DNA of 32,000 nucleotides from Candidatus Methanoperedens sp. (GTDB lineage Archaea; Halobacteriota; Methanosarcinia; Methanosarcinales; Methanoperedenaceae), in NCBI GenBank assembly GCA_027460535.1, contig JAPZAR010000031.1, positions 30,001 to 62,000 of the forward strand. Direction: 5' to 3'. Below are positions 1-32,000 of this stretch, one piece after another (within the stretch, counting starts at the first letter, position 1; every line of letters begins with the position of its first letter). Made by a program: the position numbers and the translations under genes. The notes beneath the pieces are model-generated. The model worked only from the letters and a program-made list of their open reading frames with translations. It was not told where the DNA came from and searched no databases.

Positions 1-1005
1 CATTCTCGATCCATATTTATCTGAAAGCACTCCCCCTATTGGGCCTGTTATTGCAAGACCAATTGCAAGAGGTATGGTGAGTATGCTTGCCGTAAGCGGG
101 TCATAGCCCCTCGGTCCCTGGAAGAAGAGGATTAGAAGAATCATTACCGCCCCTCTGGCTATTGAATTTAATAGGGCGCTCAGCTGCCCGTAGGAGAAGA
201 TTCTTATTTTGAACAGGTTCAGGTCCATCAATGGATATATCGCTCGCTTTTCGACGCGCAGGAAGGCGGTAAAACTAACGATAGCGATAACAAGTGACAG
301 AAGCATTGGAGGCGATGTCAAACCAAATATAAACCCTGCCGTGAGATATATCATGGTCGTGATGAAGGCGATCGTGAATAAGACCATTCCAGTGAGGTCG
401 AATTTTTCTCCTTTCGGCAGCTCTGCCACATCTTTCAATTTCAAATGCGCCCAAACCGTAGTTACGATACCAATTGGAACATTAAAAAAGAAAATCAGCC
501 GCCAGTCTATCAATGTAAGGAGCCCTCCCAATATCGGACCCACGACAAATGCTGCGGCCATGATCATGCTAAGGATCCCCATTGCTTTTCCCAGTTCGTT
601 CCGCCTGAAAGCATCGGTGACAATGATGGTGCCGTTGGACACAAGCATCGATCCTCCCACAGCCTGCAATACCCTGAAAGCGATAAGCTGGTTTATGTCA
701 GCTGCAAAACCGCAAAGCAATGAACCAATTGTAAAGACTGCCAATCCATAGACGTAGAGTTTCTTCCGCCCGTAAATATCTGCAAGCCTGCCCCAGGCTG
801 GAGCAAGTATTGTGAGGAGGAGTGAATAACTTATCAGTACCCACATTATCCCGAAGAGGTCTGTCTTCAGTTTCACCATCATAGTGGGAAGAGCGATTAT
901 CAGGGTGCTGGCATTAAGAATCCCGACAAGCATTCCGAGAGAGGTCACCGAAAGGGCGGTCCATTTATAGCTTTCCTGAATGCTGCTATTAAAGTTAGAG
1001 TTCAT
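1..1005 (-). CDS. MFS transporter, DHA2/EmrB-like drug:H+ antiporter family (3' end cut by window edge)
   Basis: My own minus-strand translation from the ATG at complement 1003-1005 gives MNSNFNSSIQESYKWTALSVTSLGMLVGILNASTLIIALPTMM...APAWGRLADIYGRKKLYVYGLAVFTIGSLLCGF...LQAVGGSMLVSNG...VGPILGGLL. It carries the MFS signature G-R-L-A-D-x-Y-G-R-K. The frame stays open to position 1, so it is absent from the ORF track. The + ORFs 209..751 and 445..723 are antisense shadows. Confidence 0.85.
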   Translation of the reverse strand, partial: MNSNFNSSIQESYKWTALSVTSLGMLVGILNASTLIIALPTMMVKLKTDLFGIMWVLISYSLLLTILAPAWGRLADIYGRKKLYVYGLAVFTIGSLLCGFAADINQLIAFRVLQAVGGSMLVSNGTIIVTDAFRRNELGKAMGILSMIMAAAFVVGPILGGLLTLIDWRLIFFFNVPIGIVTTVWAHLKLKDVAELPKGEKFDLTGMVLFTIAFITTMIYLTAGFIFGLTSPPMLLSLVIAIVSFTAFLRVEKRAIYPLMDLNLFKIRIFSYGQLSALLNSIARGAVMILLILFFQGPRGYDPLTASILTIPLAIGLAITGPIGGVLSDKYGSRM

Positions 1006-1337
1006 AGTAATTCTTACAAAAGATGAAGCCATCTTTAATAATTCTCGCATATTTAAGATTATGTGCGAATAAACCGTATTGGATACACATCTGCAGGATT
1101 CAGATGTTTTTCCTGCTAATCCTTTGGTTCTTTTAACCGGCCAGGCGTTCAATATTGAGGTATCAGTGGCACAGAGTATTTCCCATCGCTTTCAGCGATG
1201 TTGTACCCTGAAACAATGCGATAGGTATTTGTGTATCGTGAACCAAAATCTCAATTGAAGCACAAGAAATATGTACAATCAACGCAAATCCTAAAAAAGA
1301 GAATAAAATAACATCTCAAAATAAGGTGGTATTTTTC

Positions 1338-2006
1338 ATGAATGTCACAGATGCACTGAATTCCCGTTATAGTACACGCGCCTTTAGACCCGATCAAGTG
1401 GATAAGGAAACGATCCTCAATATCCTGGAAGCTGCGACCCGCGCGCCCTCATGGGCCAATACACAGCCGTGGGAAATATTTGTTGCCGGTGGAGAAGTGT
1501 TAAACAGGATACGCGGGGAATATCTGGCAAATTTCCAGAATGGCGTGCCCGGTAAACCGGATGTGGTGGCGCCGCAGAAATGGCCCCCAGCCATGAAAAA
1601 GCGTATGGAAGAGCTGGGAGAGACACGCTTTAATATCGCCGGAATAAAGCGTGATGATAAAGCGGCTAGACATGCCATTTTTGAAATGAACTATAAGTTT
1701 TTCGGAGCGTCGGTAGTCATTTACCTGTGCATGGATCGCAGCCTTACACCGTGGTCGATATTTGATATTGGAATGTTGGCTCAGAGTATTATGTTAGCAT
1801 CGCAGGAACATGGTCTGGGCTCGATCCCGGCTTATATGCTGGTATCCTACCCTGATCTTATTCGCACAGAACTGGAAATTCCGGAACACCTCTCTATTAT
1901 AATAGGTATAGCGCTTGGCTATAGTGATATACAACATCCGCAGAATAAGTTCAGGAGCCCCAGGCGGCCAATCCTGGAAGTTGTCAGGTTTAAGGGGTTC
2001 GGTTAA
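1338..2006 (+). CDS. nitroreductase family protein
   Basis: LNSRYSTRAFRPDQVDKETILNILEAATRAPSWANTQPWEIFV is a typical nitroreductase N-terminal motif. The ATG at 1338 follows GGTGG (1325-1329) and is preferred over the GTG at 1326. Confidence 0.85.
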   Translation: MNVTDALNSRYSTRAFRPDQVDKETILNILEAATRAPSWANTQPWEIFVAGGEVLNRIRGEYLANFQNGVPGKPDVVAPQKWPPAMKKRMEELGETRFNIAGIKRDDKAARHAIFEMNYKFFGASVVIYLCMDRSLTPWSIFDIGMLAQSIMLASQEHGLGSIPAYMLVSYPDLIRTELEIPEHLSIIIGIALGYSDIQHPQNKFRSPRRPILEVVRFKGFG

Positions 2007-2197
2007 ATTAACATGGCATTCTACGTTTTCAAATCAAGCTAATTTTGGATTGGTTCCAAATATTCCATTAATACTTTTTCGATATTCTTTCATCCGTAAG
2101 AATGAATCCTGTGCAGCATCACACTGATGCACCGCGGGATTTATCGAAGCAAAGTCTTAAAATACATTCAAAGGACAATTCAGATAGGGAGGAATTT

Positions 2198-2761
2198 ATG
2201 AAAAAGTCCCGAGGTGCAAAAACTCTTGTTTATCCTATCCCGGTTTGGGTCATAGGAACGTATGGCAAAGACAGAAAACCGAACGTAGCGACCATAGCCT
2301 GGGGTGGCATTTGCTGCTCCGATCCTCCGTGCGTCGCTATCTCTCTTCGGAAAGCGACGTATTCGTATGGCAATATCATGGAACGAAAGGCTTTCACGGT
2401 CAATGTTCCTTCTGAACAATACATCAGGGAAGCGGATTATTTCGGAACTGTCTCAGGCAAAAGCGTGGACAAGTTCAGCGAAGCAGGGCTCACCAGCGTC
2501 AAGAGTGACCTTGTCGATGCTCCATACGTGAAAGAATTTCCTATTGTTCTGGAATGTAAACTGATCCGTTCCATTGAAATAGGGTTGCACACGCAGTTTA
2601 TAGGCGAGATCATGGACGTCTTGGAAGACGAACTCGTGCTGGCAGATAATGGGCTTACTGATATCGAAAAATTAAAACCGATCATATTTGCTCCGGATAT
2701 TGCGAGCTATTATGGAATCGGCAAATATCTTGGAAAGGCATTTTCCATGGGGAAGAGATAA
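2198..2761 (+). CDS. flavin reductase-like FMN-binding (split-barrel, flavoredoxin-type) protein
   Basis: [51 protein letters not shown]...AFTVNVPSE...[14 protein letters not shown] matches the flavin reductase domain pattern. The ATG at 2198 follows GGGAGG (2187-2192), so the longer ORF start at 2102 is unlikely. Confidence 0.75.
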
Positions 2762-2913
2762 GGGAAATCCCATTATTTAAATTTAAGGCGCCAGGATGTG
2801 CCGGACGACCTCATGTTTTGGGCCCTCATCCACAAGATACAGGCCTCGAAGCCCCTCATTTTGCCGTGCGATTTTTACTAAAATTAGTAAAGCTCTCTTC
2901 GCTACTTTTATTA

Positions 2914-3675
2914 ATGGAAAGACTAATCAAACATCAGATGAAGCTCGCGGAATCATCGGCTTTCAGGGTGGCAATTTTGGTGTCACCAGCCTTATTTATC
3001 CTGATCCTCACAGTAATGATTTCGTTAGTGACGGGGCATCCCCAAGGATTGTTCCTGTCCCGTTCAATCAGGGCTATGCTGGTAAGATTTGTTCTGGTTA
3101 CGATTATATTCATAGCACCTGTTTTGATATTGCCCAGACTTCTTGCTCTGGTGGTGAACAGGGCGAAGAATGAAGGGCGATTCGGACAGTTTGTCAAGGC
3201 CGCATCAGACCCCTATCCAAAATTGAGCAAGCTTGATGCGTGGGTTATCAGACCACTGCAAGGTATCGGTCTATCTATGATCTTTGCTGAGAGACTGGTG
3301 AATTTATTAGAGTTCCTTCCGGTCCGCCTGGTTCTCTTCTTTATGGGCAGTGCATTAGTTTCCCTTTTTCTCTCAGTGGTTTGGGGGTTGGATGATTTAG
3401 GCATCAGGATCTACAGCAGAAGAACGGGTGAAGTATATATGGCTGGCAGAAGCATTGGCACAGTCCTGCCTTTGATCGGTGGTGCAATCGGAATATCCAG
3501 CTTGTTTCACCTTGGTTCTCCTCTAGATGCCTTAACTGAACTTTTCGAAATCGTTATGGTACTCTATCCATCGTACTTGTTCTTCGTTATTTTCCATCAG
3601 GAATTCATTAGAAAGCGAATGGCATCTTTATCGGAAAGACTTCTTTTGAAAAGAATAGAAACGAACTTAAGGTGA
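2914..3675 (+). CDS. hypothetical multi-pass membrane protein
   Basis: A long ORF with several hydrophobic helices (VAILVSPALFILILTVMISLV, FVLVTIIFIAPVLILPRLLALV, LVLFFMGSALVSLFLSVVWGL, VLPLIGGAIGISSLF). I recognised no family. The start is uncertain: TTG 2818, ATG 2914 or ATG 2938. Confidence 0.5.
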   Translation: MERLIKHQMKLAESSAFRVAILVSPALFILILTVMISLVTGHPQGLFLSRSIRAMLVRFVLVTIIFIAPVLILPRLLALVVNRAKNEGRFGQFVKAASDPYPKLSKLDAWVIRPLQGIGLSMIFAERLVNLLEFLPVRLVLFFMGSALVSLFLSVVWGLDDLGIRIYSRRTGEVYMAGRSIGTVLPLIGGAIGISSLFHLGSPLDALTELFEIVMVLYPSYLFFVIFHQEFIRKRMASLSERLLLKRIETNLR

Positions 3676-3909
3676 TGAGAAATTGTTCCGGAAATTGTTT
3701 GAGATGATAATGAATGATAATATTGAAAGATGTGGTTTTGAAGAAAGATTTTTCTGATCCGAAAGTTAGCATGCATTTTGAGAACCATGGAAGGATAGGA
3801 TAACATCGGAATGATTAAAAATAGAATATTGATCAAAACAATTCATGCTTTTTAAGTTTCACTCAGTCTTTCTAATGCCTGTCTATTTGACAGCGCAATT
3901 TTTTTTAAT

Positions 3910-4635
3910 CTAAAACACTCTTTCAACTTTTGTTTTTGTATAATAATCAAAGAATTTGATATAGCCCCTTTTCCTGAAAAATAACACTCCGATCAGGAAA
4001 TCCAGCGGAAGCAAAAATACTTTCCCGATATTCCTTGTAGCACTTTCTAGAATTGTGATTTTATCGCCATTTGCCTTTACTACCCGGATGTTCATAACAT
4101 ATTTTCCAATCGTCTGGCCATTATAGGCTTCCATAATTACAAAAGAAGCATATGCAAATTGAAGGGCCAATTGAAGATATATTATGACAAGGAAAGTGTG
4201 GACATCAAATTTTAGCCCATTGCTAAATGCAAAGAAAAGGGCCACACCCACAAACAAGAATAGTGCGAAATCTATGAATGATGCTACAGCTCTTCTCACC
4301 AATGTTTGAGCAGAAAAGGTATTGTTCCCGTCATTTTTGATTATTTCCTTCGCATCTTTCCATAATCTTGCATCAACTTCCTGGAGCATACCGTGGGTAA
4401 TTTTCCCGTACTCTGAAAGTCTGTAATTCTTTTTCTCGGTAAGTTCAATGAAACCTTTCATCTTCCTTAAATGAAAATTCAGGTTCCCTTCCTCTATATT
4501 CAGTGTGTGCAGGATCTCTGTGTACGACATCTCTATGTTTTCATGAAGAAGAGATATTATTTCTGCCCTGATTTCATGAGAAAGAACTTTAAAAAACTCT
4601 ACTGTCTTTAGTTCTTTTATTTGTTCAATTGTCAT
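3910..4635 (-). CDS. ArsR-type winged-helix domain fused to RDD-family membrane domain
   Basis: The N-terminus FFKVLSHEIRAEIISLLHENIEMSYTEILHTLNIEEGNLNFHLRKMKGFIELTEKKNYRLSEYG looks like an ArsR/SmtB-like wHTH. The C-terminus RRAVASFIDFALFLFVGV...NGQTIGKYVMNIRVV...ATRNIGKVFLLPLDFLIG has the RDD-domain pattern with TM helices. Confidence 0.7.
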   Translation of the reverse strand: MTIEQIKELKTVEFFKVLSHEIRAEIISLLHENIEMSYTEILHTLNIEEGNLNFHLRKMKGFIELTEKKNYRLSEYGKITHGMLQEVDARLWKDAKEIIKNDGNNTFSAQTLVRRAVASFIDFALFLFVGVALFFAFSNGLKFDVHTFLVIIYLQLALQFAYASFVIMEAYNGQTIGKYVMNIRVVKANGDKITILESATRNIGKVFLLPLDFLIGVLFFRKRGYIKFFDYYTKTKVERVF

Positions 4636-4834
4636 TTTGTGATTAGTACGCCTTATTTTATCGTTATAGCCTTTAATCTTTATGTTTAATAATTAATTTT
4701 CTTCCTGTGCTGCAAAAACATTTGTTTTGGAGATTTTATTTTTGTTCCTGATACACAATTATTTTTTTTCTTGAATAATTATAAATATGGTGAATCCTAA
4801 TGAATGAAAATGGCTTTTAGCCAAGAGGTATGAT

Positions 4835-5713
4835 ATGAAGATACGAAACCCAGTTTTTAGTTTAGCAATATTAGCGATGATGACGACCCTCTTCATCGGG
4901 GCCGTTATGGCACAAGAAGCGGGCCCGGCTCTGAACGGAAATGCTCTTATGATGAAGGGATGGATGGATTATTCAGAATGGTTCGTGATTGTTACGCTTT
5001 TTCCTACCATAATAATGATGCTCTTTATCGCGCTCAGCCTTCATATCGCCAGACCCATGGTCTTACGATATCTAAACAGGATGACTCTCCGGCTCGGTGC
5101 TGATTTACTATGGGAGGGATGGATAATAGGAAGAGATGTTTTAATACTCTCCGCTGTTGGTCTTTTAGGGGTAATGATCGTTCCAAGGGTACAGTCTGAT
5201 TGGAACACTGGCGTTTTTATACCGGCTTTCGTGCTTGGTATCATAACGCTGGTGTACAAGCTTGCCACTGATACGGATGCGAACAAGACCAAATACATGG
5301 TCGCAACGGGGCTTACGGCTCTGACACTTGTCGCTGTACTGGTTCCATATTCAATCGGACCGCTCTGGGAATCAAAAGGCTCCGACTTTTTTATGAGCAC
5401 ATATTTAATTCCTTTATCGAATGCAGATACAATTAAGGATGTAAAAACTGCAATGGACGATGCCGTAAATGCAGCGCAAAAGGGAGACAATTCAACTGCC
5501 CTCACTAAAGCACAGGAAGCCGCTGCAGCCCATGATAGACTGGGAGACAGTTTGAAGGCATGGGACTCCGCGAAATCTTCGCAGATCGATGATGCATTTA
5601 ATGCCCTGACGGATGCCGCCAAGAAAGGCGATGTTGCAGGACTGGAGGCTGCTCAAAATACAATCAACCAGATATTAAATGAATATGAAGCGACACTTGG
5701 TGTGTTGGGATGA
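4835..5713 (+). CDS. membrane protein with signal peptide, ~4-5 TM helices and an Ala/Asp/Lys-rich helical C-terminal domain
   Basis: The N-terminus MKIRNPVFSLAILAMMTTLFIGAVMAQEA is signal-like. Hydrophobic helices follow, then the tail DTIKDVKTAMDDAVNAAQKGDNSTALTKAQEAAAAHDRLGDSLKAWDSAK...DAAKKGDVAGLEAAQNTINQIL. GAGGT lies upstream of the ATG. It is the first gene of a same-strand cluster with the ferredoxin, FrhB-like and cytochrome genes. Confidence 0.6.
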   Translation: MKIRNPVFSLAILAMMTTLFIGAVMAQEAGPALNGNALMMKGWMDYSEWFVIVTLFPTIIMMLFIALSLHIARPMVLRYLNRMTLRLGADLLWEGWIIGRDVLILSAVGLLGVMIVPRVQSDWNTGVFIPAFVLGIITLVYKLATDTDANKTKYMVATGLTALTLVAVLVPYSIGPLWESKGSDFFMSTYLIPLSNADTIKDVKTAMDDAVNAAQKGDNSTALTKAQEAAAAHDRLGDSLKAWDSAKSSQIDDAFNALTDAAKKGDVAGLEAAQNTINQILNEYEATLGVLG

Positions 5714-5764
5714 AACATCCACTTTCCGAAGATGACCTCTTAAGGTCACTTCTGGAGGATTTGT

Positions 5765-6013
5765 ATGCCCAGATATAACGTATATGTCAACCAGTCCCAG
5801 TGCTTCGCCTGCGGCATATGCGAGGACATGTGTCCCCGCAGGGTGTTCAGGTTAAAACCCACGGATTTTAAGGGGCCCGAGTATGAAGAAAGGATCCCTC
5901 AGTGGATGGGGACGATCACAGAGGTGGTCGCCGAGGACATGTGTTTTGGCTGCCGGCTATGTGAGAACCAGTGTCCTGTGGGGATAATCGAAATAACCAA
6001 AAGGGAGGTCTAA
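5765..6013 (+). CDS. 2x[4Fe-4S] ferredoxin
   Basis: Two canonical CxxCxxCxxxCP motifs are present: CFACGICEDMCP and CFGCRLCENQCP. GGAGG lies upstream of the ATG. Confidence 0.9.
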   Translation: MPRYNVYVNQSQCFACGICEDMCPRRVFRLKPTDFKGPEYEERIPQWMGTITEVVAEDMCFGCRLCENQCPVGIIEITKREV

Positions 6014-6016
6014 AAA

Positions 6017-7204
6017 ATGTATCTAGACATTGAAAAACATGCTGACAGCAGGCTCGTAAAACCCGTTGCACGGGAATGCTGTGTTTACTGTGGCGCGTGC
6101 GTGTGCGTGAACCCAAGCCCCGGCGTAGGTTTTGAAAACGGGGAGCTGGTCTTCGATGAAGATAGCATCATGTTCGATAAAGACCTGCTGGTCTGCCCGG
6201 TCATAAACAGCAACCACTCAACAACATACCCCAAACCTCCTGTGGCAAAAGGTCAGACCGTGGATGAGCTTCTAGGTCCCTATCTTGAAATTTGTTCTAC
6301 GAAAAGTACGGATGAGAAAGTTCTGAAAAAAGCACAGATCGGAGGTACTGTTACCTCTCTGCTTCTACAGGGGATGAAGGATGAGGTCATAGATTCAGCC
6401 CTCCTTGTCGATAAAGACAAAGGATGGATCGGAAAACCCAGACTTGCCACAACACCTGAAGAAATCCTCGAATCCGCAGGGACCAAGCTTTCAGAGGCAT
6501 CTGTTCTCACCTGCTGGCGGGATGCGATCAAAGCGGGATTTAAGAAGCTTGCCATAGTGGGCATGCCCTGTGTAACCATAGCAGAGCACCTCATTGACGG
6601 ATCCCCTGATTTCAAAGAGTTTGGTGACGTACATAAGCTGAAAATAGGAATATTCTGCATGGAGGCTTTCAATTACCGCGGGCTCTTCACGGAATTTCTG
6701 AAGGATAACCAGAAAATAAAACCATCCAATATCCAGAAAGTAGATGTAAAAGGCAAGATGATAATCCAAGAAATAACGGTTGAGGATAAGATTGCAGTAC
6801 ATACCTATAGCTTAAAAGAACTCCATAAATACGGCCTGCTTGGCTGCCTTCCCTGCCATGATTATGCTGCTGAATATGCTGATATCTCAATAGGGTCTGT
6901 GGGAAGCGAAGATGGCTGGAATACCACGATTGTCAGGACTGAACTTGGGAAAAAATTATTGGATTCGGCAGTGGCATCAGGGCTTCTGGCAAAAAAAGAA
7001 TTGAAAGACCTCGAACATCTGAGAAAAGTAGCCGCGCTTAAAAAGGGATTAAAAATCGGTGAGAAAACAAGAGAACCACCATCAAAAGTAACCAGGGACT
7101 GGATTGTCGCTGAAACAGCAGTACAGGATTATACATATCCCGAAATTTTAAAGCCGATTATAAAAGAAATCGCCAAAGAGAAAGGATCACAGGCCCTTTG
7201 GTAA
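6017..7204 (+). CDS. coenzyme F420 hydrogenase/dehydrogenase beta-subunit family protein (FrhB/FdhB/FpoF-like)
   Basis: It has an N-terminal Cys cluster CVYCGACVCVNP, then GGTVTSLLLQGMKDEVIDSALLV, LAIVGMPCVTIAEHL, KIGIFCMEAF and CLPCHDYAAEYADISIGSVGSEDGWNTTIVRTELGKKLL. These are the characteristic FrhB N- and C-domain motifs. The start lies 3 nt after the ferredoxin stop and follows GGGAGG. Confidence 0.8.
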   Translation: MYLDIEKHADSRLVKPVARECCVYCGACVCVNPSPGVGFENGELVFDEDSIMFDKDLLVCPVINSNHSTTYPKPPVAKGQTVDELLGPYLEICSTKSTDEKVLKKAQIGGTVTSLLLQGMKDEVIDSALLVDKDKGWIGKPRLATTPEEILESAGTKLSEASVLTCWRDAIKAGFKKLAIVGMPCVTIAEHLIDGSPDFKEFGDVHKLKIGIFCMEAFNYRGLFTEFLKDNQKIKPSNIQKVDVKGKMIIQEITVEDKIAVHTYSLKELHKYGLLGCLPCHDYAAEYADISIGSVGSEDGWNTTIVRTELGKKLLDSAVASGLLAKKELKDLEHLRKVAALKKGLKIGEKTREPPSKVTRDWIVAETAVQDYTYPEILKPIIKEIAKEKGSQALW

Positions 7205-7287
7205 AGATAATGATATAATTTTGACAAGGCTTTTTATGGATTGAAAGATAAATTACATTTAGAGAAGCTGCCTAACGGGAGGATCGT

Positions 7288-8490
7288 ATGCGTGTAAAAG
7301 TAATATGTGGAGCTATAATCGGCTTAATGTTTATGTGGATAATTCCGATGGTGCAGGGCGCAGGGGAATTTCAGATCAGCTATTCCTGTGCCAATTGCCA
7401 TAAGGACAGGTATGATGAATGGTCGCGTTCGATGCATGCCCTGGCCGTAAGTGACCCGATATTCGAGGCAGAATACCTACGTGCTCTTCAATCCGACCCG
7501 AAATACAGTAGTTATTGTCTGACATGCCACTCCCCCACAACGCGGATAACCAACGATTTCAACCTGACTAAATCGATATCCGTTGAAGGTATTACCTGTA
7601 GTTTTTGCCATACAGTGACTGCGGTTGAGAATAATAATTATACGTTTAACCAGAACAACCCCATGCAGGGCCCCTATAAGGATTCAAAGACCGATGCACA
7701 TGCATCGACATACTCCGAATTGCATACAAAATCAGAGTTCTGTGCAGGATGCCATGATTTCGCGATCAACGGTGTGCCGATCTCACGGACATATACTGAA
7801 TGGAAAGAAGGCCCCTATGCAGCAGAGGGCAAGCAATGCCAGGACTGCCACATGGAGACAAAAAATGGGGTTGCAGCGAAGAACGGGACAATGCGGGATC
7901 AGGTCTACCAGCACTTCTGGTATGGCGGGCACACAGGGCAATTCTTACAAAATGCATTCCAGATAGAATCCATAGTCCAGAGGACTGGAAATAGGGTCAA
8001 AGTTACGCTCAATATCACAAACAATAATGTTGGTCACATGATTCCAAGCGGTTTACCCTCACGAAAGGTTGTCCTGGATTTTAAGGCAAGTGATGAGAAA
8101 GGGCAGGCGATATTCAGCGACCAGAGGATCTATACCAAGACACTTATAGACCAATATGGAAATGAAGTGGCAGATTTCTGGAAGGCAGCATCTATATCTA
8201 AGGATAATAGATTCAAGCCAAGAGAGAGCAGAGCTGAGATGTTCGAGTTTGATGTGCCGGACGGCACCGGCAAACTGGATACTCAGACGACCTTAACTTA
8301 TCAGTTAGAAGCTGAGATTATCACTATGGAACCTGAATCCATAAACGTAGAATTGGCAAATATAACCAATATCACGCAGTGGGGGACACCCGTGAAGGTA
8401 ACCCCAAAAGCGTCTGGCCCGGGATTGATCGCATCGATTACGTCTCTGACAGCGGCCGCTCTGTTATTGTGGAGAAGAAAAAAGCTTTAG
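7288..8490 (+). CDS. secreted pentaheme c-type cytochrome with C-terminal PGF-CTERM-like membrane anchor
   Basis: The signal peptide is MRVKVICGAIIGLMFMWIIPMVQGA. There are five CxxCH motifs: CANCH, CLTCH, CSFCH, CAGCH, CQDCH. The first sits in a C..CH....Y.EW..S.H context typical of the c554/NrfA-like multiheme family. The C-terminus is GPGLIASITSLTAAALLLWRRKKL. Confidence 0.85.
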   Translation: MRVKVICGAIIGLMFMWIIPMVQGAGEFQISYSCANCHKDRYDEWSRSMHALAVSDPIFEAEYLRALQSDPKYSSYCLTCHSPTTRITNDFNLTKSISVEGITCSFCHTVTAVENNNYTFNQNNPMQGPYKDSKTDAHASTYSELHTKSEFCAGCHDFAINGVPISRTYTEWKEGPYAAEGKQCQDCHMETKNGVAAKNGTMRDQVYQHFWYGGHTGQFLQNAFQIESIVQRTGNRVKVTLNITNNNVGHMIPSGLPSRKVVLDFKASDEKGQAIFSDQRIYTKTLIDQYGNEVADFWKAASISKDNRFKPRESRAEMFEFDVPDGTGKLDTQTTLTYQLEAEIITMEPESINVELANITNITQWGTPVKVTPKASGPGLIASITSLTAAALLLWRRKKL

Positions 8491-8566
8491 AGATCGAAAT
8501 GGGATAAGAACAATTCTCATTTCTGGAGCAGACTTCCAAGTCAATTAGCGGTATAAAAAAGAGGCT

Positions 8567-9157
8567 GTGGAAAAGATTTCCACCGATCTCCTGGGAGATA
8601 GTGGAACCGTTCAGGACAGCATGGAACTAAAACTGAATAAAGATGAATATACCGTTGGATATGCAAGGGTAAGTGGCGGAGCTCTAATTTTGACGAATTT
8701 CAGGCTCTTAATAGACCGCGGGTTCAAGGTATTCGGAAAAAAGACAAAATCAATCCAAATAAAAGATATCACTGATTTGAAATTTAATAAGAGCTTTTTA
8801 TTTGGAACAGGCATCGATATGAAATATATTGAAGAAAACAGGGAATATGCCGTTTTTATTGAATTTACGGTCTCAACAGAAGCTAAAGAGATCATGGATA
8901 AGATGCGCTCCCTGCAGAAAGGAGAGATTCTGGCGCCTTTTGATGTTCCAAAAGGAGAGATGGGAAGGATCTCATTGGAAGAAGCGGAGCAAATTGCGCT
9001 GAAATTCATGGGAAGCAGAGCCAAAAACCTTGAAGTTGATGAAATAAGACACATTGCAGGAGCATGGAATATTATCCTGTCGAATCAGGAAAAATATGCT
9101 GTTGTGGTTAGCGATGATGGGACAGTAGAAGCATGGAAAAAGCTAACTAAGATTTAA
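8567..9157 (+). CDS. hypothetical protein, PH/GRAM-like N-terminal part and PepSY-like C-terminal part
   Basis: GALILTNFRLLIDRG...IQIKDITDLKF resembles bacterial PH/GRAM-type domains. EEAEQIALKFMGSRAKNLEVDEIRHIAGAWNIILSNQEKYAVVVSDDGTVEAW resembles PepSY. The GTG start follows GAGG. The family assignment is weak. Confidence 0.45.
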   Translation: MEKISTDLLGDSGTVQDSMELKLNKDEYTVGYARVSGGALILTNFRLLIDRGFKVFGKKTKSIQIKDITDLKFNKSFLFGTGIDMKYIEENREYAVFIEFTVSTEAKEIMDKMRSLQKGEILAPFDVPKGEMGRISLEEAEQIALKFMGSRAKNLEVDEIRHIAGAWNIILSNQEKYAVVVSDDGTVEAWKKLTKI

Positions 9158-9192
9158 ACCTCTCTCAGGTTGCCGGTTGTTTTGATTAATAT

Positions 9193-9261
9193 GAGGTTGG
9201 CAGCAAAAAAGTTTTTAAATGTTGGGTTAGGATGGTGGTGGTAATTGTTCCTGCCAACCTC
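9193..9261. other. 11-bp perfect inverted repeat in convergent intergenic region
   Basis: GAGGTTGGCAG (9193-9203) and CTGCCAACCTC (9251-9261) are separated by 47 nt. They lie between the convergent genes ending at 9157 (+) and 9389 (-). Confidence 0.4.
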
Positions 9262-9388
9262 GCAATCAGATGATATTACCTAAAGGATGATAAGCTATTT
9301 GGGTTATTATCATTTTGTGAGAATGGGCTACAAATCGATTTTCTGGAAATATGATAAAAAACCGTTGGAAATATAATGTTGTCAAGGG

Positions 9389-9946
9389 TTATTTCCATTC
9401 CTTTATAACTTCAGCGAAAGGGACAACAATGCATAGCCCTGCCAGAGCCTTTAAACTTGCCTCATGCATCTCCTTGTCCCTGGATGATACGCAGTCTTTT
9501 AGAACAACAGGATAAAAACCCCTGTTTGAGGCATCCCTTGCACTTGAAGAAATGCCAAATTCCGTAGATATGCCCGTGAAAACAATGGCGTCAATGCCTT
9601 TATTCCTGATCATGTACTCGACATGAGTGTCTATGAATATGCTAGCTGTATGCTTTTTGATTACCAGGTCATTGTCCAGAGGAGCAACATCTGCGGGAAT
9701 ATCAGCATCAGAAGTTCCTGGTTTCAAAAATTCCGGCAATTTGGCAGGGTCATCGACACCGTACCTTTTCATCATAATATAAATTGACCATGATGAATTA
9801 GAATCCGCCGGTAATGGTGTGATCTTTGTATAAATAATGGAAATCCCTCTTTTCCTTGCTGCATGTATGACGGTTTTTAAATTTCCAAGGAATTCATCTT
9901 TATCAAATATACTGTTGACGAGGGCATTCTGGACATCCCATACCAC
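9389..9946 (-). CDS. isochorismatase-family cysteine hydrolase (start codon unresolved)
   Basis: GISIIYTKI...HTASIFIDTHVEYMIRNKGIDAIVFTGISTEFGISSSARDASNRGFYPVVLKDCVSS is a typical isochorismatase-like core. The homologous-looking frame continues upstream of the GTG at 9944-9946 (see findings). Confidence 0.8.
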   Translation of the reverse strand: MVWDVQNALVNSIFDKDEFLGNLKTVIHAARKRGISIIYTKITPLPADSNSSWSIYIMMKRYGVDDPAKLPEFLKPGTSDADIPADVAPLDNDLVIKKHTASIFIDTHVEYMIRNKGIDAIVFTGISTEFGISSSARDASNRGFYPVVLKDCVSSRDKEMHEASLKALAGLCIVVPFAEVIKEWK

Positions 9947-10244
9947 AAGTGCTGTGTGTTCAGGAGCAACTATTTCCTTTAGGGTTTCGTAGATCGTTTT
10001 ATTATGAAATCTTTTCGTGTATAGATACCTCCCTTTTTTTCAATGTATATACACCCCATAACGCACTTTCTCTCCCCCCGGAAGAGATATGCTGGTTCCA
10101 ATCCCATTCGTTCCAAGAGATAGTTAAAATAACAATCATAATAGCATTAATACTTTGCTTTTATATCTCTTTCAACTTACCTGGTCCTCAAATAGTTGGG
10201 TAGTAGCAAAAGAAATAAATAGCTTAAAGTTTAATCATTCTTGA

Positions 10245-11273
10245 ATGAAATATATATATATAGTGTTACTTGCTTCTATTTTGATACTAAGTGGATGTAC
10301 TGGCACCACAACCGATGGGTCTCTGCAGATTAAAACTGAGGAATTGCCGCAATGGATCTCTGGAGGGACTGCTACATACAAACCTGAAGTCACGGGAGGA
10401 AAACCCCCATATAACTTTTCAATTGGTGATGGAACGTCTCTTCCGCCAGGATTCAACATGGGACCAGACGGAACTATTGGAGGAGGTGGTACTCTTGCGC
10501 CAGGATCATCAAAAAGTATTTCGCAGCCATTCATGTTTGTTGTGACAGATAGCGCTGGAAATACGGCAAAAATCTCATACACTATAGTCATCACAGAACC
10601 GCCAATTGGAATTGTCCCGCAGGAAGTGGCATGCACCGTAAATCAAAGATGTAATGAAGTGATTGCGACAGCGACACGAGGAAATCCGCCGTACACATTC
10701 CAATCAGATACATTCCGGGAAGGCGCTCCACCGCTTGGAACAATCATTGATGTGAACGGCAGACTTACAGGAATACCGACGCAGGCAGGAGAATACACAG
10801 TTGGAGTTTGTGTAAAAGACACAGTGGCAAATTCAAAATGCGGGCATGCAACAGTGATCATCACTGAAGAAAACAATAATAGAATCAATGGAACAATATG
10901 GAAAGGAAGTTATTCAGAAAAAGAAACCAGCGAAGCATGTGTCAATACAAATAGCGGAACATTGGCATGGAACTTGAAAATCAGCGGAGATTCATTCAGT
11001 GGGACTGTTACTGATGATGGAGCAAGTATTTCATCGACCTGTGCGGGAGCAGAAACTGGCAGCTTTACAACATCCGGGACTGTCACAGGAACAATTTCAG
11101 GAGACTCATTCACAGGAACAATGGTTCTTAGCGGGGCAGGAGGAACATATAATCTTCCGGTACAGGGAACCATCACTGATGATACGATCACAGCGACATA
11201 TACGGGAACAGGAGCATTTTCAGATGGTTCAAGTACGACATATGTTGGCTCATTCACATTGAAAAGACAGTGA
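10245..11273 (+). CDS. secreted lipoprotein with two putative-Ig (He_PIG/dystroglycan-type) domains and a Gly/Thr/Ser-rich repeat C-terminus
   Basis: There is a lipobox-like signal MKYIYIVLLASILILSGC. GGKPPYNFSI...LPPGFNMGPDGTI and RGNPPYTFQS...LGTIIDVNGRLTGIPTQAGEYTVGVCVKD match the putative-Ig-domain pattern. The C-terminus repeats GDSFSGTVT and GDSFTGTMV. Confidence 0.7.
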   Translation: MKYIYIVLLASILILSGCTGTTTDGSLQIKTEELPQWISGGTATYKPEVTGGKPPYNFSIGDGTSLPPGFNMGPDGTIGGGGTLAPGSSKSISQPFMFVVTDSAGNTAKISYTIVITEPPIGIVPQEVACTVNQRCNEVIATATRGNPPYTFQSDTFREGAPPLGTIIDVNGRLTGIPTQAGEYTVGVCVKDTVANSKCGHATVIITEENNNRINGTIWKGSYSEKETSEACVNTNSGTLAWNLKISGDSFSGTVTDDGASISSTCAGAETGSFTTSGTVTGTISGDSFTGTMVLSGAGGTYNLPVQGTITDDTITATYTGTGAFSDGSSTTYVGSFTLKRQ

Positions 11274-11407
11274 TTCAAACGCCGAGCATCCGCTGGGATG
11301 ATTGTGGGAGTATCAAGGCCATTGCAGCCGTAATTTCATTTTTTTGAAACTGCTTTCAGAGGAATTTCAGGATATTCTTATATGGCCTTTCGTCCATTTG
11401 ACGAACC

Positions 11408-11806
11408 ATGAACCATTGGAAAGTATTGGCATTAGTAATGATTGGCCTGCTGGCTGTTGCAGTCGGACTAAGATTTACCTTTATTGAGACGCATGGATTT
11501 GCGCTGAACGAGTCGCAGAAGAGTTTTGCAATAAAATCAGCTCAGAATGGGTTGAGAAATGAAATTGGAAATAACGATTATAATGTTACTGTCCAGGACC
11601 ATGGATCGATAATATCAACGGCAAACGGGGATAAAAAGGTCGTCCGTGTTGTCCTCAATCAGGGAAATATAACCCTGACCGCTCTTGTCGATATGGATAC
11701 AGGCAGTGTTGTGGAAAAGACCCGGACGGAGTCCAGCGGATGGATAACGGATTTCCAGAATCAAAATCCAAAGCGCTGGGGCCATCAGCAATTATTTAAC
11801 CGGTGA
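11408..11806 (+). CDS. small N-terminally anchored PepSY-like protein carrying the HGFALN motif
   Basis: The TM anchor is WKVLALVMIGLLAVAVGL, followed by ETHGFALN. SFAIKSAQNGLRNEIG...VVRVVLNQGNITLTALVDMDTGSVVE is PepSY-like. Its stop lies 1 nt before the ABC ATPase start. Confidence 0.6.
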   Translation: MNHWKVLALVMIGLLAVAVGLRFTFIETHGFALNESQKSFAIKSAQNGLRNEIGNNDYNVTVQDHGSIISTANGDKKVVRVVLNQGNITLTALVDMDTGSVVEKTRTESSGWITDFQNQNPKRWGHQQLFNR

Positions 11807-11807
11807 A

Positions 11808-12488
11808 ATGATGGAAAATATAATGGAAATGGAAGATGTATGGAAAATTTATCGCATGGGTGAGTTTGATGTACCTGCGCTTGCGGGAATAGACCTGGCC
11901 ATCAAGGCAGGTGAGTTCGTGGCAATAACAGGACCAAGCGGATGCGGTAAGTCAACGATGCTAAATATGGTTGGCTGCATGGACATGCCCACAAAAGGCA
12001 GGGTGCTGCTTCAAGGCAGGGACATATCAGAATTTAACAGCAATGAGCTTGCGCGCACAAGAGGGAAAAAAATCGGATTTGTATTCCAGACGTTCAATCT
12101 GTATCCTACCCTTACAACACTGGAAAACATTCAGCTCCCGATGAGGATCCATGAATTTCCTCAGAGCGATATAGAGGAGACGTCAAGAAAACTGCTAGCT
12201 ACTGTTGGTTTATCTGAACGTGGAGGTCATTTTCCTTCCCAGTTATCAGGCGGACAGCAGCAGAGAGTTGCAGTAGCAAGATCACTCTCCACAGGTCCTT
12301 CCATTCTACTTGCAGACGAGCCTACAGGGAATCTGGATACAAAATCAGGAAGCGAAATAATGGATGTTTTCAAACGCTTGAACAGCGAGGGATTAACTAT
12401 TGTAATGATAACGCACGACATGAGGATTGCAGGATATGCAGGAAGAGTTGTTAAGATGCTTGATGGAAAAATTATAGGTGGAACATGA
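11808..12488 (+). CDS. ABC transporter ATP-binding protein, MacB/LolD-type (cassette 1)
   Basis: Walker A is GPSGCGKST, the Q-loop is FVFQ, the signature is LSGGQQQRVAVARSL, Walker B is ILLADEPTGNLD, and the H-loop is ITHD. Confidence 0.92.
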   Translation: MMENIMEMEDVWKIYRMGEFDVPALAGIDLAIKAGEFVAITGPSGCGKSTMLNMVGCMDMPTKGRVLLQGRDISEFNSNELARTRGKKIGFVFQTFNLYPTLTTLENIQLPMRIHEFPQSDIEETSRKLLATVGLSERGGHFPSQLSGGQQQRVAVARSLSTGPSILLADEPTGNLDTKSGSEIMDVFKRLNSEGLTIVMITHDMRIAGYAGRVVKMLDGKIIGGT

Positions 12489-13681
12489 ATAAATTCAATT
12501 TAATTTTGATAGTCGTTTCAACAGTATTGTTATCAATGGTCGCATCTGCTCAATCAAATTATCTTGTGACTGAAAGCGCACCCGTTTTTCCAGGAGATAC
12601 GACCTATGTCTATGTGCCGATACAGAATATGGGGTTCGGTACGTTCATGGAAGATGTATCGGCCAGACTGGAGCCCAAAGATAATGCTTCAGCCAATTCA
12701 GTAACGATCCTTGATGATGCGTATTCATTGGGAACTATAAACAATTGGGGAGACCAGAGAACTGCAAAATTCAGGATCCACATAAATCCTGATGCCACGG
12801 AAGGAGAGTATTATTTCAATGTTTATATTACCTACAAGGGCCAGCAAATGAATAGCGGTACGCAACAAACTCCGGTAACAACCAAGCTGGAGGACCAGAT
12901 ATTAACTATTAAGGGGAAGCCCTTGATAGTGCTGCTCAATTCAACGCTTGGAACCATAGCACCGATGAGCATTAATAAGGAGACTCTGCAATTCAAAAAT
13001 ACAGGCACAGGCACACTACAGAGCGCCGTGGCTGGAATAGACCTTACAGGAACGAATTCAGCGTTTTCCATTCTTGGCGCAGGGACTCTGTTTTCCCTCG
13101 GCAACCTGAAGGCAGGAGATGAGGCAGATATTACATTTGATCTGGCCGTAGATATTGCGGCCCATCCTGGTGTATATAATCTTCCTATAACAATTACAGG
13201 ACTGAACAATTATTCCTCCGATAATTTTGTTGGACTGGTTGTCGCAGGGACAACTAATTTTGAGATAAGTTACCAGGAAACTCTGGGCTCTTTTTCGCTA
13301 AATGTCGCCAACGTAGGGATAAGTCCTGCCAGTGCAGTGACAGTAACCCTTCCGCGACAAAAGAACTTCTCTTCAACAGGGAGCAGTTCTTCTGTGCTTG
13401 GGAATTTAAATCCGGGTGATTACACATCAGCCATATTCCAGATTGCAAAAATACCGGGTGCTGGCAACGGTCTTGAGGTCTACATACAATATACCGACAC
13501 AAGCGGACAGAGACAATCGATTACAAAGTATCTTCCTGTGGAATTATCCCAGTCTGGCACACAAACCAGGTCAGCAAGCACAAATTATACAACATGGTTA
13601 TTTGCAGCTATTGTTATACTGGCAATATACTGGCAGAGAAGAAAAATAACAACATATTTCCAGAAACAAAAAGGAAGGTGA
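12485..13681 (+). CDS. secreted three-domain Ig-like (CARDB / COG1361 'S-layer-like' type) protein with C-terminal TM anchor (cassette 1)
   Basis: The signal peptide is MNKFNLILIVVSTVLLSMVASAQS. Modules repeat, each ending in G(N/T)L..GD...F.I....A..G.Y (for example GNLKAGDEADITFDLAVDIAAHPGVYNLPITI and GNLNPGDYTSAIFQI). The C-terminal anchor is WLFAAIVILAIYWQRRK. There is an ATGA start/stop overlap with the ATPase gene. Confidence 0.7.
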   Translation: MNKFNLILIVVSTVLLSMVASAQSNYLVTESAPVFPGDTTYVYVPIQNMGFGTFMEDVSARLEPKDNASANSVTILDDAYSLGTINNWGDQRTAKFRIHINPDATEGEYYFNVYITYKGQQMNSGTQQTPVTTKLEDQILTIKGKPLIVLLNSTLGTIAPMSINKETLQFKNTGTGTLQSAVAGIDLTGTNSAFSILGAGTLFSLGNLKAGDEADITFDLAVDIAAHPGVYNLPITITGLNNYSSDNFVGLVVAGTTNFEISYQETLGSFSLNVANVGISPASAVTVTLPRQKNFSSTGSSSSVLGNLNPGDYTSAIFQIAKIPGAGNGLEVYIQYTDTSGQRQSITKYLPVELSQSGTQTRSASTNYTTWLFAAIVILAIYWQRRKITTYFQKQKGR

Positions 13682-13720
13682 GACCCTGTATTTAAACACG
13701 GGGACTGACGAGGACTAAAT

Positions 13721-14971
13721 ATGAAGACTTTTGACATTTTCAAATTATCCCTGAGCCATGTAAAAAAAAGCAAGATGCGAAGCTGGCTCACTATAATAGG
13801 TATTGTAATAGGCGTAGCCGCTGTCGTAGCTATAATTTCCATTGGCCAGGGAATGCAGGAGAGCGTGGCGGCTCGTCTGGGAAGCCTTGGAGCCGATCTG
13901 ATCACGGTCACTCCGGGTTTTTCACGGGCTTCAGGCGGGGGTTTTGAAGGGAGATCGGCTGGTTCCGGAGGTAGCATTAACCTCACTGATAAAGACGTGA
14001 ATGTGATTAAGCAGGTGCCGGGCGTGCTCTATGTAAACGGCATGGTATCTGGCCGGGCGGATATGATATTGGGTACTGAGAAGACCTCCGTATCTATCAG
14101 CGGTATTGATACCGCGGTCTGGCGTTCCATGGTCACCACGCAGCTTGAAGCAGGCAGATATCTTCAGCCGGGCGATTCAAACGCTGTAGTCATTGGCTAC
14201 TCTTTAGCGCACGAAACTTTTTTACAGCCGATCACCCTGAACAGGCCGGTTACAATAGGGGGCAAGACTTTCAAAGTCGTTGGAGTATTCGTACAATCAG
14301 GTGGAGGTTTTGGAGGGGGAAGTGATAATGCAGTATATATGTCGGATGATTTTGCCAGGGATGTGATAACCACGAATGTATCCAGGAATACATTTACGTC
14401 GATTACGGTAAAGGTAACGGACCCCGCGCTGGCGAGTAAAATAGCCGATGATATTGTAGCAAAACTTATGCCGTCGAGGCACGTCAATCCGAGAACCAGA
14501 GATTTTACAGTCACGGCGTTCGCAACAATACAACAACAGATAACCAGTGTCGTCCAGACCATATCGCTGTTCCTTGCTTCGATAGCGGCAGTTTCGCTTC
14601 TGGTAGGAGCTGTGGGTATAGCGAATACCATGTTCATGTCTGTTATGGAACGCACAAGGCAGATAGGACTGCTCAAGGCATTGGGCGCTACGGATAATGA
14701 AGTAATGAAACTTTTCCTTATAGAATCAGGATTATTTGGGTTCGTAGGAGGGGTGCTGGGAATAATTTTTGGCGTACTGATATCCCTCATAATATCCGTA
14801 GTTGGTCTTAGGGCAATAGGACCGGGCGGGACAATGAACGCAGTCGTCTCACCAGAGCTTCTTATTTTTGCACTTGGATTCTCCGTATTCGTAGGCGTGG
14901 TCTCAGGCGTCGTGCCTGCAAGGACAGCCGCAAAGATGAACCCTGTGGATGCCCTGCGTTTTGAGCAATAA
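13721..14971 (+). CDS. ABC transporter permease, MacB/FtsX family (cassette 1)
   Basis: KMRSWLTIIGIVIGVAAVVAIISIGQG is the MacB N-terminal TM. A large extracytoplasmic domain follows. The C-terminal FtsX domain is LLVGAVGIANTMFMSVMERTRQIGLLKALGAT...PARTAAKMNPVDALRFE. Confidence 0.9.
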   Translation: MKTFDIFKLSLSHVKKSKMRSWLTIIGIVIGVAAVVAIISIGQGMQESVAARLGSLGADLITVTPGFSRASGGGFEGRSAGSGGSINLTDKDVNVIKQVPGVLYVNGMVSGRADMILGTEKTSVSISGIDTAVWRSMVTTQLEAGRYLQPGDSNAVVIGYSLAHETFLQPITLNRPVTIGGKTFKVVGVFVQSGGGFGGGSDNAVYMSDDFARDVITTNVSRNTFTSITVKVTDPALASKIADDIVAKLMPSRHVNPRTRDFTVTAFATIQQQITSVVQTISLFLASIAAVSLLVGAVGIANTMFMSVMERTRQIGLLKALGATDNEVMKLFLIESGLFGFVGGVLGIIFGVLISLIISVVGLRAIGPGGTMNAVVSPELLIFALGFSVFVGVVSGVVPARTAAKMNPVDALRFEQ

Positions 14972-14996
14972 GAGGTGAACATATAAAATTGAAAAA

Positions 14997-15002
14997 TTTT
15001 TT
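14997..15002 (+). terminator. oligo-T tract downstream of cassette 1 permease (candidate archaeal terminator)
   Basis: A T6 run lies about 25 nt after the stop at 14971. Archaeal termination typically uses oligo-T signals. Confidence 0.3.
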
Positions 15003-15156
15003 ACTGAAAACTTGTGATAGTATTAATTCATGTTTAATACAGAATTTTAACTGGCCACCTTACTCATTGGTCAGGTATCCTGCGACGCCCATTATGCTGA
15101 ATTATGGTTGGAGACTATAACTTATGTTTTGGCAAGCATACAATTTATCAGTAAGC

Positions 15157-16065
15157 ATGAAAGTTCGAACAGCCTTGTTCTTGATGATACTGCTGATAAA
15201 TTCCACACATGCACAGGAAATCCCACACGAGGAGCAGGTATTGCTAAATGGTTATGTGGACAATTCCGGGAAAGTTCTCTTGACAGGCTATGCCACACCC
15301 GGATCTCTATCTTATATGCATTTCTTAAACGGGACACAGTATACCTTCGACAACAATACCAGCCAGCTTTATGCCGTAACAGATATGCTGACATCAAAGA
15401 GCGCAGATACATGGTCGCTCAACTTTTCTTCAGAAGGTTATTATTCAGATTATTCTGTAACATTTTATCTTCCGCCTGGTTCTGAGGTCACGAAATTTGA
15501 CATACAGCCGGAACTCAATTATCAATTCCAGGTCAAGGAGGACTCGCTTACCTTATCCATACAGGGATACAGGGTGGTGTCTCCCTGGATCAAAGTGGAT
15601 TACAAAGTACCGGCCGAAGTACAGGGTCAATCAAGTGGTCTGGTTACTTCCGTGCTTCCTGTATCACTAATTATTGTGTTGATTGCTGGAGCTACTTTCC
15701 TGATCTATAGACGCAGAATGCAGAAAAAAACAGCCATTCCTGAGAAAAAAGAATCACAGGATCAAGAGAAAAAAGTTATCCCTGAAACAAAACCTGAAAC
15801 GAAAGAAATCCATGCCACGGGCGAGATGCAAAAGGTCATAGATACTCTTTCCGATAAGGAGAAGGCAATAATAGGCTTATTGTTAAAAAACGGAGGTTCT
15901 GCAACGCAGGCTGATATTCGATATGAGATCATGATTCCAAAATCTTCGCTTACAGGCATATTAAACGCTTTAAAGAGGAGAAACATAATAAAAAAGCATG
16001 AATATGGAAGAACGAATGTTATAGAACTTTCAGAATGGTTTTTGTCAGAAAAAGAATTCAAATAG
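15157..16065 (+). CDS. membrane-tethered MarR/TrmB-like winged-helix regulator with extracytoplasmic N-terminal domain
   Basis: The signal peptide is MKVRTALFLMILLINSTHAQ. An extracellular domain of about 170 aa rich in N-x-S/T follows, then the TM VLPVSLIIVLIAGATFLIY and RRR. A K/E-rich linker leads to the wHTH LSDKEKAIIGLLLKNGGSATQADIRYEIMIPKSSLTGILNALKRRNIIKKHEYGRTNVIEL. The ATG at 15157 is preferred over 15124. Confidence 0.7.
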   Translation: MKVRTALFLMILLINSTHAQEIPHEEQVLLNGYVDNSGKVLLTGYATPGSLSYMHFLNGTQYTFDNNTSQLYAVTDMLTSKSADTWSLNFSSEGYYSDYSVTFYLPPGSEVTKFDIQPELNYQFQVKEDSLTLSIQGYRVVSPWIKVDYKVPAEVQGQSSGLVTSVLPVSLIIVLIAGATFLIYRRRMQKKTAIPEKKESQDQEKKVIPETKPETKEIHATGEMQKVIDTLSDKEKAIIGLLLKNGGSATQADIRYEIMIPKSSLTGILNALKRRNIIKKHEYGRTNVIELSEWFLSEKEFK

Positions 16066-16080
16066 GAAACAGTCTGGTTT

Positions 16081-16575
16081 ATGGATGATTTGGATTATTT
16101 CAAGGAGTTGGCAGCCGATATACAGCACTCTGAAATTAATATACCCATAATGGATATCGAATTGACCCTCAGTGTGAAATATTTTTTGAATGACTCCGGA
16201 GTAGGCTACTGCAGCTTATTAATTAATAAAATTCATGCTAGCGGTTTGAAAGGAAATATAGAAGCTGCAGCAGCAGAGGCTTATGTGGGAAGGTCAATCT
16301 TCATTTTTTTATCTGAATTGGATGATGGGCTGAAACTAATCACAGTACCTGCTTTATTTGAAAAGCAATCATGCCTTGATGAAAAAATATATTTGGCTAA
16401 TTTTATTGTAAATGCATATTATCCTGCGGATTTCAAGAAAACAGCTCACGAGGTCTATGAAGAGCATATGAACGCCTTGATCGGAAAAAAGATACGCAAA
16501 GATGTAGCCTATCTCTCGCGCAGCATTCTTAATCTTCCAACAATAGCCCTTGAAATATTGAGATGTTATAGATAA
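16081..16575 (+). CDS. hypothetical cytoplasmic protein
   Basis: A 164-aa ORF on the same strand, 15 nt after the regulator gene. I recognised no motif. Confidence 0.45.
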   Translation: MDDLDYFKELAADIQHSEINIPIMDIELTLSVKYFLNDSGVGYCSLLINKIHASGLKGNIEAAAAEAYVGRSIFIFLSELDDGLKLITVPALFEKQSCLDEKIYLANFIVNAYYPADFKKTAHEVYEEHMNALIGKKIRKDVAYLSRSILNLPTIALEILRCYR

Positions 16576-16765
16576 TAGTTCTTTTTGGGTTTTCTCCAAA
16601 TTCAATTCCTAATTCAAATAAAACCCTTTAAATGATGATTAATATCTCAATTCCCTATTATGAGCCGCTTCTCCTCCGCTATACGATCAAGTTCAGGACT
16701 CAGCTGGGATGGATATATTGCGAAATTTCGGAATTCGACAGGAATGAGGAATAATTCAATGATGA

Positions 16766-16846
16766 TTCGATGCAGGAATCTGGATGGCCTCATGTCGCCA
16801 TTTTGAACTTTCAGATGGTTTTTTATCAAAAAATGAACCAAAATAA
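16766..16846 (+). pseudogene. 3'-terminal remnant (copy A) of a paralog of the wHTH regulator gene
   Basis: The frame reads ...FELSDGFLSKNEPK*, which aligns with the intact regulator C-terminus VIELSEWFLSEKEFK*. An in-frame stop lies at 16763-16765, so no gene body remains. Confidence 0.55.
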
Positions 16847-16863
16847 AGCATTTTTATTATAAC

Positions 16864-16895
16864 GTTCTGCATCGCATTTATGTATCGTTCGATCC
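16864..16895 (+). promoter_or_regulatory. conserved 32-nt promoter/operator element, copy A
   Basis: The sequence is GTTCTGCATCGCATTTATGTATCGTTCGATCC. It has a TATA-like core (TTTATGTAT) flanked by GTTC-containing arms. GGTGA and an ATG follow 24 nt downstream. It matches copy B at 27 of 32 positions. Confidence 0.6.
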
Positions 16896-16919
16896 AACCC
16901 GACATCTTAGGTGAAGAAA

Positions 16920-16973
16920 ATGAGAATGACCATGAAACTACCATTGCAGGATAGCCGTCAAGCCCCGGAGTGA
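16920..16973 (+). pseudogene. 5' remnant of an HGFALN-family gene (17 codons then stop)
   Basis: ATGAGAATGACCATGAAACTACC aligns with the start of the 18235 gene, ATGAAAATAACGAAGAAAACAGC. It sits at the same spacing from the 32-nt element. It translates as MRMTMKLPLQDSRQAPE*. Confidence 0.5.
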
Positions 16974-16997
16974 AGGCTTTACTGAAAGGAGATTGAT

Positions 16998-17885
16998 ATG
17001 AGACAAAAATTATTCTATGCAATTATTCCACTGATATTCCTTGGTCTTCTGGCACAGACAAATCCTGGGCAGAAAATTACAGCGGAACGAGCAATCGATC
17101 CAAGTCTTAATGTCGGCAGAGGACTGAATTTCTCCAATAACTGGGCCGGGTATGTCGCTACAGGGGGTACTTTTACTTCGGTAAGCGGATCATGGAGCGT
17201 CCCGCAGGTAAGCGCAACAGGAACTTCAGCCGACGCAACCTGGGTGGGCATTGGAGGTACAGCCGGTAATCATTTAATTCAGACGGGAACGCAGGCTTTA
17301 GCCAATAACAATGGCAAGGTTAGTTACCAGGCCTGGTATGAGATGTTGCCGGCGAACTCCCAGGAAATTCCGCTCACGATCAACTCCGGTGATTCCATTA
17401 CCGCTTCTATTGTCCAGCAATCAGCGAACCACTGGACGATCTCTTTGAGTGATGATACCACAGGCCAGAATTACCAGACAACAGTTACCTACGCCGCATC
17501 CTTATCCTCAGCAGAATGGATCCAGGAAATGCCGGTTCGCGGCAGATCTTTCATTCCGCTCGATAATTTCGGCTCCGTACAATTCAGCGCTTTATCGGCT
17601 GTTAAAGACGGCACTGCACTGACCCCTGCCCAGGCTAACGCGCACTCTATAGTCATGGCTAATAATCTCCGTCAGGTCCTGGCTCACCCTTCAGCCCTGG
17701 GAAGCGATGGAGCCAGTTTCACCGTAGCCCGCACCTCTTCAACATCGACGCAGATCGTTTCTCCCTCAGGAAGGACCGGCTGGCGCAGAGTTGTGACAGA
17801 CGTCCATGGTATCCAGCCATTGAACGGGCAAAGCCACAGTAGAGGAAGATTCAAAGGTGGATTCGGCCAGAGATTTGAACACTAG
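16998..17885 (+). CDS. peptidase family G1 (eqolisin / scytalidoglutamic-peptidase-like glutamic peptidase), secreted
   Basis: The signal/anchor is MRQKLFYAIIPLIFLGLLAQT. The motifs SNNWAGY, TWVGIGG, LIQTG (catalytic Gln position), YQAWYEMLP, SAEWIQE (catalytic Glu position) and DNFGSVQF parallel SNWAGA, AWVGIDG, LQTG, AWYEWYP, AEWIVE and DFGSVTF of scytalidoglutamic peptidase as I recall it. AGGAG lies upstream of the ATG. Confidence 0.8.
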   Translation: MRQKLFYAIIPLIFLGLLAQTNPGQKITAERAIDPSLNVGRGLNFSNNWAGYVATGGTFTSVSGSWSVPQVSATGTSADATWVGIGGTAGNHLIQTGTQALANNNGKVSYQAWYEMLPANSQEIPLTINSGDSITASIVQQSANHWTISLSDDTTGQNYQTTVTYAASLSSAEWIQEMPVRGRSFIPLDNFGSVQFSALSAVKDGTALTPAQANAHSIVMANNLRQVLAHPSALGSDGASFTVARTSSTSTQIVSPSGRTGWRRVVTDVHGIQPLNGQSHSRGRFKGGFGQRFEH

Positions 17886-17950
17886 TTACCACCTCAACGA
17901 TCGTTCAAATACAGAAGAACTTAGTGAATTGTAGCTCTGCACTCCTCCTA

Positions 17951-17980
17951 TTTTTCTCCAGTTTTCAGTTCCTTTTTTTT
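17951..17980 (+). terminator. oligo-T tracts downstream of the G1 peptidase gene
   Basis: A T5 run at 17951-17955 and a T8 run at 17973-17980 lie within 100 nt of the stop. Confidence 0.35.
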
Positions 17981-18100
17981 ATTCGTTCATTTTCCCCAAG
18001 CAAGCTTATTGCTAATATTCGTGCAATACACGTAGAAAAATCTTAACTTACGGGTAATAGTGCTCCAAAGATGATATATATGGTAAAAAAGGATAATAGT

Positions 18101-18160
18101 GAACTTATGAACGTTATAGAACCATTAGAATGGTTTTTATCCAAAAAAGAACTCAAATAA
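18101..18160 (+). pseudogene. 3'-terminal remnant (copy B) of a paralog of the wHTH regulator gene
   Basis: It translates as ELMNVIEPLEWFLSKKELK*, against the intact GRTNVIELSEWFLSEKEFK*. DNA similarity to 16006-16065 is obvious (aaYgttatagaac...agaatggttttt...aaaagaaYtcaaata). Stops TAA TAG TGA lie immediately upstream. Confidence 0.65.
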
Positions 18161-18178
18161 GGCTCATTTCATGTCAAA

Positions 18179-18210
18179 GTTCTGCATCGAAATTAAGTAT
18201 CGTTCAATCA
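18179..18210 (+). promoter_or_regulatory. conserved 32-nt promoter/operator element, copy B
   Basis: The sequence is GTTCTGCATCGAAATTAAGTATCGTTCAATCA. GAGGT and the ATG at 18235 follow 24 nt downstream. Confidence 0.65.
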
Positions 18211-18234
18211 AAGTAGGCATTCGAGGTAAATCAA

Positions 18235-18834
18235 ATGAAAATAACGAAGAAAACAGCAATATTGACATTGTTTACTGCGGTTTTGTTGGTTTCTGCACCA
18301 TTGGCAGTAACTGTATTTGCCCAGCCTTCGGGTCCGGGTATGGGAAGAGGATACGGGGCATCGCATAACGCTATGGGAACGTTCAGACAGAATATTGTAC
18401 CTATAGTCATGGGGCACGGGTTTGCTTTGAATCCATCAGATACAACCCAATATCACGTTCTGGATGTGACGGCTATGAAGATCAGTAATGCAACGCAAAG
18501 TCGAACCAGAGCTAATCTCAGATTCGCAGGTCAGCCGTATAGTCTCACCATAACAGGCTATACCAACACATCACTAGTTGGAACCATATATACGGTGCCT
18601 CCGCGGGGGACGAACCATGCGGGTTTCACCCCAAGTGAAGCAGGTAGCATCTCGCTTTCAATGTCTAAATATGAAGGGGTAATGCTCTCAAATGGAACTC
18701 TAACAATGACCTCCGGTACGAATTACACTGGAACTTACAATGTACTACTGACATCCCCTGATATAGCATCCGGTGGCGGAATGCACAATGCCAATGGAAT
18801 GTTCGGAGCGCGTAAGTTCGGATCGGGCAATTAG
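18235..18834 (+). CDS. secreted HGFALN-family protein (paralog of 23047..23601) with Met/Gly/His/Asn-rich termini
   Basis: The signal is MKITKKTAILTLFTAVLLVSAPLAVTVFAQP. It shares blocks with the 23047 protein: GHGFALN, YH(V/I)LDV, LRFAG..Y.L.ITGY.N.SL.G, GTN..(G/S)FTP, G.ISLS..KYEG..L..GTLTM. Its tails are GPGMGRGYGASHNAMGTF and GGGMHNANGMFGARKFGSGN. Confidence 0.7.
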   Translation: MKITKKTAILTLFTAVLLVSAPLAVTVFAQPSGPGMGRGYGASHNAMGTFRQNIVPIVMGHGFALNPSDTTQYHVLDVTAMKISNATQSRTRANLRFAGQPYSLTITGYTNTSLVGTIYTVPPRGTNHAGFTPSEAGSISLSMSKYEGVMLSNGTLTMTSGTNYTGTYNVLLTSPDIASGGGMHNANGMFGARKFGSGN

Positions 18835-18933
18835 AAATAGAAAAAGGATAGTAATGGGAATCCCCCAAGCGGGGATTCCTTTAATATCCCTCAATATAAA
18901 TATATTAACAAAAAAGAGACAAGAAGGAGATGT

Positions 18934-19446
18934 ATGAATAGGAAAGGCGTAGTAGTGTTACTTTTGTTAACATTAGCAATTCTTTCAGGAGCACCGGAGT
19001 CTTTCGCACGGCTCCAGTATCTTACAAATCTCACCGCAGTGTATAGCGCTGGTTCATGCGGCACCTGCCATGTAATAGCTTCAGGCAGTGGAATGCGCAA
19101 CTCCAGCGGGATGTTCGGACAGAACAATTCTAACGGAACTTATGTTCCACGCAACACCAGCAGAACACCGGGGATGCGCCGCTCTAACGGAACGTTTGGA
19201 ATGCGTTCCTCAAACAGAACGTTGCCGCTTAACTCGTACGGAACGTTATTTGCTAACCAGCCTGACCACGCTACCGATCCCAGTGCAGCCCTGATGGCTA
19301 TAGGGCAGCCACCTGCAGCAAACCCACAAGATAGCCCCGCAGATACAGCCGTGACAGGGACTAAAGCGGCTCCAGGGTTCGGAATTGTGTTATCCCTGGT
19401 CGGATTATTTGCATTGGCTCTTCTGGCAAGGCGGAAAAATAAATGA
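18934..19446 (+). CDS. secreted monoheme (single CxxCH) protein with Asn/Gly/Met/Arg repeats and a canonical PGF-CTERM archaeosortase signal
   Basis: The signal is MNRKGVVVLLLLTLAILSGAPESFA, with one CGTCH motif. Repeats are SGMRNSSGMFGQNNSNGT and PGMRRSNGTFGMRSSNRT, with many N-x-S/T sequons. The C-terminus is APGFGIVLSLVGLFALALLARRKNK, that is PGF plus a TM plus a basic tail. AGGAG lies upstream of the ATG. Confidence 0.8.
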   Translation: MNRKGVVVLLLLTLAILSGAPESFARLQYLTNLTAVYSAGSCGTCHVIASGSGMRNSSGMFGQNNSNGTYVPRNTSRTPGMRRSNGTFGMRSSNRTLPLNSYGTLFANQPDHATDPSAALMAIGQPPAANPQDSPADTAVTGTKAAPGFGIVLSLVGLFALALLARRKNK

Positions 19447-19506
19447 TTATGACTGGTCTTAATTTCAGTCGCACTTTTTACGTTCAATTCTTATTCAACA
19501 GGTAAT

Positions 19507-20214
19507 ATGATGGAAAATATAATGGAACTGAAGGACGTCTGGAAAATCTACAAGATGGGCGAAGTGGAAGTGCCGGCTCTGAAAGGAATAAGCGTTGAAA
19601 TAAAGAAGGGAGACTTTGTGGCTATTATAGGTGCCTCGGGAAGCGGCAAATCTACAATGATGAACCTGATAGGCTGCCTGGATATTCCTTCCAGAGGAAG
19701 CTTATATCTCCGATCGCAGGACATCAGCACATTAAGCGAATCAGACCTTGCCTCATTCAGGGGTAAGACTATCGGTTTTATTTTCCAGCAATACAACCTG
19801 ATCCAGTCGATGTCTGCTTTTGAGAACGTGATGCTTCCACTGGAATTCTTAGAATATGATGACCAAAAAGCAGCAAACAGGGCAAGAGAAATACTGACAC
19901 TGGTGGGGTTGAGTGATAAGATGCATCATCGTCCGACACAGCTTTCAGGTGGTCAGCAGCAGAGAGTGTCCATAGCAAGATGCCTTGCTGGCGACCCTGA
20001 GATAATCCTTGCGGATGAACCGACCGGAGCACTCGACAGTGTTACAGGCAGAGAAGTCCTGGATATGCTTCACAGATTGTGGGAAGAGCATGGAAAAACG
20101 ATCATAATGGTCACTCACGACCTTAATCTGGCTAAATATGCTCACACAACAATTGAACTGAAAGACGGAGAGATTTTGAAAATATCTGAAAATAACGAGG
20201 TAAATAAAAAATGA
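19507..20214 (+). CDS. ABC transporter ATP-binding protein, MacB/LolD-type (cassette 2)
   Basis: Walker A is GASGSGKST, the signature is LSGGQQQRVSIARCL, Walker B is IILADEPTGALD, and the H-loop is VTHD. The first 21 nt (ATGATGGAAAATATAATGGAA) are identical to the cassette 1 ATPase gene. Confidence 0.92.
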   Translation: MMENIMELKDVWKIYKMGEVEVPALKGISVEIKKGDFVAIIGASGSGKSTMMNLIGCLDIPSRGSLYLRSQDISTLSESDLASFRGKTIGFIFQQYNLIQSMSAFENVMLPLEFLEYDDQKAANRAREILTLVGLSDKMHHRPTQLSGGQQQRVSIARCLAGDPEIILADEPTGALDSVTGREVLDMLHRLWEEHGKTIIMVTHDLNLAKYAHTTIELKDGEILKISENNEVNKK

Positions 20215-21572
20215 AAAAAATAATGTTTCCGGTTTTGATAATACTGGTATTGACAGCTTACACACCTGCAGTTTATGCAGATTTAGCAGATCTAGCAGGC
20301 TCATCAGTACTATCAGTAAGCCTTGCAAACTCTGACCCTAATCCTGCTATTGCAGGAAATACCGTGGATGTTCGTATAGGTATCCAGAATATCGGGGGTA
20401 CGACTACTAGCGATCTTATGATGGAAGTTATACCACAGTATCCTTTTGAGCTTGTACCAGGTGAAAACGCAGTTCAGGATGTAGGAATAGTTCAACCCTA
20501 TCAGAAGAGTGATCCTACTGTAAATATAAAAGTCATACTGTACCATATGCAGATAAACAGGAATGCTCCGGCAGGTAGTTACCAATTCAAAGTTAAGTAT
20601 TATGAGGCGGGTTCAACCGATGTGACCCAGCAAAGCCTGTCCATTGATGTGAAGAGCAAAGAAAACGCTGAAGTGATCCACATTGGCCAGACGATGCTCG
20701 TTCCGGGAAGGCAAAGCAGCTTAATATTCACGATCAATAATGTCGGGAATGCACCCCTCCGGGATCTGACTTTCAGCTGGGCGAATGATGAAAAGATAGT
20801 TCTCCCAGTCGGGAGTGACAATACCAAATATATCAGGTACATCGATATTGGCAATGGCACTGACCTGGAATACCAGGTGATGGCAGATACTAATGCAGTG
20901 CCGGGATTATACAAACTGAACTTATACCTGACTTATGAAGATTCAATGACAAACCAAACCAAAACAATAAGCACATTTGCCGGGGTGTATGTTGGCGGAG
21001 GAACGGATTTCGATGTGGCATACTCAGATAATGCGAACAGCCAGATGTCTTTCAGCGTTGCCAATATAGGAAGCAACCCAGCAAACTCGGTATCTGTGGT
21101 TATTCCCGATCAGCCGGTCTGGAGTGTAAGCGGCCCAAATTCAGTCATCATAGGTAATCTGAACAAAGGAGACTATACGGTTGCAAGCTTCAAATTGCAA
21201 TCCTCAATGAGTAATATGACTTCCCAGAATAGAGCCTCCAGAAACAATACCAATTTCCAGGGAAGGCAAAGTCCAACAAATATCTCATCCGATACAGTGC
21301 TCATACAAATAGCCTATACCGATACCATGGGAGTAAGAAATGTCGTTGAAAAACAGGTCAAAATCGGATTTCAAAATATGGCATCTCCAAGCGCTATGCA
21401 GGGACGAAGAGGAGCCACACAACCAACAAGTGTACTCTCTAATAACATGCTGTATTTCTTCGGCATAATAGTGCTCGTTGGCGCAGTTGTAGTCCACAGG
21501 AAATACAAGAGCCGCAAACTGCTTGATCCTGGTTTCAAAATGAAGGATTTATTCAAACGCGAGAAGAAATGA
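20211..21572 (+). CDS. secreted three-domain Ig-like (CARDB / COG1361-type) protein with C-terminal TM anchor (cassette 2)
   Basis: The signal is MKKIMFPVLIILVLTAYTPAVYA. Its modules repeat: NPAIAGNTVDVRIGIQNIGG...APAGSYQFKVKY; SSLIFTINNVGNAPL...VPGLYKLNLYLTY; FSVANIGSNPANSVSVVIP...GNLNKGDYTVASFKL. The C-terminal TM is MLYFFGIIVLVGAVVVHRKYK. It has the same ATGA overlap with the ATPase gene as in cassette 1. Confidence 0.7.
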   Translation: MKKIMFPVLIILVLTAYTPAVYADLADLAGSSVLSVSLANSDPNPAIAGNTVDVRIGIQNIGGTTTSDLMMEVIPQYPFELVPGENAVQDVGIVQPYQKSDPTVNIKVILYHMQINRNAPAGSYQFKVKYYEAGSTDVTQQSLSIDVKSKENAEVIHIGQTMLVPGRQSSLIFTINNVGNAPLRDLTFSWANDEKIVLPVGSDNTKYIRYIDIGNGTDLEYQVMADTNAVPGLYKLNLYLTYEDSMTNQTKTISTFAGVYVGGGTDFDVAYSDNANSQMSFSVANIGSNPANSVSVVIPDQPVWSVSGPNSVIIGNLNKGDYTVASFKLQSSMSNMTSQNRASRNNTNFQGRQSPTNISSDTVLIQIAYTDTMGVRNVVEKQVKIGFQNMASPSAMQGRRGATQPTSVLSNNMLYFFGIIVLVGAVVVHRKYKSRKLLDPGFKMKDLFKREKK

Positions 21573-21591
21573 TAATTTCCTGCGGGTCAAA

Positions 21592-22824
21592 ATGAAACTA
21601 AATAAATGTTTCAAACATGCGTTTAACATGGTACTTCACAGCAAGCTGCGAAGCTGGCTGACTATAACGGGCATAGTCATAGGTGTTGCTGCGGTTATTG
21701 CGATTGTTTCGATAGGAGACGGGATGCAGCAAACGCTGAATGCACAATTGAACGCTCTTGGCGGAGACATCGTTACAATCACAGCCGGCGCTGAACGGGG
21801 TGGCGGCATGTATGGTATGAGAGGCGGCGGGGGAGGAGGAGGCCAGGCAACGACCAAAGAAATAGTACTGGGCAGAAGTGACCTCCAGGCATTGAAGGGT
21901 ATACCTGATATTGCTCTGATCGACACAAATATCAGAGAGAGTGTGAATATATCCTATCTTGGCAAAACAGGGAAAGTATCTGTAACAGGCGTTGACCAGA
22001 AAGTATGGTCTCAAATTACTACTACTACTATACAAACTGGCAGGATGCTTGATTCTGCTGACCAGAACGTCATAGTTATCGGGGGAAATCTCGCATCCTC
22101 TTATTTTTCCCAGCCTGTCGGGATTAATAAGATGGTAACGATAAACGCCGCTGCTTTCAGGGTTGTGGGAATTCTTAATGACCAGACCACCAGCGTTTAC
22201 ATGCCGATCCAGATGGCATACCAGGTGATGCCAGACAAGACGAATGATATCTACGACACACTTGTTGTTAAGATCAGGAATCAGGACCAGTTAGATTTTG
22301 TAATCACGGAAATCCAGAATAAACTTATGATTTCAAGACATGTCACTCAAAATACAATGGATTTTTCAGTCACTTCAAGGAAGGAAATGCAGCAGGCCAG
22401 AGCGGCTACGATGAGTTCAATGAGCACATTTCTGCTTGCAATTGCAGCGGTTTCATTGATTGTGGGTTCCATCGGTATTGCAAATACCATGTTCACTTCC
22501 GTCCTTGAAAAGACTAAGGAAATCGGGATAATGAAAGCTATCGGCGCGCGCAATCCCGACATTTTGCTCATATTCCTGTTCAATGCAGGATTTATCGGAC
22601 TCGTTGGTGGAATAATTGGCGTAATCCTCGGAACAATGCTTTCTGGCTTCATGCCTGCGCTTATGGGGGGAGGTCTTCCCATGGCAAGAGGGGGCACAAT
22701 AGTGACATTGAACTCAATAATGATGGCATTATCAGTATCGGTCATAGTAGGAATTCTTGCAGGAATAATACCTGCGTACCAGGCATCGAAATTGAGGCCT
22801 GTTGATGCTCTGAGATACGAATAA
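21592..22824 (+). CDS. ABC transporter permease, MacB/FtsX family (cassette 2)
   Basis: KLRSWLTITGIVIGVAAVIAIVSIGDG is followed by an extracytoplasmic domain. The FtsX domain is LIVGSIGIANTMFTSVLEKTKEIGIMKAIGAR...PAYQASKLRPVDALRYE. Confidence 0.9.
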   Translation: MKLNKCFKHAFNMVLHSKLRSWLTITGIVIGVAAVIAIVSIGDGMQQTLNAQLNALGGDIVTITAGAERGGGMYGMRGGGGGGGQATTKEIVLGRSDLQALKGIPDIALIDTNIRESVNISYLGKTGKVSVTGVDQKVWSQITTTTIQTGRMLDSADQNVIVIGGNLASSYFSQPVGINKMVTINAAAFRVVGILNDQTTSVYMPIQMAYQVMPDKTNDIYDTLVVKIRNQDQLDFVITEIQNKLMISRHVTQNTMDFSVTSRKEMQQARAATMSSMSTFLLAIAAVSLIVGSIGIANTMFTSVLEKTKEIGIMKAIGARNPDILLIFLFNAGFIGLVGGIIGVILGTMLSGFMPALMGGGLPMARGGTIVTLNSIMMALSVSVIVGILAGIIPAYQASKLRPVDALRYE

Positions 22825-22845
22825 AGGTGGATTCAAATATCGTTC

Positions 22846-22974
22846 ATGAGTGTGCTCACTCACAGGTATAATAAATGCTCAAAATCGGCAGACAAAATAA
22901 AAAAGCGCAAGCATGGATGGACGAACCTAATCGAACCTTTGGAATGGTGCATATTAGAAAAAAGACTCAAATAG
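22846..22974 (+). pseudogene. 3'-terminal remnant (copy C) of a paralog of the wHTH regulator gene
   Basis: The 42-codon frame is MSVLTHRYNKCSKSADKIKKRKHGWTNLIEPLEWCILEKRLK*. It aligns with the intact regulator's SSLTGILNALKRRNIIKKHEYGRTNVIELSEWFLSEKEFK*. It lies where cassette 1 has the full-length regulator, directly after the permease. Confidence 0.6.
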
Positions 22975-22992
22975 AGCTTATTTCATATCACT

Positions 22993-23024
22993 GTTCAGCA
23001 TCAATATTAAATATCGTTCAGTCC
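22993..23024 (+). promoter_or_regulatory. conserved 32-nt promoter/operator element, copy C
   Basis: The sequence is GTTCAGCATCAATATTAAATATCGTTCAGTCC. AGGAG and the ATG at 23047 follow 22 nt downstream. Confidence 0.65.
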
Positions 23025-23046
23025 AAGTTGAATCAAGGAGAATAAA

Positions 23047-23601
23047 ATGAAACTGACTAAAAAAACAGCAATATTCTTTACAGCTGTAATTCTGGTTTCA
23101 GTGATAATTGCATTGGCAGTGTTTGCCCGGCCCATGGGTAAGGAAAAGGGGCATGTAAGACCATTCATTGAGCCCATACTCATTGGGCACGGATTTGCGC
23201 TGAACGGAAACGACTATCACATTTTGGATGTGAATGCTATAAAAACGATTAACGTATCCCATGGTTTTATCCATTCCCTGCTTTCGAATAAAAAAAGCCC
23301 GGGAGAGATCGAAAAAGAAATAAACGATGCGAAAATAGCGACCATGACCAGGGCGCATCTCAGATTTGCAGGTAAGGTATATGCTCTCAACATAACAGGT
23401 TATGATAACCAGTCTCTTACGGGAGATGTGTTGACACTGCTCACGCATGGTACCAACCAGACAAGCTTCACTCCGACTTCAGTAGGAAACATCTCGCTGT
23501 CAACGTTAAAATACGAAGGTGAATCGCTCATAACGGGTACTCTGACCATGAACGGCACAGATTACAGGGTGTTTATGACTTCGCCAATGGCACTTAGATA
23601 A
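23047..23601 (+). CDS. secreted HGFALN-family protein (paralog of 18235..18834)
   Basis: The signal is MKLTKKTAIFFTAVILVSVIIALAVFARP. It contains GHGFALN, YHILDVNAIK, AHLRFAGKVYALNITGYDNQSLTG, GTNQTSFTPTSVGNISLSTLKYEGESLITGTLTMNG. Confidence 0.7.
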   Translation: MKLTKKTAIFFTAVILVSVIIALAVFARPMGKEKGHVRPFIEPILIGHGFALNGNDYHILDVNAIKTINVSHGFIHSLLSNKKSPGEIEKEINDAKIATMTRAHLRFAGKVYALNITGYDNQSLTGDVLTLLTHGTNQTSFTPTSVGNISLSTLKYEGESLITGTLTMNGTDYRVFMTSPMALR

Positions 23602-23755
23602 TGGTAAAAAGACATCCCAGCGAATGATTGATTTATTTTCCGAATCATAGAGAAAGGACCGAAGCGGTTTAAAAAAAGGATATGATGCACAAAACTCAAA
23701 ATAGTTTAGTATAAGTTTTATACAATAAAGGTTAATAATAGAAGTAGAGGCAAAA

Positions 23756-24637
23756 TTGCAAATCGGAGTCAGCGATATTCATACTCACACCATGTATTCA
23801 GGTTTTTCTGAATATTCGTTTTTATCATACCCGGACAGTGTGACCACTCCCAGGACATCCATCAAGGTCGCCGAAAAACTTGGGCTCAATGTTCTCTGCA
23901 TAACTGATCACAACACGATCAAAGGCGCAGTTCAAGCTCGGAAGTATAATAAAGAACTGGTGGTAATTGGTGAAGAAATCTCTTCTATCGATGGTGAAAT
24001 ACTGGGATTATTCCTTCAAGAGCAAATAAATCCGGGCTTAAGTGCGGAAGAAACGATAGAACAGATACATAGTCAGGATGGGATGGCCATTGCTCCGCAT
24101 CCTTTTAGCGCACATTGTTCGTGCATAGGCAAAAAAATGAACACGTTGAGATTAGATGGAATAGAAGTATTCAATGCATTACACAGGGACGGGTATTCAA
24201 ACGCTATCGCCCTTGAAAATTGTAACGGGAATGCGAAGCTTGGCGGAAGTGATGCGCATGCAAGTAACATGATAGGAAATGGTTATACTTTATTTGATGG
24301 ATATTCTCATGAAGATCTGCGGGCCAGCATAAAAAATAAGCAGACGATTTATGGTGGAAAAGTAGCACCTCTGTTTGAATTCGTCAATTATAGTGCCCGG
24401 GTAGCATATGAATCGTCAAAAACCATCCTGAATTTCAATGATGTAGATTGCCCCATGTCTGCCAGAATATCCAGGGTAAGAAATTCACGCAAATTCATGT
24501 ATTTGTTTGGTTCTATTTTGTATGCATTTTCACCACTACCGGTGGTTTGCACACTTATTGGAGATAGAATCTTGAAAAAGAAAGGAAGAAAAATATGGAG
24601 AGATGCCCACAGTTTTTCCTCTTTAGGAAAGGAATGA
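23756..24637 (+). CDS. PHP-domain metal-dependent phosphoesterase with C-terminal hydrophobic tail
   Basis: The motifs DIHTHTMYS, LCITDHNT, VIGEEIS, AIAPHPF and GGSDAHA are PHP-family metal-ligand motifs. The TTG start follows GAGG. Confidence 0.75.
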   Translation: MQIGVSDIHTHTMYSGFSEYSFLSYPDSVTTPRTSIKVAEKLGLNVLCITDHNTIKGAVQARKYNKELVVIGEEISSIDGEILGLFLQEQINPGLSAEETIEQIHSQDGMAIAPHPFSAHCSCIGKKMNTLRLDGIEVFNALHRDGYSNAIALENCNGNAKLGGSDAHASNMIGNGYTLFDGYSHEDLRASIKNKQTIYGGKVAPLFEFVNYSARVAYESSKTILNFNDVDCPMSARISRVRNSRKFMYLFGSILYAFSPLPVVCTLIGDRILKKKGRKIWRDAHSFSSLGKE

Positions 24638-24760
24638 TTCAAATTGGCATTTTTAGGGTAATGTTAGCATGGAATCATTCGACGAACTGACAATAATGCA
24701 ATCCGAAGCTTACGTTAGTGGACACTTCAATTAAATCATGCCTCCGATGAAGAGGGATCT

Positions 24761-26545
24761 ATGAGTGGCAGAAGAAACCTGAACAAAAATGACATAATTG
24801 CATTATCCGCAATCATATTAATCAGTCTTATCGCTTTGGTATCCTATGCGATAATAAATCAATCAAAAGAGCTTCCTCCAACATCAGCAGCGAAAAACAC
24901 AACAACTGGATCTCTTTTAGAATCATCAACTCCTGACCAGCTAAATCCAATAAATAAATTGCAGACGCAGCAAAATATATGCGCAGAAGCCGGCGAAACC
25001 CCCCTTGTAACTCAGCACAATGACAACAATCGCTCAGGTGCAAATCTGAACGAGGTCATCTTGAACACTTCTAACGTGAATCCGGCCCAGTTTGGCAAAT
25101 TGTACACACTCCAGGTGGATGGCCAGATCTACGCTCAACCTCTGTATCTATGCAATGTGAATATACCCAACCAGGGCATTCACAATGTAATATACATAGC
25201 CACAATGCACAACACTGTTTATGCCTTTGATGCTGATGACCCGAACGCCACTCTCCCGCTCTGGATGGCCTCTCTGGGGCCCTCTATACCTCTCCCGGAT
25301 CCAAACATAGGTCCACAGGAGGGGTATGTGGATATTACAGGAGAGGTAGGCATCGTCAGCACCCCGTACATCTCCCCGGAAAATAACACCATATATGTCG
25401 TTTCATCCAATAAAGATCCAAACAGTTCTGATGCTGGCTCATATTCTCATTGGCTTCATGCACTGGATATCAGTACTGGAGCAGAGAAATTGGGCGGACC
25501 TGTTAAGATAAGTGCAATTTATCCTGGAAATGGAGATGGTAGTATGGACGGAATTTTAAACTTCACCAGTCACAGACAGCTCCAGCGTTCAGCCCTGCTA
25601 TTATCCAATGGCATGATATACATAGCCTTTTCATCATATGATGATGTAACGCCATCCCACGGCTGGGTGATGTCATATTCCGCTAATACACTGAATCAGA
25701 CCGCTGTTTACGTTACAACACCGGACGATGTGCCGATCGGACCACAACTTCCAGGATTGGGGTCTATCTGGCAGGGCGGGCAGGGGCCGGCTGCAGATAG
25801 TTCAGGCAATATTTATTTCATTACCGGTAATGGCGATTTTAATGGCTTTTCTAATCCCATGCCAAGTGATCTGGGGGACAGTATCGTGAAGCTCACGCCA
25901 GAATTGAAGTTAGTTGACTGGTTCTCTCCTCACAATAATACCGAACTCAATGAGAACGATTTGGATTTTGGTTCTGGAGGAGCATTATTGATCCCGGGTA
26001 CTGACCTGCTGGTAGGCGGCGGAAAAGAAGCAAAGCTCTTCCTGATAGACAGGAATAATATGGGGCACTTCAATCCCAACAATGATAGTCAGATAGTTCA
26101 ACCTCCTTTTTCGGTTATCACGAAGTCAGATCCGCAGGATAACCACGAGCTTTTTGGAGGGCCTGTTTATTGGGATAGCCCCAATGGTTCCCTGGTCTAT
26201 GTATCACCCTCAGCTGCTCACGTGAAAGCTTATAGATTCGCTGCAGGCGTTTTCCAGCCTACCACTCCGGTTTCTGAGAGTAACATTACCTCTGTATCGG
26301 GTGGATGGATGTCAATATCAGCCAACGGCAGCATTCCTGGAACCGGGATCTTGTGGGTATCCGAGCTGAATGTACTCCATGCCTTCGATGCCTCAAATCT
26401 ACAAAATGAACTGTGGAATAGCGAGATGAATCCTCGTGACGATATTGGCGAGGCAGCGAAATTCTGTCCCCCCACTATCGCGAACGGCAAGGTTTACATG
26501 GCAAGCTTTTCTGGTGGAGTAGCAGTATATGGCCTCTTATCCTAA
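24761..26545 (+). CDS. membrane-anchored PQQ-like beta-propeller repeat protein
   Basis: The N-terminal TM is IIALSAIILISLIALVSYAI. QHNDNNRSGANLNEVILNTSNVNPAQFGKLYTLQVDGQIYAQPLYL...HNVIYIATMHNTVYAFDADD is a typical start of PQQ-like or BamB-like propellers. Repeated hydrophobic-G-D/N blades follow. Confidence 0.6.
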   Translation: MSGRRNLNKNDIIALSAIILISLIALVSYAIINQSKELPPTSAAKNTTTGSLLESSTPDQLNPINKLQTQQNICAEAGETPLVTQHNDNNRSGANLNEVILNTSNVNPAQFGKLYTLQVDGQIYAQPLYLCNVNIPNQGIHNVIYIATMHNTVYAFDADDPNATLPLWMASLGPSIPLPDPNIGPQEGYVDITGEVGIVSTPYISPENNTIYVVSSNKDPNSSDAGSYSHWLHALDISTGAEKLGGPVKISAIYPGNGDGSMDGILNFTSHRQLQRSALLLSNGMIYIAFSSYDDVTPSHGWVMSYSANTLNQTAVYVTTPDDVPIGPQLPGLGSIWQGGQGPAADSSGNIYFITGNGDFNGFSNPMPSDLGDSIVKLTPELKLVDWFSPHNNTELNENDLDFGSGGALLIPGTDLLVGGGKEAKLFLIDRNNMGHFNPNNDSQIVQPPFSVITKSDPQDNHELFGGPVYWDSPNGSLVYVSPSAAHVKAYRFAAGVFQPTTPVSESNITSVSGGWMSISANGSIPGTGILWVSELNVLHAFDASNLQNELWNSEMNPRDDIGEAAKFCPPTIANGKVYMASFSGGVAVYGLLS

Positions 26546-26747
26546 AGAAATGAGCTCATTTTGTTACAAGTAATACAACTTTCTTGTTTGCACCATTGTT
26601 CATAGTTCAATATTCACGCTTCGTTTGAACCTATGAAATGGAATTATAACTATTACCTTCATCTGAAGGCTCAGGTTTGCTCATAATAGATATTTGCCTA
26701 ACCAGAATAATTTTATGTGCCTAATCCCCATTAAAGATGTTCACATT

Positions 26748-27896
26748 ATGGAACCTACGAAAAACGAAACACTTCTCACAAGGAACTTTTTGCTGACCAG
26801 CTTTTCAACGGTTGCCATATTCACAAGCTTTTATTTTCTATTGGTCACACTGCCTATCTATATATTGCAACTCGGCGGAACGGAATCCCAGATAGGCCTC
26901 ATCATCGGCGTGTTTACTATCTCAGCCGTGCTCTTGCGCCCGTTCATGGGTCGCGAGGTGGACAGGCGAGGCAGGAAGAACATGCTTCTGGCAGGCTCGC
27001 TGGTGTTCCTTTTGTCCATGCTTCTCTACAACTATACCACAAGTGTCACTGCATTGCTGCTTCTGAGGGTTTTCCACGGCATCGGCTGGGGCGCTGCAAC
27101 TACGGCCGCAAGCACTCTGATAGCGGACATCGCACCGCCGAGCCGGAGGGGGGAGGCCATGGGCATCTACGGCATGTCATCCAACGTCGCCATGGCAATA
27201 GGCCCGGCATTGAGTTTCTGGTTGTTGTATGCTTCAGGGGTTCCTGATTTCCCGAGGCTCTTTGATGTAAGCGCATTGATAGCGCTCGTATCTCTATTAC
27301 TGGTTTTGCCCATAACTGAAACAGGCGCAGTGCATCCGAAAACGTCCCTTTTCAGCAAAGAGGCGCTTTTCCCATCGGCATTGATGTTCAGCGTTACGCT
27401 GACCTACGGTTCGATCGTATCTTTTCTATCTCTTTTAGCCCAGGAAAAGGGTATGGGGAATCCGGGAATATTTTTCACTGTATTCGCAGTCACTTTGGTC
27501 TTGGTCAGGGCACTTGCTGGCAAGCTTTCGGACAGCCGGGGGAGGAAGGCCGTGATCGTGCCCGGAATGCTCATAATCACCCTCGGGCTTTTTGTCCTCT
27601 CGATCGCGAACTCCTTCTCATTATTCATTGCCGCAGCCTTTTTATACGGGCTGGGTTTCGGTCTCGTTCATCCCACAATAATGGCACTTCTGGTCGATAG
27701 GGTGAGCGACAGGACGCGTGGCGCGGCTATGGGAACTTTCACAGCGGCCTTCGATCTTGGGATCGGGTTGGGTTCAATCGTGCTGGGAGTTGTGCTCCAA
27801 TATTTTGGTTTTATGGCAATGTACCTGCTGGGTGGGTTGATAGTGTTTGCAGCAGCGATATGGTTTATAGCAATGAAGGATAAGAAAGGGATGTAA
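26748..27896 (+). CDS. MFS transporter
   Basis: There are 12 predicted TM-like segments. The loop motif is RPFMGREVDRRGRKNMLL, and the second half carries GKLSDSRGRKAVIV. The ATG at 26748 is preferred over the TTG at 26694. Confidence 0.85.
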   Translation: MEPTKNETLLTRNFLLTSFSTVAIFTSFYFLLVTLPIYILQLGGTESQIGLIIGVFTISAVLLRPFMGREVDRRGRKNMLLAGSLVFLLSMLLYNYTTSVTALLLLRVFHGIGWGAATTAASTLIADIAPPSRRGEAMGIYGMSSNVAMAIGPALSFWLLYASGVPDFPRLFDVSALIALVSLLLVLPITETGAVHPKTSLFSKEALFPSALMFSVTLTYGSIVSFLSLLAQEKGMGNPGIFFTVFAVTLVLVRALAGKLSDSRGRKAVIVPGMLIITLGLFVLSIANSFSLFIAAAFLYGLGFGLVHPTIMALLVDRVSDRTRGAAMGTFTAAFDLGIGLGSIVLGVVLQYFGFMAMYLLGGLIVFAAAIWFIAMKDKKGM

Positions 27897-28870
27897 TGGA
27901 TCTTTTCTCTCACGCACTGCTTCCGTATCTGCTGGGGAATTTCACCAAACGAAGGAAAGAAGAGATTATCGCCTTTGTCCTCGGCGGGATAGCTCCTGAT
28001 ATTGATATTTTTCTCCTGTTGATCAACTATCTCTATCCCACTTCATTTCTGATCACCCACCGGGGCATTACACATTCCCTATTCTTTGGGTTTTTTGCAG
28101 GCCTTACTGTTCTTTATCTCGCGTCCCGCAATACGGTGAAAACCAGAGTCCAGAGGTACATTGATTTTGAACCAGTGGTCACGTTCCGCACCGTGATGTT
28201 CGCCTATGCAGGAGTGATAATCCATCTTTTCCTGGATTTTTCGACCACAAGAGGGGTTCCCTTTTTTTATCCCTTTGATGCTGCAAGATATTCTGCCGAG
28301 GTGTTTTTCTATACGGATACTTATCTCACAATATTAAGCCTGATAGTCCTGATAATCCTATACAAAAGACCTGTACAGAAGCATACAATAACTAAATTCC
28401 TGGCTCTTTTCCTGGTGGTATTCGCCATCCTTGGAGGACTTCGCATTGCCGAAAAAACCAGTGCTGAGAAGTTCTTCCAGGGTGAAAACCTGAGAGCATA
28501 TCCCACCGTGAGCATTTTTGAATGGTACGTGATCGGGCAAGATGGGGATAGGATAAGAATATATGAATACAACGGGTTTGCGGGAACATCAAATTACAAT
28601 CAGACCTTTTTGCGAATGAGCGTAATTTCGGGCGGGGAAAATCTGGAGGGTGCTCTAGATGTTGCAGGGAAACTGCCGCAGGTATACATGTTCAAGTGGA
28701 GAGCCTATGCAGTGGCAATCAATGCTACATCAAGCAACGGCGTATGGTACATTGATTACTATGATCCGTTACAGAGGGCAATGATACGGGGAGCCCCTGC
28801 TGCATTTTTCATGAGGATAAATGCTCCTCTCAGGGTAAAAGTGGAAGATGGAAAAGCAACGATATTATGA
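27896..28870 (+). CDS. membrane-bound metal-dependent hydrolase, YdjM/YbcI (DUF457) family, with extra C-terminal domain
   Basis: MDLFSHALLPYLLG, GGIAPDIDIF and HRGITHSLFFG match the DUF457 pattern. Its start overlaps the MFS stop by 1 nt (TAATG). Confidence 0.75.
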   Translation: MDLFSHALLPYLLGNFTKRRKEEIIAFVLGGIAPDIDIFLLLINYLYPTSFLITHRGITHSLFFGFFAGLTVLYLASRNTVKTRVQRYIDFEPVVTFRTVMFAYAGVIIHLFLDFSTTRGVPFFYPFDAARYSAEVFFYTDTYLTILSLIVLIILYKRPVQKHTITKFLALFLVVFAILGGLRIAEKTSAEKFFQGENLRAYPTVSIFEWYVIGQDGDRIRIYEYNGFAGTSNYNQTFLRMSVISGGENLEGALDVAGKLPQVYMFKWRAYAVAINATSSNGVWYIDYYDPLQRAMIRGAPAAFFMRINAPLRVKVEDGKATIL

Positions 28871-28906
28871 AAAGGGAAGAAGAAACCGTGCGAATAGAAT
28901 GCAATT

Positions 28907-29065
28907 TCAGGATTTTTGATACGCACTATCGATAAAGTCTTTATGTTGTTTTGACCAGATCTTATTTGGTGTTTTCTTTAGCCACTCAACGTACATGTCG
29001 ATGAATTCCAATCTTTCCTTGAAATTTTCCTCTTTTTCCTTTTTCAATGTTTCCAGATCAATCAT
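28907..29065 (-). CDS. small hypothetical ORF (52 aa)
   Basis: My own translation is MIDLETLKKEKEENFKERLEFIDMYVEWLKKTPNKIWSKQHKDFIDSAYQKS*. It is below the ORF-track size cut-off. A frameshifted fragment (...IKEIKYWSKKERTDTPAKSGSWTWDG*) precedes it. Whether it codes is unproven. Confidence 0.3.
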   Translation of the reverse strand: MIDLETLKKEKEENFKERLEFIDMYVEWLKKTPNKIWSKQHKDFIDSAYQKS

Positions 29066-29450
29066 CGTTCAACCGTCCCAGGTCCAGCTTCCACTTTTAG
29101 CAGGCGTATCTGTTCTTTCCTTTTTAGACCAATACTTTATCTCTTTAATATGTCTGCGGGATGTTCATTAGCTATCGTTGATGTCGACATTTTTACTAGT
29201 CCTTTTACAATAGTAACAGAGACTTCAAACTTTAATAACTTTCTGAAACGAAGGATGCAAAGTTTCAGGTATTCGAAGGCGGCGCAGCGTATCACTGGAA
29301 ACTCTCTTAAATTGTGGCTGCAAGAGAAATTACAGGAGCAGAATAAGAAGAATCAGCAAAAAAGTTCATATCAGTTCGCTGCTGATGAATCCACCGCAAA
29401 GGGCGCAAAGAACGCAAAGCGCAGAAGTATATTATAAAAATTATAAATCT

Positions 29451-29558
29451 GCGGCGCCTGTGCAAACCCCCGTGTAGCCGCCAGCCGCGCCACCCGCCTC
29501 CGTCGGCGCGCTAGGTAGGAGGGGCTGACATTCTATTGGAGTGGAGAAGCTGGCTAGC
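29451..29558. ncRNA. GC-rich structured element, candidate small RNA of unknown class
   Basis: A GC-rich stretch (GCGGCGCCTGTGCAAACCCCCGTGTAGCCGCCAGCCGCGCCACCCGCCTCCGTCGGCGCGCTAGGTAGGAGGGGCTG...) lies inside AT-rich non-coding DNA. Possible stems are GCGGC/GCCGC (29451-55 with 29477-81), CGCGCC/GGCGCG (29486-91 with 29505-10) and GCTAG/CTAGC (29510-14 with 29554-58). A TATA-like TATATTATAAAAATTATAAAT lies immediately upstream on the + strand. A T7 run lies at 29599-29605. Confidence 0.35.
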
Positions 29559-29637
29559 AATAATTGTAAATGCAATGGGATATTGGCAGAAAAACTTATT
29601 TTTTTATACATTGATAATATCTCTCATGCACAGCTAG

Positions 29638-29910
29638 CTAATCATTTTTTTGAATCCATTCCCAAATCCATTTAGGAAGCCAACCCTGTCGTTCGGAAAG
29701 ATCAAGTTTACATATAAAAATATGATCCTTAGGCCCAAGTAAGGGTTTTAGACGCTCATACCATTTTTGTGCCCCTCTGCTTGTTTTAACTATCCAACAA
29801 TTTGGAAGATATTGAATCCAATCCAATGCCTTATCGAATTTTTTCTTAAGAGCTTTTTGGTCAATATCACTATTGAAGTTAAAACTTATATGGAGAAATT
29901 GAGCACTCAC
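29638..29910 (-). CDS. hypothetical 90-aa protein (predicted alpha/beta fold)
   Basis: The ORF-track protein is MSAQFLHISFNFNSDIDQKALKKKFDKALDWIQYLPNCWIVKTSRGAQKWYERLKPLLGPKDHIFICKLDLSERQGWLPKWIWEWIQKND. Its GTG start overlaps the stop of the upstream disrupted frame (GTGA). I recognised no family. Confidence 0.45.
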   Translation of the reverse strand: MSAQFLHISFNFNSDIDQKALKKKFDKALDWIQYLPNCWIVKTSRGAQKWYERLKPLLGPKDHIFICKLDLSERQGWLPKWIWEWIQKND

Positions 29911-30225
29911 GATGTTTCCTCCGTTTCAAGTTCCTTTTCTGGAGGTTCAAGCGCATGACGAGGGTCAGTTTGAAGTTCTACTATCTTTGGAGGTTTTGGC
30001 AGGTTTTTAGCAGCAAGTTAAATTTTCTGATGATATAAAAGGAACTCTGCCCCTTCAAGAAGAGCAACATCGGGCCTCACTCGTGCAATTGAAAGAGATG
30101 TTTCGCACTGATATTATGAAAATAATAAAAATGAGAATCCCTAATCCAGCAGTTACGGGCCACCAATTTAATTCCCAAGCAATCGCTCCTATAGCAATTA
30201 TAGATATGATGGTAATCGTCGACAT
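29907..30225 (-). pseudogene. disrupted small 2-TM membrane protein gene
   Basis: The ATG is at complement 30223-30225. It gives MSTITIISIIAIGAIAWELNWWPVTAGLGILIFIIFIISVRN..., then a stop at 30055-30057. A second frame (...LSIARVRPDVALLEGAEFLLYHQKI*LAAKNLPKPPKIVELQTDPRHALEPPEKELETEETS*) is open apart from one TAA. That frame ends in the GTGA overlap with the 90-aa gene. The pattern is consistent with a frameshift plus a nonsense mutation. Confidence 0.45.
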
Positions 30226-30423
30226 CTTTCCCACGACACCCGACCTAACTTAATGCGACCCACAGACTCCGATCCTATCCCAAATTTCTCTAGTATTTCA
30301 AACATATCCATAGATAATATCCAGTTCTTTATCTTTGTTTACCATTATTAGCGTTTTGGATAAGATAGTGGTATCTTTTTATGGCTCAGAACTTTCCTCA
30401 CTTTCACTCCGCTCTCCTAACCC

Positions 30424-30461
30424 TTTTTAACCCTTACGCCCTCTTTACTATCCATGAACTT
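30424..30461 (+). repeat. 38-bp direct repeat, left copy (duplicate of mre11 5' region)
   Basis: TTTTTAACCCTTACGCCCTCTTTACTATCCATGAACTT matches 31390-31427 at 32 of 38 positions, with a perfect 3' block ATCCATGAACTT. Confidence 0.8.
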
Positions 30462-30478
30462 TAACAAAGGGAAATAAC

Positions 30479-31327
30479 ATGGATTCAAAAGAAGCGCTGG
30501 TAGTTTTCGAGGGAGCTAAAATAAGACGAACATGGCACGATAACCAGTGGTATTTCTCAGTGGTTGATATCGTTGGAGCTTTGACAGACAGCGTTGATGC
30601 AAAAGACTACTGGTACAGGCTGAAAAAAAGAGAATTGGAGTCAAGCGGAATCGAGTTATCGACAATTTGTCGACAACTGAAAATACAATCATCTGACGGT
30701 AAGAAATACGAAACTGATTGCGCAAACACTGAATCCATGTTCAGGATAATCCAGTCTATCCCCTCAAAAAAAGCAGAGCCGTTCAAACGATGGCTGGCAA
30801 AAGTAGGATACGAAAGGATACAGGAAATAGAAAATCCCGAACTGGCGCAGGACAGGGCGAAAGAGTATTATGAACTCAAAGGATATCCAGAAGACTGGAT
30901 AGAAAAAAGGCTACGGGGGATAGCCATCAGGCAAGAGCTTACTGATGAATGGGAAGAAAGAGGGGTTGCTGAAAAAAGAGATTTTGCGATCCTCACAAAT
31001 GAGATTTCCAAAGCAACTTTCGGAAAATCGATCAAGGAACATAGAAAAATAAAAAACCTGGACCCCGCGAATAAAAACCAGAACCTGAGAGACCACATGA
31101 CTGACCTGGAATTGATTTTCTCCATGCTTGGAGAGAAATCAACAACAGAAATCACCAGATCCAGGGACTCCAAAGGATTTGAAGAGTGCCTTGACTCTTC
31201 AGAAGAGGGCGGGAAGATCGCAGGGAATGCAAGGAAAGAGCTTGAGATGAAAACAGGGAGAAAAGTGGTAAGTTCTGAGAATTTTCTATGTATCACAGGG
31301 AAAAAAGAAAATCAGAAGTTGAAATAA
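30479..31327 (+). CDS. Bro-N domain protein (phage antirepressor-like, widely mobile family)
   Basis: LVVFEGAKIRRTWHDNQWYFSVVDIVGALTDS...YW..LKKRL is a Bro-N-type N-terminus. The conserved core follows: CANTESMFRIIQSIPSKKAEPFKRWLAKVGYERIQEIENPELAQDRAKEYYELKGYPEDWIEKRLRGIAIRQELTDEW...AILTNEISKATFG...NLRDHMTDLELIF. Confidence 0.8.
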   Translation: MDSKEALVVFEGAKIRRTWHDNQWYFSVVDIVGALTDSVDAKDYWYRLKKRELESSGIELSTICRQLKIQSSDGKKYETDCANTESMFRIIQSIPSKKAEPFKRWLAKVGYERIQEIENPELAQDRAKEYYELKGYPEDWIEKRLRGIAIRQELTDEWEERGVAEKRDFAILTNEISKATFGKSIKEHRKIKNLDPANKNQNLRDHMTDLELIFSMLGEKSTTEITRSRDSKGFEECLDSSEEGGKIAGNARKELEMKTGRKVVSSENFLCITGKKENQKLK

Positions 31328-31389
31328 TGACTTATGATATCAGAAATCATCATAACAAAATCCTCTCTTCCGTCCATCTCCCACAACAA

Positions 31390-31427
31390 TTTTTAACCAT
31401 AACGACCTTTTAACAATCCATGAACTT
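31390..31427 (+). repeat. 38-bp direct repeat, right copy (native mre11 promoter/5' end)
   Basis: TTTTTAACCATAACGACCTTTTAACAATCCATGAACTT includes the mre11 ATG at 31420. Confidence 0.8.
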
Positions 31428-32000
31428 CATCCATGCAAGTGATTTTCATCTGGGGTATGCACAATATGGTCTCCTCGAGCGTTTCCAGGACTATGCCCGC
31501 GCCTTCAGAACGGTCATTCAGTACGCAATCGACCACAAAGCAGATTTCATACTCATTTCTGGCGACCTTTTCCATAAAAGAAACATAAACGCACCCACCT
31601 ATGAGCAAGCTTATAAAGTTCTCTCTGAACTCAAAGCAAAGAGCCCATCCACACAGGTCTATGCCATAGAAGGGAACCACGACCTCGCTTTCCACCAGGA
31701 TGGGAAGAGCTGGCTTGAGATACTGAATTCCCAGGGTCTGTTAAGGCTCATAAGGTTGAAAGAGGCTGAGGGCCTTAAATACATGGGGGATTTTGTTGAG
31801 CTGGATAATGCACGCATCTTTGGTGTAAAATACCTTGGCTCAAGCACAGTCTCCGTAATCCCCAAGATGGCAGAAGAGATAAAACAAATAACGACAGCGC
31901 GCGGTGAAAAATTCACAATACTTATGATGCACTTTGGCATGGAAGGACAGGCAAAGCAGGAGGCTGCAGGCGAGATCCCTTATACGTCTCTTTTGCCCCT
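31420..32000 (+). CDS. mre11: DNA double-strand-break repair nuclease Mre11 (SbcD-family metallophosphoesterase), 3' end beyond window
   Basis: My own translation is MNFIHASDFHLGYAQYGLLERFQDYARAFRTVIQYAIDHKADFILISGDLFHKRNINAPTYEQAYKVLSEL...VYAIEGNHDL...ILMMHFGMEG. It has phosphoesterase motifs I-IV (DxH, GDLFH, GNHD, MxH). The frame stays open to the window end, so it is absent from the ORF track. Confidence 0.85.
   Translation, partial: MNFIHASDFHLGYAQYGLLERFQDYARAFRTVIQYAIDHKADFILISGDLFHKRNINAPTYEQAYKVLSELKAKSPSTQVYAIEGNHDLAFHQDGKSWLEILNSQGLLRLIRLKEAEGLKYMGDFVELDNARIFGVKYLGSSTVSVIPKMAEEIKQITTARGEKFTILMMHFGMEGQAKQEAAGEIPYTSLLP

Follow-up and report, generated by a model that had tools for sequence, protein, structure and literature searches.

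A Methanoperedens gene cluster that probably encodes a membrane-bound, F420-linked enzyme built on an undescribed type of membrane subunit

We analysed a 32,000-nucleotide stretch of a contig from the methane-oxidising archaeon Candidatus Methanoperedens (hereafter the window), in which four same-strand open reading frames, named here g1 to g4, were identified by ORF calling and reading of the sequence (Table 1). The spacers between them measure 51, 3 and 83 nt, and each gene is preceded by a strong Shine-Dalgarno site (AGAGGT, GGAGGA, GGGAGGT and GGGAGGA, respectively) located 5-8 nt ahead of the start codon. The four genes, their overall span, the spacers and the presence of strong Shine-Dalgarno sites had been given in an earlier sequence-only reading and were found correct in our ORF check.

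Table 1. The cluster and its flanking features (window coordinates).
Feature	Position	Strand	Basis
ArsR-RDD regulator candidate	3910..4635	-	Pfam RDD 2.9e-15, DUF7347 6.2e-9
Intergenic, AT-rich, between divergent genes	4636..4834	.	Read from sequence
g1, 292 aa, 4-TM membrane protein	4835..5713	+	No Pfam match
g2, 82 aa, 2x[4Fe-4S] ferredoxin	5765..6013	+	Fer4 Pfam families
g3, 395 aa, FrhB-family flavoprotein	6017..7204	+	Pfam FrhB_FdhB_N, FrhB_FdhB_C
g4, 400 aa, exported anchored pentaheme cytochrome	7288..8490	+	Five CxxCH, signal peptide, C-terminal anchor
g5, 178 aa, cytoplasmic protein	8621..9157	+	Homolog starts; weak PH-like N-terminal domain

The intergenic region upstream of g1 holds a TATA-like element (TATAAATA, 4780-4787) about 48 nt 5' of the g1 start and may serve as the promoter region of this gene; a sigma-70 promoter scan is not applicable to archaea. 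The g3/g4 spacer likewise contains a TATA-like, AT-rich stretch, along with a T-run. The divergent gene encodes a fusion protein in which an ArsR-type winged helix (DUF7347/HTH_20) is joined to an RDD membrane domain, and it lies on the opposite strand directly 5' of g1, at 60-85% identity, in all related loci with upstream sequence except one (L020), which makes its product a candidate regulator of the cluster. Downstream, the g5 reading frame is open from a GTG at 8567; the ATG at 8621 is most likely the true start because homologs with 70-72% identity begin with MELKL. These homologs directly follow g3 in loci L014-17 and follow a His-rich protein in L018, and g5 accompanies the cluster as a fifth gene in most related loci. 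Its N-terminal domain matches bPH_3 below the cut-off (E 0.0025), and its C-terminal half resembles PepSY by eye. No frhA/G, fdhA, hdr or fqo genes were found in the window.

The g3 product matches both FrhB-family Pfam domains with 117.8 and 59.2 bits, well over the respective cut-offs, and falls under every NCBIfam equivalog cut-off (130 bits against the FpoF model, for which the cut-off is 475). Its best scores were obtained against true FrhB (1.3e-43) and the F420-reductase subunit of the Ethanoperedens CODH (8riu_B, 1e-38, residues 15-343), as expected of the stand-alone FrhB input-type module that the sequence-only reading had recognised; the identity it had set against this, an FdhB with a distant fdhA, fell away on weak scores against FdhB. 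The protein is composed of a single-cluster ferredoxin-like N-terminal extension (Cys 22, 25, 28 and 60), an FrhB core with FAD and a [4Fe-4S] cluster held by Cys 185, 214, 277 and 280, and a C-terminal extension of 50 aa. The core cysteines are aligned and identical to those of the solved FrhB, and the FAD/F420 motifs are also retained. Orthologs share at least 71% identity and the next relatives at most 37%. We propose that g3 is an F420H2-oxidising input module. The ferredoxin g2 carries eight cysteines in two CxxCxxCxxxCP motifs, and its invariant residues are these eight cysteines together with W47 and M48, the Trp-Met pair sitting in the insert that separates the two cluster motifs. The same pattern is common to stand-alone ferredoxins encoded beside remote g1-like genes and recurs in the N-terminal domain of bacterial GltD-like flavoproteins, and g2 is proposed to be a dedicated electron bridge between g3 and g1. 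Topology analysis placed no TM segments in g2 or g3.

The membrane protein g1 starts with a signal or anchor segment and has four TM helices. Its loop charges obey the positive-inside rule, and the acidic C-terminal tail is therefore placed outside, where the AlphaFold model (pLDDT 78) folds it into a bundle of four helices. Searches with g1 returned no match in Pfam, where it resembles neither a b-type cytochrome nor an NrfD-like protein, and only a noise-level match in NCBIfam (Mce family, 15.7 bits against a cut-off of 140.5); the fold search with the structure model gave no significant match. No quinone-binding motif or known quinone-reactive family could be recognised in g1. In total, 76 homologs were found, and every one with a source name comes from Methanoperedens or uncultured archaea. 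Conservation peaks at two predicted cytoplasmic loops (H70-D101 and K142-Y154), giving the cytoplasmic-face signature HxxRP[YM]...LR[LF]GADxWW...RD...KLxxDxD, and the extracytoplasmic tail is variable among homologs, its four-helix form being specific to the Methanoperedens lineage. The protein lacks cysteine. Its only conserved His sits where TM1 meets the cytoplasm, and neither the outer face nor the tail shows a conserved His or Met. Lacking cysteines and outer-face candidate ligands, g1 is on its own unable to carry electrons across the membrane, so that the trans-membrane link for which the sequence-only reading had singled it out has no visible basis. g1 belongs to an undescribed membrane-protein family and is proposed to be the membrane subunit and acceptor site of a dehydrogenase.

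The cytochrome g4 has a signal peptide, five CxxCH motifs that are kept in all 76 of its homologs, and a C-terminal hydrophobic helix followed by RRKKL, a PGF-CTERM-like anchor. It is of the c552/ExtKL-like type, with a match to Pfam Cytochrome_C554 and to PDB 5ZE8 (4e-16), and scores 105.7 bits against ExtKL, under the cut-off of 250. M. nitroreducens and bacteria have g4 homologs that are not accompanied by an FrhB module. A g4 homolog adjoins a different FrhB paralog in a second, Borg-like cluster, which also encodes cupredoxins and a NapH-like Fe-S membrane protein.

Comparison of the related loci separates a constant core from a changing periphery. The g1-g2-g3 unit is kept in 22 of 22 loci, and the full order g1-g2-g3-g4 recurs in 14 Methanoperedens loci (62-94% protein identity), a recurrence that rules out chance for the four-gene arrangement. 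These 14 loci all belong to one crown clade; neither the basal lineages L013 and L014-17 nor the crown lineages L018/19 and L004 have g4. In L013, the most divergent lineage, the genes overlap at their start and stop codons, and the g2/g3 spacer has turned into an overlap; the g2-g3 gap is 1 nt in L014-19, and the g3-g4 spacer is down to 17-24 nt in L020 and L001. Whenever the slot after g3 is occupied, its product is anchored outside the cytoplasm: it is the cytochrome or, in L013 and L018/19, a His-rich secreted protein. L013 and L018/19 also have NicO-like, CbtA/CbtB and FeoA-like genes upstream of the cluster. By this distribution, g4 is a lineage-specific accessory gene that one Methanoperedens clade later acquired between g3 and g5, and not a core partner as the sequence-only reading had supposed.

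Profile searches extended the family well beyond Methanoperedens: its cytoplasmic-face motifs recur in 91 representative sequences, and at least 544 metagenome loci were confirmed. No Pfam or NCBIfam model covers the g1/g2 module, a large undescribed module newly recognised here that is also common in presumed bacterial loci. We examined 79 non-Methanoperedens loci, presumed bacterial, of which 70 were informative for upstream sequence. In 59 of these 70, the gene immediately ahead of the g1-like genes, in the same orientation and at a median gap of 50 nt, encodes a 650-700 aa fusion protein that combines a g2-like 2x[4Fe-4S] domain with Fer4_20 and Pyr_redox_2, that is, a GltD-like NAD(P)H flavoprotein. 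The fusion gene is followed by two g1-like genes in 74 of the 79 loci, and His70 is 90-100% conserved among 139 aligned non-Methanoperedens sequences. A real cytochrome c gene beside the g1-like genes was found in none of the 79. These three-gene units have no further consistently conserved neighbour and no recognisable extra catalytic gene, which implies that the acceptor site should be in the membrane subunits. In three other lineages a stand-alone g2-like ferredoxin directly follows a g1-like gene. The adjacency of g1-like and g2-like genes thus spans Methanoperedens, distant bacteria and other archaea, also with a different flavoprotein, and together with the invariant g1-g2-g3 unit it lends good comparative support to the membrane association of the cytoplasmic pair.

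We conclude that g1-g2-g3 probably form a membrane-bound enzyme drawing electrons from F420. The specific form that we favour, at somewhat less than an even chance, is a small F420H2:quinone oxidoreductase in which g1 reduces a lipid-soluble acceptor and g4 is not part of the core. The data show gene content, conservation, domain and cofactor motifs, topology and the linkage of g1, g2 and flavoprotein genes across domains, and from these a physical association of the three proteins, the way the electrons run and the quinone are inferred. In this enzyme, g3 would oxidise F420H2 at FAD and pass electrons from its core [4Fe-4S] to the single cluster of its N-terminal extension and on to the two clusters of g2, which would dock on the near-invariant cytoplasmic loops of g1. 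The latter, probably dimeric, would be the membrane anchor and the most likely site of acceptor reduction, and His70 might serve as a ligand of a heme b held between two subunits, which would alter the details. The dehydrogenase would be a plug-in onto the g1/g2 module, F420-linked here (FrhB) and NAD(P)H-linked in the presumed bacteria (GltD-like). FrhB-like subunits have been shown experimentally to act as plug-in F420 modules attached through an N-terminal ferredoxin domain in the Ethanoperedens CODH and Fwd (PMC11493965), and for Methanoperedens both menaquinone use and the formation of F420H2 in reverse methanogenesis have been reported (PMC7327174). Menaquinone is the most likely acceptor in Methanoperedens. 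The enzyme would work beside the large Fqo complex as NDH-2 does beside complex I; the need for it is argued by analogy, because Fqo already performs the same reaction in Methanoperedens. The exported g4, anchored at the cell surface, would receive electrons only indirectly, from the quinone pool through other quinol:cytochrome c oxidoreductases, or would be functionally independent. A quinone reductase acting purely at the cytoplasmic face leaves the outside tail of g1 and the anchored post-g3 proteins unexplained.

The sequence-only reading had instead drawn a single conduit, in which F420H2 or ferredoxin electrons pass from g2 and g3 through g1 to the pentaheme cytochrome and extracellular acceptors. 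Its F420 input module and the membrane association of the cytoplasmic pair hold, but the cytochrome as core partner and export via g1 do not, and we regard this extracellular route as an unlikely, minority possibility. The position of g4 after g3 in 14 loci, with short spacers in L020 and L001, the g1 tail as a possible dock for an external partner, the renewed pairing of an FrhB paralog with a g4 homolog in the Borg-like cluster and one remote g1-like gene flanked by real monoheme cytochrome c genes (L024) are consistent with it; the ligand inventory of g1, however, allows no cofactor chain across the membrane, and the patchy occurrence of g4, its FrhB-free homologs and the cytochrome-free non-Methanoperedens loci argue against it. 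Also rather improbable is that g2 and g3 form a soluble ferredoxin:F420 oxidoreductase, like the free FpoF of Methanosarcina mazei, that converts reduced ferredoxin to F420H2, with g1 a mere tether or unrelated neighbour playing no electron-transfer role. What becomes of reduced ferredoxin in Methanoperedens is acknowledged as open, FrhB or FqoF alone has been proposed to handle it (PMC4683180; PMC7327174), and g2 and g3 have no TM segments. Yet the adjacency kept across domains, even with another flavoprotein, and the overlapping genes of L013 speak for a partnership with g1, whose extremely constrained cytoplasmic face a passive tether or chance neighbour would not need.

The remaining alternatives give the membrane protein or its neighbours another purpose. 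Metal handling or redox sensing instead of respiration, under ArsR-type control, would have reducing power delivered to the membrane to reduce or traffic metal on the cytochrome, the His-rich protein or the g1 tail. The conserved divergent ArsR-RDD gene, the metal-related upstream genes and His-rich protein of L013 and L018/19, and the outside His/Asp/Glu-rich repeats of one remote g1-like protein (P0191) point this way, but the metal-related neighbours are conserved neither in the window nor across most of the loci, the non-Methanoperedens three-gene units do without them, and the same problem of passing electrons across the membrane persists; we consider it quite improbable. Very unlikely, in our judgement, is an energy-coupled redox machine in which g1-type subunits conduct H+ or Na+ via an intramembrane Arg-Asp pair, ion flow being tied to the movement of electrons, whichever way they run, between ferredoxin-type clusters and F420 or NAD(P). 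R100/D101, D90 and R86 are invariant in or beside TM2 family-wide, and the tandem paralogous subunits outside Methanoperedens recall RnfA/E and NqrD/E, which are likewise paralogous tandem subunits. However, we know of no precedent for a cofactor-less 4-TM protein as a redox-driven pump, a second soluble substrate module is not encoded, and the charged residues could equally line a quinone or heme pocket.

Among known systems, the F420H2:quinone oxidoreductase favoured here is close in its input module to the zeta subunit of the Ethanoperedens thermophilum CODH (8RIU chain B) and FwdI (8RJA), which, like g3, are stand-alone FrhB proteins with an N-terminal ferredoxin-like domain ahead of the FAD/[4Fe-4S] F420 domain and whose N-terminal domain docks on an Fe-S partner (PMC11493965). 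They differ from g3 in carrying two clusters in the N-domain instead of one, in serving CODH or Fwd and not a small ferredoxin and a membrane protein, and in reducing F420, whereas g3 likely oxidises F420H2. With FqoF/FpoF, g3 shares the superfamily and the proposed task of supplying a membrane quinone with electrons from F420H2 by way of Fe-S clusters. Unlike Fqo/Fpo, g1-g2-g3 has no Fqo/Nuo-type membrane or connecting subunits nearby, and proton pumping is not expected because its 4-TM membrane partner belongs to an unrelated, undescribed family. Succinate:quinone and quinol:fumarate oxidoreductases combine a flavin dehydrogenase, an Fe-S chain and one or two small hydrophobic quinone-binding subunits (SdhCD/FrdCD), in which quinone is bound near the cytoplasmic face and heme is optional, with one His ligand per subunit. 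The paired g1-like genes outside Methanoperedens, with one conserved His each, fit this architecture by analogy and not by membership: g1 has no sequence or detectable fold relationship to SdhCD/FrdCD, and its flavoprotein and Fe-S partners come from other families.

The menaquinone:cytochrome c oxidoreductase clusters of Methanoperedenaceae (groups 1-5) likewise place genes for a membrane protein, in their case a b-type cytochrome or NrfD-like subunit, beside Fe-S and multiheme cytochrome genes and have been proposed to export electrons (PMC7327174). In Methanoperedens, g1 similarly adjoins Fe-S and multiheme cytochrome genes; in contrast, groups 1-5 have no F420 module, g1 is neither of their membrane subunit types, and the cytochrome is dispensable here. 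As for g4 itself, the pentaheme c552 of Thermochromatium tepidum (5ZE8) also has five CxxCH motifs and matches in two stretches, while in the ExtKL/MccSep comparison the C-terminal part of g4 is matched, and there is no evidence of selenocysteine in g4. What sets g4 apart from both the c552 and the ExtKL/MccSep cytochromes is its PGF-CTERM-like archaeal anchor.

A cluster that a sequence-only reading had interpreted as a possible route from F420H2/ferredoxin to an extracellular cytochrome comprises genes for a membrane protein (g1), a 2x[4Fe-4S] ferredoxin (g2), an FrhB-family protein (g3) and an anchored pentaheme cytochrome (g4), followed by a fifth gene (g5). All four ORFs were recovered at the same positions as in that reading, the spacers of 51, 3 and 83 nt were reproduced and a strong Shine-Dalgarno site was found before every one of them. 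The arrangement itself is genuine and conserved; its interpretation as a four-gene conduit holds only in part. In the window, a T-run and an AT-rich, TATA-like stretch lie between g3 and g4; in two related loci (L020 and L001) this spacer measures just 17-24 nt, so that co-transcription of g4 with the cluster may be lineage-dependent. The true start of g5 is probably the internal ATG. The N-terminal domain of the g5 product is weakly similar to bacterial PH domains and its C-terminal half looks PepSY-like on visual inspection; the single-sequence AlphaFold model of g5 (pLDDT 33.5) was too poor for a fold search. The scan for sigma-70 promoters and terminators relies on bacterial models and is uninformative for archaeal DNA.

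Features of the window and of comparison loci. Plain coordinates are window positions; coordinates after a handle refer to contigs of Methanoperedens relatives or to metagenome contigs.
Feature	Location	Description
Nitroreductase-family and flavin-reductase-like genes	1326-2761	Excluded; unconserved beside the cluster in other Methanoperedens loci
Membrane ORF	2818-3675	Excluded for the same reason
ArsR-RDD	3910-4635 (minus)	Divergent regulator gene 5' of g1
g1	4835-5713	Signal/anchor segment and four TM helices (hydropathy)
g2	5765-6013	Two complete CxxCxxCxxxCP motifs
g3	6017-7204	Both FrhB_FdhB Pfam domains well over threshold
g4	7288-8490	Signal peptide, five CxxCH motifs, C-terminal 'GPGL-hydrophobic helix-RRKKL' anchor
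TATAAAAAA	8553-8561	Candidate element, may be the g5 promoter
g5	8567-9157	Conserved cytoplasmic protein, 178 aa; homologs begin at internal ATG 8621
First ABC/CARDB/MacB set	11808-14971	ABC ATPase, secreted CARDB-like protein, MacB/FtsX-type permease
Small protein	18934-19446	Canonical PGF-CTERM signal (PF18204, E 3.8e-6)
Second ABC/CARDB/MacB set	19507-22824	Three-gene set paralogous to the first
594-aa ORF	24761-26545	No Pfam match
His-rich protein	L013:10387-10911; L018:8198-8773	174-191 aa, secreted, C-terminally anchored, beta-rich; HLHLHI... and HYHTNYTF motifs
g4 homolog with exosortase genes	L105-L107:5162-8227	66% identical; divergently adjacent to Exosortase_EpsH and EpsI genes
Borg-like contig	L108:3362-10394 (also L109)	FrhB paralog and g4 homolog; called genes all on one strand
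g1-like gene with cytochromes	L024:1-1356	Short metagenome contig; g1-like gene between two genuine monoheme c-type cytochrome genes (CAACH, CAHCH), no ferredoxin

By Pfam score and by cluster-ligand tests, g3 is a member of the FrhB/FdhB/FpoF superfamily. FrhB_FdhB_N and FrhB_FdhB_C both exceed the gathering score (59.2 bits, cut-off 22, and 117.8 bits, cut-off 23.3), the core [4Fe-4S] ligands Cys185, Cys214, Cys277 and Cys280 are aligned and identical in the structures 9r51_B and 3zfs_C, and the flavin-region stretches GG-x-VT, GTK and SVGS-x-DGW are identical to both. An N-terminal extension carries the Cys residues for one further cluster (C22, C25, C28, C60). The protein does not reach the curated threshold of any NCBIfam model, neither those for FrhB of FrhABG (TIGR03289, 198.6 against 331.5; PRK09325, FrhB subfamily, 218.8 against 269) nor those for FpoF/FqoF (NF040616, 130 bits against 475; PRK09326, 130.5 against 444). 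Among solved structures, similarity decreases from FrhB (1.3e-43) through 8RIU chain B (1e-38), FwdI (8RJA) and Fsr to FdhB (1e-10). The second of these is the zeta (F420-reductase) subunit of CODH from Ethanoperedens; it aligns with g3 from residue 15, ferredoxin-like N-terminal extension included, and it is in Ethanoperedens that FrhB-type subunits have been shown experimentally to be plug-in F420 modules attached via their N-terminal domain (PMC11493965). Hydrogenase subunit genes (frhA, frhG) are absent from the 32 kb window and from the flanks of the 22 related loci, and the window holds no frhA/G, fdhA, hdr, fqo, Nuo/Fpo-type or molybdopterin subunit gene; FdhB chains are the weakest FrhB-family PDB matches (E 1e-10 to 5e-6). 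The possibility, raised in the sequence-only reading, of an FdhB with a distant fdhA is thus not borne out. For M. nitroreducens MPEBLZ, the literature reports an frhB gene and no frhABG. Orthologs of g3 form a discrete group (94% down to 71% identity), the next relatives being Asgard and methanogen FrhB-type proteins at 37% or less.

Gene content was compared across 22 loci: the window, 12 loci of species-representative genomes, contigs with divergent homologs and one metagenome locus. In the 12 GTDB representative loci (Methanoperedens, Methanoperedenaceae and 'uncultured archaeon'), the g3 homologs are 84-90% identical to that of the window. The source of the window is a Candidatus Methanoperedens relative (ANME-2d). 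The order g1-g2-g3 is kept wherever visible. Overlaps of 4 nt join the three genes in the most divergent lineage, L013 (g3 71%, g1 43% identical), and in L014-19 only 1 nt separates g2 from g3. A divergent gene for an ArsR-type/RDD membrane regulator lies 5' of g1 in every locus with upstream sequence but one, and g5 lies downstream in most related loci. The cytochrome gene g4 is confined to the crown clade (loci whose g3 is at least 84% identical to that of the window), where 14 loci carry it. The lineages without it differ in what follows g3: in L013, a 174-aa His-rich, secreted, C-terminally anchored protein; in L014-17, g5, which begins 9 nt after g3; in L018/19, a 191-aa homolog of the His-rich protein and then g5; and in L004, genes for a ribbon-helix-helix protein, a nucleotidyltransferase and a type I restriction enzyme. 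In a rough neighbour-joining tree, with the crown clade poorly resolved, two basal lineages lacking the cytochrome branch first. The simplest reading of this distribution would be that one clade acquired g4 by insertion at the g3-g5 junction.

When filled, the slot after g3 always carries an outside anchored protein, either the cytochrome or the His-rich protein. The latter has no Pfam match in L013 or L018 and may bind metal. Metal-related genes, a NicO-like permease among them, lie just 5' of the ArsR-RDD gene in L013, L018 and L019 and not in the window; the L018 upstream region also carries CbtA/CbtB cobalt transporter genes, a FeoA-like gene and an ArsR HTH_5 regulator. Downstream of the cluster, the first ABC/CARDB/MacB set is kept in L002, L010 and L011 and occurs in inverted order in L018.

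All 76 Methanoperedens-type g4 homologs contain exactly five heme motifs. With a match to PDB 5ZE8 at E 4e-16 and a score of 105.7 against the NCBIfam ExtKL model (cut-off 250), g4 is probably a member of a broad pentaheme cytochrome family, below the cut-off for the ExtKL/MccSep type. PF18204 (PGF-CTERM) does not match g4 at E 0.01 or better, its tail reading GPGL-hydrophobic-RRKKL; a PGF-CTERM-like tail is present in all 76 homologs and a true PGF in six. The canonical signal of the small protein in the window indicates that archaeosortase-type anchoring is used by this organism, and the exosortase-family neighbours in L105-L107 fit archaeosortase processing of the g4-family tail. Homologs of g4 also occur elsewhere: at 66% identity in M. 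nitroreducens ANME2D and in a 3.3 Mb Methanoperedens genome (L105-L107), adjoining another cytochrome and lacking an FrhB module; and at 41% in a Zixibacteria genome with a molybdopterin oxidoreductase/NrfD complex. On the Borg-like contig L108 (32.5% GC, against 46% for L014 of the same assembly), a CuA-type cupredoxin, an FrhB paralog (357 aa, 27% identical to g3), a NapH-like polytopic Fe-S membrane protein (484 aa), a second cupredoxin, a g4 homolog (57% identical, canonical PGF-CTERM) and an octaheme cytochrome follow one another. The nar operon of M. nitroreducens is known to contain an HCOII-NapH-HCOII triad, in that operon without FrhB or cytochromes (Arshad 2015). These several contexts suggest that g4-type cytochromes are general outside carriers recruited by several modules.

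We now turn to g1, which has no Pfam match and an NCBIfam match at noise level only. Four Arg/Lys in the loop after TM1 and the net acidic 120-residue C-terminal tail place this tail outside the cell, in agreement with the sequence-only reading. The AlphaFold model (17 homologs, pLDDT 78) is a TM bundle followed by a helical bundle. A fold search against the PDB returned nothing at E 0.001 or better, the top non-significant matches (GPCR-BRIL fusions, cytochrome c', PsbQ) reflecting only a 'TM bundle plus four-helix bundle' shape, and the best match of the family profile to PDB sequences was at E 0.6. Within Methanoperedens, the membrane core and two cytoplasmic loops are near-invariant (H70-ARPMV-x-RYLNRMTLRLGAD-x-LWE-x-WIIGRD101 and K142-L-xx-DTDA-x-K-x-KY154), and the tail is variable, with indels. 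Across the family, R73, L85, R86, A89, D90, W93 and R100 are invariant and G88, D101, P117, D146 and D148 nearly so; all sit at or near the cytoplasmic face except P117, in a short outer loop. His70 is conserved at 90-100% in 139 aligned non-Methanoperedens sequences and is Gln in several more divergent members. There is no Cys in g1 and, in the family alignments, no conserved His, Met or Cys on its outer face or tail. A heme-binding tail was considered and rejected: the Pfam b562 match is noise (E 0.78), the b562 Met/His ligands are unconserved and the likeness to cytochrome b562/c' is one of shape only. Taken together, these observations speak against g1 as the transmembrane electron link for which the sequence-only reading had singled it out. 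At most, one heme b might lie between two g1-type subunits near the cytoplasmic face, by analogy with SdhC/SdhD, and such a single heme would not by itself span the membrane.

Relatives of g1 are found well beyond Methanoperedens. The protein matches a family signature on the cytoplasmic face, HxxRP[YM]...LR[LF]GADxWW...RD...KLxxDxD (alignments A1 and A2 and the 139-sequence non-Methanoperedens alignment). An exhaustive profile search returned 91 proteins sharing its motifs, mostly of 90-340 aa; in the ten that were scanned, no Pfam family covers the motif region, and Pfam searches with remote g1-like proteins or with the tail alone returned no family. A metagenome pattern scan for LR[LF]GAD[LIV][WL]W yielded at least 544 confirmed loci, and neighbourhoods were analysed for the 79 best loci from outside Methanoperedens (median GC 57%), which we take to be bacterial. 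A tandem pair of g1-like genes is present in 74 of these 79. Directly upstream, on the same strand and at a median gap of 50 nt, a 650-700 aa protein is encoded in 59 of the 70 among them whose upstream sequence extends for 300 nt or more (84%). This protein is a GltD/NfnB-type NAD(P)H flavoprotein (N-terminal 2x[4Fe-4S] domain, Fer4_20 and Pyr_redox_2) for which NCBI models give only generic names, below cut-off. A g2-like domain is in view in 42 of the 59. In alignment A3 all eight Cys, and a Trp-Met pair in the insert that separates the two cluster motifs, are invariant, which identifies the flavoprotein N-terminal domain as a g2 homolog. A stand-alone g2-like ferredoxin directly follows the g1-like gene in three further lineages (L021, L023, L091). 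In the window, the same roles are filled by g2, a ferredoxin with the Trp-Met insert, and the FrhB-type g3. From this recurring association we conclude that a g1-like membrane protein, a g2-like ferredoxin and a flavoprotein dehydrogenase constitute an old, widespread module, whose exchangeable dehydrogenase part, or head, is of the GltD-like type in the loci presumed to be bacterial and of the FrhB type in Methanoperedens.

Apparent Pyr_redox_2/g1-like fusions (P0171, P0160 and an ORF of L101) were set aside; their Arg/Pro/Gly-rich linkers look like out-of-frame translation of high-GC DNA, so we relied on operon adjacency instead. No real cytochrome c gene adjoins the module in any of the best 79 non-Methanoperedens loci, six CxxCH-containing ORFs near g1-like genes being spurious in all inspected cases. 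The metagenome contig L024 is the sole non-Methanoperedens case seen of a g1-like gene beside cytochromes. A tblastn search of 72,556 plasmids with one non-Methanoperedens g1-like protein gave no match.

In view of these data, g1, g2 and g3 very probably act as one functional unit, and g1 is likely the membrane partner of g2 and g3. F420H2 would be oxidised at the FAD of g3, and electrons would reach g1 by way of four [4Fe-4S] clusters, of which g3 and g2 contribute two each. Since the three-gene units outside Methanoperedens have no other consistently conserved neighbour or recognisable extra catalytic gene, the acceptor site should lie in the membrane subunits themselves, a quinone being the simplest candidate; these self-contained operons support a quinone indirectly, and it is one that we nonetheless suggest only tentatively and would sooner doubt than assert. 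Electron transfer from F420H2 to menaquinone is strongly downhill. Together with the menaquinone use reported for Methanoperedens (PMC7327174), this leads us to propose a small, probably non-pumping F420H2:menaquinone oxidoreductase beside the large F420H2:quinone oxidoreductase (Fqo), with g4 supplied indirectly via the quinone pool. For this statement as a whole we see close to, and slightly short of, an even chance. It leaves unaccounted the Methanoperedens-specific outside tail of g1, the slot for an anchored protein after g3 and the role of g5.

The reading of g1-g4 as an export conduit into g4 survives as a minority view because FrhB paralogs of two different kinds, g3 and that of L108, adjoin g4-type cytochromes in Methanoperedens-associated DNA; it has against it the outer face and tail of g1, devoid of conserved His, Met or Cys, the cytochrome-free neighbourhoods of the best 79 non-Methanoperedens loci, and the apparent status of g4 as a lineage-specific insertion with homologs away from any FrhB module. 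It is improbable, in our judgement, that the locus is a new archaeal conduit in which the g1 tail and the anchored cytochrome or His-rich protein carry F420H2 electrons outside, bypassing the quinone pool, with the g1-like protein and Trp-Met-insert ferredoxin forming a new widespread class of redox module with exchangeable heads (F420-type in Methanoperedens and NAD(P)H-type in many organisms presumed bacterial). The adjacency to a multiheme cytochrome is here most simply a lineage-specific insertion and no evidence for a conduit, which corrects an attractive but weak inference.

The electron path in anaerobic methane oxidisers, from F420H2/ferredoxin through the membrane to nitrate, iron or manganese, is still largely a genome-built model, and, to judge from this locus, F420H2 may have a second, small point of entry beside Fqo. 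The large family to which the membrane/ferredoxin pair belongs lacks a Pfam or NCBIfam model; it is abundant in environmental metagenomes and is coupled there to a flavoprotein of the NAD(P)H type. Should the pair act as a quinone reductase, it would be an unrecognised type of respiratory dehydrogenase in both domains. Literature searches for a GltD-like flavoprotein with a membrane pair and for an FrhB-cytochrome cluster in Methanoperedens returned nothing relevant. The cluster goes unmentioned in the available text of the main genome papers on Methanoperedens and ANME; what they describe is an Hdr-linked FrhB, five cytochrome clusters of bc or NrfD type, and FrhB paralogs in linkage with Pfor, CODH, NuoF-Trx and GltS. 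The menaquinone:cytochrome c oxidoreductase clusters of Methanoperedenaceae (groups 1-5; PMC7327174) place a multiheme cytochrome beside a membrane subunit that is either a b-type cytochrome or NrfD-like. Unlike these subunits, g1 matches no Pfam or NCBIfam model above noise and lacks His ligands for two hemes. We class the system with the membrane-bound flavin/Fe-S dehydrogenases. It rests on an undescribed membrane/ferredoxin module and is a clear case of modular swap between interchangeable F420 and NAD(P)H heads.

Follow-up and report, generated by a model that had tools for sequence, protein, structure and literature searches.

An Ig-like protein as the probable third subunit of a MacB/FtsX-class ABC system in archaea

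Two ATPase–Ig–permease cassettes in Candidatus Methanoperedens

The DNA analysed here is a stretch of 32,000 nucleotides from a Candidatus Methanoperedens contig (hereafter the window). It carries two cassettes, at positions 11808-14971 and 19507-22824, and domain searches and AF2 models bear out the composition that an earlier note had ascribed to both: a MacB/LolD-type ATPase, a C-terminally anchored Ig-like protein and a MacB/FtsX permease, with open reading frames exactly where that note had placed them (Table 1). As it had also observed, the Ig-like gene overlaps the ATPase gene by ATGA in each cassette (at 12485 and 20211), and the two ATPase genes share an identical first 21 nt, for which 100 shuffles yielded no match; because the ATPases start 15 nt further in in the public gene call (window positions 11823 and 19522), part of this shared 21-mer may belong to a translation-initiation region and not to the coding sequence. 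The public call likewise gives 21628 as an alternative to 21592 for the start of permease 2.

Between the cassettes the ATPases are 51% identical, the Ig-like proteins 25% and the permeases 37%. The duplication had been judged to be old, and we found that for all three genes cassette 2 is nearer to the cassettes of DPANN archaea, Methanosarcinaceae and Methanococcus maripaludis than to cassette 1. Methanoperedens has at least three cassette subtypes.

Table 1. Genes of the two cassettes and their neighbours (window positions)
Feature	Position	Strand	Evidence and remarks
N-terminally anchored 132-aa protein	11408..11806	+	cassette-1 operon gene 1; no Pfam family
ABC ATPase 1, MacB-NBD / LolD / MJ0796-like	11808..12488	+	ABC_tran 7.7e-33
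Ig-like subunit 1 (probable)	12485..13681	+	CARDB 25.2 bits; AF2 pLDDT 76
MacB/FtsX-type permease 1	13721..14971	+	MacB_PCD 2.4e-34, FtsX 2.7e-23; PDB MacB 5LIL 1.6e-43
Membrane-bound one-component regulator	15124..16065	+	DUF7343 2.4e-14, residues 242-302
199-aa secreted or anchored protein	18235..18834	+	paralogue of 23047-23601; no Pfam family
170-aa secreted protein, CGTCH + PGF-CTERM	18934..19446	+	Pfam 3.8e-06, TIGR04126 2.5e-08
ABC ATPase 2	19507..20214	+	ABC_tran 4.5e-33; PDB MJ0796 4e-68
Ig-like subunit 2 (probable)	20211..21572	+	CARDB 22.7 bits; AF2 pLDDT 79
MacB/FtsX-type permease 2	21592..22824	+	MacB_PCD 1.5e-29, FtsX 5.5e-17; four TM segments
184-aa paralogue of 18235-18834	23047..23601	+	downstream of cassette 2; BLASTP 2e-44

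Judged by their sequences, both ATPases and both permeases belong to the type VII (MacB/FtsX-class) ABC systems. Walker A, LSGGQ, Walker B and the H-loop are intact in both ATPases, whose best NCBIfam matches (LolD, MacB-NBD, DarD and FtsE) all score under the equivalog cut-offs; the MacB equivalog model reaches 142-251 bits against a cut-off of 966, the lolCE and LolD models fall under theirs, and the FtsE and FtsX models score far under theirs. A TM profile gives permease 1 a first TM helix, a large extracytoplasmic MacB_PCD domain and three C-terminal TM helices.

The Ig-like protein

CARDB matches of the two Ig-like proteins, Ig1 and Ig2, are weak (Table 1), the Pfam cut-off being 22.7 bits. 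In the AF2 models both have a hydrophobic helix at the N terminus (the signal peptide), followed by three beta-sandwich domains and, after a disordered linker, a C-terminal TM helix, which spans residues 368-393 in Ig1, where a basic tail follows it, and 412-438 in Ig2, where a disordered insert (338-358) interrupts the third domain in a model built on a 62-sequence alignment. The pTM of these models is below 0.5, so that inter-domain geometry and reach are not fixed by them. A Foldseek search with the Ig1 model returned generic tandem-Ig matches only, and no solved relative of the family was found in the PDB. We considered an MFP/HlyD adaptor as the identity of the Ig-like protein and rejected it, as no MFP-like features are present. 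No enzyme or effector domain was found within or adjacent to it, and neither Ig1 nor Ig2 yielded a PGF-CTERM or similar sortase-type motif in Pfam or NCBIfam, though such a motif was found in the neighbouring protein encoded at 18934-19446.

The family is large, with 2977 clusters at 50% identity (HMMER). Most of the 150 clusters listed are 400-500 aa long, begin with a signal peptide and carry a TM helix with a basic tail at the C terminus; the only name that NCBI gives to these relatives is "COG1361 S-layer family protein". Conservation rises towards the membrane, from 1.67 bits in domain 1 to 2.26 in domain 2 and 2.49 in domain 3, and the cytoplasmic tail of Ig2 has a motif, RKYKSRKLLDPGFKMKDLFKREKK, common to its DPANN and Methanoperedens relatives. 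Both features of the sequences are in keeping with a subunit that resides in the membrane and touches a conserved partner.

Conservation of gene order and co-divergence across archaea

We surveyed the neighbourhoods of 87 related Ig genes, a sample biased towards Methanoperedens (about 59 of 79 sampled loci), and found that the permease gene immediately follows the Ig gene in 78 of 78 cases and that the ATPase gene immediately precedes it in 71 of 74. Of the three loci that depart from this order, two belong to M. maripaludis, where one small multi-TM gene is inserted. The triad occurs in Methanoperedens, Methanocellales, Methanosarcinaceae, M. maripaludis and DPANN archaea, and its order is identical in four family members unrelated to Methanoperedens. 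Linkage of the Ig gene to MacB-type transporters, on which the earlier note had staked its interpretation, thus held in essentially every locus examined. With start codons picked by a nearest-start heuristic, 40 of 75 ATPase/Ig junctions and 34 of 82 Ig/permease junctions are compatible with a 4-nt start/stop overlap.

The three genes diverge as one unit, with distance-matrix correlations of about 0.94 for all three pairs and concordant similarity ranks. Mean distances are 0.61 for the Ig protein, 0.45 for the permease and 0.39 for the ATPase; the extracellular Ig domains evolve fast. Partial Mantel tests revealed no Ig–permease-specific signal beyond shared descent (0.475 for Ig–permease versus 0.457 for Ig–ATPase). 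Given that gene order is near-invariant across many archaea, the Ig-like protein is probably a fixed, so far uncharacterised third subunit of an archaeal envelope pump.

Small neighbouring proteins and regulators

The product of 11408-11806, previously described as a small secreted protein that accompanies cassette 1, does accompany it, as the conserved first gene of the operon, but is anchored by an N-terminal TM helix. It has an extracytoplasmic domain of about 100 aa, its stop codon lies 1 nt before the start of ATPase 1, and in 20 cassette-1-type loci, from Methanoperedenaceae and Methanocellales, a homologue immediately precedes the ATPase gene. The protein at 18235-18834, which is 44% identical to that at 23047-23601, goes with cassette-2-type operons and has homologues adjoining cassettes in four loci. 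That at 18934-19446, encoded upstream of ATPase 2, has one CxxCH motif (CGTCH, read off the translation) and an archaeosortase signal of the PGF-CTERM type; as a neighbour it is specific to the lineage, with homologues adjacent to cassettes in five loci. Export of such small secreted proteins by the cassette had been suggested, which finds no support here, as these proteins are lineage-specific and the triad is pan-archaeal.

A membrane-bound or stress-type winged helix-turn-helix (wHTH) regulator is a recurrent fourth element, which the first reading of this DNA had overlooked. The supposed regulator remnant at 15124-16065 is an intact membrane-bound wHTH protein, composed of a signal/TM segment, an extracytoplasmic domain, a TM helix and a cytoplasmic DUF7343/MarR-like wHTH domain; tblastn placed a homologue near the cassettes of two other loci. 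In each of the seven Methanosarcinaceae loci scanned (7/7), and in one further locus, a DUF7343 membrane-bound wHTH protein is encoded immediately upstream of the cassette, two loci have divergent MarR/DUF7343 regulators, and a TrmB-type regulator is found near one of the four unrelated family members mentioned above. The M. maripaludis cassette has a PadR–HAAS dyad alongside, a pair proposed to signal envelope stress (PMC11237479). That a DUF7343, MarR-type or PadR–HAAS regulator usually adjoins the cassette suggests a module for envelope stress or detoxification that can be induced. No biosynthetic or toxin genes were consistently linked to the cassettes.

Comparison with known systems

The MacAB-like systems of Gram-positive bacteria (Spr0693-0694-0695 of S. 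pneumoniae, PDB 5XU1; YknXYZ of B. subtilis and B. amyloliquefaciens) resemble the archaeal cassettes in having a separate ATPase and four-TM permease and a co-encoded, membrane-anchored extracytoplasmic third protein in a cell with no outer membrane, and they are tied to resistance against membrane-active peptides; chains of 5XU1 are among the best PDB matches of the permease (1.7e-33) and the ATPase (2.3e-64). Their third component, however, is an adaptor of the MFP/HlyD type, which has alpha-hairpin, lipoyl and beta-barrel domains and is fixed in the membrane by an N-terminal TM helix, whereas the archaeal one is unrelated to it and strings together three Ig-like beta-sandwiches that are anchored by a TM helix at the C terminus; the gene order ATPase–Ig–permease differs as well. 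In Gram-positives, which lack the outer membrane, MacB homologues are accompanied by MFP adaptors, whose TM helix and cytoplasmic region stimulate the ATPase (PMC5985334). As the Ig-like protein has no MFP-like features, any conduit would need a different build.

MacAB-TolC of E. coli and A. actinomycetemcomitans matches the permease in its MacB_PCD and FtsX TM domains (5LIL, the best PDB match, Table 1), has a closely related NBD and presumably shares mechanotransmission with the archaeal cassette, but MacB is a fused NBD–permease acting with MacA and TolC across two membranes, whereas the archaeal genes are split and are found with neither MFP nor outer membrane. In the PDB, ATPase 2 is matched best by MJ0796 of Methanocaldococcus jannaschii (1F3O, 1L2T, 3TIF), an archaeal NBD similar to LolD and MacB that is in wide use as a structural model of how ABC ATPases dimerise (PMC8277102); it has been studied as the NBD alone and its physiological role is unassigned. 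The non-efflux type VII systems FtsEX and LolCDE have the same split architecture and share the principle that a partner protein or a membrane-anchored substrate is worked on outside the membrane, but their partners (EnvC/PcsB and LolA) are unrelated to the Ig-like protein.

No defined function for the triad was found in Pfam, NCBIfam, PADLOC, the PDB or the literature, an absence that the earlier note had also set as a test. We found no functional study of it; one comparative-genomics paper (Makarova et al. 2015; PMC5898192) names "SalXY ABC transporter and S-layer proteins" in passing, as genes next to a different system. The COG1361/CARDB 'S-layer family' proteins of that paper belong to the same family as the Ig protein by the NCBI naming of its relatives, and the fixed triad, its breadth, the regulators and the role of the Ig protein are left unanalysed there.

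Proposed mechanism and alternatives

Reasoning by analogy, we tentatively favour a type VII ABC machine with an Ig-like accessory subunit, which would be induced by its regulator and would expel an envelope-acting amphipathic compound. Rather unlikely, in our view, is an FtsEX-like transmitter without transport, in which movement of the permease would switch the conformation of the Ig protein and so control some process outside the cell, for instance remodelling of the S-layer or cell surface, the insertion of new surface subunits, contact between cells or, in DPANN, contact with the host. Non-transporting type VII members do activate extracellular partners, as FtsEX does with EnvC, PcsB and RipC (PMC5985334), the Ig protein is encoded together with the transporter every time and in many cases translationally coupled to it, and its relatives are named as S-layer family; retention of the cassette in the reduced genomes of DPANN could likewise reflect a housekeeping envelope role rather than detoxification. 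However, several diverged paralogues per genome and stress-type regulators look more like resistance than like a single housekeeping machine, and both the lack of an effector domain in or beside the Ig protein and the low FtsE and FtsX scores argue against a transmitter.

It is more doubtful still that the Ig protein is cargo, with the ABC module extracting its C-terminal anchor, or aiding its insertion or display, for Lol-like delivery to the S-layer. The type VII relative LolCDE pulls lipid-anchored proteins out of the membrane, pumps of the MacB family export proteins of about 10 kDa (PMC5985334), a flexible linker precedes the TM helix, and strict 1:1 linkage would suit dedicated cargo, but the conserved membrane-proximal domain and the cytoplasmic tail of the Ig2 subfamily argue for permanent residence in the membrane, and the missing sortase-type motif and sub-threshold lolCE and LolD scores also count against it. 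We give very little credence to an independent surface or S-layer-associated protein that shares the operon by history and is functionally untied to the transporter, for although the database name and fast-evolving extracellular domains would allow it, an unrelated passenger is not expected to persist between ATPase and permease across orders and phyla, with overlapping start and stop codons and strict co-divergence.

For the favoured Ig-assisted pump, we infer complex formation, direction of work, substrate class and regulation as follows. Each cassette would form a stable assembly of an ATPase dimer, a dimer of the four-TM permease and the single-pass Ig-like protein as accessory subunit. 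ATP binding and hydrolysis in the cytoplasm would move the extracytoplasmic domain of the permease by mechanotransmission, as in MacB, LolCDE, HrtBA and BceAB, and the work would be done outside the membrane, where an amphipathic membrane- or envelope-acting compound would be removed or expelled from the outer leaflet or pseudo-periplasm. With its TM helix and conserved domain 3 the Ig-like subunit may dock next to the permease, and its two more variable domains would project outward to capture, guide or shield the substrate. Envelope signals would probably induce expression through the adjacent DUF7343 regulator or, in M. maripaludis, the PadR–HAAS dyad, and the several diverged paralogous cassettes of a genome may cover different substrates. 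As a plausible analogue of the adaptor, the Ig-like subunit would thus fill in archaea the role held in bacteria by unrelated MFP proteins.

Anatomy of the two cassettes

The earlier note had described two paralogous MacB-type cassettes, each with an Ig-like gene between an ATPase and a permease gene, and all of the corresponding ORFs were found in the window with the same coordinates and order. The ATPase and Ig-like genes overlap by ATGA in both cassettes, as had been reported; the Ig-like and permease genes are separated by 39 nt in cassette 1 and by 19 nt in cassette 2. The first 21 nt of the two ATPase ORFs are indeed identical, none such being expected by chance. In the public gene call, both ATPase starts lie 15 nt downstream of the ORF start. 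The window belongs to a chromosomal contig of a Candidatus Methanoperedens MAG, and the cassette-1 Ig-like protein has an identical NCBI/ENA entry from this organism.

Positions of the features discussed in the text
Feature	Position	Context
FrhB/FdhB-like gene	6017-7204	
Multihaem cytochrome gene	7288-8490	
Lipobox-like gene	10245-11273	directly upstream of cassette-1 operon
11408 gene	11408-11806	
ATPase 1	11808-12488	cassette 1
Shared 5' end, ATPase 1	11808-11828	cassette 1
Ig-like gene 1	12485-13681	cassette 1
Permease 1	13721-14971	cassette 1
Regulator gene	15124-16065	
Peptidase_A4 gene	16998-17885	between cassettes
18235 gene	18235-18834	
18934 gene	18934-19446	
ATPase 2	19507-20214	cassette 2
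Shared 5' end, ATPase 2	19507-19527	cassette 2
Ig-like gene 2	20211-21572	cassette 2
Permease 2	21592-22824	cassette 2
23047 gene	23047-23601	
PHP-domain gene	23756-24637	
594-aa protein gene	24761-26545	
Region without long ORF	28871-30478	
282-aa ORF	30479-31327	

The identical 21 nt read ATGATGGAAAATATAATGGAA, and the two ATPase proteins are only 51% identical overall. Methanoperedens cassettes of both types (loci L004, L013, L056 and others) have similar ATPase 5' ends (ATGGAAAnnATAATGGAA, MMExIMEL), which are absent from the DPANN and Methanosarcina relatives of cassette 2; these shared ends could reflect local gene conversion or a common translation-initiation element. No match was obtained in tRNA and Rfam scans of the window, nor in a tblastn search against PLSDB for plasmid carriage.

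Assignment to the type VII ABC systems

Both ATPases contain Walker A, the LSGGQ signature, Walker B and the H-loop, and match ABC_tran in Pfam (E about 1e-33). Their top NCBIfam matches are LolD, the MacB NBD, DarD and FtsE, all under the curated equivalog cut-offs, and in a PDB search the best solved relative of ATPase 2 is the M. jannaschii protein MJ0796 (4e-68), with MacB NBDs next. The permeases combine a MacB_PCD domain (residues 21-246 in permease 1 and 21-243 in permease 2) with an FtsX domain (287-408 and 283-401, all by Pfam), and the PDB entries that match them best are those of MacB (5LIL, 1.6e-43) and of Spr0695, a permease of S. pneumoniae (5XU1). Hydropathy agrees with the expected layout of four TM segments and a large loop between TM1 and TM2: permease 2 has four clear segments, and the five peaks of permease 1, two of which overlap, are read as four. 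Taken together, these motifs, family and structure matches and hydropathy profiles indicate that both cassettes are, as judged by sequence, split type VII ABC systems of the MacB/FtsX/LolCDE superfamily.

Several more-specific identities were rejected. The NCBIfam equivalog of MacB (NF007826) has a cut-off of 966 bits, a whole-protein score for a fused NBD-permease; here the genes are split, and the ATPases score 219 and 251 bits and the permeases 162 and 142. Lipoprotein release by LolCDE was set aside on scores of 221 and 231 bits for LolD (TIGR02211, cut-off 307.75) and 76 and 70 for lolCE (TIGR02212, 362.45), and FtsEX on scores of 212 and 210 bits for FtsE (cut-off 264.85) and 30-42 for the FtsX models (225-255). 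For membership of an anti-phage defence system, PADLOC gave only generic ABC-ATPase and LolE-TM domain matches, with zero matches for the Ig proteins, the small proteins and the regulator.

Conserved linkage of the Ig-like gene

A profile built from the two Ig-like proteins (Ig1 and Ig2) and their relatives recovered, in an exhaustive HMMER search, 2977 clusters at 50% identity, 249 of them below 1e-30. Among the 150 listed, most are 400-500 aa long and share the same two ends, a signal peptide and, C-terminally, a TM helix followed by a basic tail. The named matches are all archaeal apart from one contig of a 'Nitrospirae' MAG, which looks mis-binned, since its ATPase is 85% identical to ATPase 2 and its neighbouring genes are of archaeal type. 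Fusion of the Ig protein to ABC parts, of the Rosetta-stone kind, was rejected, as long family members only add CARDB-like domains.

When GTDB species genomes were scanned, 79 loci and at least 546 confirmed relatives were obtained, and homologues of the ATPase, Ig-like protein and permease were placed by tblastn in these 79 loci and eight further ones. We found a permease gene directly downstream, on the same strand, for all 78 of the 78 Ig genes with enough downstream sequence, and an ATPase gene directly upstream for 71 of the 74 whose upstream sequence was long enough; M. maripaludis accounts for two of the three exceptions, with a 160-aa multi-TM gene standing between its ATPase and Ig genes. 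The loci come from Methanoperedenaceae, Methanocellales, Methanosarcina, Methanolobus, Methanococcoides, Methanohalophilus, Methanomethylovorans, Methanococcus, Woesearchaeota, Nanoarchaeota and Aenigmarchaeota. Distant family members show the same triad in independently called, Pfam-labelled genes. A 4-nt overlap is compatible with 40 of 75 ATPase/Ig junctions and 34 of 82 Ig/permease junctions, counts which are upper estimates because a nearest-start heuristic was used.

Thus the link between the Ig-like gene and MacB-type transporters, proposed from the window, is real and strong in other genomes. Because this linkage is conserved, it is very unlikely that the Ig gene is a mere passenger of the transporter genes.

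Structure and conservation of the Ig-like proteins

Ig1 and Ig2 belong marginally to the CARDB/COG1361 group: they score 25.2 and 22.7 bits against CARDB (PF07705; gathering cut-off 22.7), and no single stretch passes alone. Many relatives have precomputed PF07705/PF10633 matches and are called 'COG1361 S-layer family protein' by NCBI. Neither Ig1 nor Ig2 has an NCBIfam match, or a PDB sequence match at E<=1.

AlphaFold2 models of both proteins (pLDDT 76 for Ig1 and 79 for Ig2) consist of an N-terminal hydrophobic helix, three beta-sandwich domains, a disordered linker, a C-terminal TM helix and a basic tail; their pTM is below 0.5, and therefore the mutual placement of the domains is not given by the models. 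We read the N-terminal helix as a probable Sec signal peptide, with cleavage placed by eye at ASA/Q and VYA/D. Foldseek matched the models to generic tandem-Ig proteins only (integrin alpha legs, alpha-2-macroglobulin domains and ciliary ASH-domain proteins), and no S-layer protein was among the top 50 matches for either. The few papers that mention COG1361 use it as an S-layer marker; the 'S-layer' name of the family is historical.

An MFP adaptor of the HlyD type, with alpha-hairpin, lipoyl and beta-barrel parts, was rejected as an identity for the Ig protein, which is all beta-sandwich instead and has only the tandem-Ig Foldseek matches. No HlyD/MFP Pfam match was found in the 20 window proteins scanned, and no TolC-family exit duct is encoded within the two cassettes. 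Methanoperedens archaea have a single membrane.

Conservation within the Ig protein climbs toward the membrane, from 1.67 bits in the first domain to 2.26 in the second and 2.49 in the membrane-proximal third. The Ig2 subfamily has in addition a conserved cytoplasmic tail, RKYKxRKLx[DN]PxF[KR]xKDLFKxKK. Residues 270-380 of Ig1, covering domain 3 and the TM anchor, weakly match Pfam TRAP_beta, a match also precomputed in several relatives. TRAP_beta is the translocon-associated protein beta of eukaryotes, a single-pass, Ig-like partner of the Sec61 translocon, and the likeness may be merely one of common topology.

Evolution of the module

In all three genes, cassette 2 resembles cassettes from other lineages more closely than it does cassette 1: identities to cassettes of DPANN archaea, Methanosarcinaceae and M. 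maripaludis are 56-71% for the ATPase, 33-47% for the Ig protein and 40-64% for the permease, compared with 51%, 25% and 37% to cassette 1. Cassette 1 falls in a lineage of Methanoperedenaceae that has Methanocellales relatives, and a third Methanoperedens subtype has 63%, 45% and 63% identity to it over the three genes.

The distance matrices of ATPase, Ig protein and permease correlate at r about 0.94 (35 non-redundant triads), indicating that the triad has been inherited as a unit and that the Ig gene has not been swapped. Of the three proteins, the Ig-like one has changed fastest (mean distance 0.61), followed by the permease (0.45) and the ATPase (0.39). Partial Mantel correlations do not single out Ig-permease (0.475) from Ig-ATPase (0.457) or the remaining pair (0.524), and, being so alike (0.46-0.52), are uninformative on Ig-permease contact.

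Type 2 and type 1 cassettes adjoin each other in loci L006, L007, L009 and L054, in the order opposite to that of the window, and a PHP-domain gene is repeatedly found beside Methanoperedens cassettes (L007, L015, L020, L023, L054 and L056). The region has therefore been rearranged between strains yet kept together.

Regulators and companion genes

The regulator gene between the cassettes encodes a protein in which an extracytoplasmic domain and a TM helix precede a DUF7343/MarR-like wHTH at the C terminus (Pfam). A protein of this architecture is encoded immediately upstream of the cassette in 7 of 7 Methanosarcinaceae loci scanned and in L085, and tblastn placed a homologue near the cassettes of L013 and L060. 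Divergent MarR/DUF7343 genes flank the cassettes of L086 and L087, and a TrmB-type gene lies near that of the Ig-family member P0376. Beside the M. maripaludis cassette is a PadR-HAAS dyad, a proposed envelope-stress signalling pair that is sometimes fused to FtsX/MacB_PCD domains (PMC11237479). This locus, on JAGINF010000001.1, runs in the order PadR, HAAS, ATPase, 160-aa TM protein, COG1361 protein, permease. The association with regulators is more general than that with the small companion proteins.

Among the latter, the 11408 protein has an N-terminal anchor and a domain of about 100 aa of no known family, and its gene is the first of cassette-1-type operons in 20 loci, Methanocellales included. 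A PepSY-like domain suspected by eye in this protein was rejected, since Pfam gave it no support in nine homologues with the threshold relaxed to E<=5. The 18235 and 23047 genes encode a pair of paralogues. The string 'HGFALN' follows the N-terminal hydrophobic segment in all three; it is kept in the 18235/23047 family as [HQN]GFA[LF], and because it is not conserved among 11408-protein homologues we regard it as probably due to chance or a weak juxtamembrane preference. The 18934 product is small and secreted; its PGF-CTERM archaeosortase signal and its one haem-binding motif of the CxxCH type (CGTCH) point to a lipid-anchored monohaem cytochrome. By tblastn over the loci it recurs near cassettes in several genomes, all of them Methanoperedens.

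Other genes of the window were noted in passing. Between the cassettes lies a gene for a secreted protein of the Peptidase_A4 (eqolisin/scytalidoglutamic-type) family (2.9e-40), with a homologue near the cassette of L018. The lipobox-like gene encodes 342 aa with the signal LILSGC and no Pfam family, and was not found beside the cassettes of any other locus. The FrhB/FdhB-like gene and the following gene, whose product is a secreted multihaem c-type cytochrome of 400 aa ending in a TM helix, are typical extracellular electron-transfer equipment of Methanoperedens. Downstream of the cassettes are a 594-aa secreted protein with no Pfam match, and 1.6 kb without an ORF of at least 110 aa and with no tRNA or Rfam match, followed by a 282-aa ORF which by eye resembles a Bro-N-type phage protein.

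Proposed function and significance

Type VII ABC systems (MacB, LolCDE, FtsEX, BceAB and HrtBA) are well studied in bacteria; their hallmark is mechanotransmission, with work performed on the outer side of the membrane and no path for substrate through it. A review of the MacB family nowhere mentions archaea (PMC5985334), and the best-known archaeal ABC ATPase, MJ0796, is of the same class and without known function (PMC8277102); a SalXY-like transporter has been recorded near arCOG01996 loci (PMC4158269). The open-access literature yielded no work on the triad itself or on what any archaeal type VII ABC system does, and the absence of a characterised role remarked on in the earlier note holds also for the databases, where no defined function for the triad turned up.

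The data fit a predicted three-subunit type VII ABC machine with the Ig-like component as a resident accessory subunit. Such a machine would be switched on by envelope signals, and its diversification would have left several paralogues in each genome. If it works like MacB, LolCDE, HrtBA and BceAB, it would most likely clear the outer leaflet or pseudo-periplasm of a compound that is amphipathic or acts on the envelope.

The interpretation in the earlier note is thus supported in part; the adaptor role that it suggests for the Ig-like protein is a reasonable hypothesis. The nearest functional parallel is found in Gram-positive MacAB-like systems, in which the adaptor is kept without an outer membrane and stimulates the ATPase through its TM helix and cytoplasmic portion (PMC5985334); here, however, the adaptor slot would be occupied by an Ig-like chain unrelated to that adaptor. 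A more-elaborate proposal is that the COG1361-type protein is a new archaea-specific class of type VII ABC adaptor, arisen independently of bacterial MFP adaptors and controlled by a membrane-bound wHTH sensor, with several copies around a MacB-type permease dimer forming a structure that reaches across the pseudo-periplasm as far as the S-layer. We consider this unlikely; if true, no apparatus for efflux or extraction that spans the envelope would have been described in archaea before it. Among the alternatives, a switch of the FtsEX kind that acts on the Ig protein is also unlikely, and that the Ig protein is itself the cargo seems quite improbable.

Returning to the three-subunit machine, the cassette is present, beside a PadR-HAAS stress regulator, in the genetically tractable M. 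maripaludis, and the question is therefore directly testable. If the proposal is true, it would provide a function for about 3000 protein clusters labelled only 'hypothetical' or 'S-layer family', and would show a single-membrane, S-layer-covered cell coupling cytoplasmic ATP hydrolysis to envelope work through a third subunit that is unrelated to bacterial adaptors and has been kept from methanogens to DPANN archaea.

Follow-up and report, generated by a model that had tools for sequence, protein, structure and literature searches.

A 32-nt element that recurs in Candidatus Methanoperedens DNA is probably, on the evidence of sequence comparison, a regulated core promoter, and its likeliest regulator is the adjacent DUF7343 transmembrane wHTH protein. 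Three copies (A, B and C), already recognized in an earlier note on this DNA, are present in the stretch analysed here (32,000 nt; the window). They start at 16864, 18179 and 22993, lie on the + strand and align without gaps. The features of the region are listed below.

15157..16065, +, intact gene for the DUF7343 wHTH protein, the candidate binder (Pfam E=2.3e-14, AF2 model, Foldseek)
16805..16847, +, wHTH 3' relic upstream of copy A: frameshifted last ~41 nt plus stop, 78% identity to 16024-16064
16864..16895, +, copy A (GTTCTGCATCGCATTTATGTATCGTTCGATCC); pattern match, PWM 43.4 bits
16921..16974, +, relic of a p184/p199-type gene start, 17 codons, 72% identity to the start of the p199 gene
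16998..17885, +, secreted Peptidase_A4 gene (Pfam E=2.9e-40), the first real gene behind copy A
18047..18160, +, wHTH 3' relic upstream of copy B (ending in NVIEPLEWFLSKKELK and a stop), pseudogenised; repeat match of 73% over 98 nt, and translation
18179..18210, +, copy B (GTTCTGCATCGAAATTAAGTATCGTTCAATCA), near the family consensus; PWM 53.6 bits
18188-18192, +, BRE-like CGAAA of copy B
18193-18200, +, TATA-like TTAAGTAT of copy B
18235..18834, +, p199 gene, of an orphan secreted protein family, behind copy B
18934-19446, +, PGF-CTERM protein with a CxxCH motif (Pfam)
19507-20214, +, ABC ATPase (Pfam)
20211-21572, +, CARDB-domain protein (Pfam)
21592-22824, +, MacB/FtsX permease (Pfam)
22876..22975, +, wHTH 3' relic upstream of copy C, pseudogenised and frameshifted; repeat match of 66% over 98 nt, and translation
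22993..23024, +, copy C (GTTCAGCATCAATATTAAATATCGTTCAGTCC), before the p184 gene; PWM 42.5 bits
23047..23601, +, p184 gene, a p199 paralog directly behind copy C

A degenerate pattern allowing up to 3 mismatches matched exactly these three copies in the 32-kb window, all on the + strand, and nothing in 100 dinucleotide-preserving shuffles of it (chance expectation 0). With a PWM built from 39 family members, the copies scored 42-54 bits, no other site in the window reached 8 bits, and 20 mononucleotide shuffles gave 0 matches. Compared in pairs, A, B and C are 76-84% identical within the element vs 45-72% in every flank, while unrelated 80-mers of the window average 48%. Upstream of each copy lies the 3' end of a DUF7343 wHTH gene, now a pseudogene remnant, which makes the repeated unit longer than 32 nt. 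A coding signal was considered and rejected: the variable positions lack a 3-nt periodicity, and in many copies there is no in-frame ATG.

Shine-Dalgarno-like sequences (GGTGA, GAGGT and AGGAG) and ATGs follow the copies as the earlier note described, but the gap, given there as 22-24 nt, is 25 nt for A, 24 nt for B and 22 nt for C. The ATG behind copy A, at 16921, exists but opens only the 17-codon relic; the real next gene is that for Peptidase_A4. Copy A, the most diverged of the three, now stands before this gene with a leader of 102 nt in between. In modules L009, L015 and L026, a Peptidase_A4 gene has its ATG 22-24 nt after the element. Behind copy B, 18934..22824 (+) is the probable remainder of an operon, the gene order of which is kept in L001, L003, L004, L005, L011, L012 and L016; for p199 itself, the predicted fold is an 8-strand beta structure. 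The note also drew attention to partial right-arm copies (ATCGTTCA at 17900 and 22839), which are at chance level. Outside the element, ATCGTTCA occurs 10 times in 560 kb of related sequence (both strands), with ~10 occurrences expected from base composition. In other loci none of its occurrences follows an FtsX or Peptidase_A4 stop, and it does not recur at orthologous positions.

A strict pattern of 20 specified bases, for which ~1 chance match was estimated in 596 Gb, was used to scan 185,579 species genomes and found 18 further copies in 16 loci. The contigs of 17 copies are labelled Candidatus Methanoperedens or uncultured archaeon and that of one a 'Nitrospirae' MAG; by locus title the division is 15 and one, all with the same flanks. 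Together with protein-anchored samples, the scan gave 40 distinct modules with one common anatomy: the 3' end of a DUF7343 wHTH gene (intact or pseudogenised), a spacer of ~18 nt, the element, 22-25 nt containing a Shine-Dalgarno sequence, and the ATG of a secreted-protein gene. Where intact wHTH genes were sampled through their protein, the element lies 17-33 nt past the stop in 28 of 29, including orthologs that are only 55-61% identical and sit in unrelated neighbourhoods. Likewise, it is upstream of all four p184-family genes chosen by protein search. Unrelated genes stand behind it (p184/p199, Peptidase_A4, a PGF-like gene and other ORFs); the p184/p199 family, seen here only in Methanoperedens, follows in 29/40 modules. 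The intact wHTH gene of the window is the sole family member without an element directly downstream, a 740-nt lineage-specific insert intervening.

The suggestion that the element defines a locus regulon is not supported, since every copy found is a descendant of one junction: all 40 modules carry a wHTH 3' end or its relic upstream, and the same site was not found at non-duplicate promoters. The window contains no weaker sites elsewhere, so no regulon is shown beyond the duplicated junctions. As the 40 modules stem from one ancestral junction, they are not independent observations. In addition, gene conversion between paralogs could inflate similarity within a genome.

Conservation was compared across the 13 copies in which the upstream wHTH gene is a relic. 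Identity to the consensus is 0.89 for the element, 0.73 for the proximal relic, 0.49 for the distal relic and 0.72 downstream; behind intact wHTH genes, the element stands at 0.88. Copies A, B and C show this contrast too. That the element has been kept (89%) while its flanks decayed (49-73%) argues for selection, rather than duplication ancestry alone, as what maintains it. GTTC (positions 1-4) and ATCGTTC (21-27) do not vary in 39 sequences; both blocks were required by the search pattern, yet they are also found behind 28/29 protein-anchored wHTH genes. Among wHTH orthologs with only 55-61% protein identity, 15 of the 32 positions are invariant. This conservation exceeds neutral expectation and the needs of a core promoter, as expected of an operator.

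The centre of the element consists of CGAAA (positions 10-14) and TTAAGTAT (15-22), that is, a purine-rich BRE-like block and an A/T-rich block of ~8 bp, in the orientation of the gene that follows. Within the core, nearly all changes at positions 15, 16 and 18 exchange A for T or the reverse, and position 17 is always A. From the end of the element to the ATG there are 22-25 nt in 31/38 modules. A TATA box of an archaeal core promoter is expected ~19-27 nt upstream of the start. For Methanolobus, a TATA-to-TSS spacing of 19-22 nt is reported (PMC5378194). Combined with the distance to the ATG, the Methanolobus spacing predicts a TSS 10-15 nt upstream of the ATG, which for copy B would be at ~18220-18224. 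The most divergent orthologs have a weak TATA-like core (TTAAGCAT). The earlier proposal of a TATA box inside a regulatory site is supported by sequence comparison as regards a conserved non-coding element of fixed geometry, a centre that matches BRE/TATA and arms that are invariant throughout the genus, but the arms show no dyad. No inverted repeat of at least 4 nt is present; the sole internal symmetry is a 5-nt direct repeat, CGTTC, in two copies spaced 23 bp apart, and one as long occurs in 20% of shuffles. The element therefore has neither a dyad nor a significant direct repeat. MarR-like wHTH dimers normally bind palindromes or pseudopalindromes.

The candidate regulator scores 53.4 bits against Pfam DUF7343 (cut-off 27.6). 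Its membrane-tethered wHTH architecture, as anticipated in the earlier note, comprises in the AF2 prediction a signal peptide, a beta-sandwich (residues 27-150), one TM helix (167-189), a linker and a C-terminal winged helix (222-296) with pLDDT 81-92. It thus combines a DNA-binding domain with at least one TM segment, as do transmembrane transcription regulators, which are an established class in archaea (PMC10269533; ArnR, PMC6396743). In Foldseek comparisons the wHTH resembles MarR-type DNA-binding domains, with the ~75-residue core alone aligning at a TM-score to the target of 0.4-0.46. Membership of the MarR family, in which a dimerisation helix bundle flanks the wHTH, is not indicated, MarR_2 scoring 20.3 bits against a cut-off of 27, and no PDB relative was found by sequence. 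Within its own family the wHTH domain hardly varies, and neither do the arms of the element. The adjacency of gene and element is a circumstantial link, and in other genomes these loci also contain another membrane-anchored wHTH gene (HTH-2).

It is rather unlikely that the promoter is as described but that its arms are bound by another regulator, either HTH-2 or a cytoplasmic factor, the DUF7343 protein being merely a neighbour or acting elsewhere. The gene for HTH-2 (175 aa, L004:3187-3714) belongs to the same loci, and behind it stands a second conserved promoter-like module, P1; such a binder would also suit an element lacking the dyad symmetry expected for a MarR-like dimer, and the separation of the window's intact DUF7343 gene from any copy. 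However, HTH-2 is absent from the window by tblastn, where three copies are kept nonetheless, and the adjacency of DUF7343 gene and element (28/29) extends to divergent orthologs in unrelated neighbourhoods, with no HTH-2 among their called genes. An unregulated strong core promoter, in which the flanks are extended basal features (contacts of TFB, TFE or RNA polymerase, or the initially melted region) or features of the leader, is distinctly unlikely. The BRE/TATA geometry would fit it, as would the absence of dyad symmetry and of other sites in the window that could define a factor-specific motif. Against this, the invariant 4-nt and 7-nt blocks, which contain G/C and lie at about -46 and -24 to -18, are not known as part of the generic Methanosarcinales promoter consensus, and P1, another conserved promoter-like module in the window, has quite different flanks. 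The Methanolobus study (PMC5378194) reports only BRE and TATA.

Duplication ancestry alone, with no function of the element's own, is disfavoured and very improbable. The wHTH 3' relic upstream of every copy and the restriction to descendants of one junction agree with it, as do the paralogous genes that lie downstream of B and C, but it does not account for an element at 0.89 identity between co-duplicated flanks at 0.49-0.73, for 15/32 invariant positions among such distant orthologs, or for intact elements beside heavily decayed relics in L045 and L047. An element acting at the RNA level in a wHTH-p184 co-transcript (a processing site, a translational control structure or a small RNA) is a very slender prospect. 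Its position between two same-strand genes and near the Shine-Dalgarno sequence would suit this, and an Rfam E-value scan of 15900-23200, with no match over any copy, is still compatible with a novel RNA; Rfam gave 0 gathering-level matches, and the two E-value-level matches lie outside the element. However, RNAalifold found 0 pairs and no covariation in 34 sequences, folding of the + strand is no more favourable than that of shuffles (z = 0.36 to 1.37), and for the antisense strand z reaches just -1.7. Moreover, relic-type copies follow unrelated genes, so there is no fixed co-transcript context. Scarcely credible is a site-specific recombination or cassette-junction site that mobilizes the downstream genes, although different genes do follow the element and the earlier note placed ATCGTTCA after two stops. 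That sequence occurs at chance frequency and does not recur at orthologous positions, no inverted repeats flank the element, and there were no matches in viral contigs. Gene calls in L017-L023 and L044-L056 gave a single transposase (L018) and no integrase; loci that came from the pattern and protein scans were compared with the window proteins only.

Under the preferred reading, that of a regulated core promoter, we infer from sequence where transcription starts, that a protein binds, which protein this is and in which direction it regulates. Positions 10-22 (CGAAA-TTAAGTAT) would serve as BRE and TATA, recruiting TFB and TBP, and transcription would start ~20 nt past TATA, which leaves ahead of the ATG a short leader of 10-15 nt with the Shine-Dalgarno sequence GAGGTGA. 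The invariant flanks may be regulator contact sites that gate TBP/TFB binding or recruitment of RNA polymerase. The upstream contact would be (C/T)GTTCnGCAT, abutting the BRE at about -46 to -37, and the downstream contact TATCGTTCA, between TATA and start site at about -24 to -16. The likeliest regulator is the DUF7343 protein; in nearly every genome, 18 nt separate the end of its gene from the element. The extracellular beta-sandwich of this protein might sense an envelope or extracellular cue, and the cytoplasmic winged helix would then act on the promoter beside its own gene. The outputs would be the secreted p184/p199 family and Peptidase_A4, the PGF-CTERM protein and the MacB-type ABC transporter. 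The copies in the window probably arose by segmental duplication of the wHTH 3' end together with the promoter, the wHTH ends decaying and the promoter being retained.

A bolder and rather doubtful extension, again drawn from sequence, is that the unit is a portable 'regulator-tail plus promoter' cassette of ~125 nt, with a regulon built by promoter duplication, non-palindromic recognition and control from the membrane. Repeatedly, the element would have been placed before different secreted-protein genes along with the final 60-90 nt of the wHTH gene. Two same-orientation (C)GTTC contacts, 23 bp apart, would bracket the BRE/TATA bound by TBP and TFB, and the membrane regulator could clamp or release the pre-initiation complex, unlike at a classical operator with dyad symmetry. 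Blocks that persist in the relics (GAACnTTATCGAAC, GGTTTTTATC) might then be upstream activating or insulating/terminator sequences.

Among the closest parallels to the candidate pair is ArnR/ArnR1 at flaB of Sulfolobus acidocaldarius, an archaeal one-component system in which a membrane-anchored HTH regulator acts on a BRE/TATA promoter with short conserved boxes close to its core (PMC6396743). The two systems have no sequence relationship. In ArnR the HTH is N-terminal and two TM helices lie at the C-terminus, whereas the DUF7343 protein is predicted to combine a cleavable-type signal peptide and an extracellular beta-sandwich with one TM helix and a wHTH at the C-terminus. For ArnR the boxes are a pair of inverted repeats (TCGAC-N5-GTCGA) between -43 and -84; the conserved blocks of the present element bracket the TATA box and lack dyad symmetry. 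Among bacterial transmembrane transcription regulators, a class reviewed in PMC10269533, ToxR/TcpP, CadC and BcrR (bcrABD ABC transporter, Enterococcus faecalis) are likewise membrane-tethered single-protein sensor-regulators that control adjacent envelope or export genes, as the candidate here would. They differ in working with the sigma-70 machinery, in carrying an OmpR-type or XRE-type domain at the N-terminus and in having no homology to DUF7343. ToxR and CadC bind direct repeats rather than palindromes. The putative site beside and downstream of TATA is also reminiscent of those of NrpR (GGAA-N6-TTCC), MDR1, Phr, TrmB/TrmBL1 (TGM), SurR (GTTn3AAC) and MsvR. At such archaeal operators the factor competes with TBP/TFB or blocks RNA polymerase, and a site just upstream of the BRE can activate. 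These factors, however, are soluble and have (semi-)palindromic sites, and the element matches none of their motifs. Bce-type modules, too, couple a signal-transduction gene genetically to a MacB/FtsX-type ABC transporter operon, but they are bacterial and use a two-component kinase and response regulator, in contrast to the one-component transmembrane wHTH protein and the orphan secreted protein as first gene seen here.

Methanoperedens (ANME-2d) is uncultured in pure form, and almost nothing was found in the way of published work on its transcriptional control: a literature search returned no paper joining Methanoperedens with TSS and promoter mapping, and none naming DUF7343. The element is of an ordinary kind and unsurprising, and it is a clean candidate for control by a membrane-tethered regulator in archaea. 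The locus combines a compact, highly conserved cis element with an obvious trans-factor candidate from the archaeal transmembrane regulators, a class that has been little studied, and its output is defined: an orphan secreted beta-rich protein, a PGF-CTERM protein with CxxCH, a secreted peptidase and a MacB-type exporter. A first binding test needs just a 32-bp probe and a soluble domain of ~85 residues. If binding proves true, the promoter/regulator pair could be used in metatranscriptomes of methane-oxidising consortia to mark envelope or extracellular sensing.

The three 32-nt copies of the promoter-like element, A (16864), B (18179) and C (22993), align without gaps on the + strand as the earlier note had reported. 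A degenerate pattern allowing up to three mismatches matches only these three sites in the window and none in 100 dinucleotide-preserving shuffles. A search for weaker regulon sites, using a PWM built from 39 family members, yielded no further site of 8 bits or more in the 32-kb window. The Shine–Dalgarno-like (SD) sequences and ATGs downstream are also present, although the gaps measure 25, 24 and 22 nt (A, B and C) rather than 22–24 nt. The ATG behind copy A, however, opens only a 17-codon relic, which by repeat search is homologous to the p199 gene start, and the real gene there, by Pfam, encodes a Peptidase_A4 protein. The repeat is real, but 32 nt is not its full extent. Repeat searches and translations place the broken but recognisable last 40–100 nt of a DUF7343 winged helix–turn–helix (wHTH) gene approximately 18 nt upstream of each copy, and the intact paralog of these relics lies at 15157-16065. 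The relevant features of the window are as follows.

11330-11405 (+): P1, a second conserved intergenic module
11808-14971: ABC1, three-gene ABC transporter operon
15157-16065: intact DUF7343 wHTH gene, candidate membrane-tethered regulator
16081-16575: p164, an ORF
16864 (+): element copy A
16921-16974: 17-codon relic of a p199-like gene start
16998-17885: Peptidase_A4 gene
18179 (+): element copy B
18235-18834: p199, orphan family shared with p184
18857-18887: G+C-rich hairpin
18934-19446: PGF-CTERM protein gene
19507-22824: ABC2, paralogous ABC transporter operon
22993 (+): element copy C
23047-23601: p184, orphan family shared with p199

The partial right-arm copies proposed in the same note, ATCGTTCA at 17900 and 22839, occur at chance frequency. 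The window and related loci together make 280 kb, or 560 kb counting both strands, and hold 10 such 8-mers beyond those in the element versus about 10 predicted by base composition; none of these follows the stop of an FtsX or Peptidase_A4 gene in other loci, and they are not kept at orthologous positions. These 8-mers are thereby ruled out as half-sites or recombination cores.

A pattern scan with GTTCNGCATCNNNNTTANNTATCGTTC of one genome per species (185,579 species) gave 18 matches in 16 loci; by our own estimate, 20 specified bases would match by chance about once in 596 Gb. Fifteen of the 16 loci are titled Candidatus Methanoperedens or 'uncultured archaeon'. The other, L016, is a 5.4-kb contig (JACUUX010000096.1) of a 'Nitrospirae bacterium' MAG, which carries the complete Methanoperedens-type order of wHTH, element, p184 and ABC2, encodes proteins 65–86% identical to those of the window, and is probably a misbinned Methanoperedens contig. 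Every match shares one layout: a wHTH 3' end reading ...GRTNVIELSEWFLSEKELK-stop, then AGCTTATTTCATATCAAT, the element, AAGTGGGCATTTGAGGTGAATAAA and an ATG that opens a signal peptide, MKITKKTAILF.... The canonical locus runs from p132, the ABC1 operon and the wHTH gene, through the element, to p184/p199, the PGF-CTERM protein gene and the ABC2 operon, and continues with a wHTH relic, the element and a p184 paralog. In variants, a Peptidase_A4 gene lies directly behind the element.

Because a DNA pattern forces some positions to match, loci were also sampled through their proteins. The wHTH protein has 473 relatives; among the 120 matches listed, identity is never below 54%, and wherever a source name points to an organism it is Methanoperedens or 'uncultured archaeon'. 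Contexts were added for four divergent relatives (55–61% identity, unrelated neighbourhoods) and for 20 loci retrieved from metagenomes by a protein-profile search. Over all loci to that point, those of the pattern scan included, the element lies 17–33 nt behind 28 of 29 intact wHTH gene ends. The sole exception is the window's own gene, from which copy A is separated by ~740 nt (16066-16804) including p164, an ORF that matches nothing in Pfam or NCBIfam. This stretch has no counterpart in the 46 related loci compared, and is a lineage-specific insertion or rearrangement by which the regulator gene has become separated from the promoter that normally follows it. The first 43 loci yielded 40 distinct modules, of which 24 follow an intact wHTH gene, 13 follow a relic and three sit at locus edges. 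Four p184-family loci, picked later by protein and additional to these 40, all carry the element upstream of the p184-type gene, in three cases behind a decayed wHTH relic and beside unrelated genes.

The 13 relic-type copies lack upstream coding constraint, so that the flanks duplicated along with them provide a built-in neutral control.

Identity to the family consensus by zone, for the 13 relic-type copies and for copies behind intact genes
Zone; positions; relic-type; intact
Distal relic; -175..-90; 0.49; 0.87
Proximal relic; -89..-19; 0.73; 0.88
Spacer; -18..-1; 0.73; 0.79
Element; 1..32; 0.89; 0.88
Downstream; 33..56; 0.72; 0.74

Within the window, copies A, B and C are 76–84% identical over the element and 45–72% over all flanks, against 48% for unrelated sequence. 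The pattern GTTC...ATCG...TTAAG.ATCGTTCA is kept even where the ortholog proteins share only 55–61% identity. Since element identity exceeds that of the flanks in relics and among A, B and C, and the pattern is kept in divergent orthologs, the element is unlikely to be a pure relic of duplication; all copies derive from one junction, and gene conversion between paralogs is possible.

Part of the relic is itself well preserved. Within module positions -88 to -19 (for example, window 18091-18160), the blocks GAACnTTATCGAAC, GGTTTTTATC (with a T5 run) and AAATAAAGCTTATTT are conserved at 80–90%, while sequence farther upstream decays. In intact genes, normalised entropy at synonymous sites is 0.37 in the last 19 codons (16 scored) versus 0.53 in the preceding 47-codon stretch (36 scored), with a one-sided p of 0.053. 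Blocks of the GAACnTTATCGAAC/GGTTTTTATC type are eroding in the protein-sampled relics L045 and L047. These blocks may perhaps be upstream regulatory or terminator/insulator DNA, or may simply decay more slowly.

The consensus of the element is a(C/T)GTTCnGCATCGAAATTAArTATCGTTCArTCC. Among 39 distinct sequences, G1 T2 T3 C4, A8, A17 and A21–C27 (ATCGTTC) are invariant, and T9, G11, T16, T20 and A28 nearly so. Positions 10–14 (CGAAA) look like a BRE and positions 15–22 (TTAAGTAT, TTATATAT or TTAAATAT) like a TATA box; nearly all substitutions at positions 15, 16 and 18 are A<->T, which is what a TBP site should show. In characterised archaeal promoters, activator sites lie directly upstream of the BRE and repressor sites between the TATA box and the transcription start site (TSS). 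For 82% of primary transcripts in Methanolobus psychrophilus, also of the Methanosarcinales, dRNA-seq put the BRE/TATA at approximately 19–22 nt from the TSS (PMC5378194). If this spacing is applied, the TSS is predicted at about element positions 42–46, 10–15 nt before the ATG, and the leader would start at or just ahead of the conserved SD, GAGGTGA. The ATG lies 22–25 nt past the end of the element in 31 of 38 modules. Numbered from the predicted TSS, the left invariant block abuts the BRE on its upstream side, at about -46 to -37; the right block, at about -24 to -16, falls between TATA box and TSS. No TSS signal came from the ends of publicly available assembled contigs at the M. nitroreducens ortholog; those ends are scattered within the wHTH gene. 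The element has no dyad symmetry of the kind associated with a dimeric wHTH; its sole internal repeat is a pair of CGTTC copies spaced 23 bp, and 20% of shuffles contain a direct repeat as long.

The product of 15157-16065 matches Pfam DUF7343 at 53 bits, and MarR_2 below threshold; no PDB entry is related to it by sequence. In an AlphaFold2 model based on 12 family members (pLDDT 72 on average, 81–92 in the wHTH), an N-terminal signal helix and a beta-sandwich (residues 27–150) precede a transmembrane (TM) helix (167–189); next come RRRMQKK, then a disordered linker and a domain (222–296) ordered helix–helix–strand–helix–helix–wing. Most of the best Foldseek matches are wHTH cores of MarR-family regulators (PcaV, HpaR, MexR, MepR and ZitR); others are some ArsR-type and other winged-helix proteins, and, as three weak, low-TM-score whole-chain matches, oligosaccharyltransferase subunits. 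Together these results bear out the description of the protein as a membrane-tethered wHTH, and the positive-inside rule, applied to the model, predicts a cytoplasmic wHTH domain. A comparison of the recognition helix with the element arms for co-variation found the wHTH domain nearly invariant across the family, as are the arms. Between the sensor domain and the neighbouring multihaem cytochrome (26-nt repeat), a single comparison gave only a weak TM-proximal match (E = 0.005). As a recognised class, transmembrane transcription regulators number approximately four per archaeal genome on average (PMC10269533). ArnR and ArnR1, the archaeal members characterised, recognise pairs of inverted-repeat boxes that lie upstream of the flaB BRE (PMC6396743); the protein described here has the opposite topology, and its candidate site is unrelated to those boxes and non-palindromic.

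In a window of 43.5% G+C, Pfam annotation includes FrhB, a multihaem cytochrome, PGF-CTERM proteins and two MacB/FtsX-type ABC transporter operons. The p184/p199 family, seen here only in Methanoperedens, comprises 133 proteins that lack a Pfam match and whose organism-identifying source names are Methanoperedens or 'uncultured archaeon'. It is modelled as eight antiparallel beta strands (pLDDT about 90 for residues 53–176) with no significant PDB match; the best, insignificant resemblance (E = 0.028) is to lipocalin-, nitrophorin- or nitrobindin-type barrels. The PGF-CTERM protein encoded after p199 has a single CxxCH motif (SCGTCH) and three Met/Asn/Gly-rich repeats, GM(R/H)N..G(M/T)FG; a GM(R/H)N..GMFG-type motif recurs at the p199 C-terminus (18777-18830) in a repeat search. 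This protein could have a haem- or metal-related role at the cell surface. Its gene is followed by those of a MacB/FtsX-type ABC transporter and a CARDB-domain partner. The products encoded behind the element are all envelope-associated or extracellular, which fits control by an outward-facing sensor.

The two ABC operons (ATPase, CARDB-domain protein and MacB/FtsX permease) flank the regulator gene, one on each side, with nucleotide similarity of up to 74% over 90 nt. At 18857-18887, 23 nt past the p199 stop, a perfect 9-bp G+C-rich hairpin, GGAATCCCC-CAAGC-GGGGATTCC, is followed by TTTAATAT. Possibly it acts as a partial terminator or a stabiliser between an abundant first gene and the ABC genes; it is absent from the output of a simple terminator scan. 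The P1 module reads ATTTCATTTTTTTGAAACTGCTTTCAGAGGAATTTCAGGATATTCTTATATGGCCTTTCGTCC and contains a palindrome, GAAACTGCTTTC, and inverted-repeat arms GAAT/ATTC (GAATTTCAGGATATTC). It recurs at L004:3745, L006:2280(-), L009:4139, L011:3701, L014:4716(-), L025:992, L026:2305, L038:556 and L041:1674; it precedes either p132/ABC1 or, immediately, the DUF7343 gene. Other genomes have it just behind the gene (L004:3187-3714) for HTH-2, a second small membrane-anchored wHTH protein. A TATA-like TTATAT ~24 nt before the p132 ATG suggests a leaderless p132 transcript.

On the present evidence, the element is probably a regulated core promoter, with the adjacent transmembrane regulator the best candidate reader of its two invariant blocks. 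The three copies would be duplicates of a junction between a wHTH 3' end and a promoter, placed before the Peptidase_A4 gene (A), the p199–PGF-CTERM–ABC2 operon (B) and p184 (C), and the DUF7343 protein would read both blocks. Activation and repression are both compatible with the sequence. The same promoter could be read by another factor such as HTH-2, whose gene occurs in related loci of other genomes but is absent from the window; this is rather unlikely. A promoter with these BRE- and TATA-like features but no regulation is slightly less likely still.

The little probability that is left is shared by relic, RNA and recombination readings. An RNA structure or riboswitch is rejected, with no base pairs predicted by RNAalifold over 34 copies (-60 to +62), + strand fold z-scores of 0.36 to 1.37 for the three window copies, no better than shuffles, and no Rfam match to the element. 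A mobile or recombination site is very unlikely, given the lack of inverted repeats and the chance status of the 'half-sites'; the called neighbour genes include no integrase and one transposase (L018), and the element has no matches on viral contigs. A small ORF through the element is discounted in that many copies have no in-frame ATG and variable positions have no codon periodicity, though an ORF (18171-18368) spans copy B. A bacterial sigma-70 and terminator scan, not relevant to an archaeon, gave chance-level results.

An archaeal promoter flanked by factor sites is an already known kind of element, and a transmembrane one-component system an already known kind of regulator. The motif, the protein family and their pairing are undescribed in the literature searched. 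The system is not surprising, but it is tidy and open to experiment, in an uncultured genus of ecological importance.
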